DNA of 64,000 nucleotides from an uncultured Candidatus Binatia bacterium (GTDB lineage: Bacteria > Desulfobacterota > Binatia > UBA9968 > JAJDTQ01): contig OZ251459.1 in the NCBI GenBank assembly GCA_965242525.1, positions 3,392,001 through 3,456,000 of the forward strand. The letters run 5' to 3'. The stretch's first letter is position 1; the number at the start of each line of letters is the position of its first letter. A program made the position numbers and the translations under genes. Below are positions 1 through 64,000 of the stretch, piece by piece. Below the pieces are notes generated by a model, which saw nothing but the letters and a program-made list of their open reading frames with translations, did no database searches and was not told the origin of the DNA.

Positions 1-84
1 ACAGGCTCTTCCGGCTTTCGTGCGGGCAAGTTTCGTGTGGGCAAGGCAGGAGGGAAAGGGCCATGGGGTTTGCTCGCAAGGTCT

Positions 85-160
85 GGATTCCCGCTTTCGC
101 AGGAATGACGAGCGGGTGGGCTTTCGCGGGTATGACGAGGCGGGCTTTCGCAGGTATGAC
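85..160. repeat. Family-B palindromic repeat (GGATTCCCGCTTTCGC(G/A)GGAATGAC) followed by degenerate half-unit copies
   Basis: The same 25-mer occurs at 844, 38203 and 38837, and inverted at 38658 and 42284. It lies just downstream of a gene end. Confidence 0.85.
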
Positions 161-280
161 GGGATAGGGAGTGTCGCAACCCACACGAATTCCGGAAGCG
201 CCCCGAAAGATACCGGACCGGCCGGCGGCTCGACCCGGTGCGGACCTTCCCCCGGTCGGGAAGCCGGTCGCAGGGACGGG

Positions 281-775
281 TCAGGGCAGCGGCTCGATCT
301 GGCGCGGACCCTCCAGGATCATTTGCAGCCCGTACTTGGGATCGTCCCTGACCGTGCCCGTGAGCTCCACCTCCTGTCCCTGGAACCGGTCCGGATGGGC
401 GTCCTCGCGCAGGAAGGAATCCACCGCGGACGAGAATATGACCGCGGTGAAGGCGGACCGGGACGGGCCGAAGTCCAGGAAGTAGGTGTTGCTCCTGGAC
501 GAGTGCCCCACGCGGAAGACCCGTCCCCGGACCCGCGCCCGCGTCCCTGCAAGCTCCCGGAGCCGCTCCACCTCCACCACGTCCACCACCGGCAGCTCAG
601 CCGTGACTGTGGATTCGAGGGCCGAAACGCCGGACGGAAAGCCGTCGCACGGCGGCGCGCCGGTCCAGAGCCGGTACGAGAAATGGCTCAGGGAACCGGA
701 AAGGAACACCGCCAGCAGAAGCGCCGCGGACCGAACCGAAAGCCGCTTTTGGAATACCGAGAACCTGAACGCCAT
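281..775 (-). CDS. Membrane-anchored/exported OB-fold (nucleic-acid-binding-like) protein
   Basis: N-terminal hydrophobic stretch, then the OB-fold pattern 'VRGRVFRV...YFLDFG...FTAVIF...GQEVELTGTV...QMILEGPRQI'. Confidence 0.65.
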   Translation of the reverse strand: MAFRFSVFQKRLSVRSAALLLAVFLSGSLSHFSYRLWTGAPPCDGFPSGVSALESTVTAELPVVDVVEVERLRELAGTRARVRGRVFRVGHSSRSNTYFLDFGPSRSAFTAVIFSSAVDSFLREDAHPDRFQGQEVELTGTVRDDPKYGLQMILEGPRQIEPLP

Positions 776-824
776 GACCCGACTCCCTGGAATAGGGAAT
801 CGGCGTGACGGCGGGGATCTTTAG
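761..824 (+). repeat. Imperfect ~64-bp direct repeat, copy 1 (copy 2 at 1561-1624)
   Basis: GCCATGACCCGACTCCCTGGAA(T/C)AGGGAATCGGCGTGACGGCGGG recurs exactly 800 bp downstream. Confidence 0.85.
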
Positions 825-843
825 GGAGTTATCCGGCAAAATA

Positions 844-940
844 GATTCCCGCTTTCGCGGGAATGACGGGGGCAGGCGTCTGCGGCATGACGGGGCGAGC
901 GTCCGCGGGAATGCCGGCCTGAGTGTCCTCGGGAATGACG
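844..940. repeat. Family-B palindromic repeat plus degenerate GGGAATGAC half units
   Basis: GATTCCCGCTTTCGCGGGAATGAC at 844-867, followed by ~25-bp spaced variants. Confidence 0.8.
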
Positions 941-1012
941 GCGTGACCCCTGTCGCCCCCCTTCTCCTGCCTTACCCACACGAAAGCCCGAAGGCCCAGC
1001 CCAGCCAAGCGG

Positions 1013-1330
1013 CTAACTGGCCACTGTCGGGGAGAGCCTCAGCACGGCAATAGCAATGGTGGCGGCCAGTCCCATGCCTCCGATGATTCCCCCCAACCAC
1101 CATACCTTGAGTTTTTGGAGGTCTTCCTTGGTAGCAAAGTACTGTATATGGGTTTCAAAGTGCTGCAAATGGGTTTCGAGTTTCTGCAGGTCTTCCTTGG
1201 TAGCGAGGTACCGGAAGTGGGTTTCCAGTCTCGTGAGCCGATTTTCCAGACCATCGCTGACCCCCCTGCTGCCGCTCTCCGCTGCGGGCGGGTCAGGAGG
1301 AGCCTTGAAATCCGGGTTGGCGCTCATCAC
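1013..1330 (-). CDS. Small coiled-coil protein with C-terminal TM helix (DUF1640/CCDC90-like 'ATKEDL' repeats)
   Basis: Two 'LETHxxY(L/F)ATKEDLQKL' repeats followed by the hydrophobic 'WWLGGIIGGMGLAATIAIAVL'. Confidence 0.65.
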   Translation of the reverse strand: MMSANPDFKAPPDPPAAESGSRGVSDGLENRLTRLETHFRYLATKEDLQKLETHLQHFETHIQYFATKEDLQKLKVWWLGGIIGGMGLAATIAIAVLRLSPTVAS

Positions 1331-1560
1331 TGTTTCTCCATGTCCTTATGCCAGTCCTGCCGAGGCACGGCCTTCTCCCTTCGTCCCAAAGAACCGACCA
1401 CCGCCAGCCGAGCGCAGCCGGTTTGGTTTTTCTCCCGACCGCCCATGCAGGTCTCACTCTACTGCAACGGGACCCTGGAATGCAACGTTTTCCGCACTCC
1501 ACAAGGCTATCGTTCCGTCGTTCCCTTGCATACGGGACAGGGTATCAGGACAACTTCCAG

Positions 1561-1624
1561 GGACCTGGACGCCATGACCCGACTCCCTGGAACAGGGAAT
1601 CGGCGTGACGGCGGGATTCTTTAG
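1561..1624 (+). repeat. Imperfect ~64-bp direct repeat, copy 2
   Basis: Matches 761-824. Confidence 0.85.
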
Positions 1625-1696
1625 CGATTCTTCGACAGGGTTCCCTCGGCGACCCGTACGTCCGGACGCTCCGGGCAGGCGCCGCGCCCGGCCCGT

Positions 1697-3025
1697 TCAG
1701 GGCAGGCACATTTCGAGGATGAGCCGCTCCATGGCGGCCTGGGGTTCGACGCCGGAGGACTTGAGGCGGGCGTCGGTCTCCCGGACCAGGCGGAGGAAAA
1801 CCCTGAGCTTGGGGAGGGGGAACTTCTCGGCTCGCTGCAACGTCAGGTAGTTGGCGTAGGGGCTCTTGGTGGGCATTCCTTCGGTGTCCGCAGGCACCTG
1901 CTGCTGGAACTGGGCAAAGGACATGGACCGGCGCCAGACTCCGGCCAACTCGTGGTCGAGGAGTTGGCGGGCGCTGAGGAGGCGGCGCACTTGGCTGGCG
2001 ATGGCCCCCAGCACCCGCAGCGGGTACTCGCCGTTGGCCAGGAGGCGCCTGAGAAAGCCCAGGGACTGAAGCGCGTCCCTCCGTCCCAGGGAATCGGTCA
2101 GGTCGAACACCCAGCTCTCCGACTGGTCGATGAAGACCTCGTCCACGTCGGACGGGCCCACGGTGTCGGAGTCCCCCACGTACAGGAGCAGCTTCTCGAT
2201 CTCCTGCTGGACCGTCCATAGCTCGTTGCCGCACCGGGACAGCAGGGTCTCCCGGGCCCGGGGGTCGATGCGCTTGCGCGCCTGCCGAAGGCCCTGGTCC
2301 AGGAACGCGGCCAGGAACTCGCGGCGGATGCGCCCGCTCCGGTCCCGCTCCACCCCGAGATCGACGACGCAGCCGTTGCGGCCCAACTGCTTGTAGGCGC
2401 GTCCGCGCTTGTCCACCTGGGAGGCCAGCAGCAGCAGGCGGCAACCGTCGGGCAACCCTCGCTCCAGCAGTTGCAGGATCCGGCCCTGCTCGTCGGCCTT
2501 GGGGTTGCCCAAAGGGAGCTTCTGTTCGCGGCAATACTGCCACACCGCCTGGACCTCCCGCGCGCGGGTCCGGTAGTCCTTGAGGGTTTGGGCGAGCTCC
2601 GACGGGTCCTGCGCCTCCTGCCACTGCTCCCGCGTCCAGCCCTCCGAACGCAGCAACGCCATGAAGGCGCGTCCGCTCTCGTCCCTCTGCCCCTCCTCCC
2701 AGAGGCCCAGCGACTTCTCGAGCAGGTCCGTCTTCCGTTCCGCGGGGGCGAACCAGGGGACGGACTCCACCACCACCGTGCACGTGGGGGCGAACAGGGA
2801 CGGGGTCAGGAGGGCGGCTTCGATGTCCGCCCACGGAGCGGTCCGCGCGTCGAACCTCGACGTGTCGAGGCCGCGTTCCGAATCCGGGGCGACGACCTTC
2901 AGCACCGCCCGGCTCGTGCTGCGGACGCGGTACTCGTCCCCGTGGAGCAGGATGACGGACGGCCCCTTTCCTTCGCGAAGGCTCTGCAGGAGCGTCCTTG
3001 CGCCGTCGGTGGCGGCTGCGGCCAT
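1697..3025 (-). CDS. holA: DNA polymerase III delta subunit
   Basis: 'ILLHGDEY', 'TPSLFA', 'EIEKLLLY', 'VFDLTDSL' and 'ETDARLKSSG...MERLIL' are typical HolA motifs. Confidence 0.9.
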   Translation of the reverse strand: MAAAATDGARTLLQSLREGKGPSVILLHGDEYRVRSTSRAVLKVVAPDSERGLDTSRFDARTAPWADIEAALLTPSLFAPTCTVVVESVPWFAPAERKTDLLEKSLGLWEEGQRDESGRAFMALLRSEGWTREQWQEAQDPSELAQTLKDYRTRAREVQAVWQYCREQKLPLGNPKADEQGRILQLLERGLPDGCRLLLLASQVDKRGRAYKQLGRNGCVVDLGVERDRSGRIRREFLAAFLDQGLRQARKRIDPRARETLLSRCGNELWTVQQEIEKLLLYVGDSDTVGPSDVDEVFIDQSESWVFDLTDSLGRRDALQSLGFLRRLLANGEYPLRVLGAIASQVRRLLSARQLLDHELAGVWRRSMSFAQFQQQVPADTEGMPTKSPYANYLTLQRAEKFPLPKLRVFLRLVRETDARLKSSGVEPQAAMERLILEMCLP

Positions 3026-3029
3026 GGGG

Positions 3030-3227
3030 TCAGCGCCTCGACACCCACATCTGGTTCTTGTCGTTCCAGACGTAGTCCGATTTCCACACCTTCAGACCCA
3101 CCGTGAAGTCGCCGCCGGACCTCGACAGGAAGACTTTCTGGGTCGAATGGGGGATGTCCACCCTGGCCACCAGCATGACCTGCTTGTTCAAGTCCCGCCG
3201 CACCAGCACTCGGTCCCCCACCTCCAT
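3030..3227 (-). CDS. Small hypothetical protein (65 aa, SH3/KOW-like start 'MEVGDRVLVRR')
   Basis: ATG at 3227. It is the C-terminal part of track ORF 3030..4421, has protein-like composition and stops 4 nt before holA. Confidence 0.6.
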   Translation of the reverse strand: MEVGDRVLVRRDLNKQVMLVARVDIPHSTQKVFLSRSGGDFTVGLKVWKSDYVWNDKNQMWVSRR

Positions 3228-3545
3228 GGCGGTACGCTGTACCCTGGCTCGCCTCACACCCCGAAGGGTAACACCGGCGGCCCGGCCGCGCAATTTCACC
3301 GGAGGCGCCCGCGGCCGTAAACGCGGCTGCGACCGCGGCTTGACAACCATACGGCGCTTCTCTATGAGGATAGGGGCGGGGCCGCCGGACGCTTGGGCCG
3401 GCGGCGGAGTCCGCACGGACCGTCCGGTCCGAGGGGCCACGCAGGACCCGCCCGCCGCATCCATTCCTGCCGTTGGAGACAGAGAGCGTAGCGCTGGGGA
3501 ACCTGCGCCGGATCGGTCCCCGGGACCGGGATCAGGAGGCCGTCG

Positions 3546-4493
3546 ATGCGTTTCGTCACTTACAACTTCCAGAGGGAGAACCGTCTCGGCCTGATGACCG
3601 GCGAGGACCAGATCATGGACCTCCGGCAGGTCAGCAAGCGCTATCTGCCGGGGTCCGCGGCCTCGTACCTGGACAGCATGCAGGCGTTCCTCGACGCCGG
3701 CGCCAAGGCGTTGCAAACCGCCAGGAAAGCGGCCCGCTACGTGGAGGAGCTGGATTCCAAGGGCGTCCGACGGCTCGCCCAGATTGACGTCCTGGTGAAG
3801 CGCAACCGCGCCCGGCTGTTGTCGCCCATCCCCGCGCCGCGAAAGAACGTCATCTGCCTGGGGGTGAACTACCAGGAGCACATCGACGAGGGCGACCGGG
3901 TCCGGGACGTGAAACTCGACACGCCCCAGGCCCCGGTGTTCTTCACCAAGCCGGCCACCGCGGTCATCGGGGACCAGGGCCGGGTGCTGGCCCATTCGGC
4001 CACCGACAAGATCGACTGGGAGGTGGAGTTGGCCGTGGTCATCGGCCGCAAGGGCAGGAACATCCCCCGGGCCAAGGCCAACGACTACGTCTTCGGTTAC
4101 ACCGTCTGCCTGGACATGACCGCCCGGGACCTCCAGCGCCGCCACCTCCAGTGGTTCAAGGGCAAGGCCCTGGACACTTTCTGCCCCCTGGGTCCCTGCA
4201 TCGTGCACAAGAGCGCCATGCCCGACCCGCAGAACGTCAGGCTCCAGTGCCGCGTCAACGGCGAGACCATGCAGGACGGCAACAGCCGGGACATGATCTT
4301 CGACATCCCCACCACCATCGAGCAGCTTTCCCATGGCATGACACTGGAACCCGGCGACGTCATCAGCACGGGAACCCCGTCGGGGGTGGGTTTCGCCCGC
4401 ACGCCGCCCGTTTTCCTCCACCCCGGGGACAAAGTGGAAGGGGAAGTGGAGGGCGTCGGCGTGCTCGAAGTCAAGATCGCCGCGGCCCGTTAG
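3546..4493 (+). CDS. Fumarylacetoacetate hydrolase family protein
   Basis: 'ICLGVNY..H', 'FFTKP', 'DWEVELAVVIG', 'DMTARDLQ', 'GKALDTFCPLGP', 'GDVISTGTPSGVG'. Confidence 0.95.
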   Translation: MRFVTYNFQRENRLGLMTGEDQIMDLRQVSKRYLPGSAASYLDSMQAFLDAGAKALQTARKAARYVEELDSKGVRRLAQIDVLVKRNRARLLSPIPAPRKNVICLGVNYQEHIDEGDRVRDVKLDTPQAPVFFTKPATAVIGDQGRVLAHSATDKIDWEVELAVVIGRKGRNIPRAKANDYVFGYTVCLDMTARDLQRRHLQWFKGKALDTFCPLGPCIVHKSAMPDPQNVRLQCRVNGETMQDGNSRDMIFDIPTTIEQLSHGMTLEPGDVISTGTPSGVGFARTPPVFLHPGDKVEGEVEGVGVLEVKIAAAR

Positions 4494-4537
4494 CGGGGCC
4501 GGCAGGTCCCGTCGGACGCGGGTTCCGAGAGCTCCCC

Positions 4538-4738
4538 GTGGTCATCCGCATCAACGGCAAAGACAGCGAGGTGGCGGCCGACATCAGCGTCGCCCGACTG
4601 CTGGAGGACCTGGAGTTGCGGCCCGGGCGCGTGGTGGTGGAGCTCAACGCCCGGGTGCTCTCGCGCGACGCCCACGGCGCCACGCGCCTCGAGCAGGGGG
4701 ACGAGGTGGAGATCGTCCACTTCGTGGGCGGTGGATAG
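4538..4738 (+). CDS. thiS: Thiamine biosynthesis sulfur carrier ThiS
   Basis: GTG start, 66 aa, 'IRING...VVVELN...GDEVEIVHFVGGG' with a C-terminal GG; immediately upstream of thiG. Confidence 0.92.
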   Translation: MVIRINGKDSEVAADISVARLLEDLELRPGRVVVELNARVLSRDAHGATRLEQGDEVEIVHFVGGG

Positions 4739-4744
4739 AGAACC

Positions 4745-5554
4745 ATGACCGATCCCGTATCCCAAGGCCCGGGGGCGGCGCCCTCCGATGGCCTGCGTCT
4801 GGCCGGGAGGGAGTACCGCTCCCGGTTGATCGTCGGCACGGGCAAGTACCGCGACTTCGAGGAAACCCGCAAGGCCATCGAGGCTTCCGGGGCCGAGATC
4901 GTGACGGTGGCGGTCCGGCGCGTCAACGTGGTCGATCTGGACCGGGAGAACCTGCTCGACTACCTGGATCCCGCCAAGTTCACCATCCTCCCCAACACCG
5001 CGGGCTGCCATACCCCGGACGAAGCCGTGCGGACCTGCCGCCTGGCCCGGGAAGCGGGGGTCGGCAGCATGATCAAGCTCGAAGTCATCGGCGACGACAG
5101 GACGCTCTTCCCCGACACCCCGGGCACCCTCGAAGCCGCGCGGCTGCTGGTGGAGGACGGCTTTACGGTGCTGCCGTACATCAGCGACGACGTGGTCACC
5201 GCCCGGAAGCTCGAAGACATGGGCTGCGCCGCGGTGATGCCCCTGGCCGCGCCCATCGGCTCCGGCCTGGGTATCCGCAACCCCTACAACATCCGCATCA
5301 TCCAGGAGAACGTCTCCATCCCGGTCATCGTGGATGCGGGGGTGGGGACCGCCTCCGACGCCGCCATCGTCATGGAGATGGGCTGCGACGGCGTGCTCAT
5401 GAACACGGCCATCGCCGGGGCCCGGGACCCGGTTCTCATGGCCGACGCCATGAAGCTCGCGGTGGAGGCCGGGCGCAAGGCGTTCCTGGCCGGGCGCATC
5501 CCCAGGAAGCTCTACGCCACCGCGTCGAGTCCCATCGAAGGACTCCTCGCCTGA
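4745..5554 (+). CDS. thiG: Thiazole synthase
   Basis: '[10 protein letters not shown]', 'LPNTAGC', 'IKLEVIGD', '[13 protein letters not shown]', '[11 protein letters not shown]'. Confidence 0.97.
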
Positions 5555-5587
5555 CCGGCGTCCCGCGGGGAACGTCGGGCCGGACCC

Positions 5588-6259
5588 TTGAGAGCCGTCG
5601 ATTTCGACCTGTACCTCGTCACCGACCGCAAGGCCACCGCGGGCCGGGACCTGCTGTGGGTGCTGGAGCAGGCGTTGGAGGGCGGAGTCCGGGCGGTGCA
5701 ACTGCGGGAAAAGGACCTGGGCGGGCGGGCGCTGCTGGAGCTCGCGCGAGAAGTGAAGCGGCTGTGCGACGGCTACGGCGCCGAGCTCTTCGTCAACGAC
5801 CGCGTGGACGTGGCTTTGGCCGCGGACGCCGCGGGCGTGCACCTGGCCGCGGACTCCATGCCCGCGGCGACGGCCCGGGCGCTCCTCGGCGCGGACCGCA
5901 AGATCGGCGTGTCCACCCACTCCCCCGCGGAGGTCCGCGCCGCGGCCCGGGCGGGCGCAGACTTCGTGGTCTTCGGACCGGTGTTCGCCACCCCGTCCAA
6001 GACGCGGTTCGGCGACCCCCAGGGACCCGCGGCCCTCGGGGCCGTCACGGACGGCGCGCAACTGCCGGTCTTCGCCATCGGCGGCGTCACCGAGCGCAAC
6101 CTGCCCGAGATCAAGGCCGCCGGCACGGACCGGGTCGCCCTGGTCTCCGCGGTATCGGAGGCGCCCGACCCCAAGGCCGCGGCCCGGCGCCTCCTGGCGG
6201 CGTTGCGGGTCCGGGACCCGGCCAAGGAAACTCGGAACAACGATTCCCGTTCGCCCTAA
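5588..6259 (+). CDS. thiE: Thiamine-phosphate synthase
   Basis: 'LYLVTD', 'VQLREKD', 'VNDRVDVA', 'GVHL', 'GVSTHS', 'GPVFATPSK', 'AIGGV'; follows thiG. Confidence 0.9.
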   Translation: MRAVDFDLYLVTDRKATAGRDLLWVLEQALEGGVRAVQLREKDLGGRALLELAREVKRLCDGYGAELFVNDRVDVALAADAAGVHLAADSMPAATARALLGADRKIGVSTHSPAEVRAAARAGADFVVFGPVFATPSKTRFGDPQGPAALGAVTDGAQLPVFAIGGVTERNLPEIKAAGTDRVALVSAVSEAPDPKAAARRLLAALRVRDPAKETRNNDSRSP

Positions 6260-6370
6260 GCGTAGCGTAGCGAAGTTCCCCGTTCATCCTGAGCGTAGCA
6301 AAGCGAAGTCGAAGGACGTGCTCTTCCACAGCGAGAAGGAGCCCAAGCCGGAATGGATCAGAAGTTCCCT
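6226..6370. mobile_element. Degenerate MITE copy carrying family-A hairpins
   Basis: GGAAACTCGGAACAA ... ATCAGAAGTTCC ends resemble the TIRs at 42018/42192; internal CCGTTC.TCCTGAGCGTAGC..AGCGAAGTCGAAGGAC. Confidence 0.55.
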
Positions 6371-6458
6371 GAGCATTCGAGCCCCGGGACACCGGCCCAA
6401 GGCTGCCCGGAAACGTGACGCGGCCTGCCGCGGGTGACCGGAGAAAGGGAGGGAATCA

Positions 6459-7259
6459 ATGAGGGATCTCGGACTCCAGGGCAAGGTGGTCCTCATCACC
6501 GGCGGCGCCGGGGTGCTGGGCAGCGCTTTCGCGCAAGGGTTCATCGACCACGGCGCCAGGGTCGCAGTCAACGACCTCAGGGAAGAGAAGGCGCTGGAAT
6601 GCATCGACCGGCTCACCGGCCCGGCCGTGGAGGCCATCCCCGCCCCTGGCGACGTGTCGGACGACGCCGACGTGGCGCGGATGGCGACGGGGGTGGTGGA
6701 ACGCTACGGCGCCATCGACGTGCTGGTCAACGCCGCGGCCGTGCAGATCTATCCGCCCAAGACCCTGAGCGAGATGGAGCCCGGCGAGTGGGACTTCGTG
6801 CTGGACATCTGCCTCAAGGCCGCCTACCTGTGCGCGCGCCACGTGGCGCCGGTGATGAAACGGCAGGGAGCCGGCAAGATCGTCAACATCGCGTCCATCG
6901 CCGGTCACCGGGGCACGGCCGGAGGCTCGGCCTACAGCGCGGCCAAGGGCGGAGTGGTGATGCTCACCCGGCAGATGGCCGTGGAACTGGGGCCGGACAA
7001 CATCAACGTGAACTCCGTGAGTCCGGGCTTCACGCCCAACCGCCTCACCACCGTTTACGAGTACGAGGCCCTGTCCAAGGGCGAGGGGAGGGGGCCCGAG
7101 CCTTCCCACGCCGCAGGCGAGTTCACCCCGCCGGCGCTGGGAAGGAAGGGCGAGGTCGAGGACTTCGTGGGTCCGGTGCTGTTCCTCGCCTCCCGCTGGG
7201 CCGACTACATCACCGGCGCCGACCTGCCCGTGGAGGGAGGCCGCATGGCCGCCCGGTAA
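6459..7259 (+). CDS. SDR family oxidoreductase
   Basis: 'TGGAGVLG', 'VNAAA', 'NIAS', 'YSAAK' (YxxxK), 'VNSVSPG'. Confidence 0.95.
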   Translation: MRDLGLQGKVVLITGGAGVLGSAFAQGFIDHGARVAVNDLREEKALECIDRLTGPAVEAIPAPGDVSDDADVARMATGVVERYGAIDVLVNAAAVQIYPPKTLSEMEPGEWDFVLDICLKAAYLCARHVAPVMKRQGAGKIVNIASIAGHRGTAGGSAYSAAKGGVVMLTRQMAVELGPDNINVNSVSPGFTPNRLTTVYEYEALSKGEGRGPEPSHAAGEFTPPALGRKGEVEDFVGPVLFLASRWADYITGADLPVEGGRMAAR

Positions 7260-7377
7260 CGCCCGCGGGAAGGGCCTCCACTGCCGCGGTACGGCTCCGC
7301 ACGCGCCGACGCTTGCCCACATGCGCGGCCAACTGTTAGATTGGCTGCTGACCCTTCCCCCAACGTCGTCCCTCCGG

Positions 7378-7453
<76 letters not shown>

Positions 7454-7664
7454 GCCTTTTCCGTTACTTGGTCCGAACTTCTCGAGTGGTGACGAGGTAA
7501 CTGATCGATTTGACCAAGTTTCATGCTGGGGGGTCACTGCTGTCCGGGATATTTCTCGTCAGTGTGCCGTAACCTGTCGTAGTCAAAGGGGAAAGCCTTC
7601 ATTTGGGCTGTCACCGACTTGAACGGCGCCAAGGATTCGAAGCACCCTCTTCCATGGAGACGAG

Positions 7665-7707
7665 CGCGCCCTTCGACTCCGCTTCGCTACGCTCAGGACG
7701 AACGGGG
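7665..7707 (+). repeat. Family-A REP-like repeat (G.CCTTCGACT.CGCT.CGCTACGCTCAGGACGAACGG)
   Basis: About 15 intergenic loci in the window: ~6247, 7665, 16900, 35911, 36645, 38756, 39002, 42052, 49967, 50170, 53347, 53514, 55461, 63091, 63251. Confidence 0.9.
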
Positions 7708-7733
7708 ATGGAAGGTCACGTGAGGGAACGCCC

Positions 7734-9419
7734 TCAACCACGGTTCGATTTTTCGTCGGCAAGCCCGTATGTCTCCCGGGCCTGCCGTCGTGACACGTAT
7801 CCGTCCTCGACGTCCTGGCGCACGAGTTCCGGGGGACGTTCCCGGGGGTTGCCGTAACCGCCGCCTCCGCTGCGGAAGACGGCGAGTCTGGCGCCGGCCC
7901 GCAGCGACCGGGTTTCCAGGATATCGACTTCGGACGGCTCTTCGCCCGGTTGCTGGATCGTGGTCCTGGAGGTGGGCGGGCCTCCGCCGCCGTTCAGGCC
8001 CCATGACGCCTGTCGATGGTTTGCCGAGCGCACCGTGAGCATGCAGTCGGACAGGAACTCGTACTCGCGGACGAACCCGGCGCCGCCGCGCCAGCGCCCG
8101 GGGCCGGCCGAGTCCGGCCAGATCTCGTAACGGCGGACGGTAACGGGATATTCCGTCTCCAGGATCTCCACCGGCGTGCCGGGGGCGAAATGGTTGACCG
8201 GCATCACGATGGACGCTCCGTCATGGTCGCGGGTGCCGCCCAGCGAGGTGATCAGGATCTCGTACTGGACGGTGGGCCGGCCCGAACGGCCTTCCCCGTA
8301 GCCGACGGCAATGGCGCCGGCGCCCAGGCCGGAGGGGGCCACCGCCCGGCGGGGGTTGAAGCGTCCGACCGCGGCGAGGACGCAGTTATAGACCAAGTGG
8401 GACGTGGGAAAGTAGTGGTTGACGGTTGCCGGGAAACGGGGGCTCAGCACGAGCCCCGGCGGCATCTCGAACTCGACGGCCTCGAACGCGCCCGCGTTCA
8501 TGGGGATGCTCGGGTCCGACGCCGCCAGGACCGCTTGCATGGAGACCGCCCGAGCCGTTACCCCCGTCGTGTTCACGGGTCCGGGGGCCTGGGGGTCGCT
8601 GCCGGAGAAGTCGAGGGTCAACCGCTCCCCGGCCTTGACGGCCCGGACATGCACCCGCACTGGCCTGGACCGGTCCGCGCCGTCGTGGTCCAGGAACCCT
8701 TCCGCCTCGAACTCCCCGTCCGGCCATGAGGCGATCTCGCTGCGGACCCGGTTCGTCGTGCGCGTCAGCAGTTCCTCGACAGCGCCGAGCAGGGTGTCCG
8801 CGCCGTATTCGCGCAGCAGCGCCTGGAACCGGCTGGCCCCGAGCCTCGTGGCCCCCACCTGTCCGCGCAGGTCGCCGAGCACCACGTCCGGAATGCGGCT
8901 GTTGTTGCGAAGGATCGCCTCCACCTCGGGCTGTACTCCCTCGGACGTGGCGAACCGCACCGGCGGCAGCAGGATCCCGTCGTGGAAGATCTCGCGCGCG
9001 GCGGCACCGCTCGACCCCGGCACAAGGCCGCCGACGTCGGCCTTGTGGGCCACGCTGACGCCGAAAGCCACCACCCTGCCCTCGTGGAAAGCCGGCGTCG
9101 CCACGACCATGTCGGGCACATGGCTGTTCCCCGCCTTGTAGGGATCGTTGGAAACGAACGAATCCCCTTCGCTCATGTCCGCCGCCGGATAGCGTTCCAG
9201 GACGCCGGCCACCGACTGCGAATACAGCAGGGAATGGTATTGGAGGCCTCCGCCCACCATGATTACCCGGCCGTCGCGGTCGGTCAGCCCGGCGGTGCCG
9301 TCCTGGGACTCGCGCAGGATCGGCGAGTAGCCGCTGTGGAACAGCGCGTGCGCCATGGACGCGGTGACCTCCCGCAGCCGGCTCAGCACGACCTCGATGG
9401 TGATGGGATCCAGGCTCAT
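7734..9419 (-). CDS. Hydantoinase B/oxoprolinase family subunit
   Basis: True start 'MSLDPITIEVV' at 9419 overlaps the upstream stop; 'YSPILRESQD', 'NDPY...HVPD', 'HKADVGG', 'EIFHDG', 'DSAGPGRWRGG', 'GGGGYGNP'. Confidence 0.93.
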   Translation of the reverse strand: MSLDPITIEVVLSRLREVTASMAHALFHSGYSPILRESQDGTAGLTDRDGRVIMVGGGLQYHSLLYSQSVAGVLERYPAADMSEGDSFVSNDPYKAGNSHVPDMVVATPAFHEGRVVAFGVSVAHKADVGGLVPGSSGAAAREIFHDGILLPPVRFATSEGVQPEVEAILRNNSRIPDVVLGDLRGQVGATRLGASRFQALLREYGADTLLGAVEELLTRTTNRVRSEIASWPDGEFEAEGFLDHDGADRSRPVRVHVRAVKAGERLTLDFSGSDPQAPGPVNTTGVTARAVSMQAVLAASDPSIPMNAGAFEAVEFEMPPGLVLSPRFPATVNHYFPTSHLVYNCVLAAVGRFNPRRAVAPSGLGAGAIAVGYGEGRSGRPTVQYEILITSLGGTRDHDGASIVMPVNHFAPGTPVEILETEYPVTVRRYEIWPDSAGPGRWRGGAGFVREYEFLSDCMLTVRSANHRQASWGLNGGGGPPTSRTTIQQPGEEPSEVDILETRSLRAGARLAVFRSGGGGYGNPRERPPELVRQDVEDGYVSRRQARETYGLADEKSNRG

Positions 9420-11485
9420 GACGCCCTCTCGATGACCAGGTTGCCGAAACCATCGACGGTGGCCTGCTGCGATTCGGGCACCACCGTCGTCGCATCCGGT
9501 TGTTCGATTACGGCAGGCCCGTGGATCCGGTCGCCCCCCAGCAACCGGCCGCGGTCGAGCACCGCGGCCTCCAGGAACCCTCCGCGCTTCAGGTCGAAAA
9601 GCGGTCTCCGGCCGATGACGGCGTTTTCGACGTTTCCGTCCCCCGCTTCCACGGGCGGCGGAGTGAGCCGCGGCACAGCGATCTCGACCAGGAGCCGGAA
9701 CGTGACGATTTCGGCGTCCTCGTCTTCGGCGCTCACGCCGTACACCGCGCCATGGCGTTGGTCGAAGCGCGCCTTGAGGTCGGCCTTGTCCGCTTCCACC
9801 ATCTCCCGGTCCGGACAATCGATGGACAGGTCGTACCCCTGGTGCAGGTAGCGCATGTCCACCTGCCGCCGGAACACCGCCTCCGAGAGGTCGAAACGCT
9901 CCTCCCGGACGTCCTCCACGGCCCGGAGGCGCAACTCCTCGAACCGCCGGTTCATGCGTCGGACGTCGTAACCGCTCACCAGGCCGAGGTCCGATTGCAG
10001 GTAGAGATGCCGGACCCTGGTCTGGAGCAGCCCCAGGGCGCTGTTGAGGCCGGGGTTCGGCGGCGCCAGGACCGCGGGTATCCGGAGTTCCTCGGCCAGC
10101 AGGCCCGCGTGGAGCGGTCCCGCGCCGCCGAAGGCCACCAGGACGAAGTCGCGCGGATCCACGCCGCGGTATTGCAGCGCAAGCCTGAGCTCCACCGACA
10201 TGTGGTTGTTGACGATCCTGAGGACCCCGGCCGCTGCCTGCACCACGTCGAGACCCAGCGGTTCGGCCAAGCCCGTGCGAACGGCCGCCTCCGCCCTGGA
10301 CCGATCCAGCCGCAGCCGCCCGCCGAGGGCGCTGCTGTCCCCGAGGGCCCCCAGCAGGAGGTTGGCGTCGGTCACCGTCGGCAGCTCGCCGCCCCTGCCG
10401 TAGCAGGCCGGCCCCGGGTCCGCGCCCGAACTCCGCGGTCCGACCTTCATCAGGCCGTCCTTTCCGATCCAGGCGATGGCGCCGCCTCCCGCCCCCAGGG
10501 TGTGGACGGCCAGCATCGGCGTCGCGAGGTCCTGCCCCGCGACCCGGCCCGCGGTGGTCTCCTCGGACCGCCCGTCGCGGATCACGCTGATGTCGGTGGA
10601 AGTGCCGCCCATGTCGAAGGTGACCAGGTTCTTGCGTCCCAGGAGCGCGGCCAGCTCGATGCCGGACACGACCCCGGCCGCGGGTCCCGAGAGCAGCGTC
10701 TGGTTGGGATAGCGGGCTCCGACGTTCATGCGCATCAGGCCGCCGTTGGACTGCATGAGGAAGATCTGCGGGGTCTCGACCCCGGCGGCGCGCAGCCTGT
10801 CCACCAGCCGCAGCAGGTAGGTTTCCATGGACCTGCCCACGAAGGCGTCGATGACCGTGGTGGAAAGGCGCGGGTATTCGCGGATGGTGGGCAGGATGCG
10901 CGACGATACCGACACGCGCCACTCCGGCGCCATCTCGGCCACGAGCGCCGCGGTCCTCTCCTCGTGCTCGGGGTTTCGGAAACTGAACAGGAAGTTGACG
11001 GCGACCGCCTCGACTTGCTTCTCCTTCAGCCGCGCAATCGCCCGTCTGGCGTCGTCCTCGTCGAGGGGCGTCCGCACGTTGCCGAGGTAGTCCAGGCGCT
11101 CGGTGACCTCTTCGGTCAGCGATTGCGGCGCCAACAGCGGCGGTTTGACGTAGTAGGGATCCGCCAGGTCCTCCGGCGCCGGCTGCGACCAGCCGCGCCC
11201 TTCATAGACCGCCCGGAAGCCGCGGGTGATCAGCAGGCCCGTGCGCGCGCCCCGGTTTTCCAGGATGGCGTTGGTGGCCACCGTGGTGCCGTGCACCAGG
11301 AACTCGATCCCGCCCGGCTCGACCCCGGAGCGGAACAGCTCGTCGAGGGCGTTCATCACCGCGGCCGACGGATCCTCCGGCATCGAGGGGACCTTGGCGG
11401 TCCGCCGTTCGCCGGTGGCGGGGTCGAACGCGATCAGGTCGGTGAACGAGCCTCCGGTATCGATGCCGACCATCCACGACGTCAT
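9416..11485 (-). CDS. Hydantoinase A/oxoprolinase family subunit
   Basis: 'GIDTGGSFTD', 'HGTTVATNA', 'LLSGPAAGV', 'DMGGTSTD', 'GAGGG', 'SGADPGPACYG', 'AFGGAGPLH'. Confidence 0.95.
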   Translation of the reverse strand: MTSWMVGIDTGGSFTDLIAFDPATGERRTAKVPSMPEDPSAAVMNALDELFRSGVEPGGIEFLVHGTTVATNAILENRGARTGLLITRGFRAVYEGRGWSQPAPEDLADPYYVKPPLLAPQSLTEEVTERLDYLGNVRTPLDEDDARRAIARLKEKQVEAVAVNFLFSFRNPEHEERTAALVAEMAPEWRVSVSSRILPTIREYPRLSTTVIDAFVGRSMETYLLRLVDRLRAAGVETPQIFLMQSNGGLMRMNVGARYPNQTLLSGPAAGVVSGIELAALLGRKNLVTFDMGGTSTDISVIRDGRSEETTAGRVAGQDLATPMLAVHTLGAGGGAIAWIGKDGLMKVGPRSSGADPGPACYGRGGELPTVTDANLLLGALGDSSALGGRLRLDRSRAEAAVRTGLAEPLGLDVVQAAAGVLRIVNNHMSVELRLALQYRGVDPRDFVLVAFGGAGPLHAGLLAEELRIPAVLAPPNPGLNSALGLLQTRVRHLYLQSDLGLVSGYDVRRMNRRFEELRLRAVEDVREERFDLSEAVFRRQVDMRYLHQGYDLSIDCPDREMVEADKADLKARFDQRHGAVYGVSAEDEDAEIVTFRLLVEIAVPRLTPPPVEAGDGNVENAVIGRRPLFDLKRGGFLEAAVLDRGRLLGGDRIHGPAVIEQPDATTVVPESQQATVDGFGNLVIERAS

Positions 11486-11525
11486 GGCGACCTCCGAGAC
11501 GATTGGCCCGCGCCGGCCCGGTGCG

Positions 11526-12530
11526 TTAACGCGAAAGGTCCACTACCACGCGCCCGCGGACCTTGCCCGCGAGGATGCGCTCGACGTGGGCGTCGAGCTC
11601 CTCCAGGGAGCAGTCGATGGCCACCGCGTCGAGTCGGGGCAGCTTCCATTCCGCGGCCATCTTCCGCCACAGCACGGTGCGGACGTCCACGGGGCAGTCC
11701 GGGGTGGCCACGCCGATGAGGCGCACGTCCCGGAGGATGAAGGGGAAGACCGTGGTGGGCAGGTCCGCGGAGGCCGCGTTGCCGCAGCAGGTGACCACGC
11801 CGCCGTACCTGGTGGACTTGAGCGCGGTGGCCAGGATGTTGCCCCCCACCGTGTCCACCACCCCGGCCCACAGGCCCTTGGACAGGGGCCGTCCCGACCG
11901 GTCGTCCACCGCCTCCCGGGAGATGACTTCGGCGGCCCCTAGGTCCGTGAGGAAGTCCTTCTCCGCTTCCTTGCCGGTGGAGGCCACCACCCGGTAGCCG
12001 GCCCGGGCCAGTATGCCCACCGCCAGACAGCCCACGCCGCCGGTGGCCCCGGTCACCAGGACGTCGCCCGAACCCGGCTCGACCCCGGATTCCCGAAGCC
12101 GCAGCACGGACAGGGCCGCGGTGAAGCCCGCGGTGCCATAGACCATGCTTTCCCTGAGGGTGAGGCCGTCGGGGCGTTTCACCGCCCAGGCCCCGGGCAC
12201 GCGCACGTACTCGGCAAAGCCGCCGTCGGTGTTCGCGCCGAGGTCGAAGCCCGTGAGCACCACCTCGTCGCCCTTGGCGAAGCCGCCGACCCGGCTCTCC
12301 GCCACCGTGCCCGCGGCGTCGATGCCCGGGGTGTGCGGGTAGTTGCGGGTCACGCCCTTGTTGCCGGACGCCGAGAGCGCGTCCTTGTAGTTGAGGGAGG
12401 ACCAGGCCACCGCCACCAGCAGGTCCCCGTCCGGCAGGTCGTCCACCGTCCTTTGGCTGACGGCGCGGGTGAAGGTCTTGTCCTCGTTCTCGCTCACGAC
12501 CATGGCTCGGAAGCGCTTGGGGTCCGGCAT
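11526..12530 (-). CDS. YhdH/YhfP-family (AcuI-like) MDR oxidoreductase
   Basis: 'SSLNYKDAL', 'PGIDAAG', 'GTAGFTAAL', 'VTGATGGVG', 'VFPFILR'. Confidence 0.92.
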   Translation of the reverse strand: MPDPKRFRAMVVSENEDKTFTRAVSQRTVDDLPDGDLLVAVAWSSLNYKDALSASGNKGVTRNYPHTPGIDAAGTVAESRVGGFAKGDEVVLTGFDLGANTDGGFAEYVRVPGAWAVKRPDGLTLRESMVYGTAGFTAALSVLRLRESGVEPGSGDVLVTGATGGVGCLAVGILARAGYRVVASTGKEAEKDFLTDLGAAEVISREAVDDRSGRPLSKGLWAGVVDTVGGNILATALKSTRYGGVVTCCGNAASADLPTTVFPFILRDVRLIGVATPDCPVDVRTVLWRKMAAEWKLPRLDAVAIDCSLEELDAHVERILAGKVRGRVVVDLSR

Positions 12531-12577
12531 GATGGGGTCTCCTTTCGGCTAGGTATCGGATCCGTCCGGGGCGGCGC

Positions 12578-14875
12578 TCAACTCGCGCGCCGGCGCTCCT
12601 GCAGGCGCTGCCACACCTTGGGGGGCGACAGCGGCAGGTCGCAGATGCGCAGGTCCACGGCGTCGTCCACCGCCGCGGCAATGGCGGACGCGGCCGGCAG
12701 CACGCCGCCCTCGCCCATGCCCTTGGCGCCGAACGGCCCGGGGCCGTTGCCGCTTTCCACCAGCTCGGAGACGAAGCTCTCCGGCAGGTCGTGGAAGGCG
12801 GGCACGCGGTAGTCGATGAGGTTGGGGTTCAGGAGCTGGCCGTCCTCATAGACCATCTCTTCCAGCAGGGTGTGGCCCAGGCCGAACAACACGCCGCCTT
12901 CGTCCTGGCCCTCGCACTGCAACGGGTTGATGGCCCGTCCCACGTCCGCCATGGACACGTACTTGAGGATGCGGATGACGCCGGTGTCCGGGTCCACCTC
13001 CAACTCGACTCCGCCCCAGCCCACTTCCCAGAAGGTGGTGGGGGATCCCAGCACCGCGGTCTTGCTCTTCCTGTCCCGGTAAACCCCCCGCCCCACGATC
13101 TCGGTGGCGGAGCTGCCGAAGTACTCGGCGATGACTTGGCCGTAGGGCACGCCCCGGCCCTTGCCGCCGCGCACCCGGCCGCCCTTGAGGGTGAGCCGGT
13201 CGGCCTTCTCGCCCGTGACCCTGGCCGCGGCCCGCAGCAACTGCTTCTTCACGTCCCGGGCCGCCCGCTGGGTCGCCAGCCCCATGACGGTCATGGAGCT
13301 GCTGGCGCTGGTGGACACGTCGAAGGGCGTCACGTCCGTGTCCAACTGGGCCACGGACACCTGCTCCAGGGCGATGCCCAGCTCTTCCGCCACCACTTGG
13401 CTGAGGGCGGTGCGGCAGCCCTGTCCCACCTCCACGCTGCCGGTGAGCAGCACCGCGCTGCCGTCCGAGGACATCTTCACGGTGGCGCCGGCCACCTTGT
13501 AGGTGCCGCCCGCGTCCTTCATGCACACGCTCAGCCCCTTGCCCACGTTGGGCCGGGACGCCTTCTTCCAGTCCAGCGCCCTGGCCACCTTGCGCAGCCC
13601 CTGCTTCAGGTCGCAGTCCACCGGGGTGTCGCCGGGGGTGTAGGCCTCGCCCTTGTCCAGCAGGTTCCCGAGGCGGAAGTCCAGGGGGTCCATGCCGAGC
13701 CGCTTGGCGATCATGTCCATCTGCGACTCGTAGGCCCAGGCCACCTGGACCGCGCCGAAGCCGCGGAAGGCCCCCGCGGGCACCGTGTTGCTATAGACGC
13801 CGTGGGCGTCGATCTTCACGTGGGCGACCCGGTACGGCCCCACCGCGCGGTACCCGGCCTTCTGGGTCACCCGGGGCCCGGCGTCGGCGTAGGCGCCGGT
13901 GTCCATGTAGATCTCCAACTCCCGCGCCACCAGCTTGCCCTTCCCGCTGACGCCGGTCTTGATGCGGATGCGCGCCGGATGGCGGGTCACGGTCTTGAAG
14001 CTCTCGTTGACGCTGAGGGCCAGCTTGACCGGGCGGCGGGTCCTCACGGACAGGGCCGCGGCAATGGGGTCCGCCTTGACGTAGAGTTTGCCGCCGTAGC
14101 CGCCGCCCACGTAGGGCACCACCACGCGCACCCGGTTGAGGGGCAGCCTGAAGATCCCGGCCAAGTGGCCCCGCAGCGTGAACGGGTCCTGGCACGAGCT
14201 CCACACCGTCAAACGGTCGCCGTCGTAATGGGCGATGCAGATATGGGGCTCCAGCGAGTAGTGCTGGACCTTGGAGAACCGGAAGACGTCCTCGAACACG
14301 TGGTCGGAGCGGGCGAAGCCGTCCTCCACGTTCCCCCGTGCGTAGCCGAAGTGGTAGCACACGTTGGTGCCCTCGAAGCGCGCAGGCGCGCCGTACCGGG
14401 AGCCGCGCAACTCGGCCTTGGCCACCTCGGCGTCGTGCACCAGCGGCGCCCCCGGCGCCAGAGCGTCGTCCACCGTGTCCACGAACGGAAGCTCCTCGTA
14501 CTCCACGTCGATGAGCTCCAGGGCCTCCTCGGCCGTCGTCTCGTCCGCGGACAGCACCGCGGCCACCGGGTCGCCCACGTAGCGGACCTTGTCCACGGCC
14601 ACCACGGACTGGTCCTTGTAGGTGGCGCCGTACCGGTAGTCGAGGCCGCCCAGGTCGTCGCGCGTGAGCACGTCGATGACCCCCGGCAAGGCCCTGGCCC
14701 GGCTGGCGTCCACCTTAAGGATGCGGGCGTGGGGCAGGGGGCTTCTCAGGATCCTGGCGTAGGCCATTCCCGGAAGCTCCAGGTCCCCGGTGTAGAACGC
14801 CTTGCCCGACACCTTCTCCACCGCGTCGAGCCGCACGGCGGCGCGCCCGGCCACTGACAGTCTGGGTTTTTTCAT
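12578..14875 (-). CDS. Xanthine dehydrogenase-family molybdopterin-binding large subunit
   Basis: 'LRSPLPHARI', 'VGGGYGGK', 'AFRGFG', 'EVGQG', 'DVGRAINP...GQDEGG', 'GAKGMGE'. Confidence 0.93.
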   Translation of the reverse strand: MKKPRLSVAGRAAVRLDAVEKVSGKAFYTGDLELPGMAYARILRSPLPHARILKVDASRARALPGVIDVLTRDDLGGLDYRYGATYKDQSVVAVDKVRYVGDPVAAVLSADETTAEEALELIDVEYEELPFVDTVDDALAPGAPLVHDAEVAKAELRGSRYGAPARFEGTNVCYHFGYARGNVEDGFARSDHVFEDVFRFSKVQHYSLEPHICIAHYDGDRLTVWSSCQDPFTLRGHLAGIFRLPLNRVRVVVPYVGGGYGGKLYVKADPIAAALSVRTRRPVKLALSVNESFKTVTRHPARIRIKTGVSGKGKLVARELEIYMDTGAYADAGPRVTQKAGYRAVGPYRVAHVKIDAHGVYSNTVPAGAFRGFGAVQVAWAYESQMDMIAKRLGMDPLDFRLGNLLDKGEAYTPGDTPVDCDLKQGLRKVARALDWKKASRPNVGKGLSVCMKDAGGTYKVAGATVKMSSDGSAVLLTGSVEVGQGCRTALSQVVAEELGIALEQVSVAQLDTDVTPFDVSTSASSSMTVMGLATQRAARDVKKQLLRAAARVTGEKADRLTLKGGRVRGGKGRGVPYGQVIAEYFGSSATEIVGRGVYRDRKSKTAVLGSPTTFWEVGWGGVELEVDPDTGVIRILKYVSMADVGRAINPLQCEGQDEGGVLFGLGHTLLEEMVYEDGQLLNPNLIDYRVPAFHDLPESFVSELVESGNGPGPFGAKGMGEGGVLPAASAIAAAVDDAVDLRICDLPLSPPKVWQRLQERRRAS

Positions 14876-14981
14876 GGCGTCTCCGAACTCCCCATTCTCT
14901 TAGCCGAAGTTCCAGGCCCAAGCAACGTCGGGGCGCACCGAGGGCCATGCACGGATCGAGGATCGGGAGACGGACGTTCCG

Positions 14982-16886
14982 TCAGTTCCGGATCCGCAGT
15001 TCCCTCAGTTCCTCGAGTTCCGACCAGCGCTCCACCGTCTCTTCGAGGGCCGCCTTCGCGGTCTCCAACTCGTCCAGCACGGGCCGGACGGCGTCGAAGG
15101 GCCGCGCGTAGAAATCCGGCTGCCGGGTCTCTTCCTCCAGCGCGGCCACCGCCTTTTCCATGGCCTCGATGCGGTCCGGCAGTCCGTCCAGCTCCAGTTG
15201 CAGCTTGTAGCTGAGCTTGGTCGAGCGGGACCCCGGCTCGCGCGGCTGCCGCGGCGCGTTGCGGGCGGCCTTCCGGTTGGGGTCGTCGGTGACGGCCAGG
15301 GCCTTGCCGCGCCTGGCCCAGTCGGTGTAGCCGCCGGCATGGCGCCGGACCACGCCCGCGTCCTCGAACACCAGGGTGCTGGTGACGCAGTTGTCCAGGA
15401 AGCTGCGGTCGTGGCTCACCACCAGGAGGGTGCCGCGGTAGTCCACGAGCTGCTCCTCCAGCACCTCCAGGGTGTCGATGTCCAGGTCGTTGGTGGGTTC
15501 GTCCAGCACCAGCAGGTTCGCCGGCCGGGTGAGCAGCCGGGCCAGGAGGACGCGGTTGCGCTCGCCGCCGGACAGGGCCGCCACCGGGCTCATGGCCCGC
15601 TTGGGAGTGAACAGGAAACCCTTGAGGTAGCCCACCACGTGGCGCGGCCTGCCGTTCACCACCACGTGGTCGCGGCCGTCCGCCACGGTTTCGGCCACGG
15701 TCTTCTGCGGGTCCAACCGCCGCCGGAGCTGGTCGAAATAGCCGATCTCCAGGTTCGCGCCCACCTCCACGGTCCCCGAATCCGGGGCGATCTCTCCCAC
15801 GAGGATGCGCAGCAGGGTGCTCTTGCCCACGCCGTTGTTGCCGATGAGCCCCATGCGGTCGCCGCGCACGATCCGTAGCGAGAGGTTGCGGATCAGCGGC
15901 TCGGCGCCGTAGCCGTGGGTCACGTTGCGGAGCTCCACCACCTTCCGGCCCGACTGCTCCCCGTGCTGGACGCGGATGCGCGCCTGTCCCTGGGGCTTGA
16001 GACGCCCGGCGGCCTGCTCCCGCATGGCCATGAGGGCGCGCACACGGCCTTCGTTGCGGGTCCGGCGCGCCTTGAGGCCCTGCCGGATCCACGCCTCCTC
16101 CTGGGCCAGACGCTTGTCGAACAGGGCGTCGCGCCGGGCGTCCTCGGCCAAGGCCTTCTCCTTGAGGGCGAGGTAGTCGTCGTAGTCGCCGGGCCAGCTC
16201 ACCAGCCGGGTCCGGTCGATCTCCACGATCCGGGTGGCCAGCCGCCGCAGGAAGGCGCGGTCGTGGGTGATGAACAGCACGCTGCCCGCGTAGTCGTAGA
16301 TCCGGTCCTCCAGCCACCGGATGGTGCTCAGGTCGAGATGGTTGGTGGGCTCGTCGAGCAGCAGCAACTCGGCGTTGCCCACGATGGCCCGGGCCAGCCC
16401 TACCCGGCGCCGCCAACCGCCGGAGAGCTCCCCCAGCCGCATTTCCGCGGGCAGGTCCATCTCGCTCAGGACCGTCTCCACCCGCTGGTCCACGCGCCAA
16501 CCGCCGTGGGCGTCGATCTCCCGATGCAACGCCTCCAACTCCAGCAGCCCCTTGCGGTCCAGCGCCTCCCGGGAGCGCCGTTCGTAGAGGTCGATGAGGC
16601 CTTGCAGGTCGGCCAGGCCCGCGGTCACGTATTCCCGCACCGTCCGGCCGAGCTCTTCGGGGAGCGCCTGCTCCAGCTCGCTGATGCGGATGCGGCTCTG
16701 GTAACGGACCTCGCCGCGGTCGGGTTGGAGCCGGCCGGTGATGAGCCGGAGCATGGAGGTCTTGCCCGCGCCGTTGCGCCCGATCAGGCACACCCGCTCC
16801 CCCGGCTCGATGGCGAAGTCGGCATGGGCGAACAACCGCTGGTCGCCCAACTCCAGGGAGACGTCTTCGAGGCTGACGAGAGGCAT
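14982..16886 (-). CDS. uup: ABC-F family ATPase Uup
   Basis: Two ABC domains (GRNGAGKT/LSGGW; GNNGVGKS/LSGGE), the linker 'EEAWIRQGLKARRTRNEGRVRAL' and the C-terminal 'KLSYKLQLEL'. Confidence 0.93.
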   Translation of the reverse strand: MPLVSLEDVSLELGDQRLFAHADFAIEPGERVCLIGRNGAGKTSMLRLITGRLQPDRGEVRYQSRIRISELEQALPEELGRTVREYVTAGLADLQGLIDLYERRSREALDRKGLLELEALHREIDAHGGWRVDQRVETVLSEMDLPAEMRLGELSGGWRRRVGLARAIVGNAELLLLDEPTNHLDLSTIRWLEDRIYDYAGSVLFITHDRAFLRRLATRIVEIDRTRLVSWPGDYDDYLALKEKALAEDARRDALFDKRLAQEEAWIRQGLKARRTRNEGRVRALMAMREQAAGRLKPQGQARIRVQHGEQSGRKVVELRNVTHGYGAEPLIRNLSLRIVRGDRMGLIGNNGVGKSTLLRILVGEIAPDSGTVEVGANLEIGYFDQLRRRLDPQKTVAETVADGRDHVVVNGRPRHVVGYLKGFLFTPKRAMSPVAALSGGERNRVLLARLLTRPANLLVLDEPTNDLDIDTLEVLEEQLVDYRGTLLVVSHDRSFLDNCVTSTLVFEDAGVVRRHAGGYTDWARRGKALAVTDDPNRKAARNAPRQPREPGSRSTKLSYKLQLELDGLPDRIEAMEKAVAALEEETRQPDFYARPFDAVRPVLDELETAKAALEETVERWSELEELRELRIRN

Positions 16887-17008
16887 GGGGAATCGAAAAG
16901 CGCGTCCTTCGACTTCGCTACGCTACGCTCAGGACGAACGGGGGACGTTGTTCGGAATTGCCCCCCGTTCGTAATTTCCCCCGATCGTAAATCCTCGATC
17001 CCCGATGC

Positions 17009-17887
17009 TCACTGGCTGGCGACGAACGCGCGCAGCACCTCGTTGAACTCCGCGGGATGCTCCCGGTACGAGAAATGGCCGGCCTGGTTGATGATGTGCA
17101 TTTGGGTGCGGCGCTCGCTTCCGGCCATGACCTCGAACAGGCGCATGCCCTGGTCCAGGGTGGCGGTGGGGTCGTTGTAGCCCCATACCAGGAGGGTGGG
17201 CTTGCCCAGCCCCCGGTCCCGGAGCCAGCCCAAGGTCTCCTCCTTCTGGCGCGCGTGCTGCAGCAGGAAGCGGTTGGTCTTGAGCCCCTGCGTCTCCATC
17301 TTCTCCACTGCTTCCCGGTACTTGGGCAGTTGGGCGATGGCGGTGCAGGCGTCGAGCCACTCGTCGGTGACGTGGGCGGCCGAGTACGAATAGCGCTCGA
17401 ACACCCATCGCTGGCTCTCCCGCCCCAGCCGCGGCTCCGGGGCGTTGGCGAAGACGATGTCGTTCCTGCCCACCCCCGGGGCCAGGGTGTTCGTGTCCAC
17501 CGGGATGCAGGACTTCACCAGGTCGCCCCGCTCCAGGGTCATGCGCGCCACAAGGTAGGCGCCGCGGGAATGGCCCACGAGGTGCACGTTGCCGAGCTTC
17601 AGGGTCTCCAGGAAGGCCAGCGCGTGCCGCACCACCGCGGCCATGGTGTAGTCCTCGTCGCTCCGGGGGTTGTCGGTCATCCCCTGCCCCAGCTTGTCCA
17701 CCGCATGGACGTGGAACCACTGCGCCAGGCCGTCGAAGTTGAGGCCCCAGTCCAGAGCGCAGTCCGCGGCGTCGTTGGAGCCGAAGTTGCCGCCGTGGAA
17801 CAGCACCAGAGGCTCGCCGCTACCTTTCTCGAAGTAGCGGGTGCGGATGCCGCCCACGTCCACGAATCTTTCGTCCGCCTGGTTCAT
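17009..17887 (-). CDS. Alpha/beta hydrolase (meta-cleavage C-C hydrolase-like)
   Basis: Start 'MNQADERFVDV' after a GAGGAGG RBS; 'LFHGG', nucleophile elbow 'GHSRG', 'WGYND', 'AGH'. Confidence 0.9.
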   Translation of the reverse strand: MNQADERFVDVGGIRTRYFEKGSGEPLVLFHGGNFGSNDAADCALDWGLNFDGLAQWFHVHAVDKLGQGMTDNPRSDEDYTMAAVVRHALAFLETLKLGNVHLVGHSRGAYLVARMTLERGDLVKSCIPVDTNTLAPGVGRNDIVFANAPEPRLGRESQRWVFERYSYSAAHVTDEWLDACTAIAQLPKYREAVEKMETQGLKTNRFLLQHARQKEETLGWLRDRGLGKPTLLVWGYNDPTATLDQGMRLFEVMAGSERRTQMHIINQAGHFSYREHPAEFNEVLRAFVASQ

Positions 17888-18282
17888 CACGGTCCTCCTC
17901 ACCGGCCGGCCTGTGCCGGCCGCGGGTCGCGTTCCCCATGGAGCGGCTCCACGCCGCGTCCTCCTGCCCCGGACGGCGCACCCGGCCCGAGGGTGTCCCA
18001 ATGTAACGGATTGTCCCCGGAAGGTTAACCCGTTCCTCCGGATCTGCCAGATCTGCGGTTGACGTTGGAGACGGCGTCGGCCATGAACTCAAAAGGGCAG
18101 TCCATGCGTTCATTCCACTGAAAGCGGAATGGTTTCGATCCGTGTCGCCATGAAGGGCATCCTCCGGGCGCGGGGACCGGGGTTTCCGGGCGGATCGGCG
18201 CGGCGGGGGCATGCTTGGAAATCATCGGGCAATCGGATAAGGGAAGGTGAGCCGGAAGGCGCGAGACCCAAGGAGGCAAGCT

Positions 18283-19107
18283 ATGGCGAAACCGAACGGC
18301 GACGAGCATCCCATGCTGGGGGAGGGGCTGGGGCGGCTGCGCGGCAGGACGGCGGTCATCACCGGGGCCAACAGCGGCATCGGACGGGCCACGGCCCGCC
18401 TGTTCGCGCGCGAAGGCGCCAACGTCCTGTGCTGCGACATCCAGGAAACCACGACGCCCCGGGTGGACCAGCTCATCATCGAGGAGGGCGGCGAAGCCAC
18501 CTTCCTGAACGTGGACGTGACCGCGTCCGACGGCCCGGAGACGATGGTCAAGACGGCGCTGGACCGGTACGGCGGCGTGGACATCCTCTACAACAACGCG
18601 GGCGGCGGCATCCGCAAGCCCATCCACGAGTTCACCGACGAAGAGTGGAACTTCATCATGGACCTCAACCTGAACGCCATCTTCCGGTCGGTGCGGGCGG
18701 TCATCCCGCATTTCCTGGAGAAGGGCAGCGGCAACATCGTGAGCACCGCGTCCACCTTCGGCCTGCTGGCGTCGGAGAACTACCCGGCCTACTGCGCCAC
18801 CAAGGCGGCGGTCATCAACCTGACCCGGGAAATGGCGCTGGACTACGGCCCCAAGGGCGTCCGCGTGAACTGCGTCTGTCCGGGCGCCACCGAGACCCCG
18901 CGCTTCCGGGGGCATCCGCCGGTTCCGTCGCTCCAGGCCGCCACCGACGAGCAGCGCAAGCGCATGGCCGACAGCAACAAGGCCCTGCTGCGCATGGCGC
19001 GGCCGGAGGAGATCGCCTACGGCGTCCTCTTCCTGGTGTCCGACGAGGCTTCCTTCGTCACCGGCCACGCCCTGGTGGTGGATGGCGGCCAGACCATCGA
19101 CGCGTAG
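18283..19107 (+). CDS. SDR family oxidoreductase
   Basis: AGGAGG RBS; 'TGANSGIG', 'NNAG', 'YCATK', 'VNCVCPG'. Confidence 0.95.
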   Translation: MAKPNGDEHPMLGEGLGRLRGRTAVITGANSGIGRATARLFAREGANVLCCDIQETTTPRVDQLIIEEGGEATFLNVDVTASDGPETMVKTALDRYGGVDILYNNAGGGIRKPIHEFTDEEWNFIMDLNLNAIFRSVRAVIPHFLEKGSGNIVSTASTFGLLASENYPAYCATKAAVINLTREMALDYGPKGVRVNCVCPGATETPRFRGHPPVPSLQAATDEQRKRMADSNKALLRMARPEEIAYGVLFLVSDEASFVTGHALVVDGGQTIDA

Positions 19108-19214
19108 CGGGAGGCCGCGGGCCGTGGAGGACGCAAAGCGGGGAGCAGGGGAAAAGAGGGCCTTCGTGGCGTGCGGCCGGCCTGCGAAAGCGGGTTCTCG
19201 ACAAGGGTAACGAC

Positions 19215-20267
19215 ATGGGAGAGATACTCGGCCTCGGCATCACGCATTATCCCGGACTCGGCTTCCAGGGGAACATGACTCGCCGCATCAAGGTGTGCCT
19301 GGAAGATCCGGCGCTTCCGGAACGGCTGCGCAGCGTCGAGAACTGGCCGGCGCCCATGCGCGAGCAGTGGGGCGCGGACGACGGCCGGAGCCACTCGGAC
19401 GCGCATCGGCAGGCCATGATCGACCGCTTCCGCATCGCCCGCCGCACCCTGGACGAATTCCGACCCGACCTGTGCGTGCTGTGGGGCGACGACCAGTACG
19501 AGAATTACCGGGAAGACTGCGTACCCGCCTTCTCCATCCTCGCCTATGAATCGGTGGACGCGCAGCCGTGGCTGCACAGCCGCCGGGGCGTCAACGTCTG
19601 GGACGAGCCCGACCACAAGACCTTCGCCATCGAGGGCCATCGGGAAGGCGGCAAGCACCTGGCGTCGAGCCTGCTGGAGAACGGCTTCGACGTGGCCTAC
19701 TCCTACAAGCCGCTGCACCGCGGGCTGGGGCACGCCTTCGTGAACTCGATCCTGTACCTGGACTGGGACCGCGCGGGGTTTCCCTACCCGGTGGTGCCCT
19801 TCACCGTGAACAGCTACGGGCGCAAGCTGGTGGGCAGCCGGGGCGTCCCGCTGACCCCTTCGGCCGCCCGCAGCATTGAAGACCAGTGGGACCCTCCGGG
19901 CCCGCAGCCCTGGCGCTGCTTCGACATCGGCGCCGCAACGGTGCGCGCGTTCCTGGGGAGTCCGTGGCGGGTGGCCCTCATCGCCTCGTCGAGCTGGTCC
20001 CATTCGTTCCTCACCGCCAAGCACTCCTTCCTGTACCCGGACGTGGAATCGGACCGCCGCTACTTCCAGGCCCTCCGGGACGGCGACTGGGAGACCTGGC
20101 GGAACACGAACCTGCCGGAGGCCGAGGACCGCGGCCACCACGAGCTCCTCAACTGGTTCGCCCTGGCCGGCGCCATGGCCGAGATCGACCGCAAGCCCGA
20201 CGACATCGTGTTCCTGGAGTCGTGGATCTCCAACTCCAACAAGGTGTTCGCGGTGTTTCGGCCGTGA
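19215..20267 (+). CDS. Extradiol ring-cleavage dioxygenase, LigB/class III type
   Basis: Start 'MGEILGLGITHYP', 'WGDDQYENY', 'LGHAF', 'IASSSWSH', 'GHHELLNW'. Confidence 0.85.
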   Translation: MGEILGLGITHYPGLGFQGNMTRRIKVCLEDPALPERLRSVENWPAPMREQWGADDGRSHSDAHRQAMIDRFRIARRTLDEFRPDLCVLWGDDQYENYREDCVPAFSILAYESVDAQPWLHSRRGVNVWDEPDHKTFAIEGHREGGKHLASSLLENGFDVAYSYKPLHRGLGHAFVNSILYLDWDRAGFPYPVVPFTVNSYGRKLVGSRGVPLTPSAARSIEDQWDPPGPQPWRCFDIGAATVRAFLGSPWRVALIASSSWSHSFLTAKHSFLYPDVESDRRYFQALRDGDWETWRNTNLPEAEDRGHHELLNWFALAGAMAEIDRKPDDIVFLESWISNSNKVFAVFRP

Positions 20268-20459
20268 GGAGGGGTTGTCGTCCGTGCAGGTGGAGTCGGG
20301 GAGGGGCTGGCTATCGGAGAAAGCAGGGGCCGGCATACGGAGATGCCGCAGGGTCCCCGCGGTATGGGATATTGCGGGATAATAGGCTATAGGATAGTCA
20401 TGGAAGAAGCTCTGGATCAGGGTGCAGGTTCTTCAGACAATGAAAGGGGGGTCTCTATT

Positions 20460-20645
20460 ATGTCAAAAAACGAACCAGAGAACGAACGCCCGAAAATCTA
20501 CGTCACGTCTCGCGGTGAACGGTACGTCAAGGCCGAGGAGTTGCTCACAAGCAAACGCGGGCGAGAGGCGCTTGAAAGGATGGCAGCGTTTGCGAAAGAA
20601 CTCCGCGCCTCGAAGTCTCCACCGAAAAGGGACGACGATCGTTAA
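20460..20645 (+). CDS. Small hypothetical protein (61 aa)
   Basis: GAAAGGGGG RBS-like sequence before ATG 20460; charged, protein-like sequence; AT-richer than the flanks. Confidence 0.55.
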   Translation: MSKNEPENERPKIYVTSRGERYVKAEELLTSKRGREALERMAAFAKELRASKSPPKRDDDR

Positions 20646-20675
20646 CACCCCTACGGACCACGGCAGGTATTTGGT

Positions 20676-21380
20676 GTGGCTCTCGGTTGGCTCCTGATCC
20701 CTGCTCTCGGGGGCTATTGGTTCCTCAGGCACTGCTACCGGACCCGTTTCACCGTGGAACGCGCGTCCGGTTACCATCTCTTCTTTCAGACCGCTATTGC
20801 CGGTGGTCTTCTAGTCATCTTCGCGTACATACTCACCTCGCTCGGCGCATTTCTATGCCCGCCAGGCAGTGATCTGTGGACTTCCTTCGTTCCCTTCCCG
20901 TACTCCGGCACCGCGATATTGAGCGCACTGTTGGGAGTCGTGCTGCCTCCGGTCATCAACTATGGCTATGGCAAAGAGGAGGCAGCCAAACGGGCAGCGG
21001 AAGAAAACATCGATCTTATCGAGTTGCTCCTGGCGGAATCCGTGGAACGCCAGATATATGTAGAGCTTTCATTGAAGAGCGGAAAATCGTACATCGGATT
21101 CGCTCTCAACACCGGACTTGGTGTGAACAGCGAATCCGACATCGCGATCATTCCTGCGTTGAGCGGGTACAGAAGCCACGACACCCACGAATTGGAAATC
21201 ACAACCGACTATGCCCCTGTGATCCTGGATTCCGTCGAGCGCGGTCAGGACTTGGAAGACCTTAGAGATTTTCGAATCGTCTTTCCCCTGTCGGAAGTGG
21301 TGTCCGCCCGCTTGTTCGATGAGGACGTGTACCGGCGCTTCCAGCAAGACCGCGACCACGCCGCCTACCCCCGCGACTGA
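20676..21380 (+). CDS. Hypothetical membrane protein (about 3 N-terminal TM helices plus a soluble C-terminal domain)
   Basis: Hydrophobic N-terminal segments, then 'VELSLKSGKSYIG...DFRIVFPLSEVVSARLFD'. Confidence 0.75.
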   Translation: MALGWLLIPALGGYWFLRHCYRTRFTVERASGYHLFFQTAIAGGLLVIFAYILTSLGAFLCPPGSDLWTSFVPFPYSGTAILSALLGVVLPPVINYGYGKEEAAKRAAEENIDLIELLLAESVERQIYVELSLKSGKSYIGFALNTGLGVNSESDIAIIPALSGYRSHDTHELEITTDYAPVILDSVERGQDLEDLRDFRIVFPLSEVVSARLFDEDVYRRFQQDRDHAAYPRD

Positions 21381-22255
21381 TACAGGAAGAAGACCCCCGC
21401 CACCACCAGGACCGCGGCCAGGCCGTCCTTCAGGGTGACGGCTTCGTCGCCCCGGAGGATCAGGCGCGCCAGCGAGAACGTCACCAGCGGCTGGACGTTC
21501 CAGATGGGGGCGACGATGATGGCCGGGGCGTGGGCGACCGCCAGGTAGGTGAAGACGGAGCCCACCCCCTGGAAGAACCCGGAGAGCAGGAGGTAGGCGT
21601 AGCTGTCTCCCGAGATCCATATGCCTTCCCGCCAATCGACCCGCAGCATGCGGCCGAGCAGCACCACCAGGACGAGGCCGGTGACGTGGGTGACCAGCGC
21701 CCCGGGAATGGGCGCGCCTCCCGACAGGATCGCCACCTTCTTGAGGATCGGCCCGAAGCCGAAGAAGACGATGGAAAGCAGGGGGTTGAGGAACGCCTTG
21801 TAGCGCACGGGTCCCGCGGGGCCTCCGTCGGCGCCCCCGCGGGTGATGAGCAGCAGGCCGGTCACGATCAGGACCACGCCCACCAGGATGAGAGGGGCCG
21901 CGGACTCGCCCAGCAGGACGATGGCGTACACCGCGGTAAGCAGCGGCGCGGAGTTGGCGATGGACTGGGCCTTGGCCGCGCCGATCTCGTCGATGCCCTT
22001 GAGCACGAAGGTGCGGCCCAGGAAGCTCCCCACCAGCCCCACGGAGACGAAGACCCCGGCCGCGGCAAGGGGCATGCGGAGCTGGACCTCGCCGGATGGA
22101 AGGGCGACGATCAGGACCAGCACCAGCACCGATCCCGCCTGCTGCAACAGCACCGCGGCGCTGACGTTGGAGTTCCTGAGACCGCGCTTCACCAGCACCG
22201 GCGACGTCCCCCAGAACAGGGCCGCGGCCAGTGCGTAGAGGATGCCCGCTTCCAC
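21365..22255 (-). CDS. EamA/DMT family transporter
   Basis: About 10 hydrophobic segments in two EamA-like halves ('ALAAALFWG', 'IGAAKA...APLLT...LLGE'). Confidence 0.88.
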   Translation of the reverse strand: MEAGILYALAAALFWGTSPVLVKRGLRNSNVSAAVLLQQAGSVLVLVLIVALPSGEVQLRMPLAAAGVFVSVGLVGSFLGRTFVLKGIDEIGAAKAQSIANSAPLLTAVYAIVLLGESAAPLILVGVVLIVTGLLLITRGGADGGPAGPVRYKAFLNPLLSIVFFGFGPILKKVAILSGGAPIPGALVTHVTGLVLVVLLGRMLRVDWREGIWISGDSYAYLLLSGFFQGVGSVFTYLAVAHAPAIIVAPIWNVQPLVTFSLARLILRGDEAVTLKDGLAAVLVVAGVFFLYQSRG

Positions 22256-22345
22256 CCCTACGGGATAACACCCCCGGGAGCGGGCCGGAAGGAGCGGGCG
22301 AGGCGCCGGACCAGTTCGGCCAGGCCCACGAACCGCAGCCGGACT

Positions 22346-22474
22346 CTACTCGGCGCCGGGCAGGGAGCGGCAGAGGAACGTCTTGCCGGCCCTGCGGACC
22401 CCCGCAAGCCAGACCACGGACTTCTCGGCCCAGAGTCCCTCAATGGCCTCGGTCCAGTAGCTCCGCCGTACCAT
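22346..22474 (-). pseudogene. Truncated N-terminus of an AAA_14/DUF4143-type ATPase
   Basis: Hand translation: MVRRSYWTEAIEGLWAEKSVVWLAGVRRAGKTFLCRSLPGAE*. Walker A 'GVRRAGKT' is followed by a stop after 42 aa. Confidence 0.7.
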
Positions 22475-22643
22475 ACGTCAGGACTCTTGCATATAGTGCT
22501 ACCAAACGCAAAAACGCCCGACGTTTGGTACAACCTCCATCCTTCCCGATGCGCCGTTTCCAACTCGTAATTTCCCCTTGGTCGTGGTTAGATGAAAGTA
22601 GGCGCCGAACGTATCGGAACCGCCCTGCGAAAGGAGGACGAAG

Positions 22644-23324
<681 letters not shown>

Positions 23325-23447
23325 CGGCAACGAGGGGCGGCCGTTCCCCGGCGAAGTTCCTCGGCGAACTCGATGCTTGCCGGGGCAGTGGCCCGGACCG
23401 ACAGATTACGCGCTTCGACGATGGTGAGGGAAGGACAAGGCATCCAC

Positions 23448-24179
23448 ATGGAAATGAGAGGGACAGCCCGCCTGTGTGTTCCGGCCGTAGTGCTTTTGCT
23501 CATGGCGATGGGCGTGTTTTCGGCGCCGGCGCAAACCTTTGAGGAGGCCGTGGCGGCATATGAGCGCGGCGACTACGCCGCGGCCTATGGCGGGTTCCAG
23601 GTGCACGCGGAGCAGGGCGATGCAAGCGCTCAGTACAATCTCGGTTACATGTACCTCAATGGGGAGGGTGTGCCCCAAGACTATGCAGGGGCGGCGAAGT
23701 GGTTTCGCCGGGCCGCAGATCAGGCCTTTGCCCCTGCTCAGCTCCATCTTGGGACCATGTACCATAAGGGGCAGGGAGTACCCCAGGACTATGCCGAGGC
23801 AGCAAAGTGGTTTCACCAAGCTGCGGATCAGGGCTTTGGCCCCGCTCAGTTCCTTCTCGGATTCATGTACGACAATGGGCAGGGAGTGCCCCAGGACTAT
23901 ACGGAGGCGGCAAAGTGGTATCGCCAGGCTGCGGATCGGGGCGATGCTTCCGCTCAACTCAACCTCGGGCTCATGTACCACAAGGGGCAGGGCGTTCCGC
24001 AAGACTTCGTTCAGGCATACCTGTGGTTGAACCTTTCCGCATCCCGAAGATCGGATAAGAGGGTGCAGGAGTTGCGCGATGAAGTAGCAGCCCGTCTGAC
24101 CCCGGCAGACCTCGCCCTGGCCCAGCGGTTGTCGCGGGAGTGGCAGCCCAAAGCAGAAGGGACTTATCCAGCAAACTAG
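23448..24179 (+). CDS. Secreted Sel1-like repeat protein
   Basis: Signal peptide plus four 'AQxxLGxMYxxGQGVPQDYxEAAKW(F/Y)xxAADxG' repeats. Start codon uncertain (23373-23454). Confidence 0.9.
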   Translation: MEMRGTARLCVPAVVLLLMAMGVFSAPAQTFEEAVAAYERGDYAAAYGGFQVHAEQGDASAQYNLGYMYLNGEGVPQDYAGAAKWFRRAADQAFAPAQLHLGTMYHKGQGVPQDYAEAAKWFHQAADQGFGPAQFLLGFMYDNGQGVPQDYTEAAKWYRQAADRGDASAQLNLGLMYHKGQGVPQDFVQAYLWLNLSASRRSDKRVQELRDEVAARLTPADLALAQRLSREWQPKAEGTYPAN

Positions 24180-24281
24180 TCAAGCGAGGTGTATCGTGAG
24201 GCTTGCCCCTCCGCCTGATACGACAACGGAGAAGGTGCTCAACAAGATTGCCGAGTTGGAATAAAGGAAAAGGAGACAAAC

Positions 24282-24704
24282 ATGGGCAACAAGTTTATCA
24301 GGGGCTGCTTGCTTGTCGTGATGGTGGCGAGTTTGGGCGGGTGTGCGTCGTCGCCAAAAAGTATTAGTGCGAGTTACGTTTCGCCTCTCCAATACCAATC
24401 ATATGACTGTGACCAGATTGCCCAAGAGATGCACCGGATCACCCGCAAGGTTCAGGAAGTGACCGGAGTTCAATCGAGTAAGGCATCGGGGGATGCCGTA
24501 GCTGTGACGGCATCTCTACTGTTCTGGCCGGCCCTCTTCTTTCTGGCGGCGGGAGAAGACAAGAGCGCTGAATTGGCGCGTCTCAAAGGCGAGGCTGAAG
24601 CGTTGGAACAGGCTGCTGTACAGAAGAAGTGCACGGCGTTGCTTGATCAGATCGAGCGTGAACGAAAGGCTGCGGAAAAGAAAGCTGCCGAAACCACGGA
24701 GTAG
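24282..24704 (+). CDS. Putative lipoprotein
   Basis: AGGAG RBS; lipobox 'LGGC'; 'YVSPLQYQSYDCDQI', one hydrophobic segment and a C-terminal coiled coil. Confidence 0.8.
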   Translation: MGNKFIRGCLLVVMVASLGGCASSPKSISASYVSPLQYQSYDCDQIAQEMHRITRKVQEVTGVQSSKASGDAVAVTASLLFWPALFFLAAGEDKSAELARLKGEAEALEQAAVQKKCTALLDQIERERKAAEKKAAETTE

Positions 24705-24857
24705 CCCATTGAGTAGTAGGCTTTTTCCACTTTTGAGTGAGTCAAAGTGAGCGGGCAGTGGAGCCGGTGGTTAGGCCTGACGGGAACGGGCTAACGGCGC
24801 CGATATGTGGCCAAGCAGCAAGATTGTTGTGGGAAACAATACTCGTGAGGTAGGGGT

Positions 24858-26018
24858 ATGGAGATGAACATCGCCAGAAAACAGGGGGCCCAGTTAGCGC
24901 TATGGGCAGATGACCCTGGCGCCGAGGTCCCGGAGTATCTGTCGCGCCAGTTGATCACCTACATCGGCAACAAGCGCGCCCTGCTCGGACACATCGCCGC
25001 AGCGGTCGAACAGGTCAAGCAGCGTCTTGGAAAGACACGTCTCCGGATATTCGACGCCTTCAGCGGCTCCGGGGTGGTCTCCCGATATTTCAAGGCGCAT
25101 GCCGCCCTGCTGATCAGCAACGACATCGAAGAATACGCCGCCGCAACCGCACGCTGTTACCTGAGCAACAGGAGCGGAGTTGACCTTGAGGCGGTAACCG
25201 AGGCCGCCGCCGACCTGAACCAAAGGGTGGATACCGAGAAGTTTCCAACGGGCTTCATCGAAGAATTGTACTCGCCCAAAGACGAAAAGCGCATCACCAG
25301 GGAGGACCGCGTCTTCTACACGAAGAGCAACGCACAGCGGCTGGACAACTACCGCCGCCTCATAGACACACTACCGGCTGAAATGCAGGATATGCTCCTT
25401 GGGCCTCTGCTCAGCAGCGCGTCCGTTCACGCCAACACAGCAGGGGTCTTCAAGGGCTTCTACAAGAACCGAGAGACCCGGATCGGCCAATTCGGTGGCA
25501 GCGGAGCTGATGCCCTGGTTCGTATCACAGGAAAAATCAGGCTCGAAGCGCCCGTGCTCAGCAACTTCGAGTGTGACTATCAAGTGCTGCAAGAGGACGC
25601 CAACGCCGTTGCGCCTCGCCTGAAGGATCTCGACCTTGCATACATAGACCCGCCCTATAATCAACATCCCTACGGATCGAACTATTTCATGCTCAACCTG
25701 CTCCTGCGATACCAATGTCCCCGGCGCGTCAGCCAGGTTTCCGGAATACCGACCGACTGGCAGCGCTCCGGGTACAACGTGAAAGCCAGATCCCTTCCTC
25801 TCCTGAAAGATCTTCTCGGAAAGCTCGATGCGCGGTTTCTTCTCATATCGTTCAACAACGAAGGCTTTATTCCCACTCACCAGATGAGCGCGATGTTGTC
25901 CGAGTTGGGTTCCCTGGACGTCATAGAGACGCCGTACAACGCTTTCCGTGGCAGCCGGAACCTCAACAACCGTCCCGTCCATGTCACCGAACAGCTATTT
26001 CTGGTGGAACGGAGGTAA
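24858..26018 (+). CDS. N6-adenine DNA methyltransferase (D12/alpha class), with no intact REase adjacent
   Basis: 'YIGNKR', motif I 'DAFSGSG', 'ISNDIE', motif IV 'YIDPPY', 'SFNNEG'. Confidence 0.92.
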   Translation: MEMNIARKQGAQLALWADDPGAEVPEYLSRQLITYIGNKRALLGHIAAAVEQVKQRLGKTRLRIFDAFSGSGVVSRYFKAHAALLISNDIEEYAAATARCYLSNRSGVDLEAVTEAAADLNQRVDTEKFPTGFIEELYSPKDEKRITREDRVFYTKSNAQRLDNYRRLIDTLPAEMQDMLLGPLLSSASVHANTAGVFKGFYKNRETRIGQFGGSGADALVRITGKIRLEAPVLSNFECDYQVLQEDANAVAPRLKDLDLAYIDPPYNQHPYGSNYFMLNLLLRYQCPRRVSQVSGIPTDWQRSGYNVKARSLPLLKDLLGKLDARFLLISFNNEGFIPTHQMSAMLSELGSLDVIETPYNAFRGSRNLNNRPVHVTEQLFLVERR

Positions 26019-26237
26019 CGTCGGTTGGCACGAAAGCATCCATTAGGCGAGCAGCGCGTTACGCTGACCGAACGGTTCCCCACACTGGACGTCAGCGTGA
26101 CCTGGGCGCGCACGCTGCCAAGGCAGATGGCGCGTGAGACCGCCCGCATCGGCCAAGGCGATGCGCCGATCCTGCGGGAACTCGGTCGATCCTTCCGCAA
26201 CCGGGAACCACGCCGGGATGTACAGGTGACCAGCAGC

Positions 26238-26407
26238 TTGGGCAGCGTCGGGGTGAGTTGCCCGGCCGTCCAGGAGCCTGCACCGCGCGAAGACGAGCAA
26301 CGTAGCTGACGGCAACGAGGGTCGTCTGTTCCCCGGCGAACTTGATGCTTGCCGGGGCAGGGTCCGTACTGATAGATTACGCGCTTCGACGATGGTGAGG
26401 GAAGGAC
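26238..26407 (+). repeat. msrA 3' end plus downstream region, copy 2
   Basis: Encodes 'LGSVGVSCPAVQEPAPREDEQRS*' versus the msrA end '[23 protein letters not shown]'. Confidence 0.9.
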
Positions 26408-26519
26408 GGCGCTTCAGGAATTCGTGTGGGTGTCCTTACCAAAGTAAGGAGATGGCGAGACAGGCACGAACCCATCGAGATTTGCCTGTTTGACGTGGAT
26501 TCTCGCCACAAGGGACGAC

Positions 26520-28142
26520 ATGATGGACAAAACGATAGCCACATCTCTTGCCGATGCGCTTCAGTCCGTTCTTGCACCTAGGCCGGGAGAAGTGCGCGAA
26601 CGCGAGATTTTGCGAGTCGCAGCGACCCTCGGTGGAGACAATAGCGAACAAAATGCCGAGAAGGCACGGAAAGAAGTCCTCAAGTGGGCGCAGAAGCGAG
26701 TGGGCGACCGCTTGCCGGAAACCGCCTGGAAGTACGATGAGTTCGAGAAGCACATGGGCGGGCGCGATTGCAAGGCCGTCCGTATCGCCAGTGAAGCCAC
26801 AGACTTGTGGGCAATTCGAGCTAATGATCCCGACAAGAACATTGCACAGAGGGTTTGGACAACGGAGGTCGTCATTGGCTTCGCAAGAGCGCAAAAAACA
26901 CCTATCGGCTTCGGACTTCGTTTGCTCGTAAGCTCACCCGAAGCAGATTTGCAGAGCGTGGAGCGAGCCGTCCCCGGATTGGTGTGGCAGTTGGCGAACG
27001 AATGCGGGCTTTATCAGGGAGCCAGACAGTTGTCCCCTGAACCGTGGATCGTCGAATCGCGTGAAGACATGCTTCGCCTGATTGGTGTCCTCCTTGATCC
27101 TTTGCGTAGAGAGCCTGTTTTTGTTCTGAGTATCCCAAGAGACGCGACTGACCTGCATGCGCCTCTCATAGACCCCGGGCCTTTAGCACGTGCGATGCTC
27201 GGGCTTGCCAAGGTCGTAGTACTACCCGCCCGATCCACTTGGGCTTTGACGGATCAACTGGGCAAGCGACTATCTGTGTTTAATGGCGCGGTTCGAGCGT
27301 ATTTGCCCGGATTTACCGAAGACGCTGAACCATACGACCACGACCTTTTCCTTCAAGAGCACCTGTTGAATCCAGCGAAGGTCCACCAAGTGTCCGTCGC
27401 TCTGCGGCAGATGGCGGCTGCAGAAAGCCTGCGGAGGCTTCGTTTGGGCCAGGACGTATTGTCCTTCTCCAGGGTGCAGGCGCATAGCGTCGCAATTTCG
27501 AGCGCTCGCCTTGAGCATACCGAAAACAAGCTGATTACGGAAATCGAAAACCTTAGAGAATCTCTGAAGAAGTCGGAAGACGAACAGGAGTGGTTCGCTG
27601 AACAACATGACCGTGCAGAGAAGATGGCAAAAGATTTACAGCACAAATTGAGTCATGCCAATCTTCGTATTCAACAGCTCACAGAGCAACTGGCGACTCA
27701 TGACGACAAGCCTGATTCCAATCTTTCGCTCCCGGACACATGGGAAGATTTCTCGGAATGGTGTGATACTCACTTGGACGGCCGGGTGCAGTTGTCGTCG
27801 CGCGCTCGTCGGGAAGTCAAAGCACCGTTGTTCGAAGATATCGGAATGGCAGCCCGATGTCTGCTCTGGCTTGCCAACGATTATCGCCAAGGGCGCCTGG
27901 AGAGCAACACCTCCGATCCTCGGGGTTCGATTGAAGGCGGATTGAAGAACGAGCGTTGCGGCGCCGATCAATTCAAGTTCAACTGGCAGGGAAAACAGAT
28001 CGACGTCGTGTGGCACATCAAGAACGGTGGCAACACACGAGATCCGGCACGTTGCCTTCGCATTTATTATTTTTGGGACGACGGGAACCAGCGAGTCGTG
28101 ATAGCCTCCATGCCGGCTCACATCCCCACTGACGCGACGTGA
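26520..28142 (+). CDS. Hypothetical multidomain protein: N-terminal domain, coiled coil, C-terminal RelE/ParE-like domain (putative defence protein)
   Basis: AT-richer than the flanks; heptad region 'LITEIENLRESLKK...LQHKLSHANLRIQQL'; C-terminus 'WHIKNGG...CLRIYYFWDD..QRVVIASMPAH'. The domain call is tentative. Confidence 0.65.
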   Translation: MMDKTIATSLADALQSVLAPRPGEVREREILRVAATLGGDNSEQNAEKARKEVLKWAQKRVGDRLPETAWKYDEFEKHMGGRDCKAVRIASEATDLWAIRANDPDKNIAQRVWTTEVVIGFARAQKTPIGFGLRLLVSSPEADLQSVERAVPGLVWQLANECGLYQGARQLSPEPWIVESREDMLRLIGVLLDPLRREPVFVLSIPRDATDLHAPLIDPGPLARAMLGLAKVVVLPARSTWALTDQLGKRLSVFNGAVRAYLPGFTEDAEPYDHDLFLQEHLLNPAKVHQVSVALRQMAAAESLRRLRLGQDVLSFSRVQAHSVAISSARLEHTENKLITEIENLRESLKKSEDEQEWFAEQHDRAEKMAKDLQHKLSHANLRIQQLTEQLATHDDKPDSNLSLPDTWEDFSEWCDTHLDGRVQLSSRARREVKAPLFEDIGMAARCLLWLANDYRQGRLESNTSDPRGSIEGGLKNERCGADQFKFNWQGKQIDVVWHIKNGGNTRDPARCLRIYYFWDDGNQRVVIASMPAHIPTDAT

Positions 28143-28369
28143 AAGCCGTCCCATAACCGACAGTCACCACGCTGGTGCTTACTACGTAATGATTGTGCAA
28201 AGGAAGGCTCTTCAGTTCCACGGAAATGATGCCGGCGGTACCCATTCGCACCTTCGGGGCCATGAGTTCATTCCGTGGAGGTCTTGGACCGTGAAAGAAC
28301 ATCGAACCAAGGTAACGTATGCCAAACTCTCCGTAGAGAGGATCCGTACCCTGGAATGGGAGGCATTAT

Positions 28370-29356
28370 CTACTCGATCTTCTCGTTGGTTTCTGTCTCT
28401 GCCTGGCTTGGATCCTTACGTTTGGAAGCAACAGATTTTTCGAGTTTTTCTTCCAGGTCGGCCATTCTCTCCTGTAAGGTTTCAACCTCTCTTTTTAGTC
28501 CAATAACACGCTCGGCCGTCGTTGCCTGTTTTGCTGTCATGTCACCTGTGATATTGCTGACATTCAGCACGATAGTAGCGATACCCACTGCTACAGTCAC
28601 GGATATAGTAACTGCACCACCAATGGTGTAGTTCCGCGAACGCTTAGCGCTCCTTGCTGCTTGTTCAGCGCTTTCCCTTGATTCACGTAGTGCCCTGGGA
28701 ATGGAGCTTCGGATTTCAGGTTGCTTAAGATAAGTATCAAGTGTTTTTCTATTTTTGTCCTTCGGAAAAGGTGTGTATATGCCCTGGTAGGATTCTGTTG
28801 AACGATTGATGTTTACCCAATGGTCGTTAGGAGAAATTTTCGTAAACTCTAGCCATATCAATTTTTCTTCGTAGCAGAATTTGTATTTGTTGGTAGTGAG
28901 ATTATGCAACGGAATCAGAATGCGACCTTTGAACCCCGGGTCAACAATGGGTCCCGTACCGAGAAGCAATCCCCGATGGACATTTGTAATTGTGAGATTG
29001 AACCTTACCGCCATATAGTCCGGAAGGCGAAACTTTTCTCTGGTCGTGACGAAGGCAATCGAATTCGGTTCCAAAACAAAAGAACCTTTTTTACTCAGGT
29101 CAACGGACTGCTTCTTCCCGTCATCCTCCCAATAGATACAATCTGCCCCCACGCTTGCCTCGTATGAGGCCGGTTTGAGCTTCTCCGAATCGAAAGGATA
29201 GATCATCCCCGTAGTACGGACATAGTCGTAGATGTCGGCGGAATTGAGCAACGCCGCCGGAATATTCGGGAACGGATCACGCGACTTGTACTCGTTGAAC
29301 CGAGCCCCCGCGTCATCGTCATCGCGTAGGGGATACCGTTCTTGCTGAGTCGTCAT
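28370..29356 (-). CDS. dCTP deaminase/dUTPase-fold protein with degenerate deaminase site, C-terminal TM helix and coiled coil
   Basis: 'LLNSADI', 'LKPASYE', 'FVLEPNSIAFVTTREKFRLPDY', 'IVDPGFKGRILIPLHN'; hydrophobic 'IGGAVTISVTVAVGIATIVL'. Confidence 0.8.
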   Translation of the reverse strand: MTTQQERYPLRDDDDAGARFNEYKSRDPFPNIPAALLNSADIYDYVRTTGMIYPFDSEKLKPASYEASVGADCIYWEDDGKKQSVDLSKKGSFVLEPNSIAFVTTREKFRLPDYMAVRFNLTITNVHRGLLLGTGPIVDPGFKGRILIPLHNLTTNKYKFCYEEKLIWLEFTKISPNDHWVNINRSTESYQGIYTPFPKDKNRKTLDTYLKQPEIRSSIPRALRESRESAEQAARSAKRSRNYTIGGAVTISVTVAVGIATIVLNVSNITGDMTAKQATTAERVIGLKREVETLQERMADLEEKLEKSVASKRKDPSQAETETNEKIE

Positions 29357-29360
29357 GAGG

Positions 29361-30410
29361 CTACCGCGTGGCTACCGCGTGCGCGATGTGCTCTTGTCTT
29401 GGATACAAGGACTTGGACCCCGGTCCGACCCCCACCCAATCCACGGATACGCCGATGGACTGCTCGACCGCTTTGACGAACTCCTCCGCCTTGTCCGTGA
29501 CTCGTTCCTCTTCCCGGCAGCGCCAATCCACGTAATCGAGATGGTTGAGGACCACCCGGCTAGGCGAGTTCGCCTGGATCGCCTGCAGCACGACCTCGGC
29601 GTCGAACCTTGCGACTCGACGGATTCGTCGGGTCACACTGGTCTTCTCCACTATGCGCCCATCGGCACCCGACTCCCGGGCCACGGTGTTCCAGTCCATT
29701 TCCCGCGGAAGCGGGCCGGAGTTTCCCGACACCCGTATGGGGAAGGCCCGGAGCACCAGGATCACATCGTCCACGTCGAGAGGACTCAGGCCGACCTCCG
29801 AAAGGAACCCTGCGGCCGTGGTGTCACGTGACGTCACGTGTGGATAATGATCCGAATGAAGCAGGGACAAACCAAAGCCCTGGGTCCCTTCGACGATCAC
29901 CCGGCGGTTCTGCTGCAAGCAACGCCGCGCCATTTCCCTGACAGGCTGGAGGTAGGGTTGCAACCGTGGGTCGTCCGCGGCCCTCTTCGACCGGCCTTGG
30001 CGCTCTATGCGCCGTATGACCGCGCCGCCGGTACCGGTCAGGGTGGAGCCGATGAGAGATCCCAACCCTGCCTTCCGCTCCCTTTCCCTGTCTTCCTCGG
30101 TAATCACGAAGGCGTTCGGGTCCACGCTCACTCGGTCACATGCGAGGGAGGGGTTGCTCAGTTCCTCCAGGAAGACCTCCACGTCGATGTAGGAGCCGGC
30201 CCCTATGGCGCAGTGGATTCCGGGGATGAGGCAGGCGGTGGGCAGGCAGCGGAAGACGTGGCGTCGCCCGTCTTCGACCACCGTGTGGCCGGAGTTGGGG
30301 CCTCCGGTTCGGATGGCAACGGCCGCTTTTAGCTGTCCGGCCAGGAAGTGGGCGACCTTGCCCTTCCCCTCCGAGCCGTACTGACCGCCGACCACGATGG
30401 AAACCGGCAT
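29361..30410 (-). CDS. Adenylosuccinate-synthetase homologue with PurZ/PurZ0-type signature (candidate 2-amino-dAMP-succinate synthetase)
   Basis: 'GGQYGSEGKGK' (Ser for the PurA Asp), 'GGPNSGHT', 'IGSTLTG', 'EGTQGFGL', 'TSRD', 'FPIRVSGNSG', 'EKTSVTRRIRRV', 'NHLD', 'GVGP'; short archaeal/phage-type length of 349 aa. Confidence 0.85.
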   Translation of the reverse strand: MPVSIVVGGQYGSEGKGKVAHFLAGQLKAAVAIRTGGPNSGHTVVEDGRRHVFRCLPTACLIPGIHCAIGAGSYIDVEVFLEELSNPSLACDRVSVDPNAFVITEEDRERERKAGLGSLIGSTLTGTGGAVIRRIERQGRSKRAADDPRLQPYLQPVREMARRCLQQNRRVIVEGTQGFGLSLLHSDHYPHVTSRDTTAAGFLSEVGLSPLDVDDVILVLRAFPIRVSGNSGPLPREMDWNTVARESGADGRIVEKTSVTRRIRRVARFDAEVVLQAIQANSPSRVVLNHLDYVDWRCREEERVTDKAEEFVKAVEQSIGVSVDWVGVGPGSKSLYPRQEHIAHAVATR

Positions 30411-30420
30411 GGCAGGACCT

Positions 30421-32511
30421 TTACACGAAGTTCAGTCGATGCTCAAGGCGTTCCAGCACTTCGGCACAGAGGTCGTCCTTGGTGCGGTCGTTTGCCGCCC
30501 GGACGTGCGCGAGTTCGCCGAGCATGGCGACGCCCCGTTCCGAGAGGTGTCGGAGGGACTGCTCCCGACCGGAGCCCTTTGCGGACGCCTTCGCGGGCGA
30601 AGGCCCGTCCTGCCTTCCATCCTCACGGGTCAGGTGCACGTGGACGAAGGCCGGACCGTAGGTCTCGACCAGGAAGGCATGGTCTTCGGGGAAGCGGAGT
30701 CCGTCGATGACGACGCTGCCCTCCGAGGGCAAACGCTCCTTCAACCGGCGGCAGAGCCAGCGCTGTCCGGGGGCCTCGTGGATCTGCGCCCCCAGGTCCT
30801 GGAGCGCCTTTTGGCTTACGGGACGCCCGTCCTTCCGCAGTTCGTCTTCGAGCACTTGGCTGAACCTTCCGTAGGCGTAGCCCCGGCTTTCCAGGAAACG
30901 GGCAACGGTGGTCTTGCCGGCGCCAGTCTCGCCGCTCAAACCCGCCACGCGCCGGTCCAGCCAGTCCCCGGGCTGGCGGGCAAGGTCCGGCACGATGAGG
31001 TATTCTTCCTCGTCGTTGCCCAGGGCCTCGAACTTTCCCGTCCAGAAGAACAGGCCCACCAGGGCGGACGTGATGGCGTCTAGTTCGTCGTGGGACAGCT
31101 TGTCCGAAGCGATGGGTCCGCGGACCCCGAAATCGAGCAGGGCCCGGGTCAGGTGCTCCAGGCCCTTCTTCTTCCGGGGGATCCCCAGGATGTCCTGGGC
31201 GGCGCCGGGGTAGCTTTCGATGACCGGGATGCCGAGCTTCCGAAAGTGCGTCGCCAGACGGATGCCCCGGGCGGTGAGGCCCTGCATGTTCAGGATCAGC
31301 GTGGGATAGACGTGGACGCCCCGCGCCCGGAGCAGTCGCTCGCATTCCCGGGTGATGCCGAACTCCTCCCTGGCCGGGTCGTCGTCGGTGGTGCGGGTGC
31401 GCCCGTACGGCAGGGACAGGGGGGAGTCGATGGACACCATGTGCGGCCGGGCGCAGACGGTCTCGCTGATGAGGTCCAGGTCGCTGCCGATGCGCTGCGT
31501 CAGGGCGTAGTCGTCCGTGAGCAGGCACCACCCGGAGGCCCGGGCCTCCGACCCGGTCAGGTCGATGCCCACCACGCGCAGCGGCCGTTCGCGCACGGCC
31601 CCGGTCAACTGCCCGTAGGTGGTGCGGGGACCCTTCGCGCCCCGGTAGGGCGGCACGTAGATCCGATGCCCGGCCTCGGCCTTTCGGCTGGCGGCCCATG
31701 CCAGCCTCCGGGGTTTGGCCAGGAACCGGGGCGGCGGCGTGCGGAGGACTTCGGCCACCCCGTCCGCGGCCTTGCGCCGGATGGCCTCGTCCAGGATCGC
31801 CTGCATGCCCACGATGTCCGCATGGTTGTATTCGATGAGGGTCTTGCAGGCCGCGTCGTCTCCCATCTGGTACTGGTACCAGAGCACCGGGGCCATGGCC
31901 CCGTCCACGTCGGCCACATGGCTTCGCCCCTCCACGCGGATGGACCGCTCGATGGCCTTCTGGTTGCCCACCAACCCCACGGACCGGCCGAAGAACCGCA
32001 GGTCCACGTGGGCCTCGGGGAGCTTCACGTCGGGGAACTCCCGCTCCATGAACTTGGTGTCGAACACCGAGCCGTTGAAGGTCACCAGGCAGGCGGCCCG
32101 GGACAGCAGGCGGGCCAGCGCCGCCTTGCTGCCGCCCCGGACGTGGCAGTAGTACTCGTCGGCCAGGCCGACGCCCACGATGGTGACGTAATCGTAGTAG
32201 ATGCTCAGGCCGGTGGTCTCCACGTCCAGGAACGCGGTGGACCGGGGCAGGGTCAGGGCGATGCGGTAATGCTCCCGCCGGGGCAGCCGACGGGCGAAGA
32301 AGTCCATGTCCCCCCGGGCCAGGGCGGCGCGGGATTCGGCCAGTTCGGACAGCAGGGCCGGGACCGACCCGGCCTCCCGGGGCCAGGGAAAGCCTGCCTG
32401 GGGGAAAGAGGCGCGTTCGAGGTCGTCCCAGGTGCGTATCCCCTGTTCCCAGAGCGCCCGCTCCTTCCTGGCCCCGATCCCCGGTAGGTGGATGAACGTG
32501 GATTCCAGCAC
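30421..32511 (-). CDS. Fusion protein: HhH + DEDD/RNase_H_2 (YprB-like) exonuclease + DUF429 RNase H-like nuclease + P-loop NMP-kinase-like domain
   Basis: 'HLPGIGARKE'; 'FLDVETTGL...TFNGSVFD...HVDL...YNHAD'; 'VGIDL...SIDSPL...RECE...IESYPGA...HDELDA'; 'GLSGETGAGKTT...VVIDGLRFPED'. Confidence 0.85.
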   Translation of the reverse strand: MLESTFIHLPGIGARKERALWEQGIRTWDDLERASFPQAGFPWPREAGSVPALLSELAESRAALARGDMDFFARRLPRREHYRIALTLPRSTAFLDVETTGLSIYYDYVTIVGVGLADEYYCHVRGGSKAALARLLSRAACLVTFNGSVFDTKFMEREFPDVKLPEAHVDLRFFGRSVGLVGNQKAIERSIRVEGRSHVADVDGAMAPVLWYQYQMGDDAACKTLIEYNHADIVGMQAILDEAIRRKAADGVAEVLRTPPPRFLAKPRRLAWAASRKAEAGHRIYVPPYRGAKGPRTTYGQLTGAVRERPLRVVGIDLTGSEARASGWCLLTDDYALTQRIGSDLDLISETVCARPHMVSIDSPLSLPYGRTRTTDDDPAREEFGITRECERLLRARGVHVYPTLILNMQGLTARGIRLATHFRKLGIPVIESYPGAAQDILGIPRKKKGLEHLTRALLDFGVRGPIASDKLSHDELDAITSALVGLFFWTGKFEALGNDEEEYLIVPDLARQPGDWLDRRVAGLSGETGAGKTTVARFLESRGYAYGRFSQVLEDELRKDGRPVSQKALQDLGAQIHEAPGQRWLCRRLKERLPSEGSVVIDGLRFPEDHAFLVETYGPAFVHVHLTREDGRQDGPSPAKASAKGSGREQSLRHLSERGVAMLGELAHVRAANDRTKDDLCAEVLERLEHRLNFV

Positions 32512-32528
32512 ACCCGGCTATTCCTCGG

Positions 32529-33053
32529 CTATTCCTTCAGGAGGCGTTGTATCTCGCTCTCCATCTCCGCGTAGCCCCCCTCGCCGAAACGGGTGTAACG
32601 GACCACGCCGCCCTTATCGACGATGTGCAGCGTGGGCCAGTAGCGGGTGCCGTAGCGTTTCCAGGTGGCGAAGTCGTTGTCCAGCGCCACCGGAAACTCC
32701 ACGCCCAGCCGCTTGCAAGCCTTCCGGACCTTGTCCGGGTCGTGTTCCCAGGCGAACTCCGGCGAGTGGATGCCCACCACCAGGAAGCCCTGGGGTCCAT
32801 ATTTCTCGTGCCAGCCCGCCAACTGCGGGATCGTGTTGGTGCAGTTGATTCAGCCGTAGGTCCAGAACTCGATGAGGACCACCTTCCCCCGCAGGTCCTT
32901 CAGGCGCAACGGCTCCGAGTTGATCCACGTCTCGTTGGTGAACTCCGGCGCCTCCTTGCCCAGCAGGGAGGCCCCGGCCCCGCCGGCAGCCGCCAGCGCC
33001 AGGAACCCCGCAAGGGCCGCAAGCGCGAGTATCCGCATCCCGGATTGCTTCAT
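32529..33053 (-). CDS. Exported thioredoxin/redoxin (DipZ-C-like), predicted selenoprotein with UxxC
   Basis: Track ORFs 32850..33053 and 32529..32822 are in one frame: 'LIEFWTYG-TGA-INCTNTIPQL...GIHSPEF...DNDF..W...YWP'. The TGA sits at the first Cys of CxxC. Confidence 0.88.
32815..32829 (-). promoter_or_regulatory. Candidate bacterial SECIS apical hairpin
   Basis: mRNA CCCGC-AGUUG-GCGGG begins 20 nt 3' of the UGA, with GU at the 5' side of the loop. Confidence 0.6.
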
Positions 33054-33318
33054 GTGTCCGTACCTCCGACGCCATTATGCCGATCTTGCGGCACGGAAAC
33101 AATCCCCATGCGCGGCCCGACCCGGCGCGGGCGGGGGCCATGCGGGTCCTCGGGCAGACCGGGGGCCGCGGAGGCCGGAAGGCGCTGGAAACCCCGTATG
33201 CCTTGCTGCATAATGATCGACCGCGCGGCGAGAAAGGAGAGGGCCGTTTCCCCCTGACGGGTCGCCGGTCCACCCGCGGTCGGCCCCGCGTGCGGCGGTC
33301 CCTGGAAGGAAAGTACGA

Positions 33319-34227
33319 ATGCTCTACGACTATGTGGCCCTGCCGGACCGCCCGCGGCTGCGGTGGCCCGGGGGCGCGCGGGTGGCGCTCGTCTTCACCA
33401 TCAACGTCGAGTACTGGGAGATGACCCGGGAGGGCGCGGAGCCGCTCTATCCCGGAGGTCCGGCGACCATCCCCCACGTGCTTCCGGGCAACGTCCCCGA
33501 CTACGCCAACTGGACTTGGCGGGAGTACGGCCAGCGCGTGGGGGTCTGGCGCATCATCGACGCGTTCGACAAGGCGGGCGTACCGGCCACCTGCACCATG
33601 AACGCGCTGACCGGCATCGAGCGCCGCCGCATCATCGACGCCGCCAACGAACGCGGCTGGGAGATCCTCGCCCACAACTACGCCCAGAACGACGTGCTGA
33701 CCGGCTACGCCAACCGCCCGGACGAGGAGCGCGAGGTGATCCGCCGGACCCTGGACGTCTATGCCGACGTGGTGGGCCGACCGGCCCGGGGCTGGCTGTC
33801 GTCGTCCCTCCGCAGCACCCACGAGACCCCGCACATCCTCAAGGAGCTCGGGCTGCTGTTCCAGTCGGACTACCTGAACGACGACCAGCCCTACCTGCTC
33901 CACACCCGCCACGGCCCCCTGGTGTGCATCCCCTATTCCAACGACGTGAACGACTTCGCCGTCTTCTCCCGGGGCGGACGGACCACGTCCCAGGCGCTGG
34001 AGCTCTTCGAGGAGCAGTTCGACCAACTCTACCTCGAAGGCGAAGAGACCGGACGCATCATGAACGTGGGCCTCCACCCCCACGTCATGGGCCAGGCATA
34101 CGCCGTCCGGGCCCTGCGCGAGTTCCTCGACTACGCCAAGAGCTTCGAGGGAGTGTGGTATCCCAAGCGCGAGGAGATGGCGGAATGGTACCTGGAGCAG
34201 CAGGGATCGGCACCGGGGCGCGGCTGA
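33319..34227 (+). CDS. Polysaccharide deacetylase family protein (PuuE-like)
   Basis: 'WPGGARVAL', 'EYGQRVGVWR', 'WEILAHNY', 'RGWLSS', 'DDQPY', 'IPYS...ND', 'GLHPHVMG'. Confidence 0.9.
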   Translation: MLYDYVALPDRPRLRWPGGARVALVFTINVEYWEMTREGAEPLYPGGPATIPHVLPGNVPDYANWTWREYGQRVGVWRIIDAFDKAGVPATCTMNALTGIERRRIIDAANERGWEILAHNYAQNDVLTGYANRPDEEREVIRRTLDVYADVVGRPARGWLSSSLRSTHETPHILKELGLLFQSDYLNDDQPYLLHTRHGPLVCIPYSNDVNDFAVFSRGGRTTSQALELFEEQFDQLYLEGEETGRIMNVGLHPHVMGQAYAVRALREFLDYAKSFEGVWYPKREEMAEWYLEQQGSAPGRG

Positions 34228-34264
34228 CGCCCGCGGGCGCCGGCCCGGCCCGCACGGAGGACGC

Positions 34265-34398
34265 ATGGAACCGTATCGAGTCGCGTTGATCCAGCAGCAG
34301 ACCCGGGTGATCGTGGAGCCGAAGCAGCGCAACCGGATCGTGGACGCAAGATCATCGACCGGCTGGTGCGAGAAGGAAGCCTGGTGAAGCCCGAATGA
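34265..34398 (+). pseudogene. Internally deleted gene relic (nitrilase/C-N hydrolase-like N-terminus joined out of frame to a C-terminus)
   Basis: GGAGG RBS + ATG 'MEPYRVALIQQQTRVIVEPKQRNRIV', then in another frame 'RKIIDRLVREGSLVKPE*', whose TGA overlaps the next ATG (ATGA). Confidence 0.55.
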
Positions 34399-35840
34399 GG
34401 CGGCGCGAAGCCGACGTGGTGGTGGTGGGCTACGGCGGCGCCGGCGCGGCCGCGGCCATCGCCGCGTGCGACCGCGGCGCCCGGGTCCTCATCATCGAGA
34501 AGGAGGCCCATGGGGGCGGCAACACCCGGCTCTCGTCCGGCTCGGTGCGGACCTTCGGCGCAGTGGAGCGGGCGGTGGAGCACGTGGCGTTCCTGTGCGG
34601 CGGCGCCACCGACCCGGAGGTCATCGAAGCCCTGGTGCGGGAGAGCGGCCACAACGAGTCGTGGCTGCGCTCCCTCGGGGGCGAGGTGCGCGTGGACCCG
34701 CTGCACGCCCCGCCCGCAAGCTATCCCATCTATCCTTCGGGTGCGGCGTCACCCGGGCAGCCGGGAGCGGACGGGGTGGGACCGCGGCTGCGGGTGGCCG
34801 GCCCGGCCACCGCCAACGGGCGCGACCTGTGGGCGCTGCTGGCCCGGAACGTGGAGGCGCGGCGCATCCCCGTGCTCTGCCAAAGCCCGGCCGCGCGGCT
34901 CTTGCGCGGTCGGGACGGCGCGGTCAACGGGGTGCTCGTCCGGGACCCCGGAGGCGACCTCCGCATCCGCGCCCGCAAGGCCGTGGTGCTCGCCTGCGGC
35001 GGCTACGAACGGGACCCCGACATGCAGGTCCAGTTCCTGGGCCAACGGTACGAGACCCTGGGGGCGCCGGGCCACACCGGGGACGGCGTGCGCATGGCCG
35101 CGGACGCGGGCGCGTCCCTGTGGCACATGAACGCGGTGGCCGCGGGCTTCGGCTACCGGGTGGACGGGTTCGACTGCGCCGTCATCCACGCCATGCCGGA
35201 CCCGGGGTTCATCTACGTGGACCGAAGGGCGCGCCGTTTCGTGGACGAGACCGCCATGGACGCCCACGCGGTGGGCTCGCTGGTGGCGGAACTGGACATG
35301 GAGACCATGGAGCGGCCCCGGGTGCCGTCCTTCGTGGTCTTCGACGAGCGCACGCGGCTGGCCGGCCCGGTGGGCAACACCGAACGGGGCGCCGCTGCCG
35401 AGCTGTATCGGTGGAGCGAAGACAACGCCGCAGAGGTCGCCCGGGGCTGGATCCGCACGGGCGCGACCCCGGGGGACTTGGCCGACGCTCTGGGACTCGA
35501 CCCGGGAGCCCTCGAACGGACCGTCCGGGAATACAACTTGGCGTGCGCCCGGGGGCGCGACCCGGACCTGGGGCGCGCACCGGCCACCCTGCGGCCGCTG
35601 GAGCGCAGTCCGTTCTACGGCGCCGCGCTGTGGCCCTCCCTGTTCAACACCCAGGGCGGCCCCCGGCGCAACGCCCGGGCCCAGGTGCTGGACGCCTGGG
35701 GCAAGCCCATCCGGGGGTTGTACGCCGCGGGCGAACTCGGCTCCCTGTGGTCCCGGAACTACCCGGGCGCGGGCAACCTGACCGAGGCCCTGGCTTTCGG
35801 CCGCATCGCCGGCCGCAACGCCGCGTCCGAGGGCGGGTGA
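34395..35840 (+). CDS. FAD-binding oxidoreductase (FAD_binding_2; fumarate reductase/ketosteroid dehydrogenase-like)
   Basis: 'DVVVVGYGGAG', 'GGNTRLSSG', 'LACGGY', 'TGDG', 'NTQGGP', 'GLYAAGE', 'FGRIAG'. Confidence 0.9.
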   Translation: MRRREADVVVVGYGGAGAAAAIAACDRGARVLIIEKEAHGGGNTRLSSGSVRTFGAVERAVEHVAFLCGGATDPEVIEALVRESGHNESWLRSLGGEVRVDPLHAPPASYPIYPSGAASPGQPGADGVGPRLRVAGPATANGRDLWALLARNVEARRIPVLCQSPAARLLRGRDGAVNGVLVRDPGGDLRIRARKAVVLACGGYERDPDMQVQFLGQRYETLGAPGHTGDGVRMAADAGASLWHMNAVAAGFGYRVDGFDCAVIHAMPDPGFIYVDRRARRFVDETAMDAHAVGSLVAELDMETMERPRVPSFVVFDERTRLAGPVGNTERGAAAELYRWSEDNAAEVARGWIRTGATPGDLADALGLDPGALERTVREYNLACARGRDPDLGRAPATLRPLERSPFYGAALWPSLFNTQGGPRRNARAQVLDAWGKPIRGLYAAGELGSLWSRNYPGAGNLTEALAFGRIAGRNAASEGG

Positions 35841-36054
35841 CGGCACAGGAACCCGGGCCGCGATTGGCCGGCGCTTGCAGGCGGCGACCGCGGGCGGTAC
35901 GGTAATGACGGGTCCTTCGACTTCGCTTCGCTACGCTCAGGACGAACGGGGAGCGTTGTACGGAGTTTCCCTGATCTTCGGGTCGTTGTAAGAGTTTCCC
36001 CTGATCTTCGATCCGGTCATCGGTCGGTCACACCCCTGAGGAAAGGAAAACACC

Positions 36055-36597
36055 ATGCACACCATCGGCAATATCGGAAGCAGGGTCAAGGCGGCAGGGA
36101 CGGCCCTTGCGCTGGGTCTCGTGGCGGTCTGCGGGCTTGGCGCATCCGCCGCGGACGCGGCCTCGCTGGAGGACCGGAACCGGGCCGTGGTCCTGCGCTA
36201 CATGCAGGAGGTCATCAACGAACGCAAGCTGGACGTGCTGGACGAGGTCATGGTGGAGGACTGGATCGCCCACAACCCCACCGAACCCAACGGCAGGGAG
36301 AACCTGAAGAAGTTCTTCGCGGGCATGTTCCAGCAGTTCCCCGAGATCCACGCCGACGTGAAGCGGGTCATCGCCGAAGGCGACCTGGTGGTGGTGCACG
36401 CGCACTACACCGGACGCAAGCAGGACCGGGGCAACGACTGGGCCAAAGGCTCCGGAGCGAACGTGGACATCTTCCGCCTGGTGGACGGCAAGATCGTGGA
36501 GCACTGGGACGTGGGCCAGCGCCCCATCCCGGAAAAGTCCGTCAACGGCAACAGCATGTTCGACGGCGGCGCGCTGTACAACTACCGCCGCCCATGA
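36055..36597 (+). CDS. Exported SnoaL/NTF2-like protein
   Basis: Signal peptide; 'NRAVV', 'IAEGDLVVVH', 'VDIFRLVDGKIVEHWD'. Confidence 0.88.
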   Translation: MHTIGNIGSRVKAAGTALALGLVAVCGLGASAADAASLEDRNRAVVLRYMQEVINERKLDVLDEVMVEDWIAHNPTEPNGRENLKKFFAGMFQQFPEIHADVKRVIAEGDLVVVHAHYTGRKQDRGNDWAKGSGANVDIFRLVDGKIVEHWDVGQRPIPEKSVNGNSMFDGGALYNYRRP

Positions 36598-36738
36598 AGC
36601 GCCGCCCGCTCCGCGAACGGGGGACACGAGGGACTACAACTATCCCCCGTTCGTCCTGAGCGTAGCGTAGCGAAGTCGAAGGACGCGCTTTCCCATAGGG
36701 AGAAGGAAATCAGGAGAGCCGAGCCGCAAGGAGCCGCG

Positions 36739-38226
36739 TTGGAATCCATCGAATTCGTTGACACGACCCTGCGTGACGGCCACCAGAGCCTGTGGGCCGA
36801 GTCCATGCGCACGGGCATGATGCTGGCGGTGGCGGACCGCATGGACCGGGCCGGCTTCCGGGGCATGGAGCTGATCTCCAGCTCCCACATCAAGAAATGC
36901 GTGCGGGAGCTGCGCGAGGACCCTTGGGAGCGTGTGCGGCTGGTGGCCGGGCGGATCCGGGAGACGCCGCTCCGGGTCATCATCGGCAGCCGCAACGGAT
37001 TCGAGCTCACGCCGGAATCCATACAGCGCATCTTCCTGGAGCGGATGGCGGCCAACGGCGTCCGCCAGGGCCGCATCTCCGACGAGTGGAACGACCCCGC
37101 GGGATGGCGCAAGACCGTGCGCATGGCCCGGGAAGCGGGGCTCGAACCCATCGTGAACATCATCTATTCCGTGTCTCCCAAGCACACCGACGAGTACTAC
37201 GCGGAGCGGGCGCGGCAGGCGGCCGCGCTGCCGGTGGCGCGGCTGTGCTTCAAGGACCCGGGGGGTCTGCTGACGCCGGAGCGTACCCGCGCGCTGACGC
37301 CGCTCATCAAGGAGCACGCCGGCGGCCTCCCGTTGGAGTTCCACACCCACTGCACCACCGGCCTGGGACCCCTGTGCTGCCTGGAGGCCGTCGAGCAGGG
37401 CGTGCGCATGGTCAACACCGCGCTGCCGCCCCTGGCCAACGGCTCGTCCAACCCGTCGCTGTTCAACGTCGCCGCCAACCTCCGGAGCCTGGGCTACGCC
37501 ACCGCGGTGGACGAGGACGCGCTGCGGCCCGTGTCCGAGTACTTCACCGCAGTGGCCCGCCGGGAAGGGCTGCCGGTGGGCGCGCCCGTGGAGTACGACT
37601 ACAACCAGTACCTGCACCAGGTGCCCGGGGGAATGATCTCGAACCTGCGCCACCAACTCGCGCGGGTGGGCCTCGGGGACCACATGGAAAGGGCCCTGGA
37701 AGAGGTCGTGCGGGTGCGGGAGGAACTGGGTTATCCCATCATGGTCACGCCCCTGTCCCAGTTCGTGGGAAGCCAGGCGGCCATCAACATCATCCTCGGA
37801 GAGCGCTACCGGGAGGTCACCGACCAGGTGATCCTCTACGCCCTGGGGCGCTGGGGCCGCGAAGGCAGCGACTCCATGGACCCGGACCTGAAGGACCGGA
37901 TCCTCTCGTCCCCGCGCGCCCGGGAACTGGCCGCGTGGCAGCCGCCGGAACCCACGGTCCGGGAGTTGCGGGCCAAGTACGGCGGCAGGTCCGACGAGGA
38001 GTTGCTGCTGCGGTACTTCCTCACGACGGACGAGATCGACGCCATGCGCGCCGCGGGCAGTCCCCGGGACTACCCCTTCGACGCCGCCACGTCCGCGCGC
38101 GCGGTAGAGCGGTTCGCCCGCCGGCAGGACTATTCGCACATCCGTGTCCGCAGCCGCGGCTTCGCCCTGAACCTGTCGCGGCAACCTCCCTCCGCGGAAA
38201 GTGGATTCCCGCTTTCGCGGGAATGA
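36739..38226 (+). CDS. Pyruvate/oxaloacetate carboxyltransferase (PycB/OadA-like, no biotinyl domain)
   Basis: 'DTTLRDGHQSL', 'EDPWER', 'FKDPGGLL', 'HTHCTTG', 'HQVPGGMISNL', 'GYPIMVTPLSQFVG'. Confidence 0.9.
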   Translation: MESIEFVDTTLRDGHQSLWAESMRTGMMLAVADRMDRAGFRGMELISSSHIKKCVRELREDPWERVRLVAGRIRETPLRVIIGSRNGFELTPESIQRIFLERMAANGVRQGRISDEWNDPAGWRKTVRMAREAGLEPIVNIIYSVSPKHTDEYYAERARQAAALPVARLCFKDPGGLLTPERTRALTPLIKEHAGGLPLEFHTHCTTGLGPLCCLEAVEQGVRMVNTALPPLANGSSNPSLFNVAANLRSLGYATAVDEDALRPVSEYFTAVARREGLPVGAPVEYDYNQYLHQVPGGMISNLRHQLARVGLGDHMERALEEVVRVREELGYPIMVTPLSQFVGSQAAINIILGERYREVTDQVILYALGRWGREGSDSMDPDLKDRILSSPRARELAAWQPPEPTVRELRAKYGGRSDEELLLRYFLTTDEIDAMRAAGSPRDYPFDAATSARAVERFARRQDYSHIRVRSRGFALNLSRQPPSAESGFPLSRE

Positions 38227-38990
38227 CGATGTGGGGCGTTTGCGGGAATGACGGGGCAGGCGCCTGCAGGAATGATGCAGGCAGGCGTCCGCAGGAATGA
38301 CGTGCGGTGGGTGCCTGCGGGAATGACGAGGCAGGCTCCTGCGGGAATGATGCGGGCAGGCTCCTGCGGGAATGATGCGGGCAGGCTCCTGCGGGAATGA
38401 TGCGGGCAGGCTCCTGCGGGAATGATGCGGGCAGGCTCCTGCGGGAATGATGCGGGCAGGCTCCTGCAGGAATGACGTGCGGGCAGGCGTCTGCAGGAAT
38501 GACGTGCGGGCAGGCGTCTGCAGGAATGACGCGGGGTGGGCGTTTGCGGGAATGACGCGGCAGGTGCCCGCGGGAATGACAGGGTAGGCGCCTGCGAGAA
38601 TGATGCGGTGTGGGCGTCTGCGGGAATGACGGGGCATGCATCGCGGACGTCCACACCGTCATTCCCGCGAAAGCGGGAATCCACTTTCTCAACTCACCGA
38701 ATGGCGTTCCTTCCCTCCCTCGTAGGGGAGGGAATCACCACCTCCTCCTCTTATCCCCGTTCGTCCTGAGCGTAGCGAAGCGAAGTCGAAGGACGCGCTC
38801 TTCCTCCGGCAGACCGGGGTTTCCTGGCGCTGTATGGATTCCCGCTTTCGCGGGAATGACGAGGGTGTGGCGTATGCGGGAATGACAAGGTGGGGCTTTC
38901 GCGGGAATGACGGGGGCAGGCGTCTGCAGGAATGGCGCGGTGTGGGCGTATGCGGGAATGACGGGGCAGGCGTCTGCGGAGCAATGACCC
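38203..38990. repeat. Composite repeat array: family-B palindromes bracketing ~25-bp tandem half units, interleaved with family-A elements
   Basis: Five perfect GCAGGCTCCTGCGGGAATGATGCGG units at 38331-38455; full palindromes at 38203, 38658 (inverted) and 38837. Confidence 0.92.
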
Positions 38991-39068
38991 CGTAAGTCCA
39001 ACCGTTCGTCCTGAGCGTAGCGGAGCGGAGTCGAAGGACGCGCCCTTCCTCCGGGAGGTCGGAGTTTC

Positions 39069-39896
39069 CTAGTGCTGTCTGCCGACCAGGCGGGCCGCCA
39101 GGGAGACGAAGAAGAGCGCCACCGCCACCAGCACGATGGCGCCGCCTGCGGCGAGGTCGAGTCGATACGCCAGCACGAGGCCCACGACGCCCGAGAGCGC
39201 GCCGATAGACCCGGCCAGCAGCACCTGCCACCGGAAGTTCGCCGCCCACAGGGCCGCGATGGCGGCCGGCACCACCAGCAGGGCCTGGATGAGCAACAGG
39301 CCCACGAGCCTCACGCCGATGACCACGGTGAGGGCCAACAGGACCAGCAGCAGCACGTTGAGCAGCAGCACCTTGTGGCCGTAGGCCATGGCCACCTCTT
39401 CGTCGAACGCCACCAGCAGGTGCTCCTTGAAGGTCAGCGCCATCACCGCCATGATGAGCGCGCTGACGCCAGCCAGGACCGTGAGCTCCCCGGAGGAGAT
39501 GGCCAACACGTTGCCGAACAGGTAGCTGAAAAGGTCCTGCTGGTAGCCGCTCTTCATGCTGAACAGCACGATGCCCAGAGCCATGGATCCCGAGAAGAAC
39601 ACGCCGATGACCGTGTCTTCGCTGATGTGGTCGCTCCGGCTGACCAGAGCGATGCCCAGAGCCACGGCGACGGCGAAGACGGCGCCGGTCACGAGGGGGT
39701 TCCAACCGGCCAGGATGCCGATGGCGACGCCGCCGATGGCCGAGTGGGAGACGCCCACGCCGATGAACGCGAGACGGCGCAACACCACGAAGAAGCCCAG
39801 TATGCCGCACAGCAGTCCGATGAGGACGGCCGCGGTCAGGGCGCGCTGCATGAAGGCGAAATCGAGCATGTGGGCGGCGGGCGGCGGCCCGGTCAC
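39069..39896 (-). CDS. Zn/Mn ABC transporter permease (ZnuB-like)
   Basis: 'FMQRAL', 'LRRLAFIGVGVSHSAIGG', 'SEDTVIG', 'YLFGNVL', 'VGLLLIQALLVVPA'. Confidence 0.92.
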   Translation of the reverse strand: MTGPPPAAHMLDFAFMQRALTAAVLIGLLCGILGFFVVLRRLAFIGVGVSHSAIGGVAIGILAGWNPLVTGAVFAVAVALGIALVSRSDHISEDTVIGVFFSGSMALGIVLFSMKSGYQQDLFSYLFGNVLAISSGELTVLAGVSALIMAVMALTFKEHLLVAFDEEVAMAYGHKVLLLNVLLLVLLALTVVIGVRLVGLLLIQALLVVPAAIAALWAANFRWQVLLAGSIGALSGVVGLVLAYRLDLAAGGAIVLVAVALFFVSLAARLVGRQH

Positions 39897-40678
39897 GCTT
39901 GGCTATGACGGTCCTCGTGGTGGGTGAGCTCGCCGGCCAGGAAGTCGAACTCGCAACAGTAGGCTTCGCGGATGGCGTGGCTGTGGATCACGTCTTCGGC
40001 GTTCCCGTGGATATGCATTCGCTGGTTGATGCAGATCAACTCGTCGGCCTCGCCCGCCAGGGCCACGAGGTCGTGGGACACCGCCACGATGGTGAGGGTG
40101 AGGTCGCGCATGAGCTTTCGCAGCAGGGCATAGAACTCTTGCTCCGCGGGGAGGTCGAGTCCCACCGTGGGCTCGTCGAGGATCAGCAAGCGGGTGCTGG
40201 CGCACAATGCCTGGGCCAGGATGACCCGGCGCTGCTCGCCGCCGGACAGCCGCCCCACAGGGCGGCCCTTGCGATCCAGCATCCCCACCAGGGCAAGGCT
40301 GTCGTCCACCCGGCGCCAATCCCTGCGTCTGGGGAACCCCGCGGTCCCAAGGTCCCGGAACCGTCCCATCATCACCACGTCGGCGACGGTGGCCGGGAAG
40401 TTGCCGGGGATGCTCTGGCGTTGCGGCACGTAGCCGATGGCGTGGGAACGGCTCCGGCCCGGCGGGTAGCCGAACACCTCCACGCGGCCCCGCGCCGCAG
40501 ACACCAGGCCGAGGACCGCGCGCAAGAGCGTGGTCTTGCCCGCGCCGTTGGGTCCCACGATCCCCACGAACTCGCCTTCGTGCACGTTGAAGTCGATGTC
40601 GTGCAGCACGCTGTGTCCGCCGAGCTCCACCGACACGCCGCTCAACCCCACCGCCACCTGGCGCTCGTCCCGGCTCAA
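39893..40678 (-). CDS. Zn/Mn ABC transporter ATPase (ZnuC-like)
   Basis: 'GPNGAGKTT', 'GYVPQ', 'LSGGEQRR', 'LDEPT', 'VSHD'. Confidence 0.93.
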   Translation of the reverse strand: MSRDERQVAVGLSGVSVELGGHSVLHDIDFNVHEGEFVGIVGPNGAGKTTLLRAVLGLVSAARGRVEVFGYPPGRSRSHAIGYVPQRQSIPGNFPATVADVVMMGRFRDLGTAGFPRRRDWRRVDDSLALVGMLDRKGRPVGRLSGGEQRRVILAQALCASTRLLILDEPTVGLDLPAEQEFYALLRKLMRDLTLTIVAVSHDLVALAGEADELICINQRMHIHGNAEDVIHSHAIREAYCCEFDFLAGELTHHEDRHSQA

Positions 40679-41907
40679 TTGCCCGCTCCTCCCAACGCCC
40701 GTCCGAAGGCGCGCGCGTTGAACCGCATCAGTCCTTCATAGGTGGAGCGCGCAGGGTCGCCGGAGTCGCCCAACGGGTCCACCAGCACCGTGCCCGCGCC
40801 GAACTCCCCGGCTATGGTCCTCGCCACCCGCGGGTCCAACTGGGGCTCCACCATGATGTTCCGGACCCCTGCGGCCCGGGCGCCGCGCACCAGGCGGGCG
40901 ACCTCCGCGGGAGTCGGCTCCTCGCCGGCGAACTCCTGGACCGCGTCCACCTCTTCGATGTCGTACCTTTCGGCGAAATAAGCCCACGCCCTGTGGAAGG
41001 AGACGAACTGCCGCCCGTCCGCCATGGCCAACTGCTGCCGGATCTCCGCGTCCAGAGCCGTCAACCGTTGACGGAAGTCCTCCGCGCGCTTCCGGTAGTA
41101 CTCCCCGCCCGCAGGGTCGGCTTCGATGAGGTGCTCGACCAGGACCGGCAGCACCGCGTCCCTGACCCGTATCGGGTCGAGCCAGAAGTGGGGGTCGAGC
41201 CCTTCCATCTCCTCGGAGGCGTGGCCCTCCTCGTGGCCGTGCCCCTTCTCGTGCGGCTCCTCCCCGTGGCCATGCTTCGCCTCGGCGTGTTCGTGGCCGT
41301 GGCCGCGGTGCGACTCGGCGCGTTCCTTCGCATGTTCGCGCTCATGGCCGTGCTCCGCCTTGGCGTGGCCGTGGCCGTGTTCGCGGTGCGCCTCGGCGTG
41401 TTCTTTCGCATGTTCACGCTCGTGGCCATGCCCTGCCTCGGCGTGGCCGTGCTTCTCCTCGGCATGACCGTGACCGTGGTCGCGGTGCGCCTCGGCCTGT
41501 TCCTTCGCATGTTCGCGCTCATGGCCGTGGCCGTGGTGGTGATGGTGGTCGGCCTCCAGCGGCTTCAGGTTCGGCGCCGCGATCAGGGTCACCCTCTCCA
41601 ACGCGCCGGAAGCCGCCCCCAGCAGCTTGTCGAACCAACCGTCGAAGCCCCCGCCGACGCTGACGAAGTACCGGGCTTGCTGGAGCTTGACCATGTCGCT
41701 CGGCACCGGCTCGAACGTATGCGGACTCGCGCCCGGCGGCACCAGCGCGTCCACCTTGACCCGCTCGCCTCCCACCTCTCCGACGAGGAAGGCGAGGGGA
41801 AGCACGCTGGTGACCACGCCCACGGGCTGCTTGCTTCCAAGAGCCGGATGGGCGACCATCCAGCAGCTTACCACCGCCATGAGCCCCAGGATCCACAATC
41901 TTTTCAT
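40675..41907 (-). CDS. Zn ABC transporter substrate-binding protein with a very long His-rich repeat loop (ZnuA-like)
   Basis: Start 'MKRLWILG' after GGAGG; 'PGASPHTFEP', His-rich insert, 'DPHFWLDP', 'FHRAWAYFA', 'DPLG'. Confidence 0.92.
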   Translation of the reverse strand: MKRLWILGLMAVVSCWMVAHPALGSKQPVGVVTSVLPLAFLVGEVGGERVKVDALVPPGASPHTFEPVPSDMVKLQQARYFVSVGGGFDGWFDKLLGAASGALERVTLIAAPNLKPLEADHHHHHGHGHEREHAKEQAEAHRDHGHGHAEEKHGHAEAGHGHEREHAKEHAEAHREHGHGHAKAEHGHEREHAKERAESHRGHGHEHAEAKHGHGEEPHEKGHGHEEGHASEEMEGLDPHFWLDPIRVRDAVLPVLVEHLIEADPAGGEYYRKRAEDFRQRLTALDAEIRQQLAMADGRQFVSFHRAWAYFAERYDIEEVDAVQEFAGEEPTPAEVARLVRGARAAGVRNIMVEPQLDPRVARTIAGEFGAGTVLVDPLGDSGDPARSTYEGLMRFNARAFGRALGGAGN

Positions 41908-41937
41908 TCCGTAACCCTCCCGGTACAGTGATGTAAA

Positions 41938-41953
41938 TGATACCGTATTATCA
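41938..41953. promoter_or_regulatory. Possible Fur/Zur-type operator upstream of the znuA-like gene
   Basis: AT-rich imperfect palindrome TGATACCGTATTATCA about 30 nt upstream of the start. Spacing is one base longer than the 7-1-7 Fur consensus. Confidence 0.4.
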
Positions 41954-42017
41954 ATTGACCCGTTTGTCAACCGGGTGGATGAGTGGGTTGATCGAAAGAA
42001 TGGCTCTTCCGGCTTTT

Positions 42018-42192
42018 GGAACCTCTGAACAATCCGGACAGGGGGCATGAGCGCGTCCTTCGACTTCGCTTCGCTACGCTCAGGATGAATGGGGGGACTT
42101 CGCTTCGCTACGCTCAGGACGAACGGGGATAGGGGCGTCAGGGTGAGGGAATCGGGAATCCATCCCGGATGTCTCGATTGTTCAGAGGTTCC
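42018..42192. mobile_element. MITE, 175 bp
   Basis: Perfect 17-bp TIRs GGAACCTCTGAACAATC / GATTGTTCAGAGGTTCC, TTTT on both flanks, and internal tandem family-A hairpins. Confidence 0.85.
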
Positions 42193-42520
42193 TTTTGTGT
42201 GAGTAAGACAGGAGGGAAAGGGATCACGCCGTCATTGCTCCGCAGACGCCTGGCCCTGTCATTCCCACAGACGCCCACCCACCGTCATTCCCGCGAAAGC
42301 GGGAATCCATCCGGTTTCCTCGCTCTCGTTGTGCAAACCTCTCATACGGGGCGCCCATGGGGTTTGCTCGCAGGGTCTGGATTCCCGCCCCCGCTTCCGC
42401 GAGGACATGCTTTCGCGGGAATGACGAGGCGGGCTCTGCGGGGACAAGACAGGGGCTGAGCAGCAACGGCCGATACTGGTTCCGGGCCTCCCTGCCCGTC
42501 CCTCGACAGGCTTGGCGGCG

Positions 42521-43177
42521 CTATCCTGCTCCGAGGGCGCGCAGGTCCTCGAGCAGCGCGGCCGGGTCGGGAGCCGAGCCGAAATAGGCGAACCGCATGT
42601 TGCCTTCGGCGTCCGCCACCACCGTGAGCGTCGTGTGCTCGATGAGCCCCCGGTCCAGCCGCTTCACGCTCACGCCGAACTCCTGCCACACCGGGGCGAG
42701 CTCCGCGGCCTTGCCCGTGAGCCACCACCAGTTGGCGGCGGCGGCCTGGCGGCGGCGGCTGTAGGCCTTGAGGATCTCCGGCGTATCCACCTCCGGGTCC
42801 ATGGTAATGGACAGGAAGCGGACGCTCCCGGCCTCCCGGGGCGTCAGGCGCTCCCGCAGGATCTTGAGGCTCGCCGTCAGCAGCGTGCAGACGTCCGGGC
42901 ACGACGTGTAGATGAAGTTGATCACCGCGGGTTGGCCCCGGAACTTCCGGAACTCCTGCGGCCTGCCGTCCTGGTCGGTGAGGACGAAGTTGTCGATGGC
43001 GATGTTCAGCTCGCGCCTTTCCGCGAAATCCACCTTGAGGATGGACTGGCGGCCGTGATGGCCGTGCGACTCCTGCGCCGATGACGGCGCCGGCGCCAGG
43101 AGCAGCGGGAGGGCCAGGGCCGCGGCCCCGAGGAACCTCAGGGGACCACTCGTCCCGCTGCCGGTCTTGCCGTTCAT
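42521..43177 (-). CDS. SCO family copper chaperone
   Basis: 'FVLTDQDG', 'FIYTSCPDVC' (CxxxC), 'SITMDPEVDTPEIL', 'IEHT'; the start overlaps the ubiD stop. Confidence 0.9.
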   Translation of the reverse strand: MNGKTGSGTSGPLRFLGAAALALPLLLAPAPSSAQESHGHHGRQSILKVDFAERRELNIAIDNFVLTDQDGRPQEFRKFRGQPAVINFIYTSCPDVCTLLTASLKILRERLTPREAGSVRFLSITMDPEVDTPEILKAYSRRRQAAAANWWWLTGKAAELAPVWQEFGVSVKRLDRGLIEHTTLTVVADAEGNMRFAYFGSAPDPAALLEDLRALGAG

Positions 43178-44610
43178 CCTACCCCCCACTTCTTCGCGAC
43201 CTCGTCCTTGTACCGCCGCTCGAAGGCGTTCACGGGCGGGAAGCGGTCGATCCACTGGTAGGGCCGGCACGCGTCGATGAGCACCCGGTCGGTCACGTAG
43301 CCTTTGGTGTCCCGGTCCATGGGAGAGATGACCGGCTCGCACACCGAGGCCCACACGTTCTTCACGATGTCGATGCCCTCCCGCGGGTCGCAGCGGGTGG
43401 ACATGGCCCAGATGACCTCGCCCGGGTCGGTAATGTCCACGTCGTCGTCCACCACCACCACCATCTTGCCGCCGTAGGCACCGGCCCGGGCGCCCGCGGC
43501 CACCAGCAGCGCCTGCTTGGCGTGGCCGGTATAGCGCTGCTTGATGGAGATGACCGTGAAGGGTCCGGGCTGGCCGCCATAGACGAAGCCCCAGACCCCG
43601 GTCACGTCCGGGATACCGGCCTTCTCCAACTGCTCCCAGAGCGTGATGGCGCCCAGGGGAATGGGCAGGTAGCTGTTGGGCGGCCTCACCGGCGGGGCGC
43701 CGAGGATGATGGGGTCGTTGCGGTAATACACGCGCTTGACGGTCATCAGCGGCACGTCGCCTTCGGTGGCCTCCGTATAGTACCCCGGCCACTCGCCGAA
43801 GGGACCTTCCCTGGGGAGCTGCTCCGGCGGCAGCGGCGGGATCTCCCCTTCGAGCACCACCTCCCCGTTGGCCGGGATGGGCAGGCCGGTCACCGCGCCT
43901 CGGACCACCGGGACCGGGCTGCCCTTCATCCATCCGGCGAACTCGTACTCGCTCACCGCGGGCGGCAGCGGCATCTGCGACGACAGCAACACCGCGGGCT
44001 CCTGTCCCAGGGTGATGGCCACGGGCAGGGCCTCGCCCCGGGCGTGGGCCCGTTCCATGGCCAGGCGCCCGTGCTTGCCCTTGTTCATCTTGACCGAGAC
44101 CTTGTTCTTCTCCTGGATCATCACCCGGTAGGTGCCGACGTTGACGACGCCGGACTCCGGGTCCCGGGTGATGACGCCGCATCCCGTGCCGATGTAGCGG
44201 CCGCCGTCCAGGTCGTGCCACAGGGGGGTGGGGAACCTGTACAGGTCCACCTCGTCCTCGTCCATCCGGTTCTCGAACACCGGACCGCCCTCCACTTGGT
44301 CATAGGGGAGCGGTTGGAACTCCAGGGTCCGCTTGCGCCATGCGTGCAGGAAATCGACCCCCTTCACGTCGGTGGGCAGCCCCATGGCCACCGCCGCCCG
44401 CCGACACGTGCGGAACAGGTTGGAGATGATGCGGAACCCCTTGGGAAACCCCTCGAACCCGTCGAACAGCAGGGCCGCCTGCTCGGTGTCGCCCATGTGC
44501 TCGGTGAGGGCGCCCACCTCCGTGTCCAGGTCCGCGCCCTCGATCCGCCTGACCTCGCCCATGTCCTCCAAGGTCCGTATGAAGCTTCTCATGTCGCCTG
44601 CTGGCTGCAT
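43174..44610 (-). CDS. UbiD family (prFMN-dependent) decarboxylase
   Basis: 'DGGRYIGT', 'NVGTYR', 'EVVLEG', 'EGPFGEWPGYY', 'VDDDVD', 'IDACRP'. Confidence 0.93.
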   Translation of the reverse strand: MQPAGDMRSFIRTLEDMGEVRRIEGADLDTEVGALTEHMGDTEQAALLFDGFEGFPKGFRIISNLFRTCRRAAVAMGLPTDVKGVDFLHAWRKRTLEFQPLPYDQVEGGPVFENRMDEDEVDLYRFPTPLWHDLDGGRYIGTGCGVITRDPESGVVNVGTYRVMIQEKNKVSVKMNKGKHGRLAMERAHARGEALPVAITLGQEPAVLLSSQMPLPPAVSEYEFAGWMKGSPVPVVRGAVTGLPIPANGEVVLEGEIPPLPPEQLPREGPFGEWPGYYTEATEGDVPLMTVKRVYYRNDPIILGAPPVRPPNSYLPIPLGAITLWEQLEKAGIPDVTGVWGFVYGGQPGPFTVISIKQRYTGHAKQALLVAAGARAGAYGGKMVVVVDDDVDITDPGEVIWAMSTRCDPREGIDIVKNVWASVCEPVISPMDRDTKGYVTDRVLIDACRPYQWIDRFPPVNAFERRYKDEVAKKWGVG

Positions 44611-44829
44611 TCGTCTCTCCCTTTCGATAATCCACGGCGCGGGGATGTACCGGGACTGCCCCCGCCCCGCGGCATTTTCCTGCCCACGGTTCCTGTTGGC
44701 TCAGGAAGGCTCCTAACACAGGCCCGCGGACATTTCGAGCTTCAAGGCGGCCGGGTCGAGAATGGTTGACAATCGGGCGCCATGAAGTAGGGTTATCCCA
44801 CCTTCAACCGTACCCGGAGGGTGCAATCC

Positions 44830-45078
44830 ATGCACATGGTCAAGCTGCGCTCCAAGAACCAGGTCACCCTTCCCGGAAAAGTGGTGGCCCTGGCCGGACT
44901 GAAGGAGGGCGATTTCCTGAACGTCACCGCGGAGGGGACCCGGATCGTCATCACGGCCCGGGAGACCCGCGAGCGTGGCGCCGGCTACACCATGTCCGAC
45001 CTTCTTGGCGCGGCTTCCGGGATCTACGACTCGGCGGAGGACGTCGACGCGGAGATCGCCGATGGCCGCACCGAATGA
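44830..45078 (+). CDS. AbrB/MazE-type antitoxin (VapB-like)
   Basis: 'KLRSKNQVTLPGKVV...LKEGD'; ATGA overlap with the PIN gene. Confidence 0.85.
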   Translation: MHMVKLRSKNQVTLPGKVVALAGLKEGDFLNVTAEGTRIVITARETRERGAGYTMSDLLGAASGIYDSAEDVDAEIADGRTE

Positions 45079-45527
45079 GCGTCGCTTGGCCCGTGCTCGG
45101 GTGCCGTACCTATCTCGACGCCAACCTTTACATCTACGTATTCGAGGGCATCGAAACGTACCGCACCAGGATGGCTGGGCTGCTGGCGGAGATCGATCGG
45201 CAGGACACCAGTGTGATCGCGAGCGAACTGCTCTTCACCGAACTCCTGCCCCGCCCCATGAAGGATGGCCGGCAAGATCTGGTCGAGCGTTATCTGGAAC
45301 TGTTTCGGAGCACCCCTCGCATCCATCTGGCGCCGATTGACCGCCGGGTGATCCTGCGTTCCGTCCAACTGCGGGCGGACTTCGGGCTGCGGTCGATGGA
45401 CGCCCTGCATCTGGCGACCGCGCTCGTCCACGACTGCGAGACCTTCGTCACCAACGACCAGCGCCTCGCCCGCGTGGACCGGCCCCGCATACTCACCCTT
45501 GCATCTCTGAAAGAACCGACATGCTGA
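45075..45527 (+). CDS. PIN-domain toxin (VapC family)
   Basis: 'YLDANLYIY', 'SELLFTEL', 'LRSMDALHLATA', 'FVTND'. Confidence 0.9.
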   Translation: MSVAWPVLGCRTYLDANLYIYVFEGIETYRTRMAGLLAEIDRQDTSVIASELLFTELLPRPMKDGRQDLVERYLELFRSTPRIHLAPIDRRVILRSVQLRADFGLRSMDALHLATALVHDCETFVTNDQRLARVDRPRILTLASLKEPTC

Positions 45528-45633
45528 GGGCCGAATGCGCAGCGAACGATGGGGCCGGAGCGGGGACGGACTTTGGCTCCCACTCCATCCAGGACCATAA
45601 CTTCAAACGCCCTGGTTCTCCACATGAACCGCC

Positions 45634-46392
45634 TCATGGACCGGCGTGGCGGGTAAGGCGCCATGTTTCTTTCTCACAAGCGTCTGGTTTACACGATCCA
45701 GCGGGCTGTTCGACCCATCTCCGCAGAGACTCCGCGAACCGCTTACCCATCTCTCCGCGTTGTTCGACCGTGCTTGCGAACTCGCAAAAATCGATAACCC
45801 TCTTGCCGCCTGCTTTTGTGGGAGATTTTCTGGGTAAGATATAGATTACTCGAAGATTACAATCACTACCGAAGATTCTTATCTTGTCGATGAGTCTCCG
45901 TACGCCTGTAGATCTCTCGTTATACATTAAGCCTTCAAGTTCAGGACACATTTCGATAAGATTCAGACATTCCAAGTCCTTCAGAATATGAAAGTATTTT
46001 TTACGAGCTAATTTGTCGTTTTTTGCTTTAGCCAAGTGCTTTACATCGCAAAGGAGCTTGTACACCCCTTTCTTGTGAGCTTCGCAAAGATATCGATCTT
46101 GAATAGGATCAAGGGAACCCATATCGGTCTTGAGCTCTATGAGGAAAGCATATTTCTTGTCGCTTGACAGCGCGAAGTAGTCAGCTTTGTATGACTGTCC
46201 GTTATCTTTGTTCTTCCTTATAGGGAACTCAGGAATGATAGGCGACTGGACCTTGATCTTACATATCTCTTCCAGTACGCAGGACAGGAACAAGGTAAAG
46301 AACGGGGCAGCCGCAGACTCCAGACGGTAGCCATGTTGGTGTCGCAACTTGTCCAACAAGTTGAACACATCCTGCACGGTTGGATCCACCAT
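45634..46392 (-). CDS. AT-rich hypothetical protein with a PD-(D/E)xK nuclease-like motif
   Basis: 'PEFPI...KADYFAL...FLIELKTD' (E...D...ExK); markedly more AT-rich than its neighbours. Confidence 0.65.
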   Translation of the reverse strand: MVDPTVQDVFNLLDKLRHQHGYRLESAAAPFFTLFLSCVLEEICKIKVQSPIIPEFPIRKNKDNGQSYKADYFALSSDKKYAFLIELKTDMGSLDPIQDRYLCEAHKKGVYKLLCDVKHLAKAKNDKLARKKYFHILKDLECLNLIEMCPELEGLMYNERSTGVRRLIDKIRIFGSDCNLRVIYILPRKSPTKAGGKRVIDFCEFASTVEQRGEMGKRFAESLRRWVEQPAGSCKPDACEKETWRLTRHAGP

Positions 46393-46404
46393 TTCGCATC
46401 CTCC

Positions 46405-46731
46405 TTATCCTCGTCTTGCACATAGCCCGGGACGGCAGATCATCACCTTGGCCTTCGGCGTTTCCCAGATCACGACATCGGCGCGCGGGCTCTTGTGGCC
46501 GTGCGTGGTCCGCCGCTCCTGGGCCATCTGTTCGAGCGCGTAGCCATAGTTGTCGCAGAGGTGGCGGATGAAGTGCTGGCGCACGGTTTCTTCCGGCTTC
46601 CCGGTCACGTCCCGCCACTCCTGTCGCAGAGGAATCCAAAGCCGGTCCCCCTGCCGGTGCAAGGCTTCGGATTCCGCCGGAAACGGCACCGCGGGCGCTG
46701 CCTCGGGTTTCCTTCCCGTGTTCTTCGCCAT
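46405..46731 (-). pseudogene. Truncated HsdR_N-type (type I/IIG restriction-modification) N-terminus
   Basis: GGAGGAG RBS; 'KPEETVRQ..I..L...YGY..EQM..E......RADVVIW' breaks off before the expected ExK motif. Confidence 0.7.
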
Positions 46732-46845
46732 TTTTTGCTCTCCTCCGGTGCATCCGCCCGTCCTGGGCGGCGTTCCGGCGGTCCACTCCGAAGCGGTCTC
46801 GCAAGGTGACGTTTTCCAGCCGCTTCCCGTCGGCGTCCGAAGTGA

Positions 46846-46968
46846 CGATCAATTCCCGGTCAAATCCTTGCTTGGATGATAACCTGTTGTGCGATAAAGG
46901 GTTTTCTCCCAATGGGAACCCCCGGGAGAGGTTGATCCGGCCCTGCGATCAATTCCCGGTCAAATCCT
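46846..46968. repeat. Perfect 23-bp direct repeat, 100 bp apart
   Basis: CGATCAATTCCCGGTCAAATCCT at 46846-46868 and 46946-46968. Confidence 0.85.
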
Positions 46969-47038
46969 GTTCGCCATCGTCCCGCCCATCGGCAATCGCT
47001 TGGCGCGGGGCAAGCCCCAGCCCCATCCGGCCTCCCCT

Positions 47039-47713
47039 TCACTGCACGTAGATCTTCTTGGCGGCTTCCAGGCCCAGGACTACCTGGTCCTCGCCGACCT
47101 TGAGGGTAATGGTGCCCAGGGACGGGGCCACATCGAGGACGTCGATGCTCGATCCGGGATGGACCTTGTGGTCGTAGAGGAACGACAACAGCCTCTCGTC
47201 CCGCTCGCCGGTCTCGGTGATGCAGCGAAAAGTGACCTTGCGGCCGGCCTCTGCCGTGTTCAGGGGATGCCACTCGCGCCGCGGGGATAGCTGGCCGTCC
47301 TTGGGGATGGGGTTGCCGTGGGGGCAGGTGGCGGGGTTGTCCAGGATCGCGCTGAGGCGCTCCTCCACCACCGGGGAGATGGCGTGCTCCAGGTGATGCG
47401 CCTCCTGGTGGGCGGTGACCCAGTCCAGCCCCAGCAGGTCCGTCAGCAGCCGCTCGGTCAGGAAGTGCCGCCGCAGGATGGCCTCGGCGACCTCGCGGCC
47501 CTTGGAGGTCAGGTAGATGTTCTTGCGGCGCTCCACCCGCACGAACTCTTCCTTCTCCAGCCGCCGCAGGGCGCTGAACATGGTCGAAGGCGTCACGCCG
47601 ATGTCTTCGGCGACCCGCGCCGCGATGACCTGGTCGCCCTCCTCGGCCAGGCTGTAGATGGCCTTGAGGTAGTCTTCGGTGGCCGAGGTGACCTCTGAAC
47701 GCTTTCCCGCCAT
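47039..47713 (-). CDS. DtxR/MntR/IdeR-family metal-dependent repressor with C-terminal FeoA domain
   Basis: 'EDYLKAIY', 'RRHFLTERLL', 'EAHHLEHAIS', 'TCPHGNPIP'. Confidence 0.93.
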   Translation of the reverse strand: MAGKRSEVTSATEDYLKAIYSLAEEGDQVIAARVAEDIGVTPSTMFSALRRLEKEEFVRVERRKNIYLTSKGREVAEAILRRHFLTERLLTDLLGLDWVTAHQEAHHLEHAISPVVEERLSAILDNPATCPHGNPIPKDGQLSPRREWHPLNTAEAGRKVTFRCITETGERDERLLSFLYDHKVHPGSSIDVLDVAPSLGTITLKVGEDQVVLGLEAAKKIYVQ

Positions 47714-47746
47714 GCTGGATTCCGTGGACGAGGCCGGCCGCGGCCC

Positions 47747-48244
47747 TTACGCGCCGCTTCCCCCGCCGCCGCCGGTATTGTAGATCTGCTGGGCCAGGTA
47801 GTTCTCGTGGCCGACCTCCCCCATCAGGTGGAGCTGCGCTTCGATCCAGTCCACGTGGCTCTCTTCATCGGCCAGGATCTGCTCCAGGAGTTCGCGGCTC
47901 ACGTGGTCCCCGGCCTCGTTGCACACGGCGATGCTGTCGTGGAGCACCGCAATGGCCGCCTCCTCCAGCCCCAGGTCGTTCTCCAACTGCTCCTTGACCG
48001 TCTTGCCGATCATGATCTTGTCGTAACCGGTGACGTTGGGCGCCCCGTCCAGCAGCAGGATGCGGTTGATGATCTGGTCCGCGTGCCGCATCTCCTCCAC
48101 GGATTCGGTCCAGATGAACTGGTCCAGGGCCTGGTAACCCCAGTTGCGGCACATGCGCGAGTGCATGAAGTACTGGTTGATGCCGGTCAGCTCTTTCCGC
48201 AGCACGTCGTTGAGCACCTTGAGCACTCTGGGGTCGCTTTTCAT
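47747..48244 (-). CDS. bfr: Bacterioferritin
   Basis: Start 'MKSDPRVL' after GGAGGAGG; 'ELTGINQYFMH', 'ESVEEMRHAD' (heme Met), 'DEESH'. Confidence 0.95.
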   Translation of the reverse strand: MKSDPRVLKVLNDVLRKELTGINQYFMHSRMCRNWGYQALDQFIWTESVEEMRHADQIINRILLLDGAPNVTGYDKIMIGKTVKEQLENDLGLEEAAIAVLHDSIAVCNEAGDHVSRELLEQILADEESHVDWIEAQLHLMGEVGHENYLAQQIYNTGGGGGSGA

Positions 48245-48410
48245 GTCGTATCCTCCTCCGCGTATGGGTTCCCCTTCCTCGAACCGAGGGGCTCCAGCAT
48301 GGGAACCATAGTCAAAGTCGGCCCCTTTTGAAAGAGCGAACTCCGTGCACGGGCCGGTTCCCCGAACGTTGCCTGCCGGTGACGCCATACCCAAGAGTGG
48401 GCGTTTGCTT

Positions 48411-48433
48411 TACCGAAACAATTTTATTTGATA
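48411..48433. promoter_or_regulatory. Candidate 7-9-7 operator (TACCGAA-N9-TTTGATA) between bfr and DHOR
   Basis: Near-copy of the perfect palindrome at 52637-52659. Confidence 0.55.
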
Positions 48434-48444
48434 AAGGGCCACAC

Positions 48445-49932
48445 GTGTCCTCGTCCATCGTCATCGCCCTCCTGGTCTTCACGTCCGTCACTGCGTCCGC
48501 GGGCAACTCCGACCGGGACCGGGCGCGCATCGCCGCGGTCACGCGGCCCACCGCCGACTTCTCCCGACCCGAGCGGTACGAACGCCGCCCGGGCGGCGCC
48601 GCCACGGTGTTCAAGCCGCTGAACCGGGACGTCTTCTCCCATCCGTCGGCGAACATGCCGTTCGACCGCCAACTCGACTTCCGGGTGGGAAACGGCATCT
48701 TCAAGAAGGTATGGGTCTCGTCGCCGAGCTCCACCGCCTCGTCGGACGGCCTCGGCCCGCTGTTCAACGCCCGCGCCTGCCAGCGCTGCCACCTGAAGGA
48801 CGGCCGCGGGCGGCCGCCGGCTCCGGGCGAGCGGGCCGAGTCCATGTTCCTCCGGCTGTCGGTCCCGGCCCCGGACGCGGAGGGTCCCGCTCCACGTGAG
48901 GGCTACCACCGGGCAACGGTTCCGGAACCCACCTACGGCGAGCAGATCCAGAACTTCTCGGTCCCGGGAGTGCCCGCGGAGGGCGAGATGACCATCGCCT
49001 ACCGCGAGCGGACGGTGGCGCTGGCCGACGGCGAGACCGCGTCGCTGCGGGTCCCCGCCTACGGGGTCGCCGGGCTCCGCTACGGCCCGCTGCACCCCCG
49101 CACCATGCTGTCCCCGCGGGTGACCCCGCCGATCATCGGCATGGGCCTCCTCGAAGCCGTGCCGGAAGAAGACATCCTGGCGGGCGCCGACCCGGACGAC
49201 GCCGACGGGGACGGCATCTCCGGCCGGGCCAACCGGGTCTGGAGCGACGAGCACCGGAAGCCCATGCTCGGCCGCTTCGGCTGGAAGGCGGGACAGCCCA
49301 CGGTGGCGCAACAGGCCGCCAGCGCGTTCCGCGGCGACATCGGCGTCTCCACGCCCCTCTACCCCGACCCCCACGGCGACTGCACCGAGGCCCAACGGGC
49401 GTGCCGGAACGCGCCCCACGGCGGCGCGTCGGACCCCCGCCACCGCGCCGAGGCCACCGAGACGATGTTCGACCTGCTGGTCTTCTACAGCCGCAACCTC
49501 GCGGTTCCCGCGCGCCGCGGCCTCGACGACCCACAGGTGCTCCAGGGCAAGCGGCTCTTCCACGAATCCGACTGCATCGGCTGCCACCGGCCGAAGTTCG
49601 TCACCCGGCGGGACTCCATCGGCAAGGAGCAGTCCTTCCAGCTCATCTGGCCCTACACCGACCTGCTGCTCCACGACATGGGGGAGGGGCTGGCCGACGG
49701 CCGGCCCGAGGGCGAAGCCGGCGGCCGCGAGTGGCGCACGCCGCCGCTCTGGGGCATCGGCCTCACGGAGACGGTCAACGGCCACACCCTGTTCCTGCAC
49801 GACGGCCGCGCCCGCAACCTGCTGGAGGCCATCCTCTGGCACGGCGGCGAGGCCGAAGCGTCCCGCCAGCGGGTGGAGGCCATGACCCGGGAGGAACGGG
49901 CCGCGCTGCTGGCGTTCCTGAACTCCCTTTAG
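48445..49932 (+). CDS. Di-heme oxidoreductase family protein (DHOR/DUF1111)
   Basis: Two CxxCH motifs ('CQRCH', 'CIGCH'), 'DGLGPLFNA', 'GRFGWKA', 'WRTPPLWGIG', 'LHDGRAR'. The GTG start is uncertain. Confidence 0.9.
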   Translation: MSSSIVIALLVFTSVTASAGNSDRDRARIAAVTRPTADFSRPERYERRPGGAATVFKPLNRDVFSHPSANMPFDRQLDFRVGNGIFKKVWVSSPSSTASSDGLGPLFNARACQRCHLKDGRGRPPAPGERAESMFLRLSVPAPDAEGPAPREGYHRATVPEPTYGEQIQNFSVPGVPAEGEMTIAYRERTVALADGETASLRVPAYGVAGLRYGPLHPRTMLSPRVTPPIIGMGLLEAVPEEDILAGADPDDADGDGISGRANRVWSDEHRKPMLGRFGWKAGQPTVAQQAASAFRGDIGVSTPLYPDPHGDCTEAQRACRNAPHGGASDPRHRAEATETMFDLLVFYSRNLAVPARRGLDDPQVLQGKRLFHESDCIGCHRPKFVTRRDSIGKEQSFQLIWPYTDLLLHDMGEGLADGRPEGEAGGREWRTPPLWGIGLTETVNGHTLFLHDGRARNLLEAILWHGGEAEASRQRVEAMTREERAALLAFLNSL

Positions 49933-50258
49933 GAAACCCTGAACAGTCGGGACAGAGAGCATGAGAGCGTCCTTCGACTTCGCTTCGCTACGCTCAGGAT
50001 GAACGGGGGGACTTCGCTTCGCTACGCTCAGGACGAACGGGAATAGGGGCGTCGGGGTGAGGGAATCGGGAATCCATCCCGGATGTCTCGATTGTTCAGA
50101 GGTTCCTTCAGGAAACCCTGAACAATCGAGCCGTGGATGAGAAGTATTCCCTCACGCGACCTTGCTATCCCCGTTCGTCCTGAGCGTAGCGAAGCGAAGT
50201 CGAAGGACGCGCTTTTTCATAGGAGAAGCACATCGAGCCGGAATTGGTCAGAGGTTCC
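49932..50258. mobile_element. Two tandem MITE copies (49932-50106 and 50111-50258)
   Basis: GGAAACCCTGAACA.TC left ends and T.AGAGGTTCC right ends; flanks TTTA/TTCA/TTCA. The first copy is nearly identical to 42018-42192. Confidence 0.8.
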
Positions 50259-50278
50259 TTCACGGATTGGAGACGCTC

Positions 50279-51373
50279 ATGACACCCATACTCCGATGGG
50301 CCGCGCTGACGGCCTTGGCCCTGGCGGCCGCGGTCCCGTCCGCGGCCGGCGCGCCGCTGGAAACCGAGGCCTTCGCACGGGTCAACGCAGCCCTGGCGGA
50401 GGACCACGTGCTGCCCCGCTACGTCCGGCTCGCCGCGGCCACCGAAGCCTTCGCCCATGTATCCCGCGACCTGTGCGCCGCTCCCCGGGACGGCGCCGCC
50501 CAGGCCCAGGCGGGCTTCCGGGACGCTCTGGCCGCATGGATGGGGGTGGAGCACGTGCGTTTCGGCCCCATCGAGGTCCTCATGCGCGGCCACCGCTTCT
50601 ACTTCTGGCCCCAGGCCCGGGCCAAGGTGGCCGCGGCCGTGCGCAAGGCCGTCGCGGCCGGTGACCAAGCCGCGGACCCGTCGCGCCTCGCCAAGGCCAA
50701 CGTCGCCGTCCAGGGACTCCTGGCCGCAGAGGTGCTGCTCTACGGGGAGGAGCCGCAGCGCGCGGTGAGCAGCGCCGCGGGCTGCGCGCTGCTCACCGCG
50801 GCGACGGCCAACATGCGCGCCATGGCCGCGGATCTGGCGGCCGACTGGCGCGACGGCAGCGCCCCGTTCGTCCGCACCGTGACCCGACCCGGACCGAAGA
50901 ACGAGTACTTCGACAGCCACCAGGAGGCGACCCGGGCTTTCTTCAAGAGCCTGCACGACGGCTTGCAGCTCATCTCCGACGTCAAGCTGGAGCCCGTCAT
51001 CGGCGACGGCCCGGAGAAGACGCGGCCGCGCCTGGCCGAATCCCGCCTGAGCGGCCGCTCCCTCGCCAACGTCATCGACAACCTCGCCGCGCTCCGGGAG
51101 CTCTATGAGGGCGGGAACGGCCCGGGTCTCGGGGACCTGGTCCGCACCGCGGACGCCAAGCTCCACCGTCTGCTCCGCAAGGCGTTCCGCATCACCCTGG
51201 AGACGGCGCGTTCCGTCGGCAGTCCCGTGGAGGAAGCCGCGGCCGATGCCGCGCTGCGGCCCAGGGTCGAGAAGCTGGCGCTCCAGGTGAAGGCCCTCAA
51301 GCAGATCGTGAGGGACCGGCTGGCGCCGGCGCTGGGTTTTCCGGTGGGCTTCAACTCCCTCGATGGCGATTGA
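50279..51373 (+). CDS. Imelysin family protein
   Basis: Signal peptide, 'VRFGP', 'FYFWP', 'VQGLLAAEVLLY', 'ESRLSGRS', C-terminal 'GFNSLDGD'. Confidence 0.9.
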   Translation: MTPILRWAALTALALAAAVPSAAGAPLETEAFARVNAALAEDHVLPRYVRLAAATEAFAHVSRDLCAAPRDGAAQAQAGFRDALAAWMGVEHVRFGPIEVLMRGHRFYFWPQARAKVAAAVRKAVAAGDQAADPSRLAKANVAVQGLLAAEVLLYGEEPQRAVSSAAGCALLTAATANMRAMAADLAADWRDGSAPFVRTVTRPGPKNEYFDSHQEATRAFFKSLHDGLQLISDVKLEPVIGDGPEKTRPRLAESRLSGRSLANVIDNLAALRELYEGGNGPGLGDLVRTADAKLHRLLRKAFRITLETARSVGSPVEEAAADAALRPRVEKLALQVKALKQIVRDRLAPALGFPVGFNSLDGD

Positions 51374-52496
51374 CCGGAGAGCCGTGCTCCGGCTGCTGGC
51401 CGGCGGGGTGCTCACCGGCGCGGCGCTGGGGCTGCCGCGGTCCCCGGGCGCCGCTCCCCGGAGGCGGCTCTACCTGGGCGCCCGGGCGGGCGCCGACGGA
51501 GGCTACCGGGTCAGCGGCTTCCGCGCATCCGGCGCCGGGGCCTTCGACCTGGGCCTGCCGGACCGCGGCCATTCCTTCGCAGTCCGGCCGGACCGGCGAA
51601 CGGCCGTGGTCTTCGCCCGGCGGCCCGGCCGCTTTGCGCTGGCCCTGGACTTGGCCCGCGGCGCCCCGGCGGCCGAGTTCGCCGCGCCCCGGGACCGCCA
51701 CTTCTACGGCCACGGCGCGTTCGACCCCGATGGCCGGTTCCTGTACGCCAGCGAGAACGACTTCGAGGGGGAGCGCGGCGTCATCGGCGTCTATGACGCG
51801 GACAAGGGTTACCGGCGCGTGGGCGAACTGTCCTCCCACGGCATCGGCCCCCACGAGGTCGCGCTCCTCTCCGACGGCGTCACCCTGGCCATCGCCAACG
51901 GCGGCATCCTGACGCGGCCCGACCTGCCCCGGGTCAAGCTCAACGTCGCAACCATGGCCCCCTCCCTCTGCTACGTGCACCGGCTCGACGGCAGGCTCCT
52001 GAAGGAGCGCCGGCTCGGCCCCGCGTTCCATCGACTGGGCATCCGCCATTTGGCCGTGAGCCGGGACGACACCGTGGCCGTCGCCATGCAGTACGAGGGA
52101 CCCCGGGGCCGCCTCGTGCCCCTGGCGGCCGTGGACCGGGCCGGGGCCGCGGCGGACGCGCCCCTGGTTCCCCTGTCGGCTGCGCCCGGGGTCTGGCGCG
52201 CCATGAAGCAGTACTGCGGCAGCGTCTGCTTCGACTCCGAAGGCCGGGTGCTGGCGGTTTCCGCGCCCCGGGGCAACCTCGTGACCTTCTGGGACGCCGC
52301 CGCGGGCAGCTACCTGTGGTCCGCGCGGGTGCTCGACGGCAGCGGCGTCGCCCCCGGCGAGGGCCCCGGTGAGTTCCTGGCCAGCAGCGGCCACCGCGGC
52401 GTCACCGTCATCGACGCACGGTCGGGCGCATGGACCCCCCTCGACGCCCCCTTCGTCAACACCCCGCGCTGGGACAACCACTTGGCGGCCGTCTGA
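51363..52496 (+). CDS. DUF1513 family Tat-exported beta-propeller protein
   Basis: Tat motif 'DRRAVL', 'RGHS', 'ARRPG', 'HFYGHG', 'GIGPHE', 'ANGGI', 'WDNH'. Confidence 0.9.
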   Translation: MAIDRRAVLRLLAGGVLTGAALGLPRSPGAAPRRRLYLGARAGADGGYRVSGFRASGAGAFDLGLPDRGHSFAVRPDRRTAVVFARRPGRFALALDLARGAPAAEFAAPRDRHFYGHGAFDPDGRFLYASENDFEGERGVIGVYDADKGYRRVGELSSHGIGPHEVALLSDGVTLAIANGGILTRPDLPRVKLNVATMAPSLCYVHRLDGRLLKERRLGPAFHRLGIRHLAVSRDDTVAVAMQYEGPRGRLVPLAAVDRAGAAADAPLVPLSAAPGVWRAMKQYCGSVCFDSEGRVLAVSAPRGNLVTFWDAAAGSYLWSARVLDGSGVAPGEGPGEFLASSGHRGVTVIDARSGAWTPLDAPFVNTPRWDNHLAAV

Positions 52497-52636
52497 CCCC
52501 CGAACCGCGGGCCTCCCTCGGCCTGACGACCCCGCCCCGTCCGGGGCGGCGCTCCTGCGCGACACCGGCGGCCCCGTCCGGGGACGCGGCCCCAAAAAAG
52601 GAGCGGTTCGTCTCAGGATATTTCCATTATTTGTTT

Positions 52637-52659
52637 TACCAAATAATTTTTCTTTGGTA
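52637..52659. promoter_or_regulatory. Perfect 7-9-7 palindrome TACCAAA-N9-TTTGGTA in an AT-rich promoter
   Basis: Lies upstream of the 52721 ORF and overlaps a second inverted repeat, ATTATTTG-N6-CAAATAAT (52626-52647). Confidence 0.6.
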
Positions 52660-52720
52660 TGACTAGCGACACCTGCGCCAAAGCCGCGCGCGCAGAGACC
52701 GCTCACGGAAAGGAGCCGCC

Positions 52721-53104
52721 ATGTCCCACAACCGGCTCATCGAGGTGGCGTGGAAACTGCACCAGGGGACCAGGAACTGTCCCAGGGGCCTGATCGTCAA
52801 CGCCACGCGGTGGTTGGAGGACTGCTACCGCAAGTCCCCGGACTGGAAGACCGCGTTCGCCATCGCGGTCCACTACGTGGTCCTGGCCCTGAGCCGGATG
52901 GAGACCGACGGCAGCGAGCCCGCCGCGGACTACCTGGCGCTGGCCCTGCAATGGAACGCCGTCAAGGATCGGGACGTCCTCGAACTCGTCACCGTGGGAC
53001 GGGCCGCCCCTGCGGCGGCGATGGAGGAGGCGGGCGGAGCCCTGCGACGCCCGGAAGCGGCTCGCCCCGCGATACCGAAAGGAAACCACCATGGAACGGA
53101 ATGA
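52721..53104 (+). CDS. Hypothetical protein
   Basis: AAGGAG RBS, host-like codon usage and an AT-rich promoter upstream. Confidence 0.65.
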   Translation: MSHNRLIEVAWKLHQGTRNCPRGLIVNATRWLEDCYRKSPDWKTAFAIAVHYVVLALSRMETDGSEPAADYLALALQWNAVKDRDVLELVTVGRAAPAAAMEEAGGALRRPEAARPAIPKGNHHGTE

Positions 53105-53297
53105 TCGAACCGCCAAGCGCTGGCAGATATTCATGTGCCCAAGCGGCAGCGTGCATATCCATTACGGCGCCGGATCGCTGCACATCGCCAGGGAAGACTT
53201 CCCCGGATTGGCCGAGGACCTCCACGCGGTCGCGCGCTCCGTCTGCACCGGCGACGAAGATCCGAAGCACCCGCCCCAAGGCCAGCGGGTTCACTGA
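53091..53297 (+). CDS. Small hypothetical protein with Cys/His motif
   Basis: AAGGA RBS, overlaps the previous gene; 'IFMCPSGSVHIHYG'. Confidence 0.6.
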   Translation: MERNDRTAKRWQIFMCPSGSVHIHYGAGSLHIAREDFPGLAEDLHAVARSVCTGDEDPKHPPQGQRVH

Positions 53298-53298
53298 A

Positions 53299-53452
53299 GG
53301 AACCCTGGACGATTCCGGCTTGAACTCCAACTCCCTGTGGGAAAGTGCGTCCTTCGACTTCCCTACGCTACGCTCAGGACGAACGGGGATAGGGGCGTCA
53401 GGGTGAAGGAATTGGGCATCCATCCCGGATGTCTCGATTGTTCAGAGGTTCC
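53299..53452. mobile_element. MITE copy
   Basis: GGAACCCTGGACGATTC ... GATTGTTCAGAGGTTCC, with TGAA on both flanks; a further degenerate copy starts at 53457. Confidence 0.8.
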
Positions 53453-53496
53453 TGAAGAAACCCTGGACCATCGAGCCGAGGACGAGGGTTATTCCC

Positions 53497-54305
53497 TCAC
53501 GTGGCCTTCCTGTCCCCGTTCGTCCTGGGCATAGCGTAGGGAAGACCTCCGTTCGTCCTGAGCGTAGCGGAGCGAAGTCGAAGGACGCGCGCGCCATCTC
53601 CCCGGTCCATGCCTGCCCGGGGCGGACCTTCGGCCAGCACGCGCCCTTCCGCCAGGACCACCACGCGGTCCCCGTACATGGCCGCCAGATCCATGTCGCG
53701 GAGGGCCACCACCGCTCCCACCCCCCGCGCCGCGGCCCGGCGCACCGCGTCCAGGGCGGCGCGCCGGCGGGCGGGGTCCAGCCGGGACCCGGGCTCGTCC
53801 AGCAACAGGTAACGACCGGGGAGGCCGCTCTCGCCTTCGGTGGAGCGGACCTGCGCCAGCGCCCGGGCCAACTGGACCTGCTGCCGCTCGCCTTCGGAGA
53901 GCGTGGTGTAAACGCGCGCCGCCAAGTGGGCGGCCCCGGTCTCCGCCAGACACGCGCGCGCCGCCTCCAGGTCTTCCCGCGGGCTGCTGGCGCCCAGGTG
54001 GGGCGAGCGCCCGAGCAACGCCACCTCCAGCGCGTCGAACGTGAACGAAAGCTCCTGCCGCTGCGGCAATACGCCCGCCTCCTGGCCAGCGCCCGCGGCG
54101 GCCACGTGGCCAGCGGATAACAGTCCAAGCAGACGCGGCCCGAGCGCGGCGGCAGCGAGCCCGACAGGACGTGGAGGAGGGTGGACTTGCCGGTGCCGCG
54201 GGGACCCGCCACCGCGACCACCTCTCCCGGACCCACCGCCATGGACACCCCCTGCAACGCCTCCGCGTCGCCCAGGACCGCGTGGACGTCCCACGCTTGC
54301 AGCAT
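53497..54305 (-). pseudogene. Frameshifted, degenerate heme/Fe ABC ATPase (HmuV-like)
   Basis: Frame 1 'MLQA...GPRGTGKSTLL...ALARRRA' shifts at ~54072 to 'VLPQ..ELSFTF...LGRSPH...LSEGERQ...LLDEP...LRD'. Signature and H-loop are altered, and the C-terminus runs into a repeat. Confidence 0.8.
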
Positions 54306-55372
54306 CACTCGTCTCCGGCGGGACCGCGGCGGCGCGTCAGCAGCCACAGGAGGAAGGGGCCGCCGATGCAGCCCGTCAGGATGCCGATGGGCAGTTCGGC
54401 CGGCAGCACGATGGCGCGGGCCGCCAAGTCCGCCAACAGCATGGAGCTTGCGCCCAACAGGATGACCGCGGGCAGCAGCGTCCGGTGGTCCGGCCCGACC
54501 ATGGCGCGCACCAAGTGCGGCGCTACCAGGCCGATGAACCCGATGACCCCGGTGAGCGCCACCGAGGCGCCCGTGGCCAGGGCCGCCAGCACGACGATGA
54601 GGCGTTTGGCGCGTTCCACGTGGAAGCCCAGGTGCAGCGCCTCGCGCTCGCCCAGCAGGAGCGCGTTGAGATGCCGCGCCAGGAGCGGCAGCGCCGCCAC
54701 CGCGCCCAGGAGGATCGGGGCGGCCGCCAGCAGCCGGGTCCGGTCGACCCCGCCCAGGCTGCCCAGCAGCCAGAAGCTCGCCTGCCGCAACGGCTGCTCG
54801 GCGCCGACGAAGAGCAGCAGGCCGATGCCGGCGGCAGCCGCGGCGTTCACCCCGACGCCGGCGAGCAGCAGGGCGGCCGCGTCCGTGCGGCCCTCGCGGC
54901 TGGCCACCCGGTACACGAGCCAGGCGGCGAGCAGGCCGCCTGCGCAGGCGGCTGCGGGCAGCACGAGGGCGTGGAAGGCCGGCAGCGTCGAGGACCCGGC
55001 GCCCAGAGCCATGGCCGCCACCACCGCAAGGGCGGAGCCGGTGGAGACGCCGATCAGCGCCGGGTCGGCAAGGGGGCTGCGGAACAACCCCTGCAACGCG
55101 GCGCCGGACACGGCCAGGGCCGCGCCGGACAGGACCCCCACCAGGGTTCGCGGAAGACGCATGGACACCGCGGTTTCGCCGGAGGCGGACGGCCACACCC
55201 CCAGGGCGTCGGCCAGGAGCGCCAGCAGGGGCGCCGCGTCCCCGGCGCCCCACCCGACGGATGCGAAGAAGGCCAGCGCCAGCAGGGCCCCGAAGAGCCA
55301 CAACACCAGCGCGCCCAGGTAACGGCGCCGGAAAGTCAACCCGGCGCTCACTGCGGCGGCGGTGACGCTCAT
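54305..55372 (-). CDS. FecCD/HmuU-type ABC permease
   Basis: 'RLPRTL', 'LAVSGAALQGLFRSPLADP', 'FWLLGSL', 'LLLGEREA.HLG', 'IGFIGLVAPH', 'ELPIG'. Confidence 0.9.
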   Translation of the reverse strand: MSVTAAAVSAGLTFRRRYLGALVLWLFGALLALAFFASVGWGAGDAAPLLALLADALGVWPSASGETAVSMRLPRTLVGVLSGAALAVSGAALQGLFRSPLADPALIGVSTGSALAVVAAMALGAGSSTLPAFHALVLPAAACAGGLLAAWLVYRVASREGRTDAAALLLAGVGVNAAAAAGIGLLLFVGAEQPLRQASFWLLGSLGGVDRTRLLAAAPILLGAVAALPLLARHLNALLLGEREALHLGFHVERAKRLIVVLAALATGASVALTGVIGFIGLVAPHLVRAMVGPDHRTLLPAVILLGASSMLLADLAARAIVLPAELPIGILTGCIGGPFLLWLLTRRRGPAGDE

Positions 55373-55440
55373 GGCCCGGGGCGCGAGCGACCGTCGGATT
55401 GCGGCGGTCTGCGGTTCATTCCGTCGTCCGAAGAGCAGGA

Positions 55441-55602
55441 GGAAACCCGGAACGATTACCCCCGTTCGTCCCGAGCATGGCGAAGCAAAGTCCTCCGTTC
55501 ATCCTGAACATAACGAAGCGAAGTCCTCCGTTCGTCCTGAGCATGGCGAAGCGAAGTCCCCCGTTCGTCCTGAGCGTAGCGAAGCGAAGTCGAAGGACGC
55601 GC
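55441..55602 (-). repeat. Four tandem 33-bp family-A units behind a MITE-like left end
   Basis: CCGTTC(G/A)TCC.GA.C.T..CGAAGC.AAGTC repeated four times, preceded by GGAAACCCGGAACGATT. Confidence 0.8.
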
Positions 55603-55753
55603 TTTCCCGCAGGGAGCGGGGATTCGAGCCGGAATCGAACAGGCATTCCAGAAGAGAGGGCGGCAGGCCTGCTCGCCCGGGAGCAGGCACGGAGGCGAGG
55701 CAGGCCTGCCAGCGGACGACGGGGGGAGGCCGTTCCCCGTCGTCCGAAACCGT

Positions 55754-57010
55754 CTATTGGAACACGGCCTCGGGGTTGTCGAGGCTGTCCGAGCCCTCGA
55801 ACCGGATGGAAGCCAGCCGGAGCGCGCCCACCGCCTTCTCGATGCCCCGGGTCTGGGCCGTCAGGGCGTCGATGGCGGACTGCACCCGGGCATTGCCCCT
55901 GGCGTTGCCCTCGCCGATCATCTGGTCGTAGGCTTCTCCCCCCTCCGCGGCCTTCACGATGGCCTCCATGGCGGCCATGGTGGCGTCGAGCCGGCCCCGA
56001 AGCTCTTCGTCCACCGCGGGGGCGGCGGCCGCCACCAGGGCCGAGAGTCCGGGTCCCCTGACCGTGCTGCCGTCCGTGCGCCGGTACTCACCGAGGTAGA
56101 TGTTCCGGATGCCGAGGGCGTCGTAGTAATGGGAGTAGTGGGTGTTGTCGCTGAAGCAGTCGTGCTCTTCCTCCGGGTCGTGCAGCAGCAGCCCGAGCTT
56201 CATGCGCTCGCCCGCCAGCTCGCCGTAGGAGAGGCTGCCCATGCCGGTCACGATGGCGGTCAGCCCCTGGTCGGGGTCGCCCTTGACCAAGCCTTCGCGC
56301 GCCTTGCCGCCGGAGGCCCACTGGGCCGCCATCCACGCAAGGTCGTCCACCAGCAGGTCGGCGGCCGCCTTGAGGTAGGCCGCGCGCCGGTCGCAGTTGC
56401 CCCACGAGCAGTTGGCCGGGTCGAAGTCGCTGGCCGGCCGCGCGCCCGCGCCGGGGCCGGTGCCGTTCAGGTCCTGGCCCCACAGGAGGAACTCCACCGC
56501 GTGGTAGCCGGTGGCCACGTTGGCCTCCACTCCCCCCAACTCGTGGAGGTCGGCCAGCAGGGCCTTGGTGATGCGCCGGGCGTCGATCTCCTTGCCGGAG
56601 AAGGCGAAGCTCGGGCTCGCGATGACGTTGGCCCGGAAGGCCGGGTTCTCCTCCGACGCCGCGCCGTAGCTTGCCGCCACGTAGTCGATCAGGCCCTCGT
56701 CGAGGGGCCATGCGTTGACCTTGCCCTCCCAGTCATCGACGATGGCGTTGCCGAAGCGATAGACCTCGCTCTGTTGATAGGGGACCCGCGCCGCGGTCCA
56801 CGCGGTCCGGGCCGCGGCCAGGTTCTTTTCGGTGGGCTCGGCGATCAACCGATCGACCGCTCCCTGCAATGCCTTGGCCGCGGTCAGCGAGTCTTCGTAC
56901 ACCGCATGGGCCAGCACCGCGTAGTGGGACACCACGTCGCGCTTCTGCGGCGCGGCGAACGCCAGGGTGGACAGGAACAATACGCCTGTCACGATCACGA
57001 CTGTCCTCAT
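55754..57010 (-). CDS. Imelysin/IrpA (iron-regulated protein A, peptidase M75-like)
   Basis: 'VNAWPLDEGLIDYV', 'ATGYHAVEFLLWGQD', 'GELAGERM', 'EEEHDCFSDNT'. Confidence 0.93.
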   Translation of the reverse strand: MRTVVIVTGVLFLSTLAFAAPQKRDVVSHYAVLAHAVYEDSLTAAKALQGAVDRLIAEPTEKNLAAARTAWTAARVPYQQSEVYRFGNAIVDDWEGKVNAWPLDEGLIDYVAASYGAASEENPAFRANVIASPSFAFSGKEIDARRITKALLADLHELGGVEANVATGYHAVEFLLWGQDLNGTGPGAGARPASDFDPANCSWGNCDRRAAYLKAAADLLVDDLAWMAAQWASGGKAREGLVKGDPDQGLTAIVTGMGSLSYGELAGERMKLGLLLHDPEEEHDCFSDNTHYSHYYDALGIRNIYLGEYRRTDGSTVRGPGLSALVAAAAPAVDEELRGRLDATMAAMEAIVKAAEGGEAYDQMIGEGNARGNARVQSAIDALTAQTRGIEKAVGALRLASIRFEGSDSLDNPEAVFQ

Positions 57011-57034
57011 CGTATCCTCCGTAAGGCCAATGCC

Positions 57035-58147
57035 TCAGAACTCCAGCGAAAGCAGGCCGGCCACGACCTTGTCGCTGCCGCCGGCTCCGCCCGCGGCGAT
57101 GCCGTAGTGCTCGTCCCGGCGCCATTCCAGCGAGAGGCCCACCTGCTCCGCCAACTCCAGCGAGAGTCCGGCGAGCAAACGGCTCTTGGGCAGGCCCAGG
57201 TCGAACCCGTCGCCCAACGCCTTGTCCGTCGCCTGGTAGCCGAACGCGACGGTGAGCGGCTTGCCCAGGACGTCCAGGCCGTAGGCCGCCTCCACCTGCC
57301 AGCTCGACGGCTTCGAACCCGCGACCTCTTCCAGCGAACCCACGTATTCCCCCAGCAGCGAGGCGCCGCCGAAGCCCAGGGAGACGCTGGCGGTCCATCC
57401 CGGCAGCTCCTCGGAGAGCTCGGCGTCCACGACGCTGTCCGAAAGGATCTCGTTGATGTACGAGAAGTTGACGCCCAGGGACGCGGAACCCGGAAGGCCC
57501 AGGTCATCGAGGCCGAAGCCTGCCGCCGCGCCGAAGTTGTCCAGTTCGCCGCTCGTCCCGTGCAGGCCGAAGACGGACCCGGTGAACCCCCCCGATGACA
57601 ACTCGACCATCAGGGCGGTATCCCCGGTTTCCGCGAAATCGAGGGTGAGCGGGTCCGAGACCAGGTTGGTCTCGTAAACGCCGAACGGCAACGTCAGCTT
57701 TCCCGCCGTCACGGACAAGAGGCCGTCCGGCGCCGCGAAGGTCACGGCGGCGGTGTCCACGTCCACCTTCTCCGCGTCCCCGTCGTAGGCAAGCACCAGC
57801 TCGCTGCCCACCCAGTCGTTCACCGAGGCCGCGATGGCGACCTCCGCTTTGGCCACCGAGGCGCTGGACGTGCTCGACTCCCCGGACGGCTGTTCGTGGA
57901 CCGCCTCCACCTCCAGGACGCCCCCCACCTCCACTCCGTTGACCCAGGAGGACTCCCGTCCCCCGGCCAGCTCGGCGATCTTGCGGTCTTTCTCCACGAT
58001 GACCCGGTCCTGGGCGGCTACCCGCTCCTCCAGGTACCGGATCCGTTTCTCCATGGCGGCGAGGCGCTCCTCGACGGACTGCGCCCACGCCGGCGGAACG
58101 CTGGCGAGCGCAACCGCGCCCGCCAGCATCAATGCCCTGAATTTCAT
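57035..58147 (-). CDS. Outer-membrane porin (LbtU-like)
   Basis: Signal peptide, N-terminal coiled coil, 'GGVLEVEA', 'LPFGVYETNLVSDPLTL', C-terminal 'LSLEF'. Confidence 0.8.
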   Translation of the reverse strand: MKFRALMLAGAVALASVPPAWAQSVEERLAAMEKRIRYLEERVAAQDRVIVEKDRKIAELAGGRESSWVNGVEVGGVLEVEAVHEQPSGESSTSSASVAKAEVAIAASVNDWVGSELVLAYDGDAEKVDVDTAAVTFAAPDGLLSVTAGKLTLPFGVYETNLVSDPLTLDFAETGDTALMVELSSGGFTGSVFGLHGTSGELDNFGAAAGFGLDDLGLPGSASLGVNFSYINEILSDSVVDAELSEELPGWTASVSLGFGGASLLGEYVGSLEEVAGSKPSSWQVEAAYGLDVLGKPLTVAFGYQATDKALGDGFDLGLPKSRLLAGLSLELAEQVGLSLEWRRDEHYGIAAGGAGGSDKVVAGLLSLEF

Positions 58148-58184
58148 GGGTGTCGTTCTCCTTCTCCCGTTGACGGATTCGGCG

Positions 58185-59219
58185 CTAGGGAATGCCCACG
58201 CGGTCGAAGATCCTGATGGCCGCGGCGCGGTTCCTGGCGACCTTGACCATGTCGATGTCGTCGGCCTTGAACCTGCCCCAGGACTCCACCAAGCCGGACC
58301 AGGGCACGCCGGGCTTCACCGGGTACTCGAAGTTCTGCTCCGCGTACATCTTCTGGGCCAGGTCGTCGCTCAGGAACTCCAGCAGCTTGACGGCGTTCTC
58401 CTTGCGCGCCGAGTGCCTGGTGACGCCGGCGCCGCTGACGTTCATGTGGGCGCCGCGGCCGTCCTGGTTGGGAAAGAACACGAACACGGACTCCGCCCAC
58501 CCGATCTGCTTCTCGTTGGTGAGCATCTTGCCCATGTAGTAGGAGTTGCCGAGGGAGATGTCGCACTCGCCCGCGAATATGGCCTTGACCTGGGCCCGGT
58601 CGTTGCCCTGGGGCTTGCGCGCCAGGTTGGCCTTCAACCCCTTTGCCCATTCCTCGGCCTTGGCCTCGCCGTCGTGGGCCACCAGGGAAGCCAGCAGCGC
58701 CACGTTATAGACGTGCTGCGACGAGCGGATGCAGATGCGGCCCTTCCACTTGGGGTCGGCCAGGGCCTCGTAGGTGGAGAGGTCGCTCGGCTTCACCCTC
58801 TCCCGGGAGGCATAGACGATGCGCGCGCGCCTCGTGAGCCCGTACCACAGGCCCGCGGGGTCCCGGTCCGAGGAGGGGACGTTGGCGGTGAGCTTCTTCG
58901 TCTTCACCGGCTGCAGGACGCCGGCTTCCACCGCGTCGTTGATGCGCCCGATGTCCACCGTCAGGATGACGTCGGCCGGACTGTTCCTGCCTTCCTGCTT
59001 CAGGCGCGCGATCATCCCCTTGGGCGCATAAACCACGTTGGTCTTGACCCCGGTCTGGTGGGTGAAGGCGTTCAGCATCGGCTTGATGAGGAACGGCTGC
59101 CGGTAGGAATAGATGTTGACCTCGCCGTCGGCGAAGGCGGTCGCCGTGACCCCCATGCACAGGCCGAGGACCGCGGCCAGTCGCCCGATGGTCCCGAACT
59201 TCATGGCTCTTACTCTCAT
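58185..59219 (-). CDS. Fe(III) ABC transporter substrate-binding protein (FutA/FbpA family)
   Basis: 'VNIYSYRQ', 'EGRNSPAD', 'GLTRRAR', 'ICIRS', 'GNDRAQ', 'NSYY', 'NVSG', 'NFEYPV'. Confidence 0.93.
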   Translation of the reverse strand: MRVRAMKFGTIGRLAAVLGLCMGVTATAFADGEVNIYSYRQPFLIKPMLNAFTHQTGVKTNVVYAPKGMIARLKQEGRNSPADVILTVDIGRINDAVEAGVLQPVKTKKLTANVPSSDRDPAGLWYGLTRRARIVYASRERVKPSDLSTYEALADPKWKGRICIRSSQHVYNVALLASLVAHDGEAKAEEWAKGLKANLARKPQGNDRAQVKAIFAGECDISLGNSYYMGKMLTNEKQIGWAESVFVFFPNQDGRGAHMNVSGAGVTRHSARKENAVKLLEFLSDDLAQKMYAEQNFEYPVKPGVPWSGLVESWGRFKADDIDMVKVARNRAAAIRIFDRVGIP

Positions 59220-59285
59220 CGTATGGTCTCCCTTCACAGGATATTTGCAGCCTGCATACTTCATTATTAGCGGCGATGCAATACT

Positions 59286-59304
59286 TGAAGTTAGACTAAA
59301 CGAA
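59286..59304. promoter_or_regulatory. Candidate DtxR/IdeR box
   Basis: TGAAGTTAGACTAAACGAA matches TTAGGTTAGGCTAACCTAA at 14/19 positions; it lies in the divergent futA/ABC intergenic region. Confidence 0.55.
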
Positions 59305-59460
59305 AAAATTTCCTATAAAGGAACGGAGCCGGCGGCCGGCCCCGCATGGGGCGCGGCGCTCCCCGGGTTCGTCGCCGGGGGCTTCCGATGCTAAGGTCCT
59401 GTCCGACGCCCGCGCCTCACGGACGGGGCCGCGGGAGGAAAACAGGGGGCAAGGTTCCGC

Positions 59461-62400
59461 ATGTACCTGGATCGACGACTGCTGACCCACACCCGCGGGG
59501 TGCGCCTGCGCATCGCCGGGGCCGCCTTCCTCGGCCTCTGCGCCGTGGCCGCAGGCATCTCGCGTCTGGCCTTCTCCGGGCTGGTCATCGCCGGCGTCCT
59601 CACCGGCGCCGCCTTCTCGTCGCTGCTTCCCTACCTGGCCGCGGTGGCCGGGTTCATCGCCCTGCGGGCGCTGTTCCAGTACCTGCGGGACATGGTGGGA
59701 CAGGAGACCGCGGCCCGGGTGAAGGCCGGGCTGCACGACAAGTTGTACCGGCACGCCCTGGACCTGGGCCCCGGACACTTCGACCGGGAGCGCACCGGCG
59801 ACGTGCTGGTGTCCCTGGGCGAGGGGGTGGAGCGGCTCCAGGTCTTCTACGGCCAGTTCCTGCCGCAGATGGCGGTGGCTGGGGTCGCGCCGGTGCTGGT
59901 CTTCTTCCTCATGGCTTCCTTCGACGTGGTCATCGGGCTGATCTTCGTGGCCTTCGCCCTGCTCACGCTCATGGCCACGCCGCTGTTCCTGCTGTTCACC
60001 GAGGAGAGCAGCAAGCGCCGGCGCCTTTCCTACGGGGCCTTCAGCGCCGACTTCCTGGACAGCGTCCAGGGCATCGCCACCCTCAAGATCTTCGGCCGGA
60101 GCCGCAGCCAGGGGGAGACCCTGGCGTCCCGGGCGCGCCACCTCTACCGCACCACCATGGGCGTGCTGGCGGTGAACATGGTCTCCGTGGGCGTCACCAC
60201 CTTCGGCATCCTGGGGGGCACGGCCTGCGCCGTGGGCTGGGGCGCCCTCAAGGTGAGCGCCGGCGAGCTGGAGGTGCGCTCGCTGATCGTGATCCTGATC
60301 ATGGGCGCGGAGATCTTCCGCCCCATGCGGGAGCTGATGGTCCTCTACCACCAGGGCATCAACGCCATGGCCGCGGCCGAGGGCATCTTCGCCTTGCTGG
60401 AGACCCCGGCCGCAGTGCGCGATCCCGCGCCGGCCGAAGCCGCGGCGGAGGCCGCCTTCAAGCCCGAGGTCCGCTTCGAGGGGGTGGGCTTCACCTACCC
60501 CCAGGGCAGCCGGCCCGCGCTCCGGGACGTGTCGCTGGAGTTGCGCGCGGGCGAGAAGCTCGGGGTCGTGGGCCCCAGTGGAGCGGGCAAATCGACCCTG
60601 GTGTCGCTGATGCTGCGCTTCGCCGACCCCGGGCAGGGGCGCTTGCTGCTGGGCGGCCGGGACGTCCGCTCCATCCCCCTCCGGGTCCTGCGCCGGCACG
60701 TCGCGGTGGTGGCCCAGGACACCTACCTGTTCTACGGCACCATCGCGGACAACCTGCGCATGGCCAAGCCCGAAGCCGCCCCGGAGGAGTTGGAGCGGGC
60801 CGCCCGGGCGGCCAACGTGCACGACTTCATCGCCGGGCTCCCGCAGGGGTACGAGACCGTGGTGGGCGAGCGCGGCGCCCGGCTCTCCGGCGGCGAGCGC
60901 CAGCGCATCGCCATCGCCCGGGCCATCCTCAAGGACGCCCCGATCCTGGTCCTCGACGAAGCCCTGTCCAGCGTGGACGCCCAGAGCGAGGCGGTGATCA
61001 ACGAGGCCCTGCGGAAGCTCATGGAGGGGCGCACCACGCTCATCATCGCGCACCGCCTGTCCAGCGTCATCCACGCGGACCGCATCCTGGTGCTGGAGCG
61101 GGGCCAAGTGGTGGAGACCGGCAGCCACCGGGCGCTCATCGAGGGCGGCGGAACCTACGCGCGGCTCATGGCCGCCCAGGCCAGGGAGAGCGGCGCGGAG
61201 GCCCTGGCCGAGCGCGAGGCCCCGGTTGCGGACGCCGGGGCCGAGCCCGCCGAACCCGTGGAAGCGCCGGCGGCGCGGACCGCGGACGCCGGGGCGGAGC
61301 CGCTCCCGGCCTTCACCGTGCTGCGGCGGCTGGCGGCGCTGGTGCGGCCGTTCCGGCGCAAGCTCGCGGTGTCGTTCTCCGCGGGCGTGCTGTTCCAGGC
61401 TTCGGTGGTGGGCGCGGGCGCGGCCGGCGCGCTGCTGGTGGGCCAGCTCGTCCGGGGCGAGGACCTGGCCTTCCACCTGGCGCTGCTGGCGTCCATGGTG
61501 GGGATCGCGTCCGTGCTCTCCTGGGCGGACTGCTGGCTGCCCCACGACCTCGCCTACCAGCTCCTGGCCGAGATGCGCATCGACTTCTACGACACCCTGG
61601 ACCCGCTGGCGCCGGCCTACCTGACCCGGCGCCGCTCCGGCGACCTGGTGAGCATCGCCGGCGCCGACGTGGAGACCGTGGAGCTCTTCTTCGCCCACAC
61701 CATCACCCCGGCGTTCATCGCGGTGGTGGTCCCCGCGGGCATCCTCACCGTGCTGGGGTTCGTGGGCTGGCCGCTGATGCTGGCCCTGGCCCCGTTCCTC
61801 GTGCTCCTGGCCCTGTCGCCGTTCCTCGCCCAGAAGCGTTCGGACCGGCTGGGGGGCGCGGTGCGCCGGGAGCTGGGGCAACTCAACGCCCACCTGGTGG
61901 ACAGCGTCCAGGGGATGCGCGAGGTGCTCTCCTTCGGCCATGAGGAGCAGCGGACCGGGTCCGTGCTGGCCCGGAGCCTGCGGCTCGCCAAAGCCCAACT
62001 CGCCTTCCACAGGGACCAGGCGCTCCAGGCCAGCTTCAACGAGGCGGTGACCGGCATCGGCGCCCTGGCGGTGCTCGCCACGGGGGTATGGCTGGTGGGC
62101 CAGCTCCAGATGGACCGGGCGCTGCTGCCGCTGGCCACCGTGCTCGCCCTGCTGGCCTTCGGGCCGGTGACCGACGTGGCCCGCACGGTCAAGGAGCTGA
62201 TGGAGACGCTGGAGTCGGGCCGGCGCGTGTTCGAGGTCAAGGACGAGCCCGTGCCGGTGCGGGACGGGGCCGGCGCGCCGGCCCTGTCGGCCAACGGCGG
62301 CGGCCCGCCGGCCATCCGCTTCGACCGCGTGAGCTTCGGCTACGGCCCGGGCCAAGGCTTGGCGCTGCGGGACGTATGCCTGGACGTGGAGCCGGGGCAG

Positions 62401-63066
62401 ACCGTGGCCCTGGTGGGTCCCTCGGGCGCCGGCAAGACCACCTGCGCCCACCTTCTGCTGCGCTTCTGGGACCCCGCGGCCGGCGCGGTGACGCTGGCGG
62501 GCCGGGACCTCCGGGACTTCACCCTGGACCGCCTGCGGGCGCAGGTCTCGCTGGTGTCCCAGGACACCTACCTGTTCCACACCACCCTGCGCGACAACAT
62601 CCGCCTGGGCCGGCCCGACGCGCCCCCGGACGCGGTGGAGGAAGCCGCGAGGCTGGCCCACATCCACGGCTTCATCGCCCGGCTCCCCGCGGGCTACGAC
62701 ACGGTGGCGGGGGAGCGCGGGGTGCAGCTTTCCGGCGGCCAGCGGCAGCGCCTGGCCATCGCCCGGGCGCTGCTCAAGGACGCCCCCGTGCTGGTGCTCG
62801 ACGAGGCCACCTCGCACCTGGACGCCATCAACGAGGAACTGATCCACCAGGCGCTGGCCCGGTTGGTGCGGGGCCGCACCACCCTGGTCATCGCCCACCG
62901 GCTCTCCACCATCCGGGACGCCGACCGCATCGTCGTGCTGGACTCCGGCGCCGTGGCCGAGCAGGGCGCCCACGACGAACTGCTCCGGGCCAACGGCCTG
63001 TACGCCAACCTGGTCATGACCCAGCTCGTCAGCGCCGGCGCGCCGGACCGGACCGGGGAAGGGTAG
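59461..63066 (+). CDS. Fused exporter-fold ABC transporter (TMD-NBD-TMD-NBD; CydDC/IrtAB-like)
   Basis: Two TMDs and two NBDs ([17 protein letters not shown]; [18 protein letters not shown]). Confidence 0.9.
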
Positions 63067-63301
63067 GGGAACCGGGGCAGGGAGGCATGAGCGCGTCCTT
63101 CGACTCCGCTTCGCTACGCTCAGGACGAACGGAGATACGGGGATATGAAAGGTCTTGGAGCAGGCGCCAATCGACAGGAAGGGAACCGGGGGGAAGGACC
63201 TGTAACAGGGGCGGCTACCGCGCTATCATGGCGAAACTCTGAACAATTACCCCGTTCGTCCTGAGCGTAGCGTAGCGAAGTCGAAGGACGCGCTTGTCTC
63301 T

Positions 63302-64000
63302 ATGGTTCCGATGTTCTTCAACGCGAAACTGGCCCGGGTATTGTGGGCGGGGGCGCTCCTCGCGCTGCCCGTCCACGCGCACGCGGTGCGGGTGGTCACC
63401 ACCGTGGCCCCGGTCACCAGCATGGTGGAGAACGTGGTAGGGAGCCGCGCGCGGGTGACCGGCATCGTGCCCGAAGGGGTGAACTCCCACACCTTCCGGC
63501 CGGTCCCGTCCGACGCCCGGACCCTGGCCGAGGCCGACCTCATCGTCCTGAACGGCCTCCACCTGGAAATCCCGGTCCTCAAGCTGGCCCGGGCCAACAA
63601 GCGGCCGGCCGCGCCCATACTGCTGCTCGCCGACCGCACCGTGACCGAGCGCGAACACGTTTACGGCTTCGCCTTCCCCAGGGAGCGGGGACACCCCAAC
63701 CCGCACCTCTGGCTCGACCCGGTCCACGCCATGAGCTACGCCCGTCTGGCGCGCGACGCGCTGGCCGCCATCGACCCCGCGGGGCGGCCGGTTTACCACG
63801 CCAACGCCGAACGCTACCTGGAGCAGTTGCGGGCGCTGGACTCGGCCATCGCCGCGGCGGTGGCCACCGTGCCGGCCGGGAACCGCCGGCTCCTGACCTA
63901 CCACGACTCGTGGCCCTACTTCGCCAAACGTTACGGGTTCACGGTCGTCGGCGCGGTGCAGCCCGCGAACTTCTCCGAGCCGAGCCCGCGGGAAGTGGCC
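63302..64000 (+). CDS. Zn/Mn ABC substrate-binding protein (partial, runs off the window)
   Basis: Hand translation: signal peptide, 'VRVVTTVAP', 'VPEGVNSHTFRP.PSD', 'NGLHLE', 'PNPHLWLDP', 'TYHDSWPYFA'. Absent from the ORF track because it has no stop in the window. Confidence 0.88.
   Translation, partial: MVPMFFNAKLARVLWAGALLALPVHAHAVRVVTTVAPVTSMVENVVGSRARVTGIVPEGVNSHTFRPVPSDARTLAEADLIVLNGLHLEIPVLKLARANKRPAAPILLLADRTVTEREHVYGFAFPRERGHPNPHLWLDPVHAMSYARLARDALAAIDPAGRPVYHANAERYLEQLRALDSAIAAAVATVPAGNRRLLTYHDSWPYFAKRYGFTVVGAVQPANFSEPSPREVA

Follow-up and report, generated by a model that had tools for sequence, protein, structure and literature searches.

What do three tightly packed genes do at the edge of a genomic island in an uncultured Candidatus Binatia bacterium? 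We call the genes A, B and C, and by the window we mean the whole 64,000-nt stretch that was analysed (GCA_965242525.1 OZ251459.1:3392001-3456000). A sequence-only reading had proposed a 2-aminoadenine (Z) nucleotide immunity or signalling operon. We conclude that the cassette most probably forms a new anti-phage system that works through nucleotides. Our leading account of how it works, which we hold tentatively and at somewhat less than an even chance, is that of a self-contained, mobile cassette that counters phages by means of PurZ-type chemistry, with a signal that C would sense.

Table 1. Features of the cassette and its island, in window positions.
Feature	Position	Strand	Basis
Accessory island carrying the cassette (~9.2 kb), msrA to conserved minus-strand gene	23283..32524	.	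congener comparison
Dam-like N6-adenine DNA methyltransferase	24858..26018	+	Pfam MethyltransfD12 3.8e-18; PADLOC MTase_II 5.2e-109
HEC-07 homolog, 550 aa, convergent with C	26490..28142	+	PADLOC HEC-07, 1.4e-174
Gene C, dUTPase/Dcd fold, membrane-anchored (predicted)	28370..29356	-	328 aa ORF
C, C-terminal helix, residues ~278-312	28421..28525	-	AF2 helix 278-312; predicted coiled coil past membrane
C, single transmembrane helix, residues ~245-268	28553..28624	-	mean Kyte-Doolittle 2.16, 19-aa window
C, dUTPase/dCTP-deaminase-fold domain, residues 30-176	28829..29269	-	Foldseek
Gene B, PurZ-type short adenylosuccinate-synthetase paralog	29361..30410	-	349 aa ORF
Gene A, HhH motif + 3'-5' exonuclease + DUF429 + NMP kinase	30421..32511	-	696 aa ORF
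A, nucleoside-monophosphate kinase, residues 520-696	30424..30954	-	Walker A + structure matches
A, DUF429, RuvC-like RNase H fold, residues 311-505	30997..31581	-	PF04250
A, DEDDy-type 3'-5' exonuclease, residues 88-250	31762..32250	-	PF13482
A, helix-hairpin-helix (HhH) DNA-binding motif, residues 1-40	32392..32511	-	Pfam HHH_5 residues 6-35, E 0.0024, under cut-off

The co-orientation of the three genes is as the sequence-only reading had it, with gaps of 10 nt (A/B) and 4 nt (B/C), and Pfam agrees with the domains it assigned. It had also claimed that the window is free of phage, DatZ, MazZ and polymerase genes; this is borne out for the 18 ORFs in 18-42 kb by Pfam, and the claim for the whole window is covered only there.

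The island is missing at this site in four of the five congeners examined (G161, G129, G175 and G065), where the match to window positions ~22347-23281 runs directly into the match from ~32525 onward. The fifth congener (G029) shares the island without the HEC-07 homolog. Island GC is 54–57% against ~68%, and within the cassette C has a GC of 47.5% against 64–69% in B and A. The DNA methyltransferase and the toxin-like gene that had been noticed in the island are an MTase_II enzyme and the HEC-07 homolog. In a preprint (bioRxiv 10.1101/2024.01.29.577857), HEC-07 is a RelE-domain single-gene system, and seven of nine tested candidates including HEC-07 reduced plaquing. Searches of the island with Pfam and PADLOC found no polymerase, integrase or structural genes, and no MazG or HD genes.

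A neighbourhood search found A, B and C adjacent and co-oriented in 57 of 79 related loci, an arrangement far beyond chance, so the triad does co-occur elsewhere. The 79 loci come from Binatia, Acidobacteriota, Cyanobacteria, Nitrosomonas, Desulfobacterota, Bacteroidota, Clostridia, Actinomycetota and others. Within the class, full-length A is present in three of 201 genomes, with a kinase-less A in two more, and the same genus holds a second lineage that is 49% identical. With the indel and the HEC-07 and MTase_II neighbours, these counts uphold the picture of a conserved, horizontally mobile triad in a defence island. Flanks vary by locus: 150 flanking proteins fall into 97 Pfam families, none with more than three proteins. 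Many are housekeeping (gyrase, ALAD, topoisomerase), and some give raw matches to RM, MADS or PDC-S02. The sequence-only reading overlooked a fourth system gene, D, a dNK-family kinase (1e-30), which is missing in this window and lies downstream as the fourth gene in 36 other loci, including 31 of the 57 adjacent A-B-C loci. Four Solirubrobacterales genomes have B and C only. The minimal core is B+C; the usual form is A-B-C, often A-B-C-D.

The ~690-aa architecture of A recurs in >3000 homologs. Pfam detected RNase_H_2 (1e-23), DUF429 (3e-5) and a P-loop kinase (AAA_18), and the AF2 model has a pLDDT of 88.6 and a pTM of 0.84. Across 53 homologs the exonuclease residues D96, E98, N146, D151, Y228 and D232 are invariant, as are D317, D362, H474, D475, E476 and D478 of DUF429. 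The exonuclease resembles that of a family B polymerase (5mdn; Z 14.1, rmsd 2.5, 149 aligned), and DUF429 resembles T. thermophilus RuvC (4ld0; Z 12.1, rmsd 2.8, 139 aligned). Clostridia variants carry HHH_8 at the position of the HhH motif and a PHP domain instead of the exonuclease (HHH_8+PHP). In the kinase, the Walker A residues G527..G532-K533 and D603-G604-x-R606 are invariant; in structure it matches 3lw7, an adenylate-kinase-related protein, at Z 19.1, and the dGMP-bound T4 dNMP kinase 1dek at Z 13.3. Two PADLOC models touch A: PDC-S44 matches DUF429 weakly (1.3e-6), and 'dCTPase' matches the kinase region at 2e-4 here and 1e-14 in a Clostridia variant. A stand-alone DUF429 protein on a Dyadobacter plasmid, 54% identical to A's domain, adjoins a DS-2C-type defence diadenylate cyclase.

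B matches PF00709 at 1.7e-50. On NCBIfam models it scores 286 bits for the archaeal short PurA and 234 bits for PurZ, each under its cut-off (300 bits for PurZ). Its P-loop reads GSEGKG, and at position 13 the 62 orthologs have Ser (53) or Gly (9), never Asp. H42, Q177, R226, the N-H-x-D donor motif with its guanine-type Asp, and a 2-residue insertion after Arg-Val common to B and PurZ0 are kept in all 62, and Thr257 in 61. The hallmarks of PurZ/PurZ0 were taken from published work (PMC12884076, PMC8342488), where Arg-Val with the insertion is linked to 2'-OH exclusion. These residues support the proposed PurZ/PurZ0-like identity. In the tree, B falls inside a Ser-type clade (SH-aLRT 99) separate from Asp-type PurA; this is a sizeable group, with 760 representatives under an E of 1e-30, most of them uncharacterised. 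We rejected B as a member of phage PurZ0, as it sits in a 90-row sister clade, not nested in phage PurZ/PurZ0. Its identity to phage homologs reaches 37% at most. Among full-length tree representatives there are 21 kinase-B fusions and one B-C fusion. B is not the only purA-type gene of its genome: a canonical purA (608 bits) lies elsewhere and B comes in addition to it.

Behind its DCD domain (PF22769, 8e-11), C carries a hydrophobic helix and then a coiled coil, which by inferred topology lies beyond the membrane; source annotations of its homologs name an FtsB/SlyX/DivIVA-like coiled coil. Foldseek matched it to M. tuberculosis DCD-DUT (2qlp; E 3e-12, TMt 0.79) and Thermococcus dUTPase (8y1w; rmsd 1.4 over 142 columns). 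A transmembrane segment lies beyond residue 180 in 69 of 71 homologs. While 36 columns including D139-P140-G141 are invariant, neither the deaminase Glu, replaced here by Pro, nor Ser-Ser-x-x-Arg, the phosphate-binding motif of Dcd and dUTPase, is conserved. The earlier description of C as a pseudo-deaminase with a membrane helix stands for the fold, the lost Glu and the helix, but "pseudo-deaminase" is too strong. Among solved structures C is closest to archaeal dUTPases, which likewise lack that Glu; C could therefore still have enzymatic activity, and the Asp kept in its V-D-P-G motif means that it may be a hydrolase and not a receptor. An IetA-like AAA protein takes the place of C in two loci, and at locus L005 C has diverged faster (61% identity) than A and B (81% each).

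Gene content, folds, conserved catalytic residues, conservation, mobility and the defence-island setting are observed, and from them our favoured course would run as follows. A would bind DNA through its HhH motif, and its DEDDy exonuclease and RuvC-like DUF429 would degrade free-ended DNA to dNMPs; phage-driven DNA breakdown may be a further source. Judging from its conserved catalytic and specificity residues, B probably converts dGMP to a succino-2-aminoadenine nucleotide, the reaction of phage PurZ/PurZ0. The kinase of A would lift this product, or dZMP made from it by host PurB, to the di- or triphosphate, assisted by D where present. A cytoplasmic trimer of the dUTPase fold of C would bind the non-canonical dNTP, and its conserved C-terminal arm and single membrane helix would perturb the membrane, so that the infected cell stops (abortive infection).

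This favoured course draws on the conservation of the locus, its accessory and mobile distribution, its defence context and the presence of B in addition to purA. It also draws on a deoxynucleotide and DNA theme (the PHP swap in Clostridia, the likeness to T4 dNMP kinase, the family of D) and on the B-C and kinase-B fusions. The conserved membrane helix, the lost Glu, the AAA replacement, the fast divergence and the foreign GC of C argue for C as an effector. The B+C-only forms, which have no dedicated kinase or nuclease, indicate that DNA degradation and the kinase steps are not essential. Against the favoured course, these forms and the B-C fusion suit two consecutive enzymes at least equally, B scores under the PurZ cut-off, PADLOC yields no independent defence score for B or C, flanks are often housekeeping, and close B homologs occur on three putative viral contigs that lack A and C. 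Two consecutive enzymes would mirror phage DutZ/MazZ plus PurZ.

Such a pair is the core of the next explanation, conversion or poisoning of the dNTP pool without a signal, which taken by itself we consider somewhat unlikely and, set beside signalling, about as viable. Here C, tethered to the membrane, would work as phage DutZ or MazZ do: as a dNTP pyrophosphatase it would turn dGTP into dGMP and might also clear dATP. B would make dSMP, and host PurB with the kinases of A and D would yield dZTP. With dGTP drained and 2-aminoadenine nucleotides flooding the pool, 2-aminoadenine would be incorporated as phage DNA replicates, severely impairing the expression or packaging of that DNA. PurZ0 is paired with the dUTPase-fold DutZ, which makes dAMP and dGMP, in 98 of 98 PurZ0 phage genomes (PMC12884076), and in E. 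coli the Z-cluster of S-2L has a toxic effect, with Z entering the bacterial DNA (PMC8342488). The minimal core and the B-C fusion are what consecutive enzymes lead one to expect, two kinases and the kinase-B fusions fit a triphosphate route, and C has an invariant Asp139 and true archaeal dUTPases as its nearest sequence relatives. However, a conserved membrane helix and a predicted extracytoplasmic coiled coil are unexpected for an enzyme of a soluble pool, the phosphate-binding motif is not conserved, an AAA ATPase takes the place of C in two loci, and this account offers no safeguard against self-poisoning.

B could also use another substrate or product, since it lies outside phage PurZ/PurZ0 and below the PurZ cut-off. 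GMP, XMP or a modified purine nucleotide might give a different N6-succinyl/amino-purine, as a conflict metabolite or a nucleoside natural product. The sister-clade position, both missed NCBIfam cut-offs, the Gly in nine orthologs and the size of the mostly uncharacterised Ser-type clade are consistent with this. We nevertheless regard it as unlikely: the insertion linked to 2'-OH exclusion is universal in the orthologs, the partners are oriented to deoxynucleotides and DNA (exonuclease or PHP, dNK-family kinase, dUTPase fold), and no biosynthetic tailoring genes are conserved near the cassette loci.

A role outside defence is in our view improbable; the cassette would then be an accessory module for deoxynucleotide salvage or DNA repair, and at the membrane it would turn imported or damaged DNA back into nucleotides. 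The exonuclease, kinases and membrane anchor could fit the recycling of incoming DNA, many flanks are housekeeping, and Majorek et al. (PMC3985635) considered it unlikely that DUF429 genes are mobile. Yet the spread is patchy, with a second lineage in one genus, the clean indel also holds a tested defence gene family, Ser13 speaks against ordinary AMP/dAMP synthesis, and the genome already has purA and a separate dcd gene. We give very little credence to the idea that the cassette is left over from, or carried by, a phage or other mobile element whose own genome is made as Z-DNA, as in PurZ0 phages: close B homologs on three putative viral contigs, nested among cassette B sequences, and the likeness to the PurZ0+DutZ pair point that way, but those contigs carry no A, C or D, A has zero matches and C weak domain matches only among 50,697 phage records, the island lacks polymerase, integrase and structural genes, and the cassette sits at varied chromosomal sites.

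The sequence-only reading did not recognise a named system, and PADLOC v2.0.0 indeed contains no model that matches B or C; we also found no paper on this cassette. Its closest parallel is the PurZ0 + DutZ pair of Gordonia/Arthrobacter phages (Ghobes, Archimedes, Wayne). Shared are a short PurA-type synthetase with Ser for Asp13, the 2-residue insertion, His in the donor motif, a dUTPase-superfamily partner and a reliance on host PurB, which for the cassette is inferred. Unlike that pair, B forms a separate clade, C is of the Dcd/archaeal-dUTPase type with a membrane helix and coiled coil and not a soluble classical Dut, there is no DmtZ or Z-selective polymerase, and the cassette belongs to cellular chromosomes and includes a nuclease-kinase fusion unmatched in the phage records searched. 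With the PurZ-MazZ-DatZ Z-cluster (S-2L, phiVC8, SH-Ab 15497) it would share PurZ-type chemistry and a synthetase coupled to a dNTP-handling enzyme, but PurZ has an ATP-type N-F-x-N/Q where B has the guanine-type motif, B misses the PurZ cut-off, and the island lacks MazG and HD genes.

Of the solved structures, the archaeal short PurA of Pyrococcus horikoshii (2d7u, 5k7x) comes closest to B in overall sequence (194 bits), and it is built on the same short plan. Unlike B, it is a housekeeping enzyme with Asp13 (GDEGKG), no insertion and Gly in place of Thr257. Defensive dCTP deaminases and dGTPases, which deplete nucleotides (Tal et al., bioRxiv 10.1101/2021.04.26.441389), also act on deoxynucleotides and need a kinase domain for defence, features that are putative in the cassette. 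The 'dCTPase' match in A is a further likeness. The defensive dCTP deaminase, however, has a zinc CDA fold and not the Dcd/dUTPase fold of C, and comes without a synthetase, nuclease or membrane protein.

Kongming reportedly signals with dITP. Hailong, Clover and Panoptes are listed as deoxynucleotide-signal defence systems in the available part of a preprint. With these the cassette would share its proposed logic, namely a nucleotide-modifying enzyme, kinase steps and an often membrane-bound effector, and like them it is a small cassette within a defence island. A maker with an adenylosuccinate-synthetase fold and a candidate dUTPase/Dcd receptor are not among the systems in that part of the preprint and have no PADLOC v2.0.0 match. 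Many unrelated bacteria carry a cassette that combines a DNA-degrading enzyme, a PurZ relative and a predicted membrane-anchored nucleotide binder, and it is probably antiviral by a mode that has not been described.

The three minus-strand open reading frames of the sequence-only reading were found at exactly the same coordinates and with the same gaps, 10 nt between A (the nuclease-DUF429-kinase fusion) and B (the PurZ-type PurA paralog) and 4 nt between B and C (the membrane-anchored dUTPase/Dcd-fold protein). The operon is a compositional mosaic: GC is 68.9% in A, with a host-like GC3 of 0.89, 64.2% in B and 47.5% in C, where GC3 is 0.51. C also diverges faster, with 61% identity at the related locus L005 vs 81% for A and 81% for B. 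The low GC of C and its faster divergence suggest that the C module was recently replaced. Among the Binatia copies, C is the most rapidly diverging of the cassette genes.

Genes of the cassette and of the island that carries it, in window coordinates
Feature	Position	Strand	Remarks
Gene A	30421-32511	minus	696 aa, GTG start
Gene B	29361-30410	minus	349 aa
Gene C	28370-29356	minus	328 aa
Sel1-repeat gene	23373-24179	+	msrA-side end of island
140-aa ORF	24282-24704	+	no family match; msrA-side end of island
Dam-like methyltransferase	within island		PADLOC MTase_II, 5e-109
HEC-07 homolog	26490-28142	+	550 aa; PADLOC 1.4e-174; no Pfam match
Cassette C-B-A	28370-32511	minus	island content

We placed the island borders by aligning window positions 18000-37000 with five congeners. 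In four of them (G161, G129, G175 and G065) the counterpart of window ~22347-23281, the msrA region, runs straight into the counterpart of ~32525 and beyond, which makes ~23283-32524 an insertion of 9.2 kb. The fifth congener, G029, has the island minus the HEC-07 homolog, which must therefore be a separate insertion or loss. HEC-07 is described in a preprint as a RelE-domain single-gene system and as one of the seven out of nine Hma-embedded candidates that cut plaquing in E. coli (bioRxiv 10.1101/2024.01.29.577857). At the A-side junction the 10-bp word GGCTATTCCT is doubled in tandem exactly at the border (32516-32536). We looked for a target-site duplication, and GGCTATTCCT is not repeated at the other end of the island; it occurs three times in the window, no more often than chance would give.

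A scan of 27900-32900 for promoters and terminators found nothing upstream of A on the minus strand. A starts 15 nt behind the stop of an upstream minus-strand frame, so it may be transcribed by read-through from the upstream gene. That frame (32527-32822, minus) encodes a thioredoxin-like C-terminus. It differs from the long ORF 32614-34332, which has a GC3 of only 0.65 and no Pfam match and could be either miscalled or frameshifted. Further along, a ~60-bp element occurs at ~35909-35971 and ~36644-36703, on either side of a 199-aa ORF (36028-36627). Dozens of copies, 91-98% identical and in both orientations, lie along the G029 chromosome, and the element resembles a dispersed repeat of the REP or MITE kind.

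Within the class, 30 of 201 genomes have a match to A at E <= 1e-20. Only the genome of the window, G029 and G065 match all of it; in G043 and G110 the match covers residues ~80-512, and the remaining matching genomes have a stand-alone exonuclease or DUF429 only. The copy of A in G065, a member of the same genus, is at another site and only 49% identical, which indicates independent acquisition.

A pattern scan with one genome per species gave 80 loci; the carriers include the cultured Lacibacter sp. MH-610, Methylobacterium mesophilicum R14E, Nostoc linckia z4 and Nitrosomonas halophila Nm1. In 79 of them B is 46-88% identical; the other one, L083, is 29% identical and was left out of the counts. 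By tblastn, A has a match in 72 of the 79 loci and C likewise in 72 of 79. The three genes, whose co-occurrence in other genomes the sequence-only reading had left as a point to check, are adjacent and co-oriented in that strict sense in 57 of the 79, and the others are contig ends, frameshifts or real variants. When the 724 other ORFs were clustered, one more conserved gene emerged, which we call D: it is ~200 aa long, lies directly 3' of C in 36 loci and belongs to the deoxynucleoside-kinase family PF01712 (1e-30). There is no copy of D in the window or elsewhere in the genome, which is 99% complete.

Flanking genes were surveyed by taking, to the left and to the right of the cassette, the two closest genes outside it (256 proteins) and scanning the first 150, from L004 to L050. 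These 150 proteins fall into 97 Pfam families with a maximum of three members each, so there is no conserved genomic context. The flanks include restriction-modification methyltransferases and specificity subunits and matches to MADS, TniQ and PDC-S02, as well as housekeeping genes; these are raw occurrences, for which we claim no enrichment. We consider it established that the cassette is an accessory, mobile element and that selection acts on it as one unit. It is spread by horizontal transfer over at least a dozen phyla, and thousands of related proteins are present in metagenomes.

The variants show which parts can be dispensed with. A has no kinase domain in four loci (L029, L036, L047 and L055), and likewise in G043 and G110. 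B and C occur alone in four possibly incomplete Solirubrobacterales genomes, where the A query used found no A anywhere. One representative is a B-C fusion, and a kinase is fused to B in 21 full-length tree representatives. These forms make B plus C the invariant core of the cassette.

B has the short PurA-type fold of PF00709 with archaeal-type deletions (1.7e-50) and aligns over its full length with P. horikoshii PurA and with PurZ0 7vf6. It scored below the cut-off of the NCBIfam PurZ model NF038379 (233.9 bits, cut-off 300), of the archaeal short PurA NCBIfam model (286 bits, cut-off 368) and of TIGR00184 (200.6 bits, cut-off 395.55), and so failed this last test for a housekeeping PurA. 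A canonical purA is present elsewhere in the genome (G000:C1:1808535-1809791, 608 bits on PF00709, GDEGKG), so B is an extra paralog and not the sole purA-type gene, a case that the sequence-only reading had considered. The nearest solved structures are P. horikoshii PurA (194 bits), then PurZ0 of phage Archimedes, 7vf6 (158 bits), then phiVC8 PurZ (132 bits).

Asp13 is present in 99% of PurA, while this position is Ser in 147 of 147 phage PurZ/PurZ0 proteins, and four archaeal relatives have Ser or Gly there (PMC12884076). The P-loop of B is GSEGKG, and among 62 cassette B orthologs 53 have Ser at position 13 and 9 have Gly, with no case of Asp. For PurZ, an insertion behind a conserved Arg-Val has been linked to exclusion of the 2'-OH, and Ser23 and Thr273 are specific substrate contacts (PMC8342488). 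All 62 orthologs have a 2-residue insertion after Arg-Val (G229 and N230 in B) of the same length as in PurZ0; in B it is shorter than in S-2L and phiVC8 PurZ. This insertion would push the Val towards C2' and fits what is expected of a deoxy-selective enzyme. Thr257, at a position that is Gly in PurA, is found in 61 of the 62 orthologs, and all 62 keep the catalytic residues His42, Gln177 and Arg226 together with the donor-base motif N-H-x-D. The Asp of this motif is the one that PurA uses for guanine and the His is in common with PurZ0, from which we infer that the phosphate donor of B is probably GTP.

A full-library search gave 8860 relatives of B, 760 of them at E < 1e-30. For P-loop counts we used 159 sequences (150 top representatives, B, 7 reference phage proteins and the genome's own PurA) and found 129 with Ser, 5 with Gly, 4 with Asp and 1 with Leu; 20 were unmatched, mostly fragments. 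In a quick maximum-likelihood tree (154 rows, LG+G4, SH-aLRT only) the Ser-type sequences form one clade (SH-aLRT 99), apart from the Asp-type short PurA and the genome's own PurA. The clade contains a 29-row group (97), where 21 rows have an N-terminal kinase fusion, 32 rows that include phage PurZ and PurZ0, and a 90-row sister clade that includes B and has a core of 51 rows (98). B is not inside the phage PurZ or PurZ0 clade in this tree. The domain fused in the kinase-rich group (P0303, P0308, P0318, P0370 and others) is an AAA_33/AAA_18 nucleotide kinase. The tree in Supplementary Fig. S8 of PMC12884076 has 298 prokaryotic PurA homologs, 52 of them outside the E. coli PurA group, and it may already include bacterial Ser-type sequences.

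By every residue test that we applied, then, B is predicted to work like PurZ, and it carries the residue signature of dGMP-aspartate ligation. Neither its score nor the tree makes it a member of phage PurZ or PurZ0. The earlier description of B as a PurZ0-like synthetase thus stands for the residue hallmarks (Ser/Gly13, the insertion and N-H-x-D) and falls for the PurZ score cut-off and the PurZ/PurZ0 clade.

In A, Pfam finds RNase_H_2 (PF13482) at residues 93-242 (1e-23) and DUF429 at 315-502 (3e-5), with P-loop kinase families below the cut-off and a weak N-terminal HhH motif. An alignment of 53 homologs has a mean per-column identity of 55%, and all three parts keep invariant residues in it: the complete DEDDy exonuclease set (D96, E98, N146, D151, Y228 and D232), an acidic/His cluster in DUF429 (D317, D362, H474, D475, E476 and D478), and a Walker A motif (G527..G532-K533) with a D603-G604-x-R606 motif of the NMP-kinase type. 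The AlphaFold model is confident (pLDDT 88.6, pTM 0.84). We used the whole 696-residue model in a structural search against representatives, in which residues 1-87 and 395-517 were barely tested. Residues 88-243 resemble a family B polymerase exonuclease domain (5mdn, Z 14.1), 311-505 resemble RuvC (4ld0, Z 12.1, rmsd 2.8, 139 aligned), and 521-693 resemble the adenylate-kinase-related 3lw7 (Z 19.1, rmsd 2.4, 165 aligned) and also the T4 deoxynucleoside-monophosphate kinase with dGMP (1dek, Z 13.3). These assignments agree with Majorek et al. (PMC3985635), whose classification groups PF13482/COG3359 with PolB-like 3'-5' exonucleases, places DUF429 in the RuvC/YqgF clade, and gives fusions of DUF429 to NUDIX and to RelA/SpoT domains.

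In Clostridia, variants of A have HHH_8 and PHP instead of the exonuclease domain and retain DUF429 and the kinase. Since one 3'-5' exonuclease module that binds DNA ends has here been exchanged for another, DNA degradation is probably what this part of A is selected for. We consider it established that the enzyme-like domains of the cassette all keep their catalytic residues and that everything points to DNA and deoxynucleotides.

C matches the Pfam DCD family PF22769 at residues 37-171 (8e-11) and scores 51.2 bits against the Dcd model TIGR02274, far below the cut-off of 92.8. Its AlphaFold model has a pLDDT of 79.5, with values above 90 across most of residues 11-120. With Foldseek, this model matched the M. 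tuberculosis bifunctional dCTP deaminase-dUTPase 2qlp (E 3e-12, TMt 0.79), the Thermococcus dUTPase 8y1w (rmsd 1.4 over 142 columns) and E. coli Dcd 1xs4 (E 9e-10), and C is predicted to have a dUTPase-like beta-barrel fold. A profile of 71 homologs likewise has archaeal dUTPases as its top matches (8y1w, 2e-8). In the profile alignment the V-D-P-G motif is retained, with Asp139 invariant. The column of the deaminase Glu holds an invariant Pro149 (L-L-I-P-L-H) in C and Met in the dUTPase 8y1w. The catalytic Glu of the deaminases follows the (V/I)D(P/A)G..G..(T)L motif, and we take it to be E138 in E. coli and E145 in M. jannaschii. The phosphate-binding motif (R/K)SSxxR, which is R-S-S-L-A-R in 8y1w, aligns to a variable x-I-T-N-V-H in C. 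The family has 36 invariant columns, a sign of strong selection on the domain for some role.

A hydrophobic segment of 19 residues at ~245-270 is found in 69 of 71 homologs. It is followed by a tail of 40-110 residues, helical in the model and annotated in the source entries as coiled coil. The nearly invariant I-R-S-S-I-P (residues 215-220) runs into the membrane-entering helix and may correspond to the mobile arm at the C-terminus of dUTPases. The earlier picture of a dUTPase-fold membrane protein agrees with the Foldseek matches and the hydrophobic segment. A housekeeping dcd is present elsewhere (C1:4148502-4148984). We dropped a comparison of C with the defensive dCTP deaminase of Tal et al., since that enzyme has the zinc CDA fold.

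At two loci, both from Acidobacteriota, C is replaced by a 709-aa IetA-like AAA protein (L014:9097-11226 and L025:9059-11185; PADLOC 1e-17). Its N-terminal part of 440 residues has no recognised family, and a profile comparison found no relation between the C family and this protein (probability 0.04).

Among 50,697 phage records, A had zero matches, and C matched only Dcd/Dut domains in a few phages. Homologs of B with 54-55% identity are on three IMG/VR contigs (L099:8001-9035, L097:6264-7253 and L098:2325-3314), where they nest among cassette B sequences; A, C and D are missing from these three putative viral contigs. The homolog on L099 has sugar epimerase and methyltransferase genes as neighbours, and a weak terminase-like match. 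On the Dyadobacter chenhuakuii plasmid NZ_CP099631.1 (L110:4432-6594), a stand-alone DUF429 protein with 54% identity to the DUF429 domain of A is directly downstream of a DACNG-DACNH-DAC gene. According to a preprint, such DS-2C proteins are defence-island diadenylate cyclases whose product is c-di-AMP (bioRxiv 10.64898/2026.08.10.743927). The two Dyadobacter genes may be a nucleotide-signalling unit, and this single case of adjacency ties the DUF429 subfamily of A to nucleotide-based conflict systems.

What the sequence-only reading had observed was borne out, and is extended here by the fourth gene, the B plus C core, the exact island borders and the HEC-07 neighbour; its interpretation holds in part, and the mechanism is so far a proposal. 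Our preferred model is a chain of four steps, and we hold the whole of it only tentatively, as something that could well be otherwise. A would convert free-ended DNA to dNMPs, and B would convert dGMP to dSMP, the succino-2-aminoadenine product of dGMP and Asp. Kinases would raise the product to the triphosphate, whether or not host PurB takes part. C, as a putative trimer of dUTPase fold, would bind the triphosphate and then act on the membrane, much as ligand-gated effectors with a single TM helix do elsewhere. We favour a receptor-effector role for C because it has a conserved TM helix and tail, because it seems to have lost canonical catalytic motifs and has new invariant residues, because an AAA protein takes its place at two loci, and because it turns over faster.

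The main rival takes C to be a DutZ/MazZ-like dNTP pyrophosphatase; the cassette would then convert the pool, with dGTP drained and dZTP made. The pairing of PurZ0 with DutZ in 98 of 98 PurZ0 phages (PMC12884076), the B-C fusion, the form with B and C only, and the Asp139 retained in C all speak for it; we think it somewhat less likely than the preferred chain. That B uses some other substrate seems to us distinctly unlikely, and a salvage or repair module very unlikely. We regard as extremely unlikely the idea that the cassette is the Z-genome module of a mobile element.

A bolder reading goes further. It would be that bacteria, and not phages alone, run a PurZ-type pathway of their own, which on infection makes Z (2-aminoadenine) or N6-succino-Z deoxynucleotides from DNA breakdown, either as an immune messenger read by a dUTPase-fold receptor anchored in the membrane or as a base that poisons phage DNA; we regard this, the first cellular Z-nucleotide pathway, as doubtful. 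If true, the adenylosuccinate-synthetase fold would be a new enzyme family in nucleotide-based immunity, next to a new receptor fold, and host-virus exchange of phage PurZ and the defence enzyme would be suggested. To our knowledge, the only reports of PurZ chemistry so far concern phages that use 2-aminoadenine to rewrite their DNA; in the present case an enzyme of PurZ type is the fixed core of a cellular cassette. If the cassette is a defence system, it would extend bacterial immunity by a new effector architecture and by a new chemistry for making a signal or a poison, it would make it testable whether cells ever make Z nucleotides, and the large and mostly unstudied Ser-type PurA radiation, including the clade rich in kinase fusions, would be seen anew. 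The enzymes could also be tools for producing modified deoxynucleotides.

PADLOC, which the sequence-only reading had named as a check, matched no system model to A, B or C. B and C matched no family of PADLOC-DB v2.0.0 at E <= 0.1, and A had partial weak matches only, to PDC-S44 (1.3e-6, the DUF429 part) and 'dCTPase' (2e-4, the kinase part). We did not find a published description of the cassette in the main texts of the open-access and bioRxiv literature. We rate the cassette as a probable nucleotide-centred anti-phage defence. It differs from systems of the CBASS, Pycsar and Thoeris type in their signal synthases, as Pfam and PADLOC found no CD-NTase, pyrimidine cyclase or TIR synthase in A, B or C. 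Functionally, its nearest known counterparts are the phage PurZ0+DutZ and PurZ-MazZ-DatZ modules and the deoxynucleotide-based defence systems, which include Kongming, Hailong, Clover and Panoptes. The cassette belongs to none of these: it falls below the PurZ and Dcd cut-offs, lies outside the PurZ/PurZ0 clade, lacks the Dcd Glu and fits no PADLOC system model.

Follow-up and report, generated by a model that had tools for sequence, protein, structure and literature searches.

A Dcd/dUTPase-fold protein without deaminase residues and with a predicted membrane helix, in a bacterial gene set with a possible alarm signal in the form of a modified deoxynucleotide

We describe a gene, called here DCD-TM, that encodes what is by its sequence a Dcd/dUTPase-fold protein without the deaminase residues. 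The gene belongs to a set that is widespread in bacteria, apparently undescribed and often found among phage-defence genes, and its alarm signal may be a modified deoxynucleotide. By analogy with known systems, the reading that we prefer, and to which we give somewhat less than an even chance, is that DCD-TM would be a trimeric receptor-effector that recognises a modified deoxynucleotide produced by its partners, in a nucleotide-based defence system of three to four genes. A search of the literature in full text, with the figures and supplements of PMC12871103 and PMC12522546 outside its scope, found no account of a membrane protein with the Dcd fold that is associated with a paralogue of adenylosuccinate synthetase. 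In the ESM Atlas, DCD-TM and a 250-aa partner family fall in clusters labelled only 'hypothetical protein'.

The window, i.e. the whole stretch of 64,000 nucleotides that was analysed, comes from an uncultured Candidatus Binatia bacterium, and the operon lies on the chromosome of a genome of 4.2 Mb. The features of the operon are as follows.

28370..29356, minus strand: DCD-TM gene, 328 aa, ATG start, with a Dcd/dUTPase-fold head, a helical stalk, a hydrophobic helix and a C-terminal coiled coil (ORF and Pfam DCD match, E 8e-11).
28844..29248, minus strand: Dcd-like domain, residues 37-171 (Pfam PF22769, Foldseek, alignment with Dcd).
28559..28627, minus strand: predicted transmembrane hydrophobic helix, residues ~244-266 (hydropathy, K/R asymmetry).
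28427..28531, minus strand: C-terminal heptad coiled coil, residues ~276-310, predicted outside the cytoplasm (a/d spacing, AF2 helix, inter-chain contacts).
29360..29381, no strand: 11-bp tandem duplication at the 3' end of the PurZ-like gene, absent from the two closest relatives.
29361..30410, minus strand: PurZ-like short adenylosuccinate-synthetase paralogue, 349 aa, with P-loop GGQYGSEGKGK and an RVSGNSG loop (PF00709, E 1.7e-50).
30421..32511, minus strand: 696-aa fusion protein (Pfam: HhH, RNase_H_2, DUF429, P-loop dNMP-kinase-like domain).
31786-32235, minus strand: DEDD-type exonuclease (RNase_H_2), residues 93-242 of the 696-aa protein (Pfam).
31006-31569, minus strand: DUF429, residues 315-502 of the 696-aa protein (Pfam).
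30445-30948, minus strand: P-loop dNMP-kinase-like domain, residues 522-689 of the 696-aa protein (phrog_139 dNMP kinase, E 2.6e-7).

The earlier note had proposed a dCTP-deaminase fold from which the catalytic residues are gone, and both halves of the proposal hold. Pfam PF22769 (DCD) matches residues 37-171, and in Foldseek the AF2 model groups with the Dcd and Dcd-dUTPase structures 4a6a, 2qlp and 1xs1 at a probability of 1.00. The score against the NCBIfam dCTP-deaminase equivalog (TIGR02274) is 51.2 bits, below the cut-off of 92.8. The translation contains the two motifs that the note had quoted, 'TITNVHRG' and 'DPGFKGRILIP'. Ser111, Arg115 and Glu138, which we take to be the catalytic residues of E. 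coli Dcd (EC 3.5.4.13), are all replaced in the alignment of DCD-TM with the E. coli K-12 enzyme, for which the invariant columns G117, G133 and N141 served to fix the numbering. Residues R110, S111, S112, R115 and E138 of Dcd correspond to T122, I123, T124, H127 and P149 of DCD-TM, and D128 and W131 to D139 and F142, so that the 'DPGF' motif retains both its Asp and its aromatic residue. E138A and E138D variant structures of Dcd are among the Foldseek-listed entries.

The family is large, with 2052 relatives of similar length at E<=1e-3 and 751 clusters at 50% identity and E<=1e-30, and the three replacements extend throughout it. Among 257 aligned members, the Glu138 position is Pro in every one, the Ser111 position is Ile in 252, and the Arg115 position is His in 152 and Tyr in 105, hence one or the other in all 257. 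Arg118, His151 and Lys173 are invariant, Glu170 is present in 256 and Trp168 in 238, and the C-terminal arm motif is retained (F197 in 232, K201 in 229). Such strong constraint despite lost catalysis would support a receptor. The invariant polar residues R118, N120, D139, H151, E170 and K173 would fit a rebuilt catalytic site equally as a binding site.

In a different explanation, which we hold to be unlikely, DCD-TM would be an active membrane-tethered dNTP pyrophosphatase, a functional analogue of phage DutZ or MazZ, that supplies the PurZ-like enzyme with dGMP from dGTP and might also deplete dATP. The operon would then make dZTP or a succino-nucleotide, which would poison replicating phage DNA. 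Asp139, which aligns with Asp128 of E. coli Dcd and presumably corresponds to the catalytic Asp of dUTPases, is retained in 253 of the 257 relatives. The nearest solved sequence relatives are archaeal Dcd-type dUTPases, 8y1w (T. pacificus) and 9ln0 (P45), which are also without the Glu (Met in the printed alignment) and yet are deposited as dUTPases; hence the missing Glu alone does not exclude hydrolysis. According to PMC12884076, all 98 genomes of PurZ0 phages also encode DutZ, a Dut-fold enzyme with hydrolytic activity on dATP and dGTP, and according to PMC8342488 a phage Z-cluster is toxic when expressed in E. coli and leads to Z in the DNA of the host. A stop/start overlap with the PurZ-like gene in relatives of DCD-TM suggests co-production.

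The remainder of the site is less favourable to a pyrophosphatase. The five motifs of dUTPases include an Arg-Ser pair in motif II, Asp and Tyr in motif III and a Gln in motif IV. DCD-TM keeps Asp139 and Phe142, but has Thr(Lys)/Ile at the Arg/Ser positions and Trp at the Gln position (Trp in 238/257), so that the full set of five is not found; Ile and His or Tyr occupy the phosphate-binding Ser and Arg positions. Furthermore, PF00692, the Pfam family of trimeric dUTPases and DutZ, has no match in DCD-TM at E<=0.01. A membrane helix with an outer coiled coil is unexpected in a pathway enzyme, and an obligatory pathway enzyme is not expected to be swapped for an unrelated AAA+ protein, as is seen in some operons.

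The approximately 150 residues of DCD-TM beyond Dcd form the stalk, the membrane helix and the coiled coil. The hydrophobic helix that had been pointed out earlier is of the transmembrane type and conserved. Its Kyte-Doolittle 19-residue maximum is 2.16 at residue 248, and a segment with a hydropathy of at least 1.6 occurs after residue 180 in 250 of 257 relatives. Lys and Arg average 3.3 in the 15 residues before the hydrophobic segment and 1.1 after it (120 relatives). The coiled coil, likewise claimed before, is evident from the 4-3-4-3-4 spacing of its hydrophobic residues L282, V286, L289, M293, L296 and L300 and from a helix at residues 276-310 of the AF2 model.

The homotrimer prediction obtained a score of 0.83, calibrated on two copies and not on three, and the best of three controls scored 0.00. 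Of proteins with a solved structure, 20 of 30 one-chain pairs and one of 23 single chains reach the corresponding mark. At least 95% of the contacts are shared between runs, with a partner pLDDT of at least 77. As Dcd trimers are solved, the predictor may owe its result for the head to these known structures. In the model, the family-invariant residues 61-64, 119-123, 139-141, 147-156, 168-173 and 189-197 lie in the predicted interface, and a continuous three-helix ladder with inter-chain contacts every 3-4 residues is predicted to run from residue 219 to 308, through the hydrophobic helix. Two properties of this part fit the receptor-effector reading poorly. A single helix per subunit is little for a pore, which speaks against it, and the conserved outer coiled coil hints at a role that it leaves unexplained.

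All partner genes are predicted to act on deoxynucleotides. The Pfam domains of the operon are DCD, Adenylsucc_synt, RNase_H_2, DUF429 and the P-loop kinase only. The PurZ-like protein scores below both relevant NCBIfam cut-offs, with 286 of 368 bits for archaeal-type PurA and 233.9 of 300 for PurZ, and its PDB matches are 2d7u (4.7e-56), PurZ0 7vf6 (4.1e-45) and PurZ 6fm1 (2.5e-37). By E-values and bit scores it is thus closer to archaeal-type PurA than to PurZ. The PurZ signature of the protein is real. The protein of the window has Ser at the position of PurA Asp13 (GGQYGSEGKGK), and of the 70 rows of relatives, Ser is found in 63, Gly in four and Asp in none, the other three being gaps or miscalled ORFs. 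Replacement of Asp13 by Ser is given as a hallmark of PurZ in PMC12884076 and bioRxiv 10.1101/2025.10.22.683976. The putative substrate of the PurZ-like enzyme is inferred from this one residue and one loop.

In the 696-aa protein, the acidic residues D96, E98, D151 and D232 are kept in 38-39 of 39 operons, the Walker-A Gly-Lys in 37 and the following Thr in 36. The kinase domain is fused to the PurZ-like enzyme in six loci, and in one (L032) a PHP exonuclease-type domain stands in for the DEDD domain. A deoxynucleoside kinase (dNK, PF01712) is another partner, and some variant operons add ImmA/Macro and ART-like DUF7002 genes.

The linkage of DCD-TM to PurZ-like genes is very strong. Of 193 confirmed genomic loci, the best 80 were compared; they represent many phyla, and in them a PurZ-like gene lies beside the DCD gene in 77 and directly upstream on the same strand in 59; the exonuclease-kinase is present in 57 and dNK in 34. 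At least 570 metagenome stretches with a PurZ-like gene were confirmed, and seen from this gene, a DCD gene is found in 57 of the 67 loci with room downstream among the best 80 of them. The mean distance of the DCD domain is 0.506, compared with 0.478 and 0.537 for the partner enzymes, i.e. it is about as conserved as they are. The DCD gene tracks its partners (Mantel r of 0.67 and 0.62) less tightly than the partners track one another (0.845).

The earlier suggestion that homologous operons exchange this gene for other proteins was confirmed in three loci (L092, L141 and L159), in which AAA+ proteins of 696-836 aa occupy the DCD-TM slot. An hhalign comparison of the AAA+ protein with the DCD family profile showed no relation (probability 0.1). 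An exchangeable slot supports the receptor-effector reading; some operons (L100 and L108), in which no gene at all was seen in the slot, speak against it.

The same data bear on a second unlikely explanation, according to which DCD-TM would be a sensor or regulator rather than a killer. It would read the dNTP pool or a membrane event, such as the entry of phage DNA, and hold or release the PurZ-like and kinase enzymes, the products of which, or a drain of dGMP, GTP and aspartate, would stop the phage. DCD-TM and the PurZ-like protein form a constant pair, down to a two-gene form on a Sinorhizobium plasmid, and a membrane position with an outer coiled coil suits the sensing of envelope events. 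Phage dUTPases de-repress SaPI islands through Stl. Dut-fold proteins can therefore signal, and PDB entry 8p8o is by its title a Dut-Stl complex. However, replacement of the slot by AAA+ proteins is more typical of effectors, and no test here shows contact between DCD-TM and the PurZ-like protein.

Base composition had been taken earlier as a sign of an exchangeable slot. DCD-TM is indeed more AT-rich than the two genes upstream, with a G+C content of 0.475 (GC3 0.511), whereas the PurZ-like gene has 0.642 (0.783) and the gene of the 696-aa protein 0.689 (0.892). However, a G+C deficit is found across the family (mean difference of 0.063 over 74 loci); part of it is therefore a general trait, and a hint of exchange is left only in the additional deficit of this lineage. 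Contigs of four sequencing runs matched positions 24500-33500 only in short, broken pieces. The 11-bp tandem (GCTACCGCGTG x2, 29360-29381) is also real, with no match in 100 shuffles, but it is not the module junction that its position had suggested. The stop codon TAG of the PurZ-like gene is at 29361-29363, 4 nt ahead of the ATG of DCD-TM. The two closest relatives (L001 and L002) have a single copy of the unit and an ATGA stop/start overlap, which is why we consider the tandem a recent duplication private to the lineage. A recombination scar was thus rejected in favour of a lineage-specific microduplication within the 3' end of the upstream gene. A promoter and terminator scan of positions 28000-33000 found nothing on the operon strand that bounds the operon; its three promoter-like sites are all on the plus strand, and there are two terminator-like sites versus 3.8 expected.

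Strong matches were found in only two of 27 genomes of the same genus and in none of 33 genomes from other families of the order. The gene set is accessory, patchy among close relatives yet spread over many phyla. The viral_contigs scan contained no relatives of DCD-TM, and 50,697 phage records gave only distant Dcd/Dut matches. In the window, a methyltransferase (MTase) and HEC-07 adjoin the operon, and the Sinorhizobium plasmid carries the two-gene form beside toxin-antitoxin and Abi genes. In a PADLOC survey, in which 111 of 145 selected ORFs were scanned, 17 of 56 loci had a match at E<=1e-10 in at least one of the two large genes closest to the operon; the systems represented were restriction-modification, BREX, CBASS-type, TIR, Druantia and Wadjet. 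Against the receptor-effector reading, the other 39 loci gave no such match, and no PADLOC model matches DCD-TM or the PurZ-like protein.

This distribution makes it very improbable, in our view, that the operon is an ordinary accessory module for deoxynucleotide salvage or repair with no role in conflict, and DCD-TM a divergent enzyme of housekeeping type. Every part does come from a nucleotide-metabolism family, and 39 of the 56 loci have no recognised defence gene in the two tested neighbours. However, the host genome carries separate PurA, Dcd and Dut genes elsewhere, from which it follows that DCD-TM is not a housekeeping gene. The patchiness of the set, the defence genes that are the nearest large neighbours in the 17 loci, the ImmA/Macro and ART-like DUF7002 additions and the loss of the catalytic residues all speak against salvage as well.

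Comparison with known systems returns us to the receptor-effector reading. With Dcd and Dcd-dUTPases (E. coli 1xs1, M. tuberculosis 2qxx/4a6a, archaeal 8y1w and 9ln0), DCD-TM shares the fold, the N-terminal and 'DPG' motifs and the arm motif. It differs in having Ile, His/Tyr and Pro at Ser111, Arg115 and Glu138, Trp at the motif-IV Gln, and the additional stalk, helix and coiled coil. Dcd is a homotrimer with active sites at the interfaces, and DCD-TM is a predicted homotrimer with its conserved residues at the interface of the model. Membrane effectors of CBASS and Pycsar consist of a ligand-binding domain joined to transmembrane helices and occupy a slot open to other effectors; DCD-TM has one conserved predicted hydrophobic helix per chain, and AAA+ proteins are found in the same slot in the three loci. 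The anti-phage dCTP deaminase (a kinase and a zinc cytidine-deaminase fold; NF041025, PADLOC 'dCTPase') shares only the name and the dNTP-pool theme; its catalytic fold is unrelated, and the kinase domains of our partner proteins weakly resemble that of this system.

Kongming (KomABC) offers a parallel in organisation, in which KomB is a dead ITPase that senses dITP (bioRxiv 10.1101/2024.12.20.629578). In both, a house-cleaning fold without its catalytic residue adjoins a base-modifying enzyme in a defence-island setting, and a deoxynucleotide kinase takes part, although ligand binding by DCD-TM is a prediction. The Kongming folds are HAM1 and adenosine deaminase, whereas here they are Dcd and a PurZ-like synthetase; the Kongming effector is a SIR2 partner, for which a membrane stalk within the receptor chain would stand here; and the kinase is borrowed from the phage in Kongming, but is encoded by the system here. 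None of KomA adenosine deaminase, KomB HAM1 and KomC SIR2 was found in the operon by Pfam.

The phage Z-cluster (PurZ or PurZ0 with DatZ, MazZ or DutZ) resembles our system in that the partner has Ser at the Asp13 position and a loop like the 'RVAGNSG' of PurZ0 7vf6, and PurZ0 also travels with a Dut-fold protein (PMC12884076). The Z-cluster is viral, whereas the DCD-TM system is cellular; DCD-TM is not a DutZ orthologue, and the operon has no DpoZ or DatZ gene. Finally, PMC12871103 describes m6-dAMP from chromosome breakdown as a trigger and a link between PUA-like sensors and an operon with adenylosuccinate synthetase. The idea common to PUA-Cal-HAD and related systems and to ours is that an adenylosuccinate-synthetase paralogue would make an N6-succinylated adenine nucleotide read by a receptor joined to an effector, and that dNMPs from DNA breakdown would be danger signals. 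The receptor there is a PUA-like domain and the effectors are soluble phosphoesterases, and the text covered mentions neither a Dcd-fold nor a membrane partner.

On the receptor-effector reading, the exonuclease would attack DNA that has free ends, be it that of an invader or of a degraded chromosome, and release dNMPs. The PurZ-like enzyme would join dGMP and aspartate to N6-succino-2-amino-dAMP, which host PurB might convert to dZMP, and the kinase domain together with host kinases would phosphorylate the product further, to its di- and triphosphate. In the cytoplasm, the trimeric Dcd-like head would bind it at inter-subunit pockets, in which the deoxyribose-recognising Asp and the aromatic residue are kept and the base and phosphate sites would be rebuilt. 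The signal would then run down the continuous trimeric helical stalk across the membrane and disturb membrane integrity or signalling, thus aborting infection. In its most specific form, this would be an alarm pathway from DNA debris, in which a DEDD exonuclease-dNMP kinase feeds dGMP to a PurZ-type enzyme, a dead Dcd trimer reads the succino- or 2-amino-adenine deoxynucleotide, and the stalk kills or arrests the cell; this we regard as speculative and rather doubtful.

The operon is a defined, cloneable three-gene unit amenable to clear assays, and the large clade of cellular enzymes with the PurZ signature is relevant to the question of how Z-genome biosynthesis in phages arose. If the proposal is true, the PurZ chemistry of phage Z-DNA would have a large cellular, defence-associated sister family, and this chemistry may have passed from one side of the arms race to the other. 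It would also provide, after Kongming, a second base-modified deoxynucleotide immune messenger that is read by a disabled house-cleaning enzyme, and the first such receptor in the form of a trimer with the Dcd/dUTPase fold and a direct connection to the membrane.

The gene under study encodes a protein, DCD-TM, in which a head resembling dCTP deaminase (Dcd) is followed by a hydrophobic helix and a coiled coil.

28370-29356, minus strand: DCD-TM open reading frame, 328 residues

Residues 37-171 match the dCTP deaminase-like family PF22769 (Pfam, E = 8e-11), and the NCBIfam dCTP-deaminase equivalog scores 51.2 bits, below its cut-off of 92.8. The AlphaFold2 model, calculated from an input alignment of 27 sequences, has a pLDDT of about 85-93 in the head (residues 11-120 and 141-170) and lower values in the tail, and a Foldseek search pairs it with structures of Dcd and Dcd-dUTPase at a probability of 1.00. 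By sequence, the nearest solved proteins are the archaeal Dcd-type dUTPases 9ln0 (E = 9.5e-13) and 8y1w (E = 2.1e-11).

We aligned DCD-TM with the Dcd of E. coli K-12 and with the housekeeping Dcd of its own genome, anchoring the numbering on the invariant columns G117, G133 and N141. Arg110, Ser111 and Ser112 of the E. coli enzyme correspond to Thr122, Ile123 and Thr124, Arg115 to His127 (followed by Arg128), and Glu138 to Pro149. The 'IDPGW' motif keeps its Asp128 and Trp131 as Asp139 and Phe142, and the Gln of 'ICQLIV' in the genome's own Dcd aligns at Trp168. The motif replacements claimed in the earlier note are thus correct, and they recur in 257 relatives: Pro stands at the Glu138 position in all 257, Ile at Ser111 in 252, and either His (152) or Tyr (105) at Arg115. 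Such replacements characterise the family and do not represent decay. Asp139 is retained in 253 of the 257 and Trp168 in 238, Glu170 is found in 256, and Arg118, His151 and Lys173 are invariant. This wealth of invariant polar residues, together with the existence of archaeal dUTPases that lack the Glu, would also fit the main rival to the receptor-effector role that we propose below, namely that DCD-TM is a rebuilt, active dNTP pyrophosphatase like DutZ, working in a pathway that poisons phage DNA.

The tail contains the hydrophobic helix and the coiled coil noticed earlier. The top 19-residue hydropathy window of DCD-TM (2.16) starts at residue 248, and in 250 of 257 relatives a segment of at least 1.6 lies beyond residue 180 and is followed by a median of 70 residues. 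Past the helix, Leu282, Val286, Leu289, Met293, Leu296 and Leu300 follow a heptad-type 4-3-4-3-4 spacing. Since Lys and Arg within 15 residues are in excess before the hydrophobic segment (mean 3.3 vs 1.1 after it, 120 relatives), the positive-inside rule predicts a cytoplasmic head.

The homotrimer prediction (one run set) scored 0.83 against 0.00 for the best of three controls, although solved Dcd trimers exist, so that for the head the pass may merely reproduce known structures. In the calibration, which used two copies and not three, 20 of 30 proteins with structures of one-chain pairs reached the mark, as did 1 of 23 with single-chain structures. We regard the contact list as the informative part of this prediction: the runs share at least 95% of contacts, with a partner pLDDT of at least 77. 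The modelled subunit interface contains the family-invariant stretches 61-64, 119-123, 139-141, 147-156, 168-173 and 189-197; in Dcd and dUTPases, nucleotide is bound at this interface. Between residues 219 and 308 the chains touch at intervals of three to four residues, so the model has one continuous three-helix stalk that passes via the hydrophobic helix into the coiled coil at the C-terminus.

A pattern scan with one genome per species confirmed a DCD-TM relative in 193 stretches, and the counts per 80 loci given here and below refer to the best 80 of these 193. They span Binatia, Cyanobacteria, NC10, Nitrospirota, several proteobacterial classes, Actinomycetota, Bacillota, Bacteroidota, Planctomycetota, Acidobacteriota and others. 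The expected linkage to a PurZ-like gene proved very strong: the adenylosuccinate-synthetase paralogue is present in 77 of 80 loci (tblastn), directly upstream on the same strand in 59, and two of the three loci lacking it are truncated by contig ends. The exonuclease-kinase fusion is found in 57 (tblastn; at least 450 aligned residues in 50), and a deoxynucleoside kinase (PF01712) in 34, directly downstream in 32. The three core genes largely co-evolve, as Mantel correlations over 39 operons are 0.845 for synthetase and exonuclease-kinase, and 0.67 and 0.62 for DCD with each of them (p = 0.001 each).

The synthetase (349 residues) gives its best match with the short PurA of Pyrococcus horikoshii (E = 4.7e-56), followed by PurZ0 7vf6 (4.1e-45) and PurZ 6fm1 (2.5e-37), and it scores under both NCBIfam cut-offs. 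The P-loop sequence is GGQYGSEGKGK. Where PurA has Asp13, 63 of 70 rows of the synthetase family have Ser, 4 have Gly and none has Asp, the other three being gaps or miscalled ORFs. According to PMC12884076, 99% of PurA homologues have Asp13, whereas all 147 PurZ/PurZ0 sequences from phages have Ser; a preprint (bioRxiv 10.1101/2025.10.22.683976) uses this Ser to define PurZ. In alignments, an 'RVAGNSG' loop is common to PurZ0 and the synthetase family and is two residues longer than that of the archaeal enzyme. It occupies the same place as the PurZ insertion that, according to PMC8342488, pushes a Val towards the sugar C2'. Normal PurA, Dcd and Dut are encoded elsewhere in the genome.

In the 696-residue exonuclease-kinase, Pfam finds an HhH motif, a domain of the RNase_H_2 exonuclease family, DUF429 and a P-loop kinase, the last closest to phage dNMP kinase (phrog_139, E = 2.6e-7). 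Of 39 operons, 38-39 retain its four acidic exonuclease residues, 37 the Walker-A Gly-Lys and 36 the next Thr. Nuclease and kinase are separate in L004, an HHH_8-PHP module replaces the DEDD domain in L032, and the kinase is fused to the synthetase in six loci.

Such a fusion accompanies DUF7002 and DCD-TM in L053, L062 and L078 (also L051, L059 and L064), with a deoxynucleoside kinase in L053. DUF7002 occurs in 6 of 80 loci. In three of the six (L053, L062, L078) its neighbour is an ImmA/IrrE-type peptidase gene; in L053, the one in which Pfam found it, a Macro domain is fused to the peptidase. A 250-residue protein of no Pfam or NCBIfam family (28 of 80 loci, among them L009, L011, L013, L020, L023, L046 and L077) is found with the PurZ-like/DCD-TM pair, in many cases in loci that lack the exonuclease-kinase. 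Its invariant motifs are YxGDxxDxxK and FxDPDNG, and the top structural match of its AF2 model (pLDDT 91) is the N6-adenine rRNA methyltransferase RlmJ (7p9o, E = 1.5e-4, TM about 0.45). DPDNG takes the place of the DPPF/Y motif of N6-adenine methyltransferases such as RlmJ. True RlmJ-family genes (PF04378) recur in these loci too. DUF7002 may be the DarT-like ART family which, according to PMC12522546, adjoins adenylosuccinate synthetase in 60% of neighbourhoods.

The DCD-TM gene is indeed AT-richer than the two genes upstream (G+C 0.475, GC3 0.511, vs 0.642 and 0.783 for the synthetase and 0.689 and 0.892 for the 696-residue protein), but only the excess in this lineage hints at the exchange read from it in the earlier note. 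Over 74 loci the DCD gene lies on average 0.063 below its neighbour, which makes some of the difference a property of the family; it exceeds 0.10 in only 10 of the 74, the window's lineage being among the largest. A tandem at the gene boundary exists as described.

29360-29381, no strand: exact 11-bp tandem, inside the last codons of the synthetase gene

We rejected it as a module junction: it lies within the synthetase's 3' codons, and in the two closest relatives the unit occurs once and the stop and start codons overlap (ATGA). The tandem is a private microduplication, which alters only the last few residues of the synthetase and abolishes this overlap.

The slot of the DCD gene is occasionally taken by another protein. 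A reverse search from the synthetase confirmed at least 570 metagenome stretches; among the best 80, the DCD gene is present in 57 of the 67 loci in which 700 nt or more of downstream sequence is available. In 3 of the 10 others, an AAA+ protein of 696-836 residues, unrelated to the DCD family by profile comparison, lies in or beside the slot where DCD-TM usually sits.

L092, 5898-8408: AAA+ slot protein
L141, 1705-3795: AAA+ slot protein
L159, 8046-10265: AAA+ slot protein

These proteins have a C-terminal PF00004 domain and weakly resemble the anti-phage ATPase IteA; their large N-terminal part belongs to no known family.

The DCD-TM family is cellular: in a phage collection the only matches, in 12 records, were to distant Dcd or Dut proteins, and a scan of viral contigs found no relatives. 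Among 60 related genomes, strong matches occur in 2 of 27 of the same genus, with three weak ones besides, and in none of 33 from other families of the order. The weak matches to the DCD-TM profile (G004, G010, G012; E = 1e-21 to 1e-24, head domain only, open frames of 330-397 residues) may belong to another family of extended Dcd-like proteins, more remote from DCD-TM. On three Sinorhizobium plasmids, the DCD-TM/synthetase pair lies near toxin-antitoxin and Abi genes. In the window, two genes convergent to that of DCD-TM match defence families.

24858-26018, plus strand: type II N6-adenine methyltransferase (PADLOC MTase_II, E = 5e-109)
26490-28142, plus strand: HEC-07 candidate defence protein (PADLOC, E = 1.4e-174)

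In L001, an 88%-identical relative, the HEC-07 match was not found and the methyltransferase match covers residues 128-386 only. We scanned the two nearest large neighbours with PADLOC (E ≤ 1e-10; 111 of 145 selected ORFs, covering 56 of 73 loci). At least one matched in 17 of the 56 loci and neither in 39; the matches comprise restriction-modification types I, II and IIG, BrxC, JetD, DruA, a SAVED nuclease, a TIR protein, an Argonaute-associated protein, capP/RmrA and several PDC candidates. A direct repeat of about 190 nt (23248-23436 and 26233-26407; three adjoining pieces, 84-91% identical, about 2.98 kb apart) duplicates the 3' end of an msrA-like gene and sequence downstream, and flanks a Sel1-repeat protein, a small lipoprotein-like ORF and the D12-class methyltransferase. 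It looks like an insertion scar or a repeatedly used integration site beside the HEC-07 gene. Three tandem copies at 23607-24033 (108-nt period, 74-76% identical) are ordinary protein repeats of the Sel1-repeat gene.

The full-text literature searched yielded no description of DCD-TM or its operon. The closest experimental precedent is Kongming, whose HAM1 ITPase has lost its catalytic Asp and senses dITP (bioRxiv 10.1101/2024.12.20.629578). A 2026 preprint (PMC12871103) shows that m6-dAMP released by chromosome breakdown is a trigger, and links related PUA-like sensors to an adenylosuccinate-synthetase operon read as making an N6-succinylated adenine nucleotide. In a third reading, DCD-TM would be the sensor and the synthetase pathway the effector. 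Taken together, the data fit a putative nucleotide-conversion defence system with DCD-TM as its receptor-effector, each step of which we infer: the exonuclease would release dGMP, the PurZ-like synthetase would carry out the condensation, the product would then be phosphorylated and bind the dead Dcd trimer, and this binding would cause DCD-TM to act on the membrane.

Follow-up and report, generated by a model that had tools for sequence, protein, structure and literature searches.

A PurZ-like gene, coding for serine in place of the catalytic aspartate of adenylosuccinate synthetase (PurA), was located in the middle of a tight operon on the chromosome of an uncultured Candidatus Binatia bacterium, within a stretch of 64,000 nucleotides referred to here as the window. 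The operon is part of a conserved mobile multi-gene cassette, no description of which was found in literature searches. On balance, the encoded protein is best explained as a GTP-dependent (d)GMP-aspartate ligase, which would be the central enzyme of a so far undescribed cassette for deoxynucleotide conversion, probably with an antiviral role. Both GTP dependence and the use of dGMP are suggested by the residues of the protein and by its neighbours. The relevant features, in window coordinates, are as follows.

29361..30410, minus strand: PurZ-like (Ser13-type) short ligase of the adenylosuccinate synthetase family, 349 aa, open reading frame without internal stops.
30357..30389, minus strand: P-loop GGQYGSEGKGK, residues 8–18; Ser13 (codon 30372–30374) replaces the catalytic Asp13 of PurA.
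29706..29744, minus strand: FPIRVSGNSGPLP loop, residues 223–235, common to PurZ0 and PurZ; canonical PurA has TTRVG-SGPFP.
29601..29648, minus strand: aspartate-loop region EKTSVTRRIRRVARFD, residues 255–270; canonical PurA has EFGATTGRPRRCGWFD.
29535..29546, minus strand: NHLD, counterpart of the (N/T)KxD guanine-specificity motif, with D292 kept; ATP-type PurZ has NFxN/Q.
30421..32511, minus strand: first cassette gene, 696 aa, with HhH, DEDDy 3'-5' exonuclease (PF13482), RNase-H-like DUF429 and P-loop (d)NMP kinase domains (Pfam).
28370..29356, minus strand: third cassette gene, 328 aa, with a dUTPase/Dcd-fold domain (residues ~35–175; PF22769, 8e-11) followed by a predicted TM helix and a long coiled coil.
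26490..28142, plus strand: candidate defence protein HEC-07 (PADLOC PDLC04161, 1.4e-174), a neighbour outside the cassette.
24858..26018, plus strand: D12-class N6-adenine DNA methyltransferase (PF02086, 3.8e-18; PADLOC MTase_II, 5.2e-109), a neighbour outside the cassette.

The PurZ-like protein matched PF00709 (1.7e-50, 172.4 bits; Pfam), and its best phage family was PHROG 1211 (PurZ; 7.3e-77). All motifs listed for this reading frame in the initial annotation could be positioned in the translation, where VLNHLDYVD spans residues 287–295, and they are conserved in 73 family members. In the alignment of these members (72 loci and the window), position 13 was occupied by Ser in 63 and by Gly in 10, and Asp was found in none. 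I225-R226-V227, S231-G232, R264-R265 and N289-H290 were invariant in all 73 sequences, D292 was invariant in 51 of 51 members, and T257 and T260 were conserved together with R264 and R265. His42, Gln177, Lys16 and Arg residues were also kept. The protein carries the PurZ-type Ser, Ile and Thr substitutions ascribed to it, together with the guanine-specifying Asp that is missing in ATP-type PurZ.

The distinction between canonical and PurZ motifs was borne out by the genome's own PurA and by ten PurZ/PurZ0 sequences taken from GenBank phage records. The former (L001) reads GDEGKGK, TTRVGSGPFP, GATTGRPRR and TKLD, whereas all ten phage sequences had PIRV and a Ser in place of Asp13, and nine had Thr at the Gly position of canonical G-x-TTG. 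In PMC12884076, Asp13 is given as 99% conserved in canonical PurA, and Ser as present in 147 of 147 phage PurZ-group sequences. The canonical purA lies elsewhere in the same genome (G000:C1:1808535-1809791, 607.9 bits), so that the window gene is indeed a paralogue, and purB is present as well (512 bits).

The dGMP-pocket residues of S-2L PurZ, as listed in PMC8342488, are all conserved in the window protein except A50, which corresponds to S40; this Ser was found in 71 of the 73 members. As the other pocket residues are common to canonical PurA, Ser13 is left as the sole discriminator. Judging from its position in the base pocket, the family-specific S40 could allow for a different base. The sequence of the PurZ-like protein gave no indication of 2'-deoxy specificity. 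The suggestion that Arg, at a position where ATP-type PurZ has Leu, might mark a different substrate was rejected because this position, R262, is variable among the 73 members (R 23, K 18, T 16, S 5, N 3, A 2, and others).

The best NCBIfam model was the archaeal PurA equivalog NF003295, to which the protein scored 286 bits, short of the required 368. Scores were likewise below the cut-offs for the PurA equivalogs TIGR00184 (200.6 against 395.55) and NF002223 (162.1 against 402) and for the PurZ model NF038379 (233.9 against 300 bits). In the phylogenetic tree, the protein was placed not within canonical PurA, in agreement with its initial assignment, but in a Ser/Gly-type clade of 73 sequences (SH-aLRT 99), which is free of Asp-type sequences and also contains phage PurZ and PurZ0. 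FastTree, applied to 212 sequences, gave the same layout.

Within this part of the tree, the window protein belonged to a separate clade of 44 sequences (support 95) and lay outside both phage cores, that is, the PurZ0 core of seven sequences and the PurZ clade of three phage sequences (support 100 for each). A constrained tree uniting the window clade with PurZ0 was 7.93 lnL units worse, with a p-AU of 0.395, a result by which a sister relation is neither backed nor rejected. As the window protein falls beyond the characterised cores of PurZ and PurZ0 and below the PurZ cut-off, any homology-based transfer of substrate crosses a deep split. A total of 760 representatives scored at E ≤ 1e-30, and among the best 150 (representatives at 50% identity) Ser was found in 129 and Asp in 3. 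A very large Ser-type clade exists outside phages, and one of its branches is tied to the bacterial cassette.

The description of the protein as PurZ0-like was upheld only in part. Ser in place of Asp13, combined with the guanine-specifying Asp, is shared with PurZ0, the GTP-dependent 2-aminoadenylosuccinate synthetase encoded by actinophages such as Gordonia phage Archimedes (PDB 7VF6), as are the FPIRVAGNSG loop, the TTVT..IRRV loop, the short archaeal-type architecture and a nearby gene of the dUTPase superfamily. An assignment to PurZ0 itself is nevertheless not supported, the protein being placed outside the PurZ0 core; identity is 35% over 84% of the window protein, which has NSGHT where PurZ0 has NAGHT and a seven-residue insert before the T-S-V-T loop. 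The setting also differs, being a bacterial chromosome, as originally stated, or a plasmid. The phage gene set of DutZ, DmtZ and DpoZ-1 is not reproduced, in that a Z-selective polymerase and DmtZ are missing from the cassette and the dUTPase-like partner is of Dcd type, membrane-anchored and only remotely similar to the phage gene.

ATP/dATP-dependent PurZ (phages phiVC8, S-2L and SH-Ab 15497; NF038379) shares Ser13 and the PIRV loop with the window protein, but the latter keeps D292 in place of NFxN/Q, falls outside the PurZ clade and has no DatZ or MazZ neighbours. The short archaeal-type PurA of Pyrococcus horikoshii (PDB 2D7U/5K7X; NF003295), which gave the top similarity among solved structures (193.8 bits, residues 1–340), corresponds in length class and in the GTP motif with Asp. 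It differs in having GDEGKGK, PTRVG-AGPFP and GTVTGRRRR.

The gene order of the cassette is exonuclease/DUF429/kinase fusion, PurZ-like gene and membrane-anchored dUTPase-like gene. The intergenic gaps in the window are 10 nt (stop of the fusion gene to start of the PurZ-like gene) and 4 nt (stop of the PurZ-like gene to start of the dUTPase-like gene), and a promoter and terminator scan of the cassette strand returned solely one weak terminator-like site, located within the first gene. By similarity, the partners are deoxynucleotide enzymes, namely archaeal dUTPase-like, dNMP-kinase-like and, at some loci, a deoxynucleoside kinase (dNK; PF01712, 9.7e-31).

In the fusion protein, the conserved residues comprise D96/E98, D151 and Y228/D232; D317, D362 and D475/E476/D478; GKTT at 532–535; and DGLR at 603–606. 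Judged by these residues, both nuclease sites, the DEDDy exonuclease and the RNase-H-like DUF429, are intact. The AF2 model reached a pLDDT of 88.9, and its Foldseek matches were the adenylate-kinase-related 3lw7, Rrp6, NrnC and the PolB exonuclease, so that the kinase and exonuclease domains were resolved and DUF429 was not. A PDB sequence search gave no significant match for this protein, and the dNMP kinase family PHROG 139 matched it at 2.6e-7.

The closest solved relatives of the dUTPase-like protein were the archaeal dUTPases 8y1w and 9ln0, which are active dUTPases. D139, which is the Asp in the VDPGF motif of dUTPase/Dcd, was conserved in at least 90% of the family and R118 was invariant, while the alignment placed I-T at the Ser-Ser phosphate motif of Dcd/Dut. 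Given this I-T pair, the domain may bind nucleotides without hydrolysing them. The third gene was also considered as a true dCTP deaminase, and this was rejected because P149 is invariant in the family at the position of the catalytic Glu of Dcd. Every dUTPase-like protein carried a long helix in addition to a TM helix; in the window protein the helix spans residues 248–313 of an AF2 model with a pLDDT of 85.8. For a predicted complex of the PurZ-like protein with residues 1–185 of the dUTPase-like protein, the score was 0.00 against a mark of 0.32, which gives no verdict either way.

All three genes were found together at 66 of 80 loci, and the dNK gene was additionally present at 40 of 80. 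All cassette loci were bacterial and represented 14 named phyla. Within the order, the PurZ-like gene occurred in 8 of 123 genomes, and within the genus in 6 of 27 other genomes, with identities ranging from 36 to 88%. In one relative (L005) the cassette lies on the opposite side of a redoxin gene, and in another (L004), whose protein is 88% identical, HEC-07 is missing. A PurZ-like and dUTPase-like pair, without the large fusion gene, was found near an AbiEii gene on a conjugative Sinorhizobium plasmid. Fusions were also observed, including one natural PurZ-like and DCD fusion (P0123) and a whole clade of PurZ-like proteins joined to an N-terminal nucleotide kinase. The distribution is patchy, and the cassette moves as a unit.

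PADLOC matches among the four or fewer nearest flanking ORFs were obtained at 25 of 74 loci and were absent at 49, a count made without a matched control. The neighbours comprised restriction-modification types I, II and IIG, IetA-like proteins, BrxH/HmaA-type helicases, PLD-helicase, RmrA, AbiEii, mad and PDC. No PADLOC model matched the PurZ-like or the dUTPase-like protein, and the fusion protein gave weak domain matches only (PDC-S44, 1.3e-6; dCTPase, 2.1e-4, between the kinase domain and the kinase part of the model). Of the generic hallmarks of defence systems, adjacency to defence genes and patchy, horizontal spread were thus both observed, and a match to a known model was not. A Legionella ART survey reports that, in 60% of cases, adenylosuccinate-synthetase domains lie close to genes for DarT-like ARTs, which is a different context.

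The cassette resembles nucleotide-depleting defence systems in bringing nucleotide-metabolism enzymes into defence islands, and it differs from them in its domain set (exonuclease, DUF429 and kinase; PurZ-like; TM-anchored dUTPase-like). Known systems that deplete or alter nucleotides include dCTP deaminase, dGTPase, viperins and Kongming.

Under the preferred explanation, a guanine nucleotide, most probably dGMP, would be activated at its 6-oxo group by the PurZ-like enzyme with GTP and then linked to aspartate. This would yield N6-succino-2-amino-(deoxy)adenylate, which host PurB could convert to a nucleotide of 2-aminoadenine (Z), an unusual DNA base made by phage enzymes. The membrane-anchored dUTPase-like partner might serve as a dNTP-to-dNMP pyrophosphatase or as a nucleotide-binding module, the fusion partner would supply two nuclease sites and a (d)NMP kinase, and at about half of the loci a deoxynucleoside kinase would be added. 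On infection, the deoxypurine pool would be drained or rewritten, from dGTP/dGMP to succinylated or Z nucleotides, and the altered pool would poison or starve phage DNA synthesis. An antiviral function is the most likely role, although the membrane anchor of the dUTPase-like protein counts against a pure pool-depletion model, which offers no account of it.

An alternative use of the same proteins would be abortive infection by signal and effector. The PurZ-like enzyme and the kinases would raise an alarm in the form of a rare (deoxy)nucleotide, succinylated or of Z type, a non-catalytic dUTPase fold would sense it, and the trimeric coiled coil and TM helices would damage the membrane. The minimal conserved pair of PurZ-like and dUTPase-like/TM proteins, seen in the plasmid locus and in the P0123 fusion, is consistent with such a scheme, as are the universal TM and long helices, the Pro at the deaminase Glu and the missing Ser-Ser motif. 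In the Kongming system, moreover, nucleotide-enzyme folds are reused as sensors of odd dNTPs. The scheme was nevertheless considered rather unlikely: D139 and R118 are retained, the nearest solved relatives are active dUTPases, and the many substrate-supplying enzymes (an exonuclease and two kinases) suit bulk conversion better than trace signalling.

The cassette could also be cargo or a relic of a mobile element, such as a temperate phage or plasmid, that makes Z-containing DNA for its own use, in which case it would be a genuine Z-genome module without a role in host defence. PurZ being the top phage family, the location of the gene pair on a conjugative plasmid and the possible recycling of host DNA by exonuclease and kinases would all fit. 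The association of the PurZ-like gene with one of the dUTPase superfamily parallels that of PurZ0 with DutZ, which occur together in 98 of 98 PurZ0 phage genomes according to PMC12884076. This origin appears improbable, however. Of the 13 matches in IMG/VR, only 3 showed at least 54% identity, and these 3 loci had no partner genes and uninformative neighbours. Neither the window nor the annotated loci showed genes for phage structure or replication next to the cassette; the flanks instead hold restriction-modification and other defence genes. The cassette contains no Z-selective polymerase gene, and an S-2L DatZ query, run without a positive control, found no DatZ in the genome. For the dUTPase-like gene, hhalign gave a probability of 62% to Archimedes gp55, a distant relationship only, and no match to gp53.

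Short PurA-like genes do serve nucleoside natural-product pathways, as in the 7-deazapurine pathways with a ToyG/ToyF-type PurA/PurB pair. The toyocamycin-type cluster on Rhizobium leguminosarum plasmid pRL23b2 (FolE, QueC/D/E, PurB, nitrile hydratase, PRTase and HAD hydrolase) is an example of a short PurA-family enzyme recruited to a role beyond primary metabolism and carried by a mobile replicon, and S40 in the base pocket could suit a modified base. A tailoring enzyme acting on a modified purine nucleotide is distinctly improbable here, since the pRL23b2 protein, which is 35% identical to the window protein, is of Asp type with all canonical motifs kept. The GMP-reductase/IMPDH-family gene of that cluster would, by its family, strip the 2-amino group first, a natural contrast to the Ser-type enzyme. 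Where the pRL23b2 protein has PurB, FolE and QueC/D/E as neighbours, the partners of the window protein are nuclease, kinase and dUTPase-like. Deazapurine, sugar-tailoring, export and resistance genes are absent from the cassette, its two nuclease domains and membrane-anchored dUTPase-like protein are ill-suited to biosynthesis, and its 3–4-gene format is fixed across 14 phyla.

An ordinary second adenylosuccinate synthetase, converting IMP to adenylosuccinate as a back-up or stress isozyme, would agree with the similarity to P. horikoshii PurA, the best-scoring NCBIfam model and the retained His42, Gln177, Lys16 and Arg residues, but is very improbable given scores below all PurA equivalog cut-offs, the loss of catalytic Asp13 in 73 of 73 members, the full canonical purA in the same genome, the patchy distribution and operon partners unrelated to de novo AMP synthesis.

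The preferred explanation, a (d)GMP-aspartate ligase within a probably antiviral cassette, can be extended to the history of the pathway. Tentatively, and with rather low confidence, the bacterial chromosomal genes may represent a PurZ-type pathway that is passed on horizontally and by which N6-succino- or 2-aminoadenine nucleotides are made from (deoxy)guanine nucleotides as an antiviral weapon or alarm. Phage PurZ0/PurZ and their dUTPase-type helper would then descend from captured copies of this bacterial cassette, and Z-DNA chemistry would have served first in host immunity and later in phage counter-defence.

What is new is the context, a PurZ-like gene inside a conserved mobile cassette that often lies beside phage-defence genes. 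The cassette occurs in cultured hosts, namely Nitrosomonas, Nostoc, Methylobacterium, Lacibacter and, on a plasmid, Sinorhizobium medicae, and tests are therefore practical. If the enzyme acts on dGMP, bacteria would have their own means of producing succinylated or Z-type deoxynucleotides, it could be tested directly where phage Z-genome biosynthesis originated, and a new nucleotide-based immunity or a new signalling nucleotide would be likely.

The PurZ-like gene was the middle one of three genes on the same strand, separated by 10 and 4 nt:

28370-29356, minus strand: downstream dUTPase-like gene, 328 aa, with a Dcd/dUTPase-fold domain (PF22769, 8e-11)
29361-30410, minus strand: PurZ-like gene, open, 349 aa (Pfam Adenylsucc_synt, 1.7e-50)
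30421-32511, minus strand: upstream fusion gene, 696 aa (Pfam HhH; RNase_H_2, PF13482, 1e-23; DUF429, 3.2e-5; P-loop kinase)

The PurZ-like protein had the PurA fold, with the catalytic His, Gln, Lys and Arg residues kept, Ser or Gly in place of Asp13, and an intact guanine-type NTP motif. Its motifs were GGQYGSEGKGK (residues 8-18), FPIRVSGNSGPLP (223-235), EKTSVTRRIRRVARFD (255-270) and NHLD (289-292). Every curated NCBIfam cut-off was missed: 286 against 368 bits for NF003295 (archaeal PurA), 233.9 against 300 for NF038379 (PurZ) and 200.6 against 395.55 for TIGR00184. Among solved structures, Pyrococcus horikoshii PurA ranked first (193.8 bits), followed by 7VF6 (157.9), phiVC8 PurZ (132) and S-2L PurZ (112.6); 7VF6 is PurZ0 of Gordonia phage Archimedes, according to PMC12884076. 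A separate canonical purA was found elsewhere in the genome (C1:1808535-1809791, 607.9 bits). Its product reads GDEGKGK, TTRVGSGPFP, GATTGRPRR and TKLD, and the canonical motifs given in the initial annotation thus hold for the source organism.

Eighty related loci were taken from one-genome-per-species contigs; 72 yielded a homologue of full length, the 8 with a partial one were set aside, and with the window's own protein the family set comprised 73 sequences. At position 13, 63 of these carried Ser and 10 Gly; Asp did not occur. S40 was present in 71 of the 73, I225-R226-V227, S231-G232, R264-R265 and N289-H290 in all, and D292 was invariant in a 51-row alignment. The Ser, Ile and NHLD residues initially pointed out are therefore more than a chance match, Ser13 giving way only to Gly. 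The Arg that had been contrasted with the Leu of ATP-type PurZ corresponds to R262, which varied freely within the family and was given no weight.

Ser and PIRV were found in all ten phage PurZ/PurZ0 proteins compared (Archimedes, Ghobes, Immaculata, PermaG, Keanu, vB_BpsS-140, VP2, pB23, ZP6 and S-2L). At the NHLD site, ATP-type PurZ had NF(A/C)(Q/N), whereas PurZ0-type enzymes kept the Asp (TMLD, SMAD), as in the window. The ATP and GTP preferences used here are those reportedly given by the source that PMC12884076 cites. The dGMP-pocket residues of S-2L PurZ, as listed in PMC8342488, were all conserved in the PurZ-like protein; because nearly all are also kept in canonical PurA, Ser13 is the sole clear discriminator among them. 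S40, equivalent to A50 of S-2L PurZ, was a family-specific pocket residue, the cassette family having NSGHT and every other group NAGHT.

Scanning 1.84 billion 50%-identity representatives with HMMER yielded 8860 matches at E <= 1e-3, of which 3281 reached <= 1e-10 and 760 reached <= 1e-30. Among the best 150 representatives, 129 had Ser at the Asp13 position, 5 had Gly, 3 Asp and 1 Leu, and 12 were fragments that lacked it. Ser-type enzymes therefore form a very large group outside phages.

In a FastTree phylogeny of 212 rows (21 of 233 were fragments and were dropped), rooted on the genome's own PurA, two Asp-type sequences were basal to a Ser/Gly clade of 208 rows. All 73 cassette-family rows fell into a 109-row clade (support 94), with PurZ0 and PurZ in a distinct 40-row group. 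A quick IQ-TREE search (LG+C20+F+G4 PMSF) on 76 rows hand-picked from these 212 supported the Ser/Gly clade at 99, with an unresolved fork of four groups: kinase-fused enzymes (93), a PurZ0-holding group (92; PurZ0 core 100), a PurZ-holding group (87; PurZ core 100) and a 44-row clade (95) that included the cassette family (27 rows, 96). Constraining the cassette clade with the PurZ0 core was 7.93 lnL worse (p-AU 0.395, in a test weakened by the group having been named after the tree was seen), so a sister relation was not rejected. The protein is accordingly neither canonical PurA nor PurZ nor PurZ0 proper; it forms a branch of its own within the Ser-type radiation. The initial observation was confirmed, and its interpretation was partly supported.

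The papers searched described neither the cassette nor Ser-type PurA homologues from bacteria; Supplementary Fig. S8 of PMC12884076 and Tong et al. 2023 may show bacterial relatives, which would bear directly on novelty. PMC12884076 describes a "PurZ group" of 147 phage sequences and four archaeal Ser/Gly sequences, samples at most two prokaryotic PurA homologues per phylum, and gives the PurZ0/PurZ ATP/GTP preferences reversed relative to its cited source.

In a 45-row alignment of the fusion protein, three sets of residues were invariant or at least 90% conserved: D96/E98, D151 and Y228/D232, a DEDDy exonuclease signature; D317, D362 and D475/E476/D478, an RNase-H-like site; and GKTT (532-535) with DGLR (603-606), NMP-kinase-like. 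Its AF2 model was confident (pLDDT 88.9, pTM 0.85). Foldseek matched it to a Sulfolobus adenylate-kinase-related protein with AMP (3lw7, 1.9e-5), to shikimate and adenylate kinases, and to the exonuclease domains of Rrp6, NrnC and PolB; PHROGs assigned the kinase part to dNMP kinase (2.6e-7).

The nearest solved relatives of the dUTPase-like protein were archaeal dUTPases (Thermococcus pacificus 8y1w; P45 9ln0), and D139 of VDPGF was kept in at least 90% of 52 homologues. A role as deaminase was ruled out because Pro149 was invariant in these homologues at the catalytic Glu site of dCTP deaminases. Catalysis as such is uncertain, since the Ser-Ser phosphate motif of Dcd/Dut aligned to I-T. The C-terminal half was made up of a TM helix, as predicted, and a long helix spanning residues 248-313.

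Gene content was scored by ORF clustering in the 80 loci, several incomplete ones running off contig edges. The PurZ-like gene was found in 79, the fusion gene in 73, the dUTPase-like gene in 71 and all three in 66. A deoxynucleoside kinase (PF01712, 9.7e-31) came fourth in 41 loci, 40 having the full four-gene set; it was absent from the window's cassette. Bacteria of 14 named phyla accounted for all 80 loci (Pseudomonadota 23, Thermodesulfobacteriota 18, Binatota 7, Bacillota 5, others). The PurZ-like gene was tightly coupled genetically to a dUTPase-like protein, (d)NMP and deoxynucleoside kinases, and two nuclease domains. Among the representatives, P0123 (644 aa) was a natural PurZ-like and DCD fusion, and a separate Ser-type clade of about 500-560 aa carried an N-terminal P-loop nucleotide-kinase domain (P0181, P0186, P0202, P0212, P0248 and about 20 more). 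These fusions link the three activities.

A minimal version without the fusion gene, a PurZ-like gene with an overlapping dUTPase-like/TM gene, was found on the Sinorhizobium medicae conjugative plasmid pMl2 (L107). This region is a small plasmid-borne conflict island:

L107, 2331-9063: two-gene core among genes for an AbiEii-family toxin (a few kb off) and a Phd-type antitoxin, and hypothetical genes

Eleven loci held, close to the PurZ-like gene, a member of an uncharacterised family (230-340 aa, starting MKNQYFGDINDYLKYG) that had no match in Pfam or PADLOC. In four Solirubrobacterales-type loci without the fusion gene it adjoined the PurZ-like gene divergently:

L021, 5177-5965, minus strand
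L058, 5209-6081, minus strand
L061, 5213-5962, minus strand
L067, 4623-5312, minus strand

The others were L008, L014, L016, L019, L023, L069 and L075; in L008, L014 and L016 an IetA-like AAA ATPase stood in place of the dUTPase-like gene.

The closest relatives were in Candidatus Binatia. Matches at E <= 1e-40 were found in 8 of 123 genomes of the window's order, and 6 of 27 other genomes of the genus matched, with identities of 36-88%; the trait is accessory and was gained more than once. G+C content dipped to 0.54-0.57 at 24-30 kb, against about 0.68. Beside the cassette lay:

24858-28142, plus strand: D12-class N6-adenine methyltransferase (PADLOC, 5.2e-109), then the candidate defence family HEC-07 (1.4e-174)

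Relative to the 88%-identical locus L004, which keeps the methyltransferase beside the cassette, the window had about 2.3 kb extra (26044-28371) carrying HEC-07, and the 81% relative L005 had the cassette on the opposite side of the redoxin gene. The deacetylase-msrA interval is therefore a variable spot, and the cassette moves as a block.

The redoxin gene directly upstream of the cassette (32529-33053, minus strand, TlpA/redoxin-like) had an in-frame TGA at the first Cys of CxxC (FWTYG-TGA-INC), and readthrough gave a single 174-aa protein; the product is thus probably a selenocysteine redoxin. A 36-nt palindromic REP-like repeat (TTCGTCCTGAGCGTAGCG.AGCGAAGTCGAAGGACG) had 15 sites in the window when as many as 3 mismatches were allowed, where 0 were expected, and none within the 24-33 kb island, for example:

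16903-16938, REP-like repeat
36650-36685, REP-like repeat
63255-63290, REP-like repeat

At each of 74 loci, no more than two of the nearest ORFs on either side were compared with PADLOC, 261 in all. A defence family flanked the cassette in 25 of the 74, an association and not a measured enrichment. These were 15 of 41 loci at E <= 1e-8 (all also passing 1e-12) and 10 of 34 at E <= 1e-12, with L047 in both batches; the count leaves out a TnpB/Cas12f-like (L006), a PolA-like (L034) and a weak LeoA match (L044), as well as the inverted fusion gene of the cassette itself (L026). PADLOC models gave nothing beyond weak domain matches to the cassette proteins. According to a survey of Legionella ART-like families (PMC12522546), a DarT-like ART family has adenylosuccinate-synthetase domains next to it in 60% of neighbourhoods, and in Pseudomonas aeruginosa such domains occur with AAA and NUDIX genes. 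Other conflict systems may also make repeated use of PurA-like enzymes.

One related locus, L108 on the conjugative Rhizobium leguminosarum plasmid pRL23b2, held a different set of genes, annotated in the same arrangement on several other R. leguminosarum plasmids:

L108, 6375-14722: toyocamycin/sangivamycin-like 7-deazapurine nucleoside cluster (FolE, Asp-type short PurA-like, PurB, QueE, IMPDH/GMP-reductase-family, nitrile hydratase, QueC, HAD hydrolase, PRTase, QueD)

Its pathway logic is presumably that of the toy cluster of Streptomyces. The short PurA-like protein of L108 kept Asp and all canonical loops, a contrast in line with a rule by which Asp goes with 2-H purines and Ser with 2-amino purines.

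All characterised enzymes with the Asp-to-Ser change (PurZ, PurZ0) have dGMP as substrate, according to PMC12884076 and PMC8342488 and, reportedly, to Tong et al. 2023. Because these enzymes use dGMP and the L108 contrast fits, the PurZ-like enzyme would be a (d)GMP ligase, converting GTP, (d)GMP and Asp to N6-succino-2-amino-(d)AMP; a deoxy preference is suggested by the partners only (dUTPase-like, dNMP-kinase-like, dNK). Host PurB, which was found at 512 bits, could turn this product into a Z nucleotide, which the kinase domain could pass further along.

The likeliest role of the cassette is antiviral pool conversion or poisoning. The main alternative to this is a signalling system: the dUTPase-fold/TM protein would be a sensor of the product, with the membrane as its target. 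Such a system would explain the membrane anchor, as pool conversion does not. Within the PurZ-type radiation the enzyme is a new branch, and it belongs to a new and widely spread bacterial cassette whose function is probably defence.
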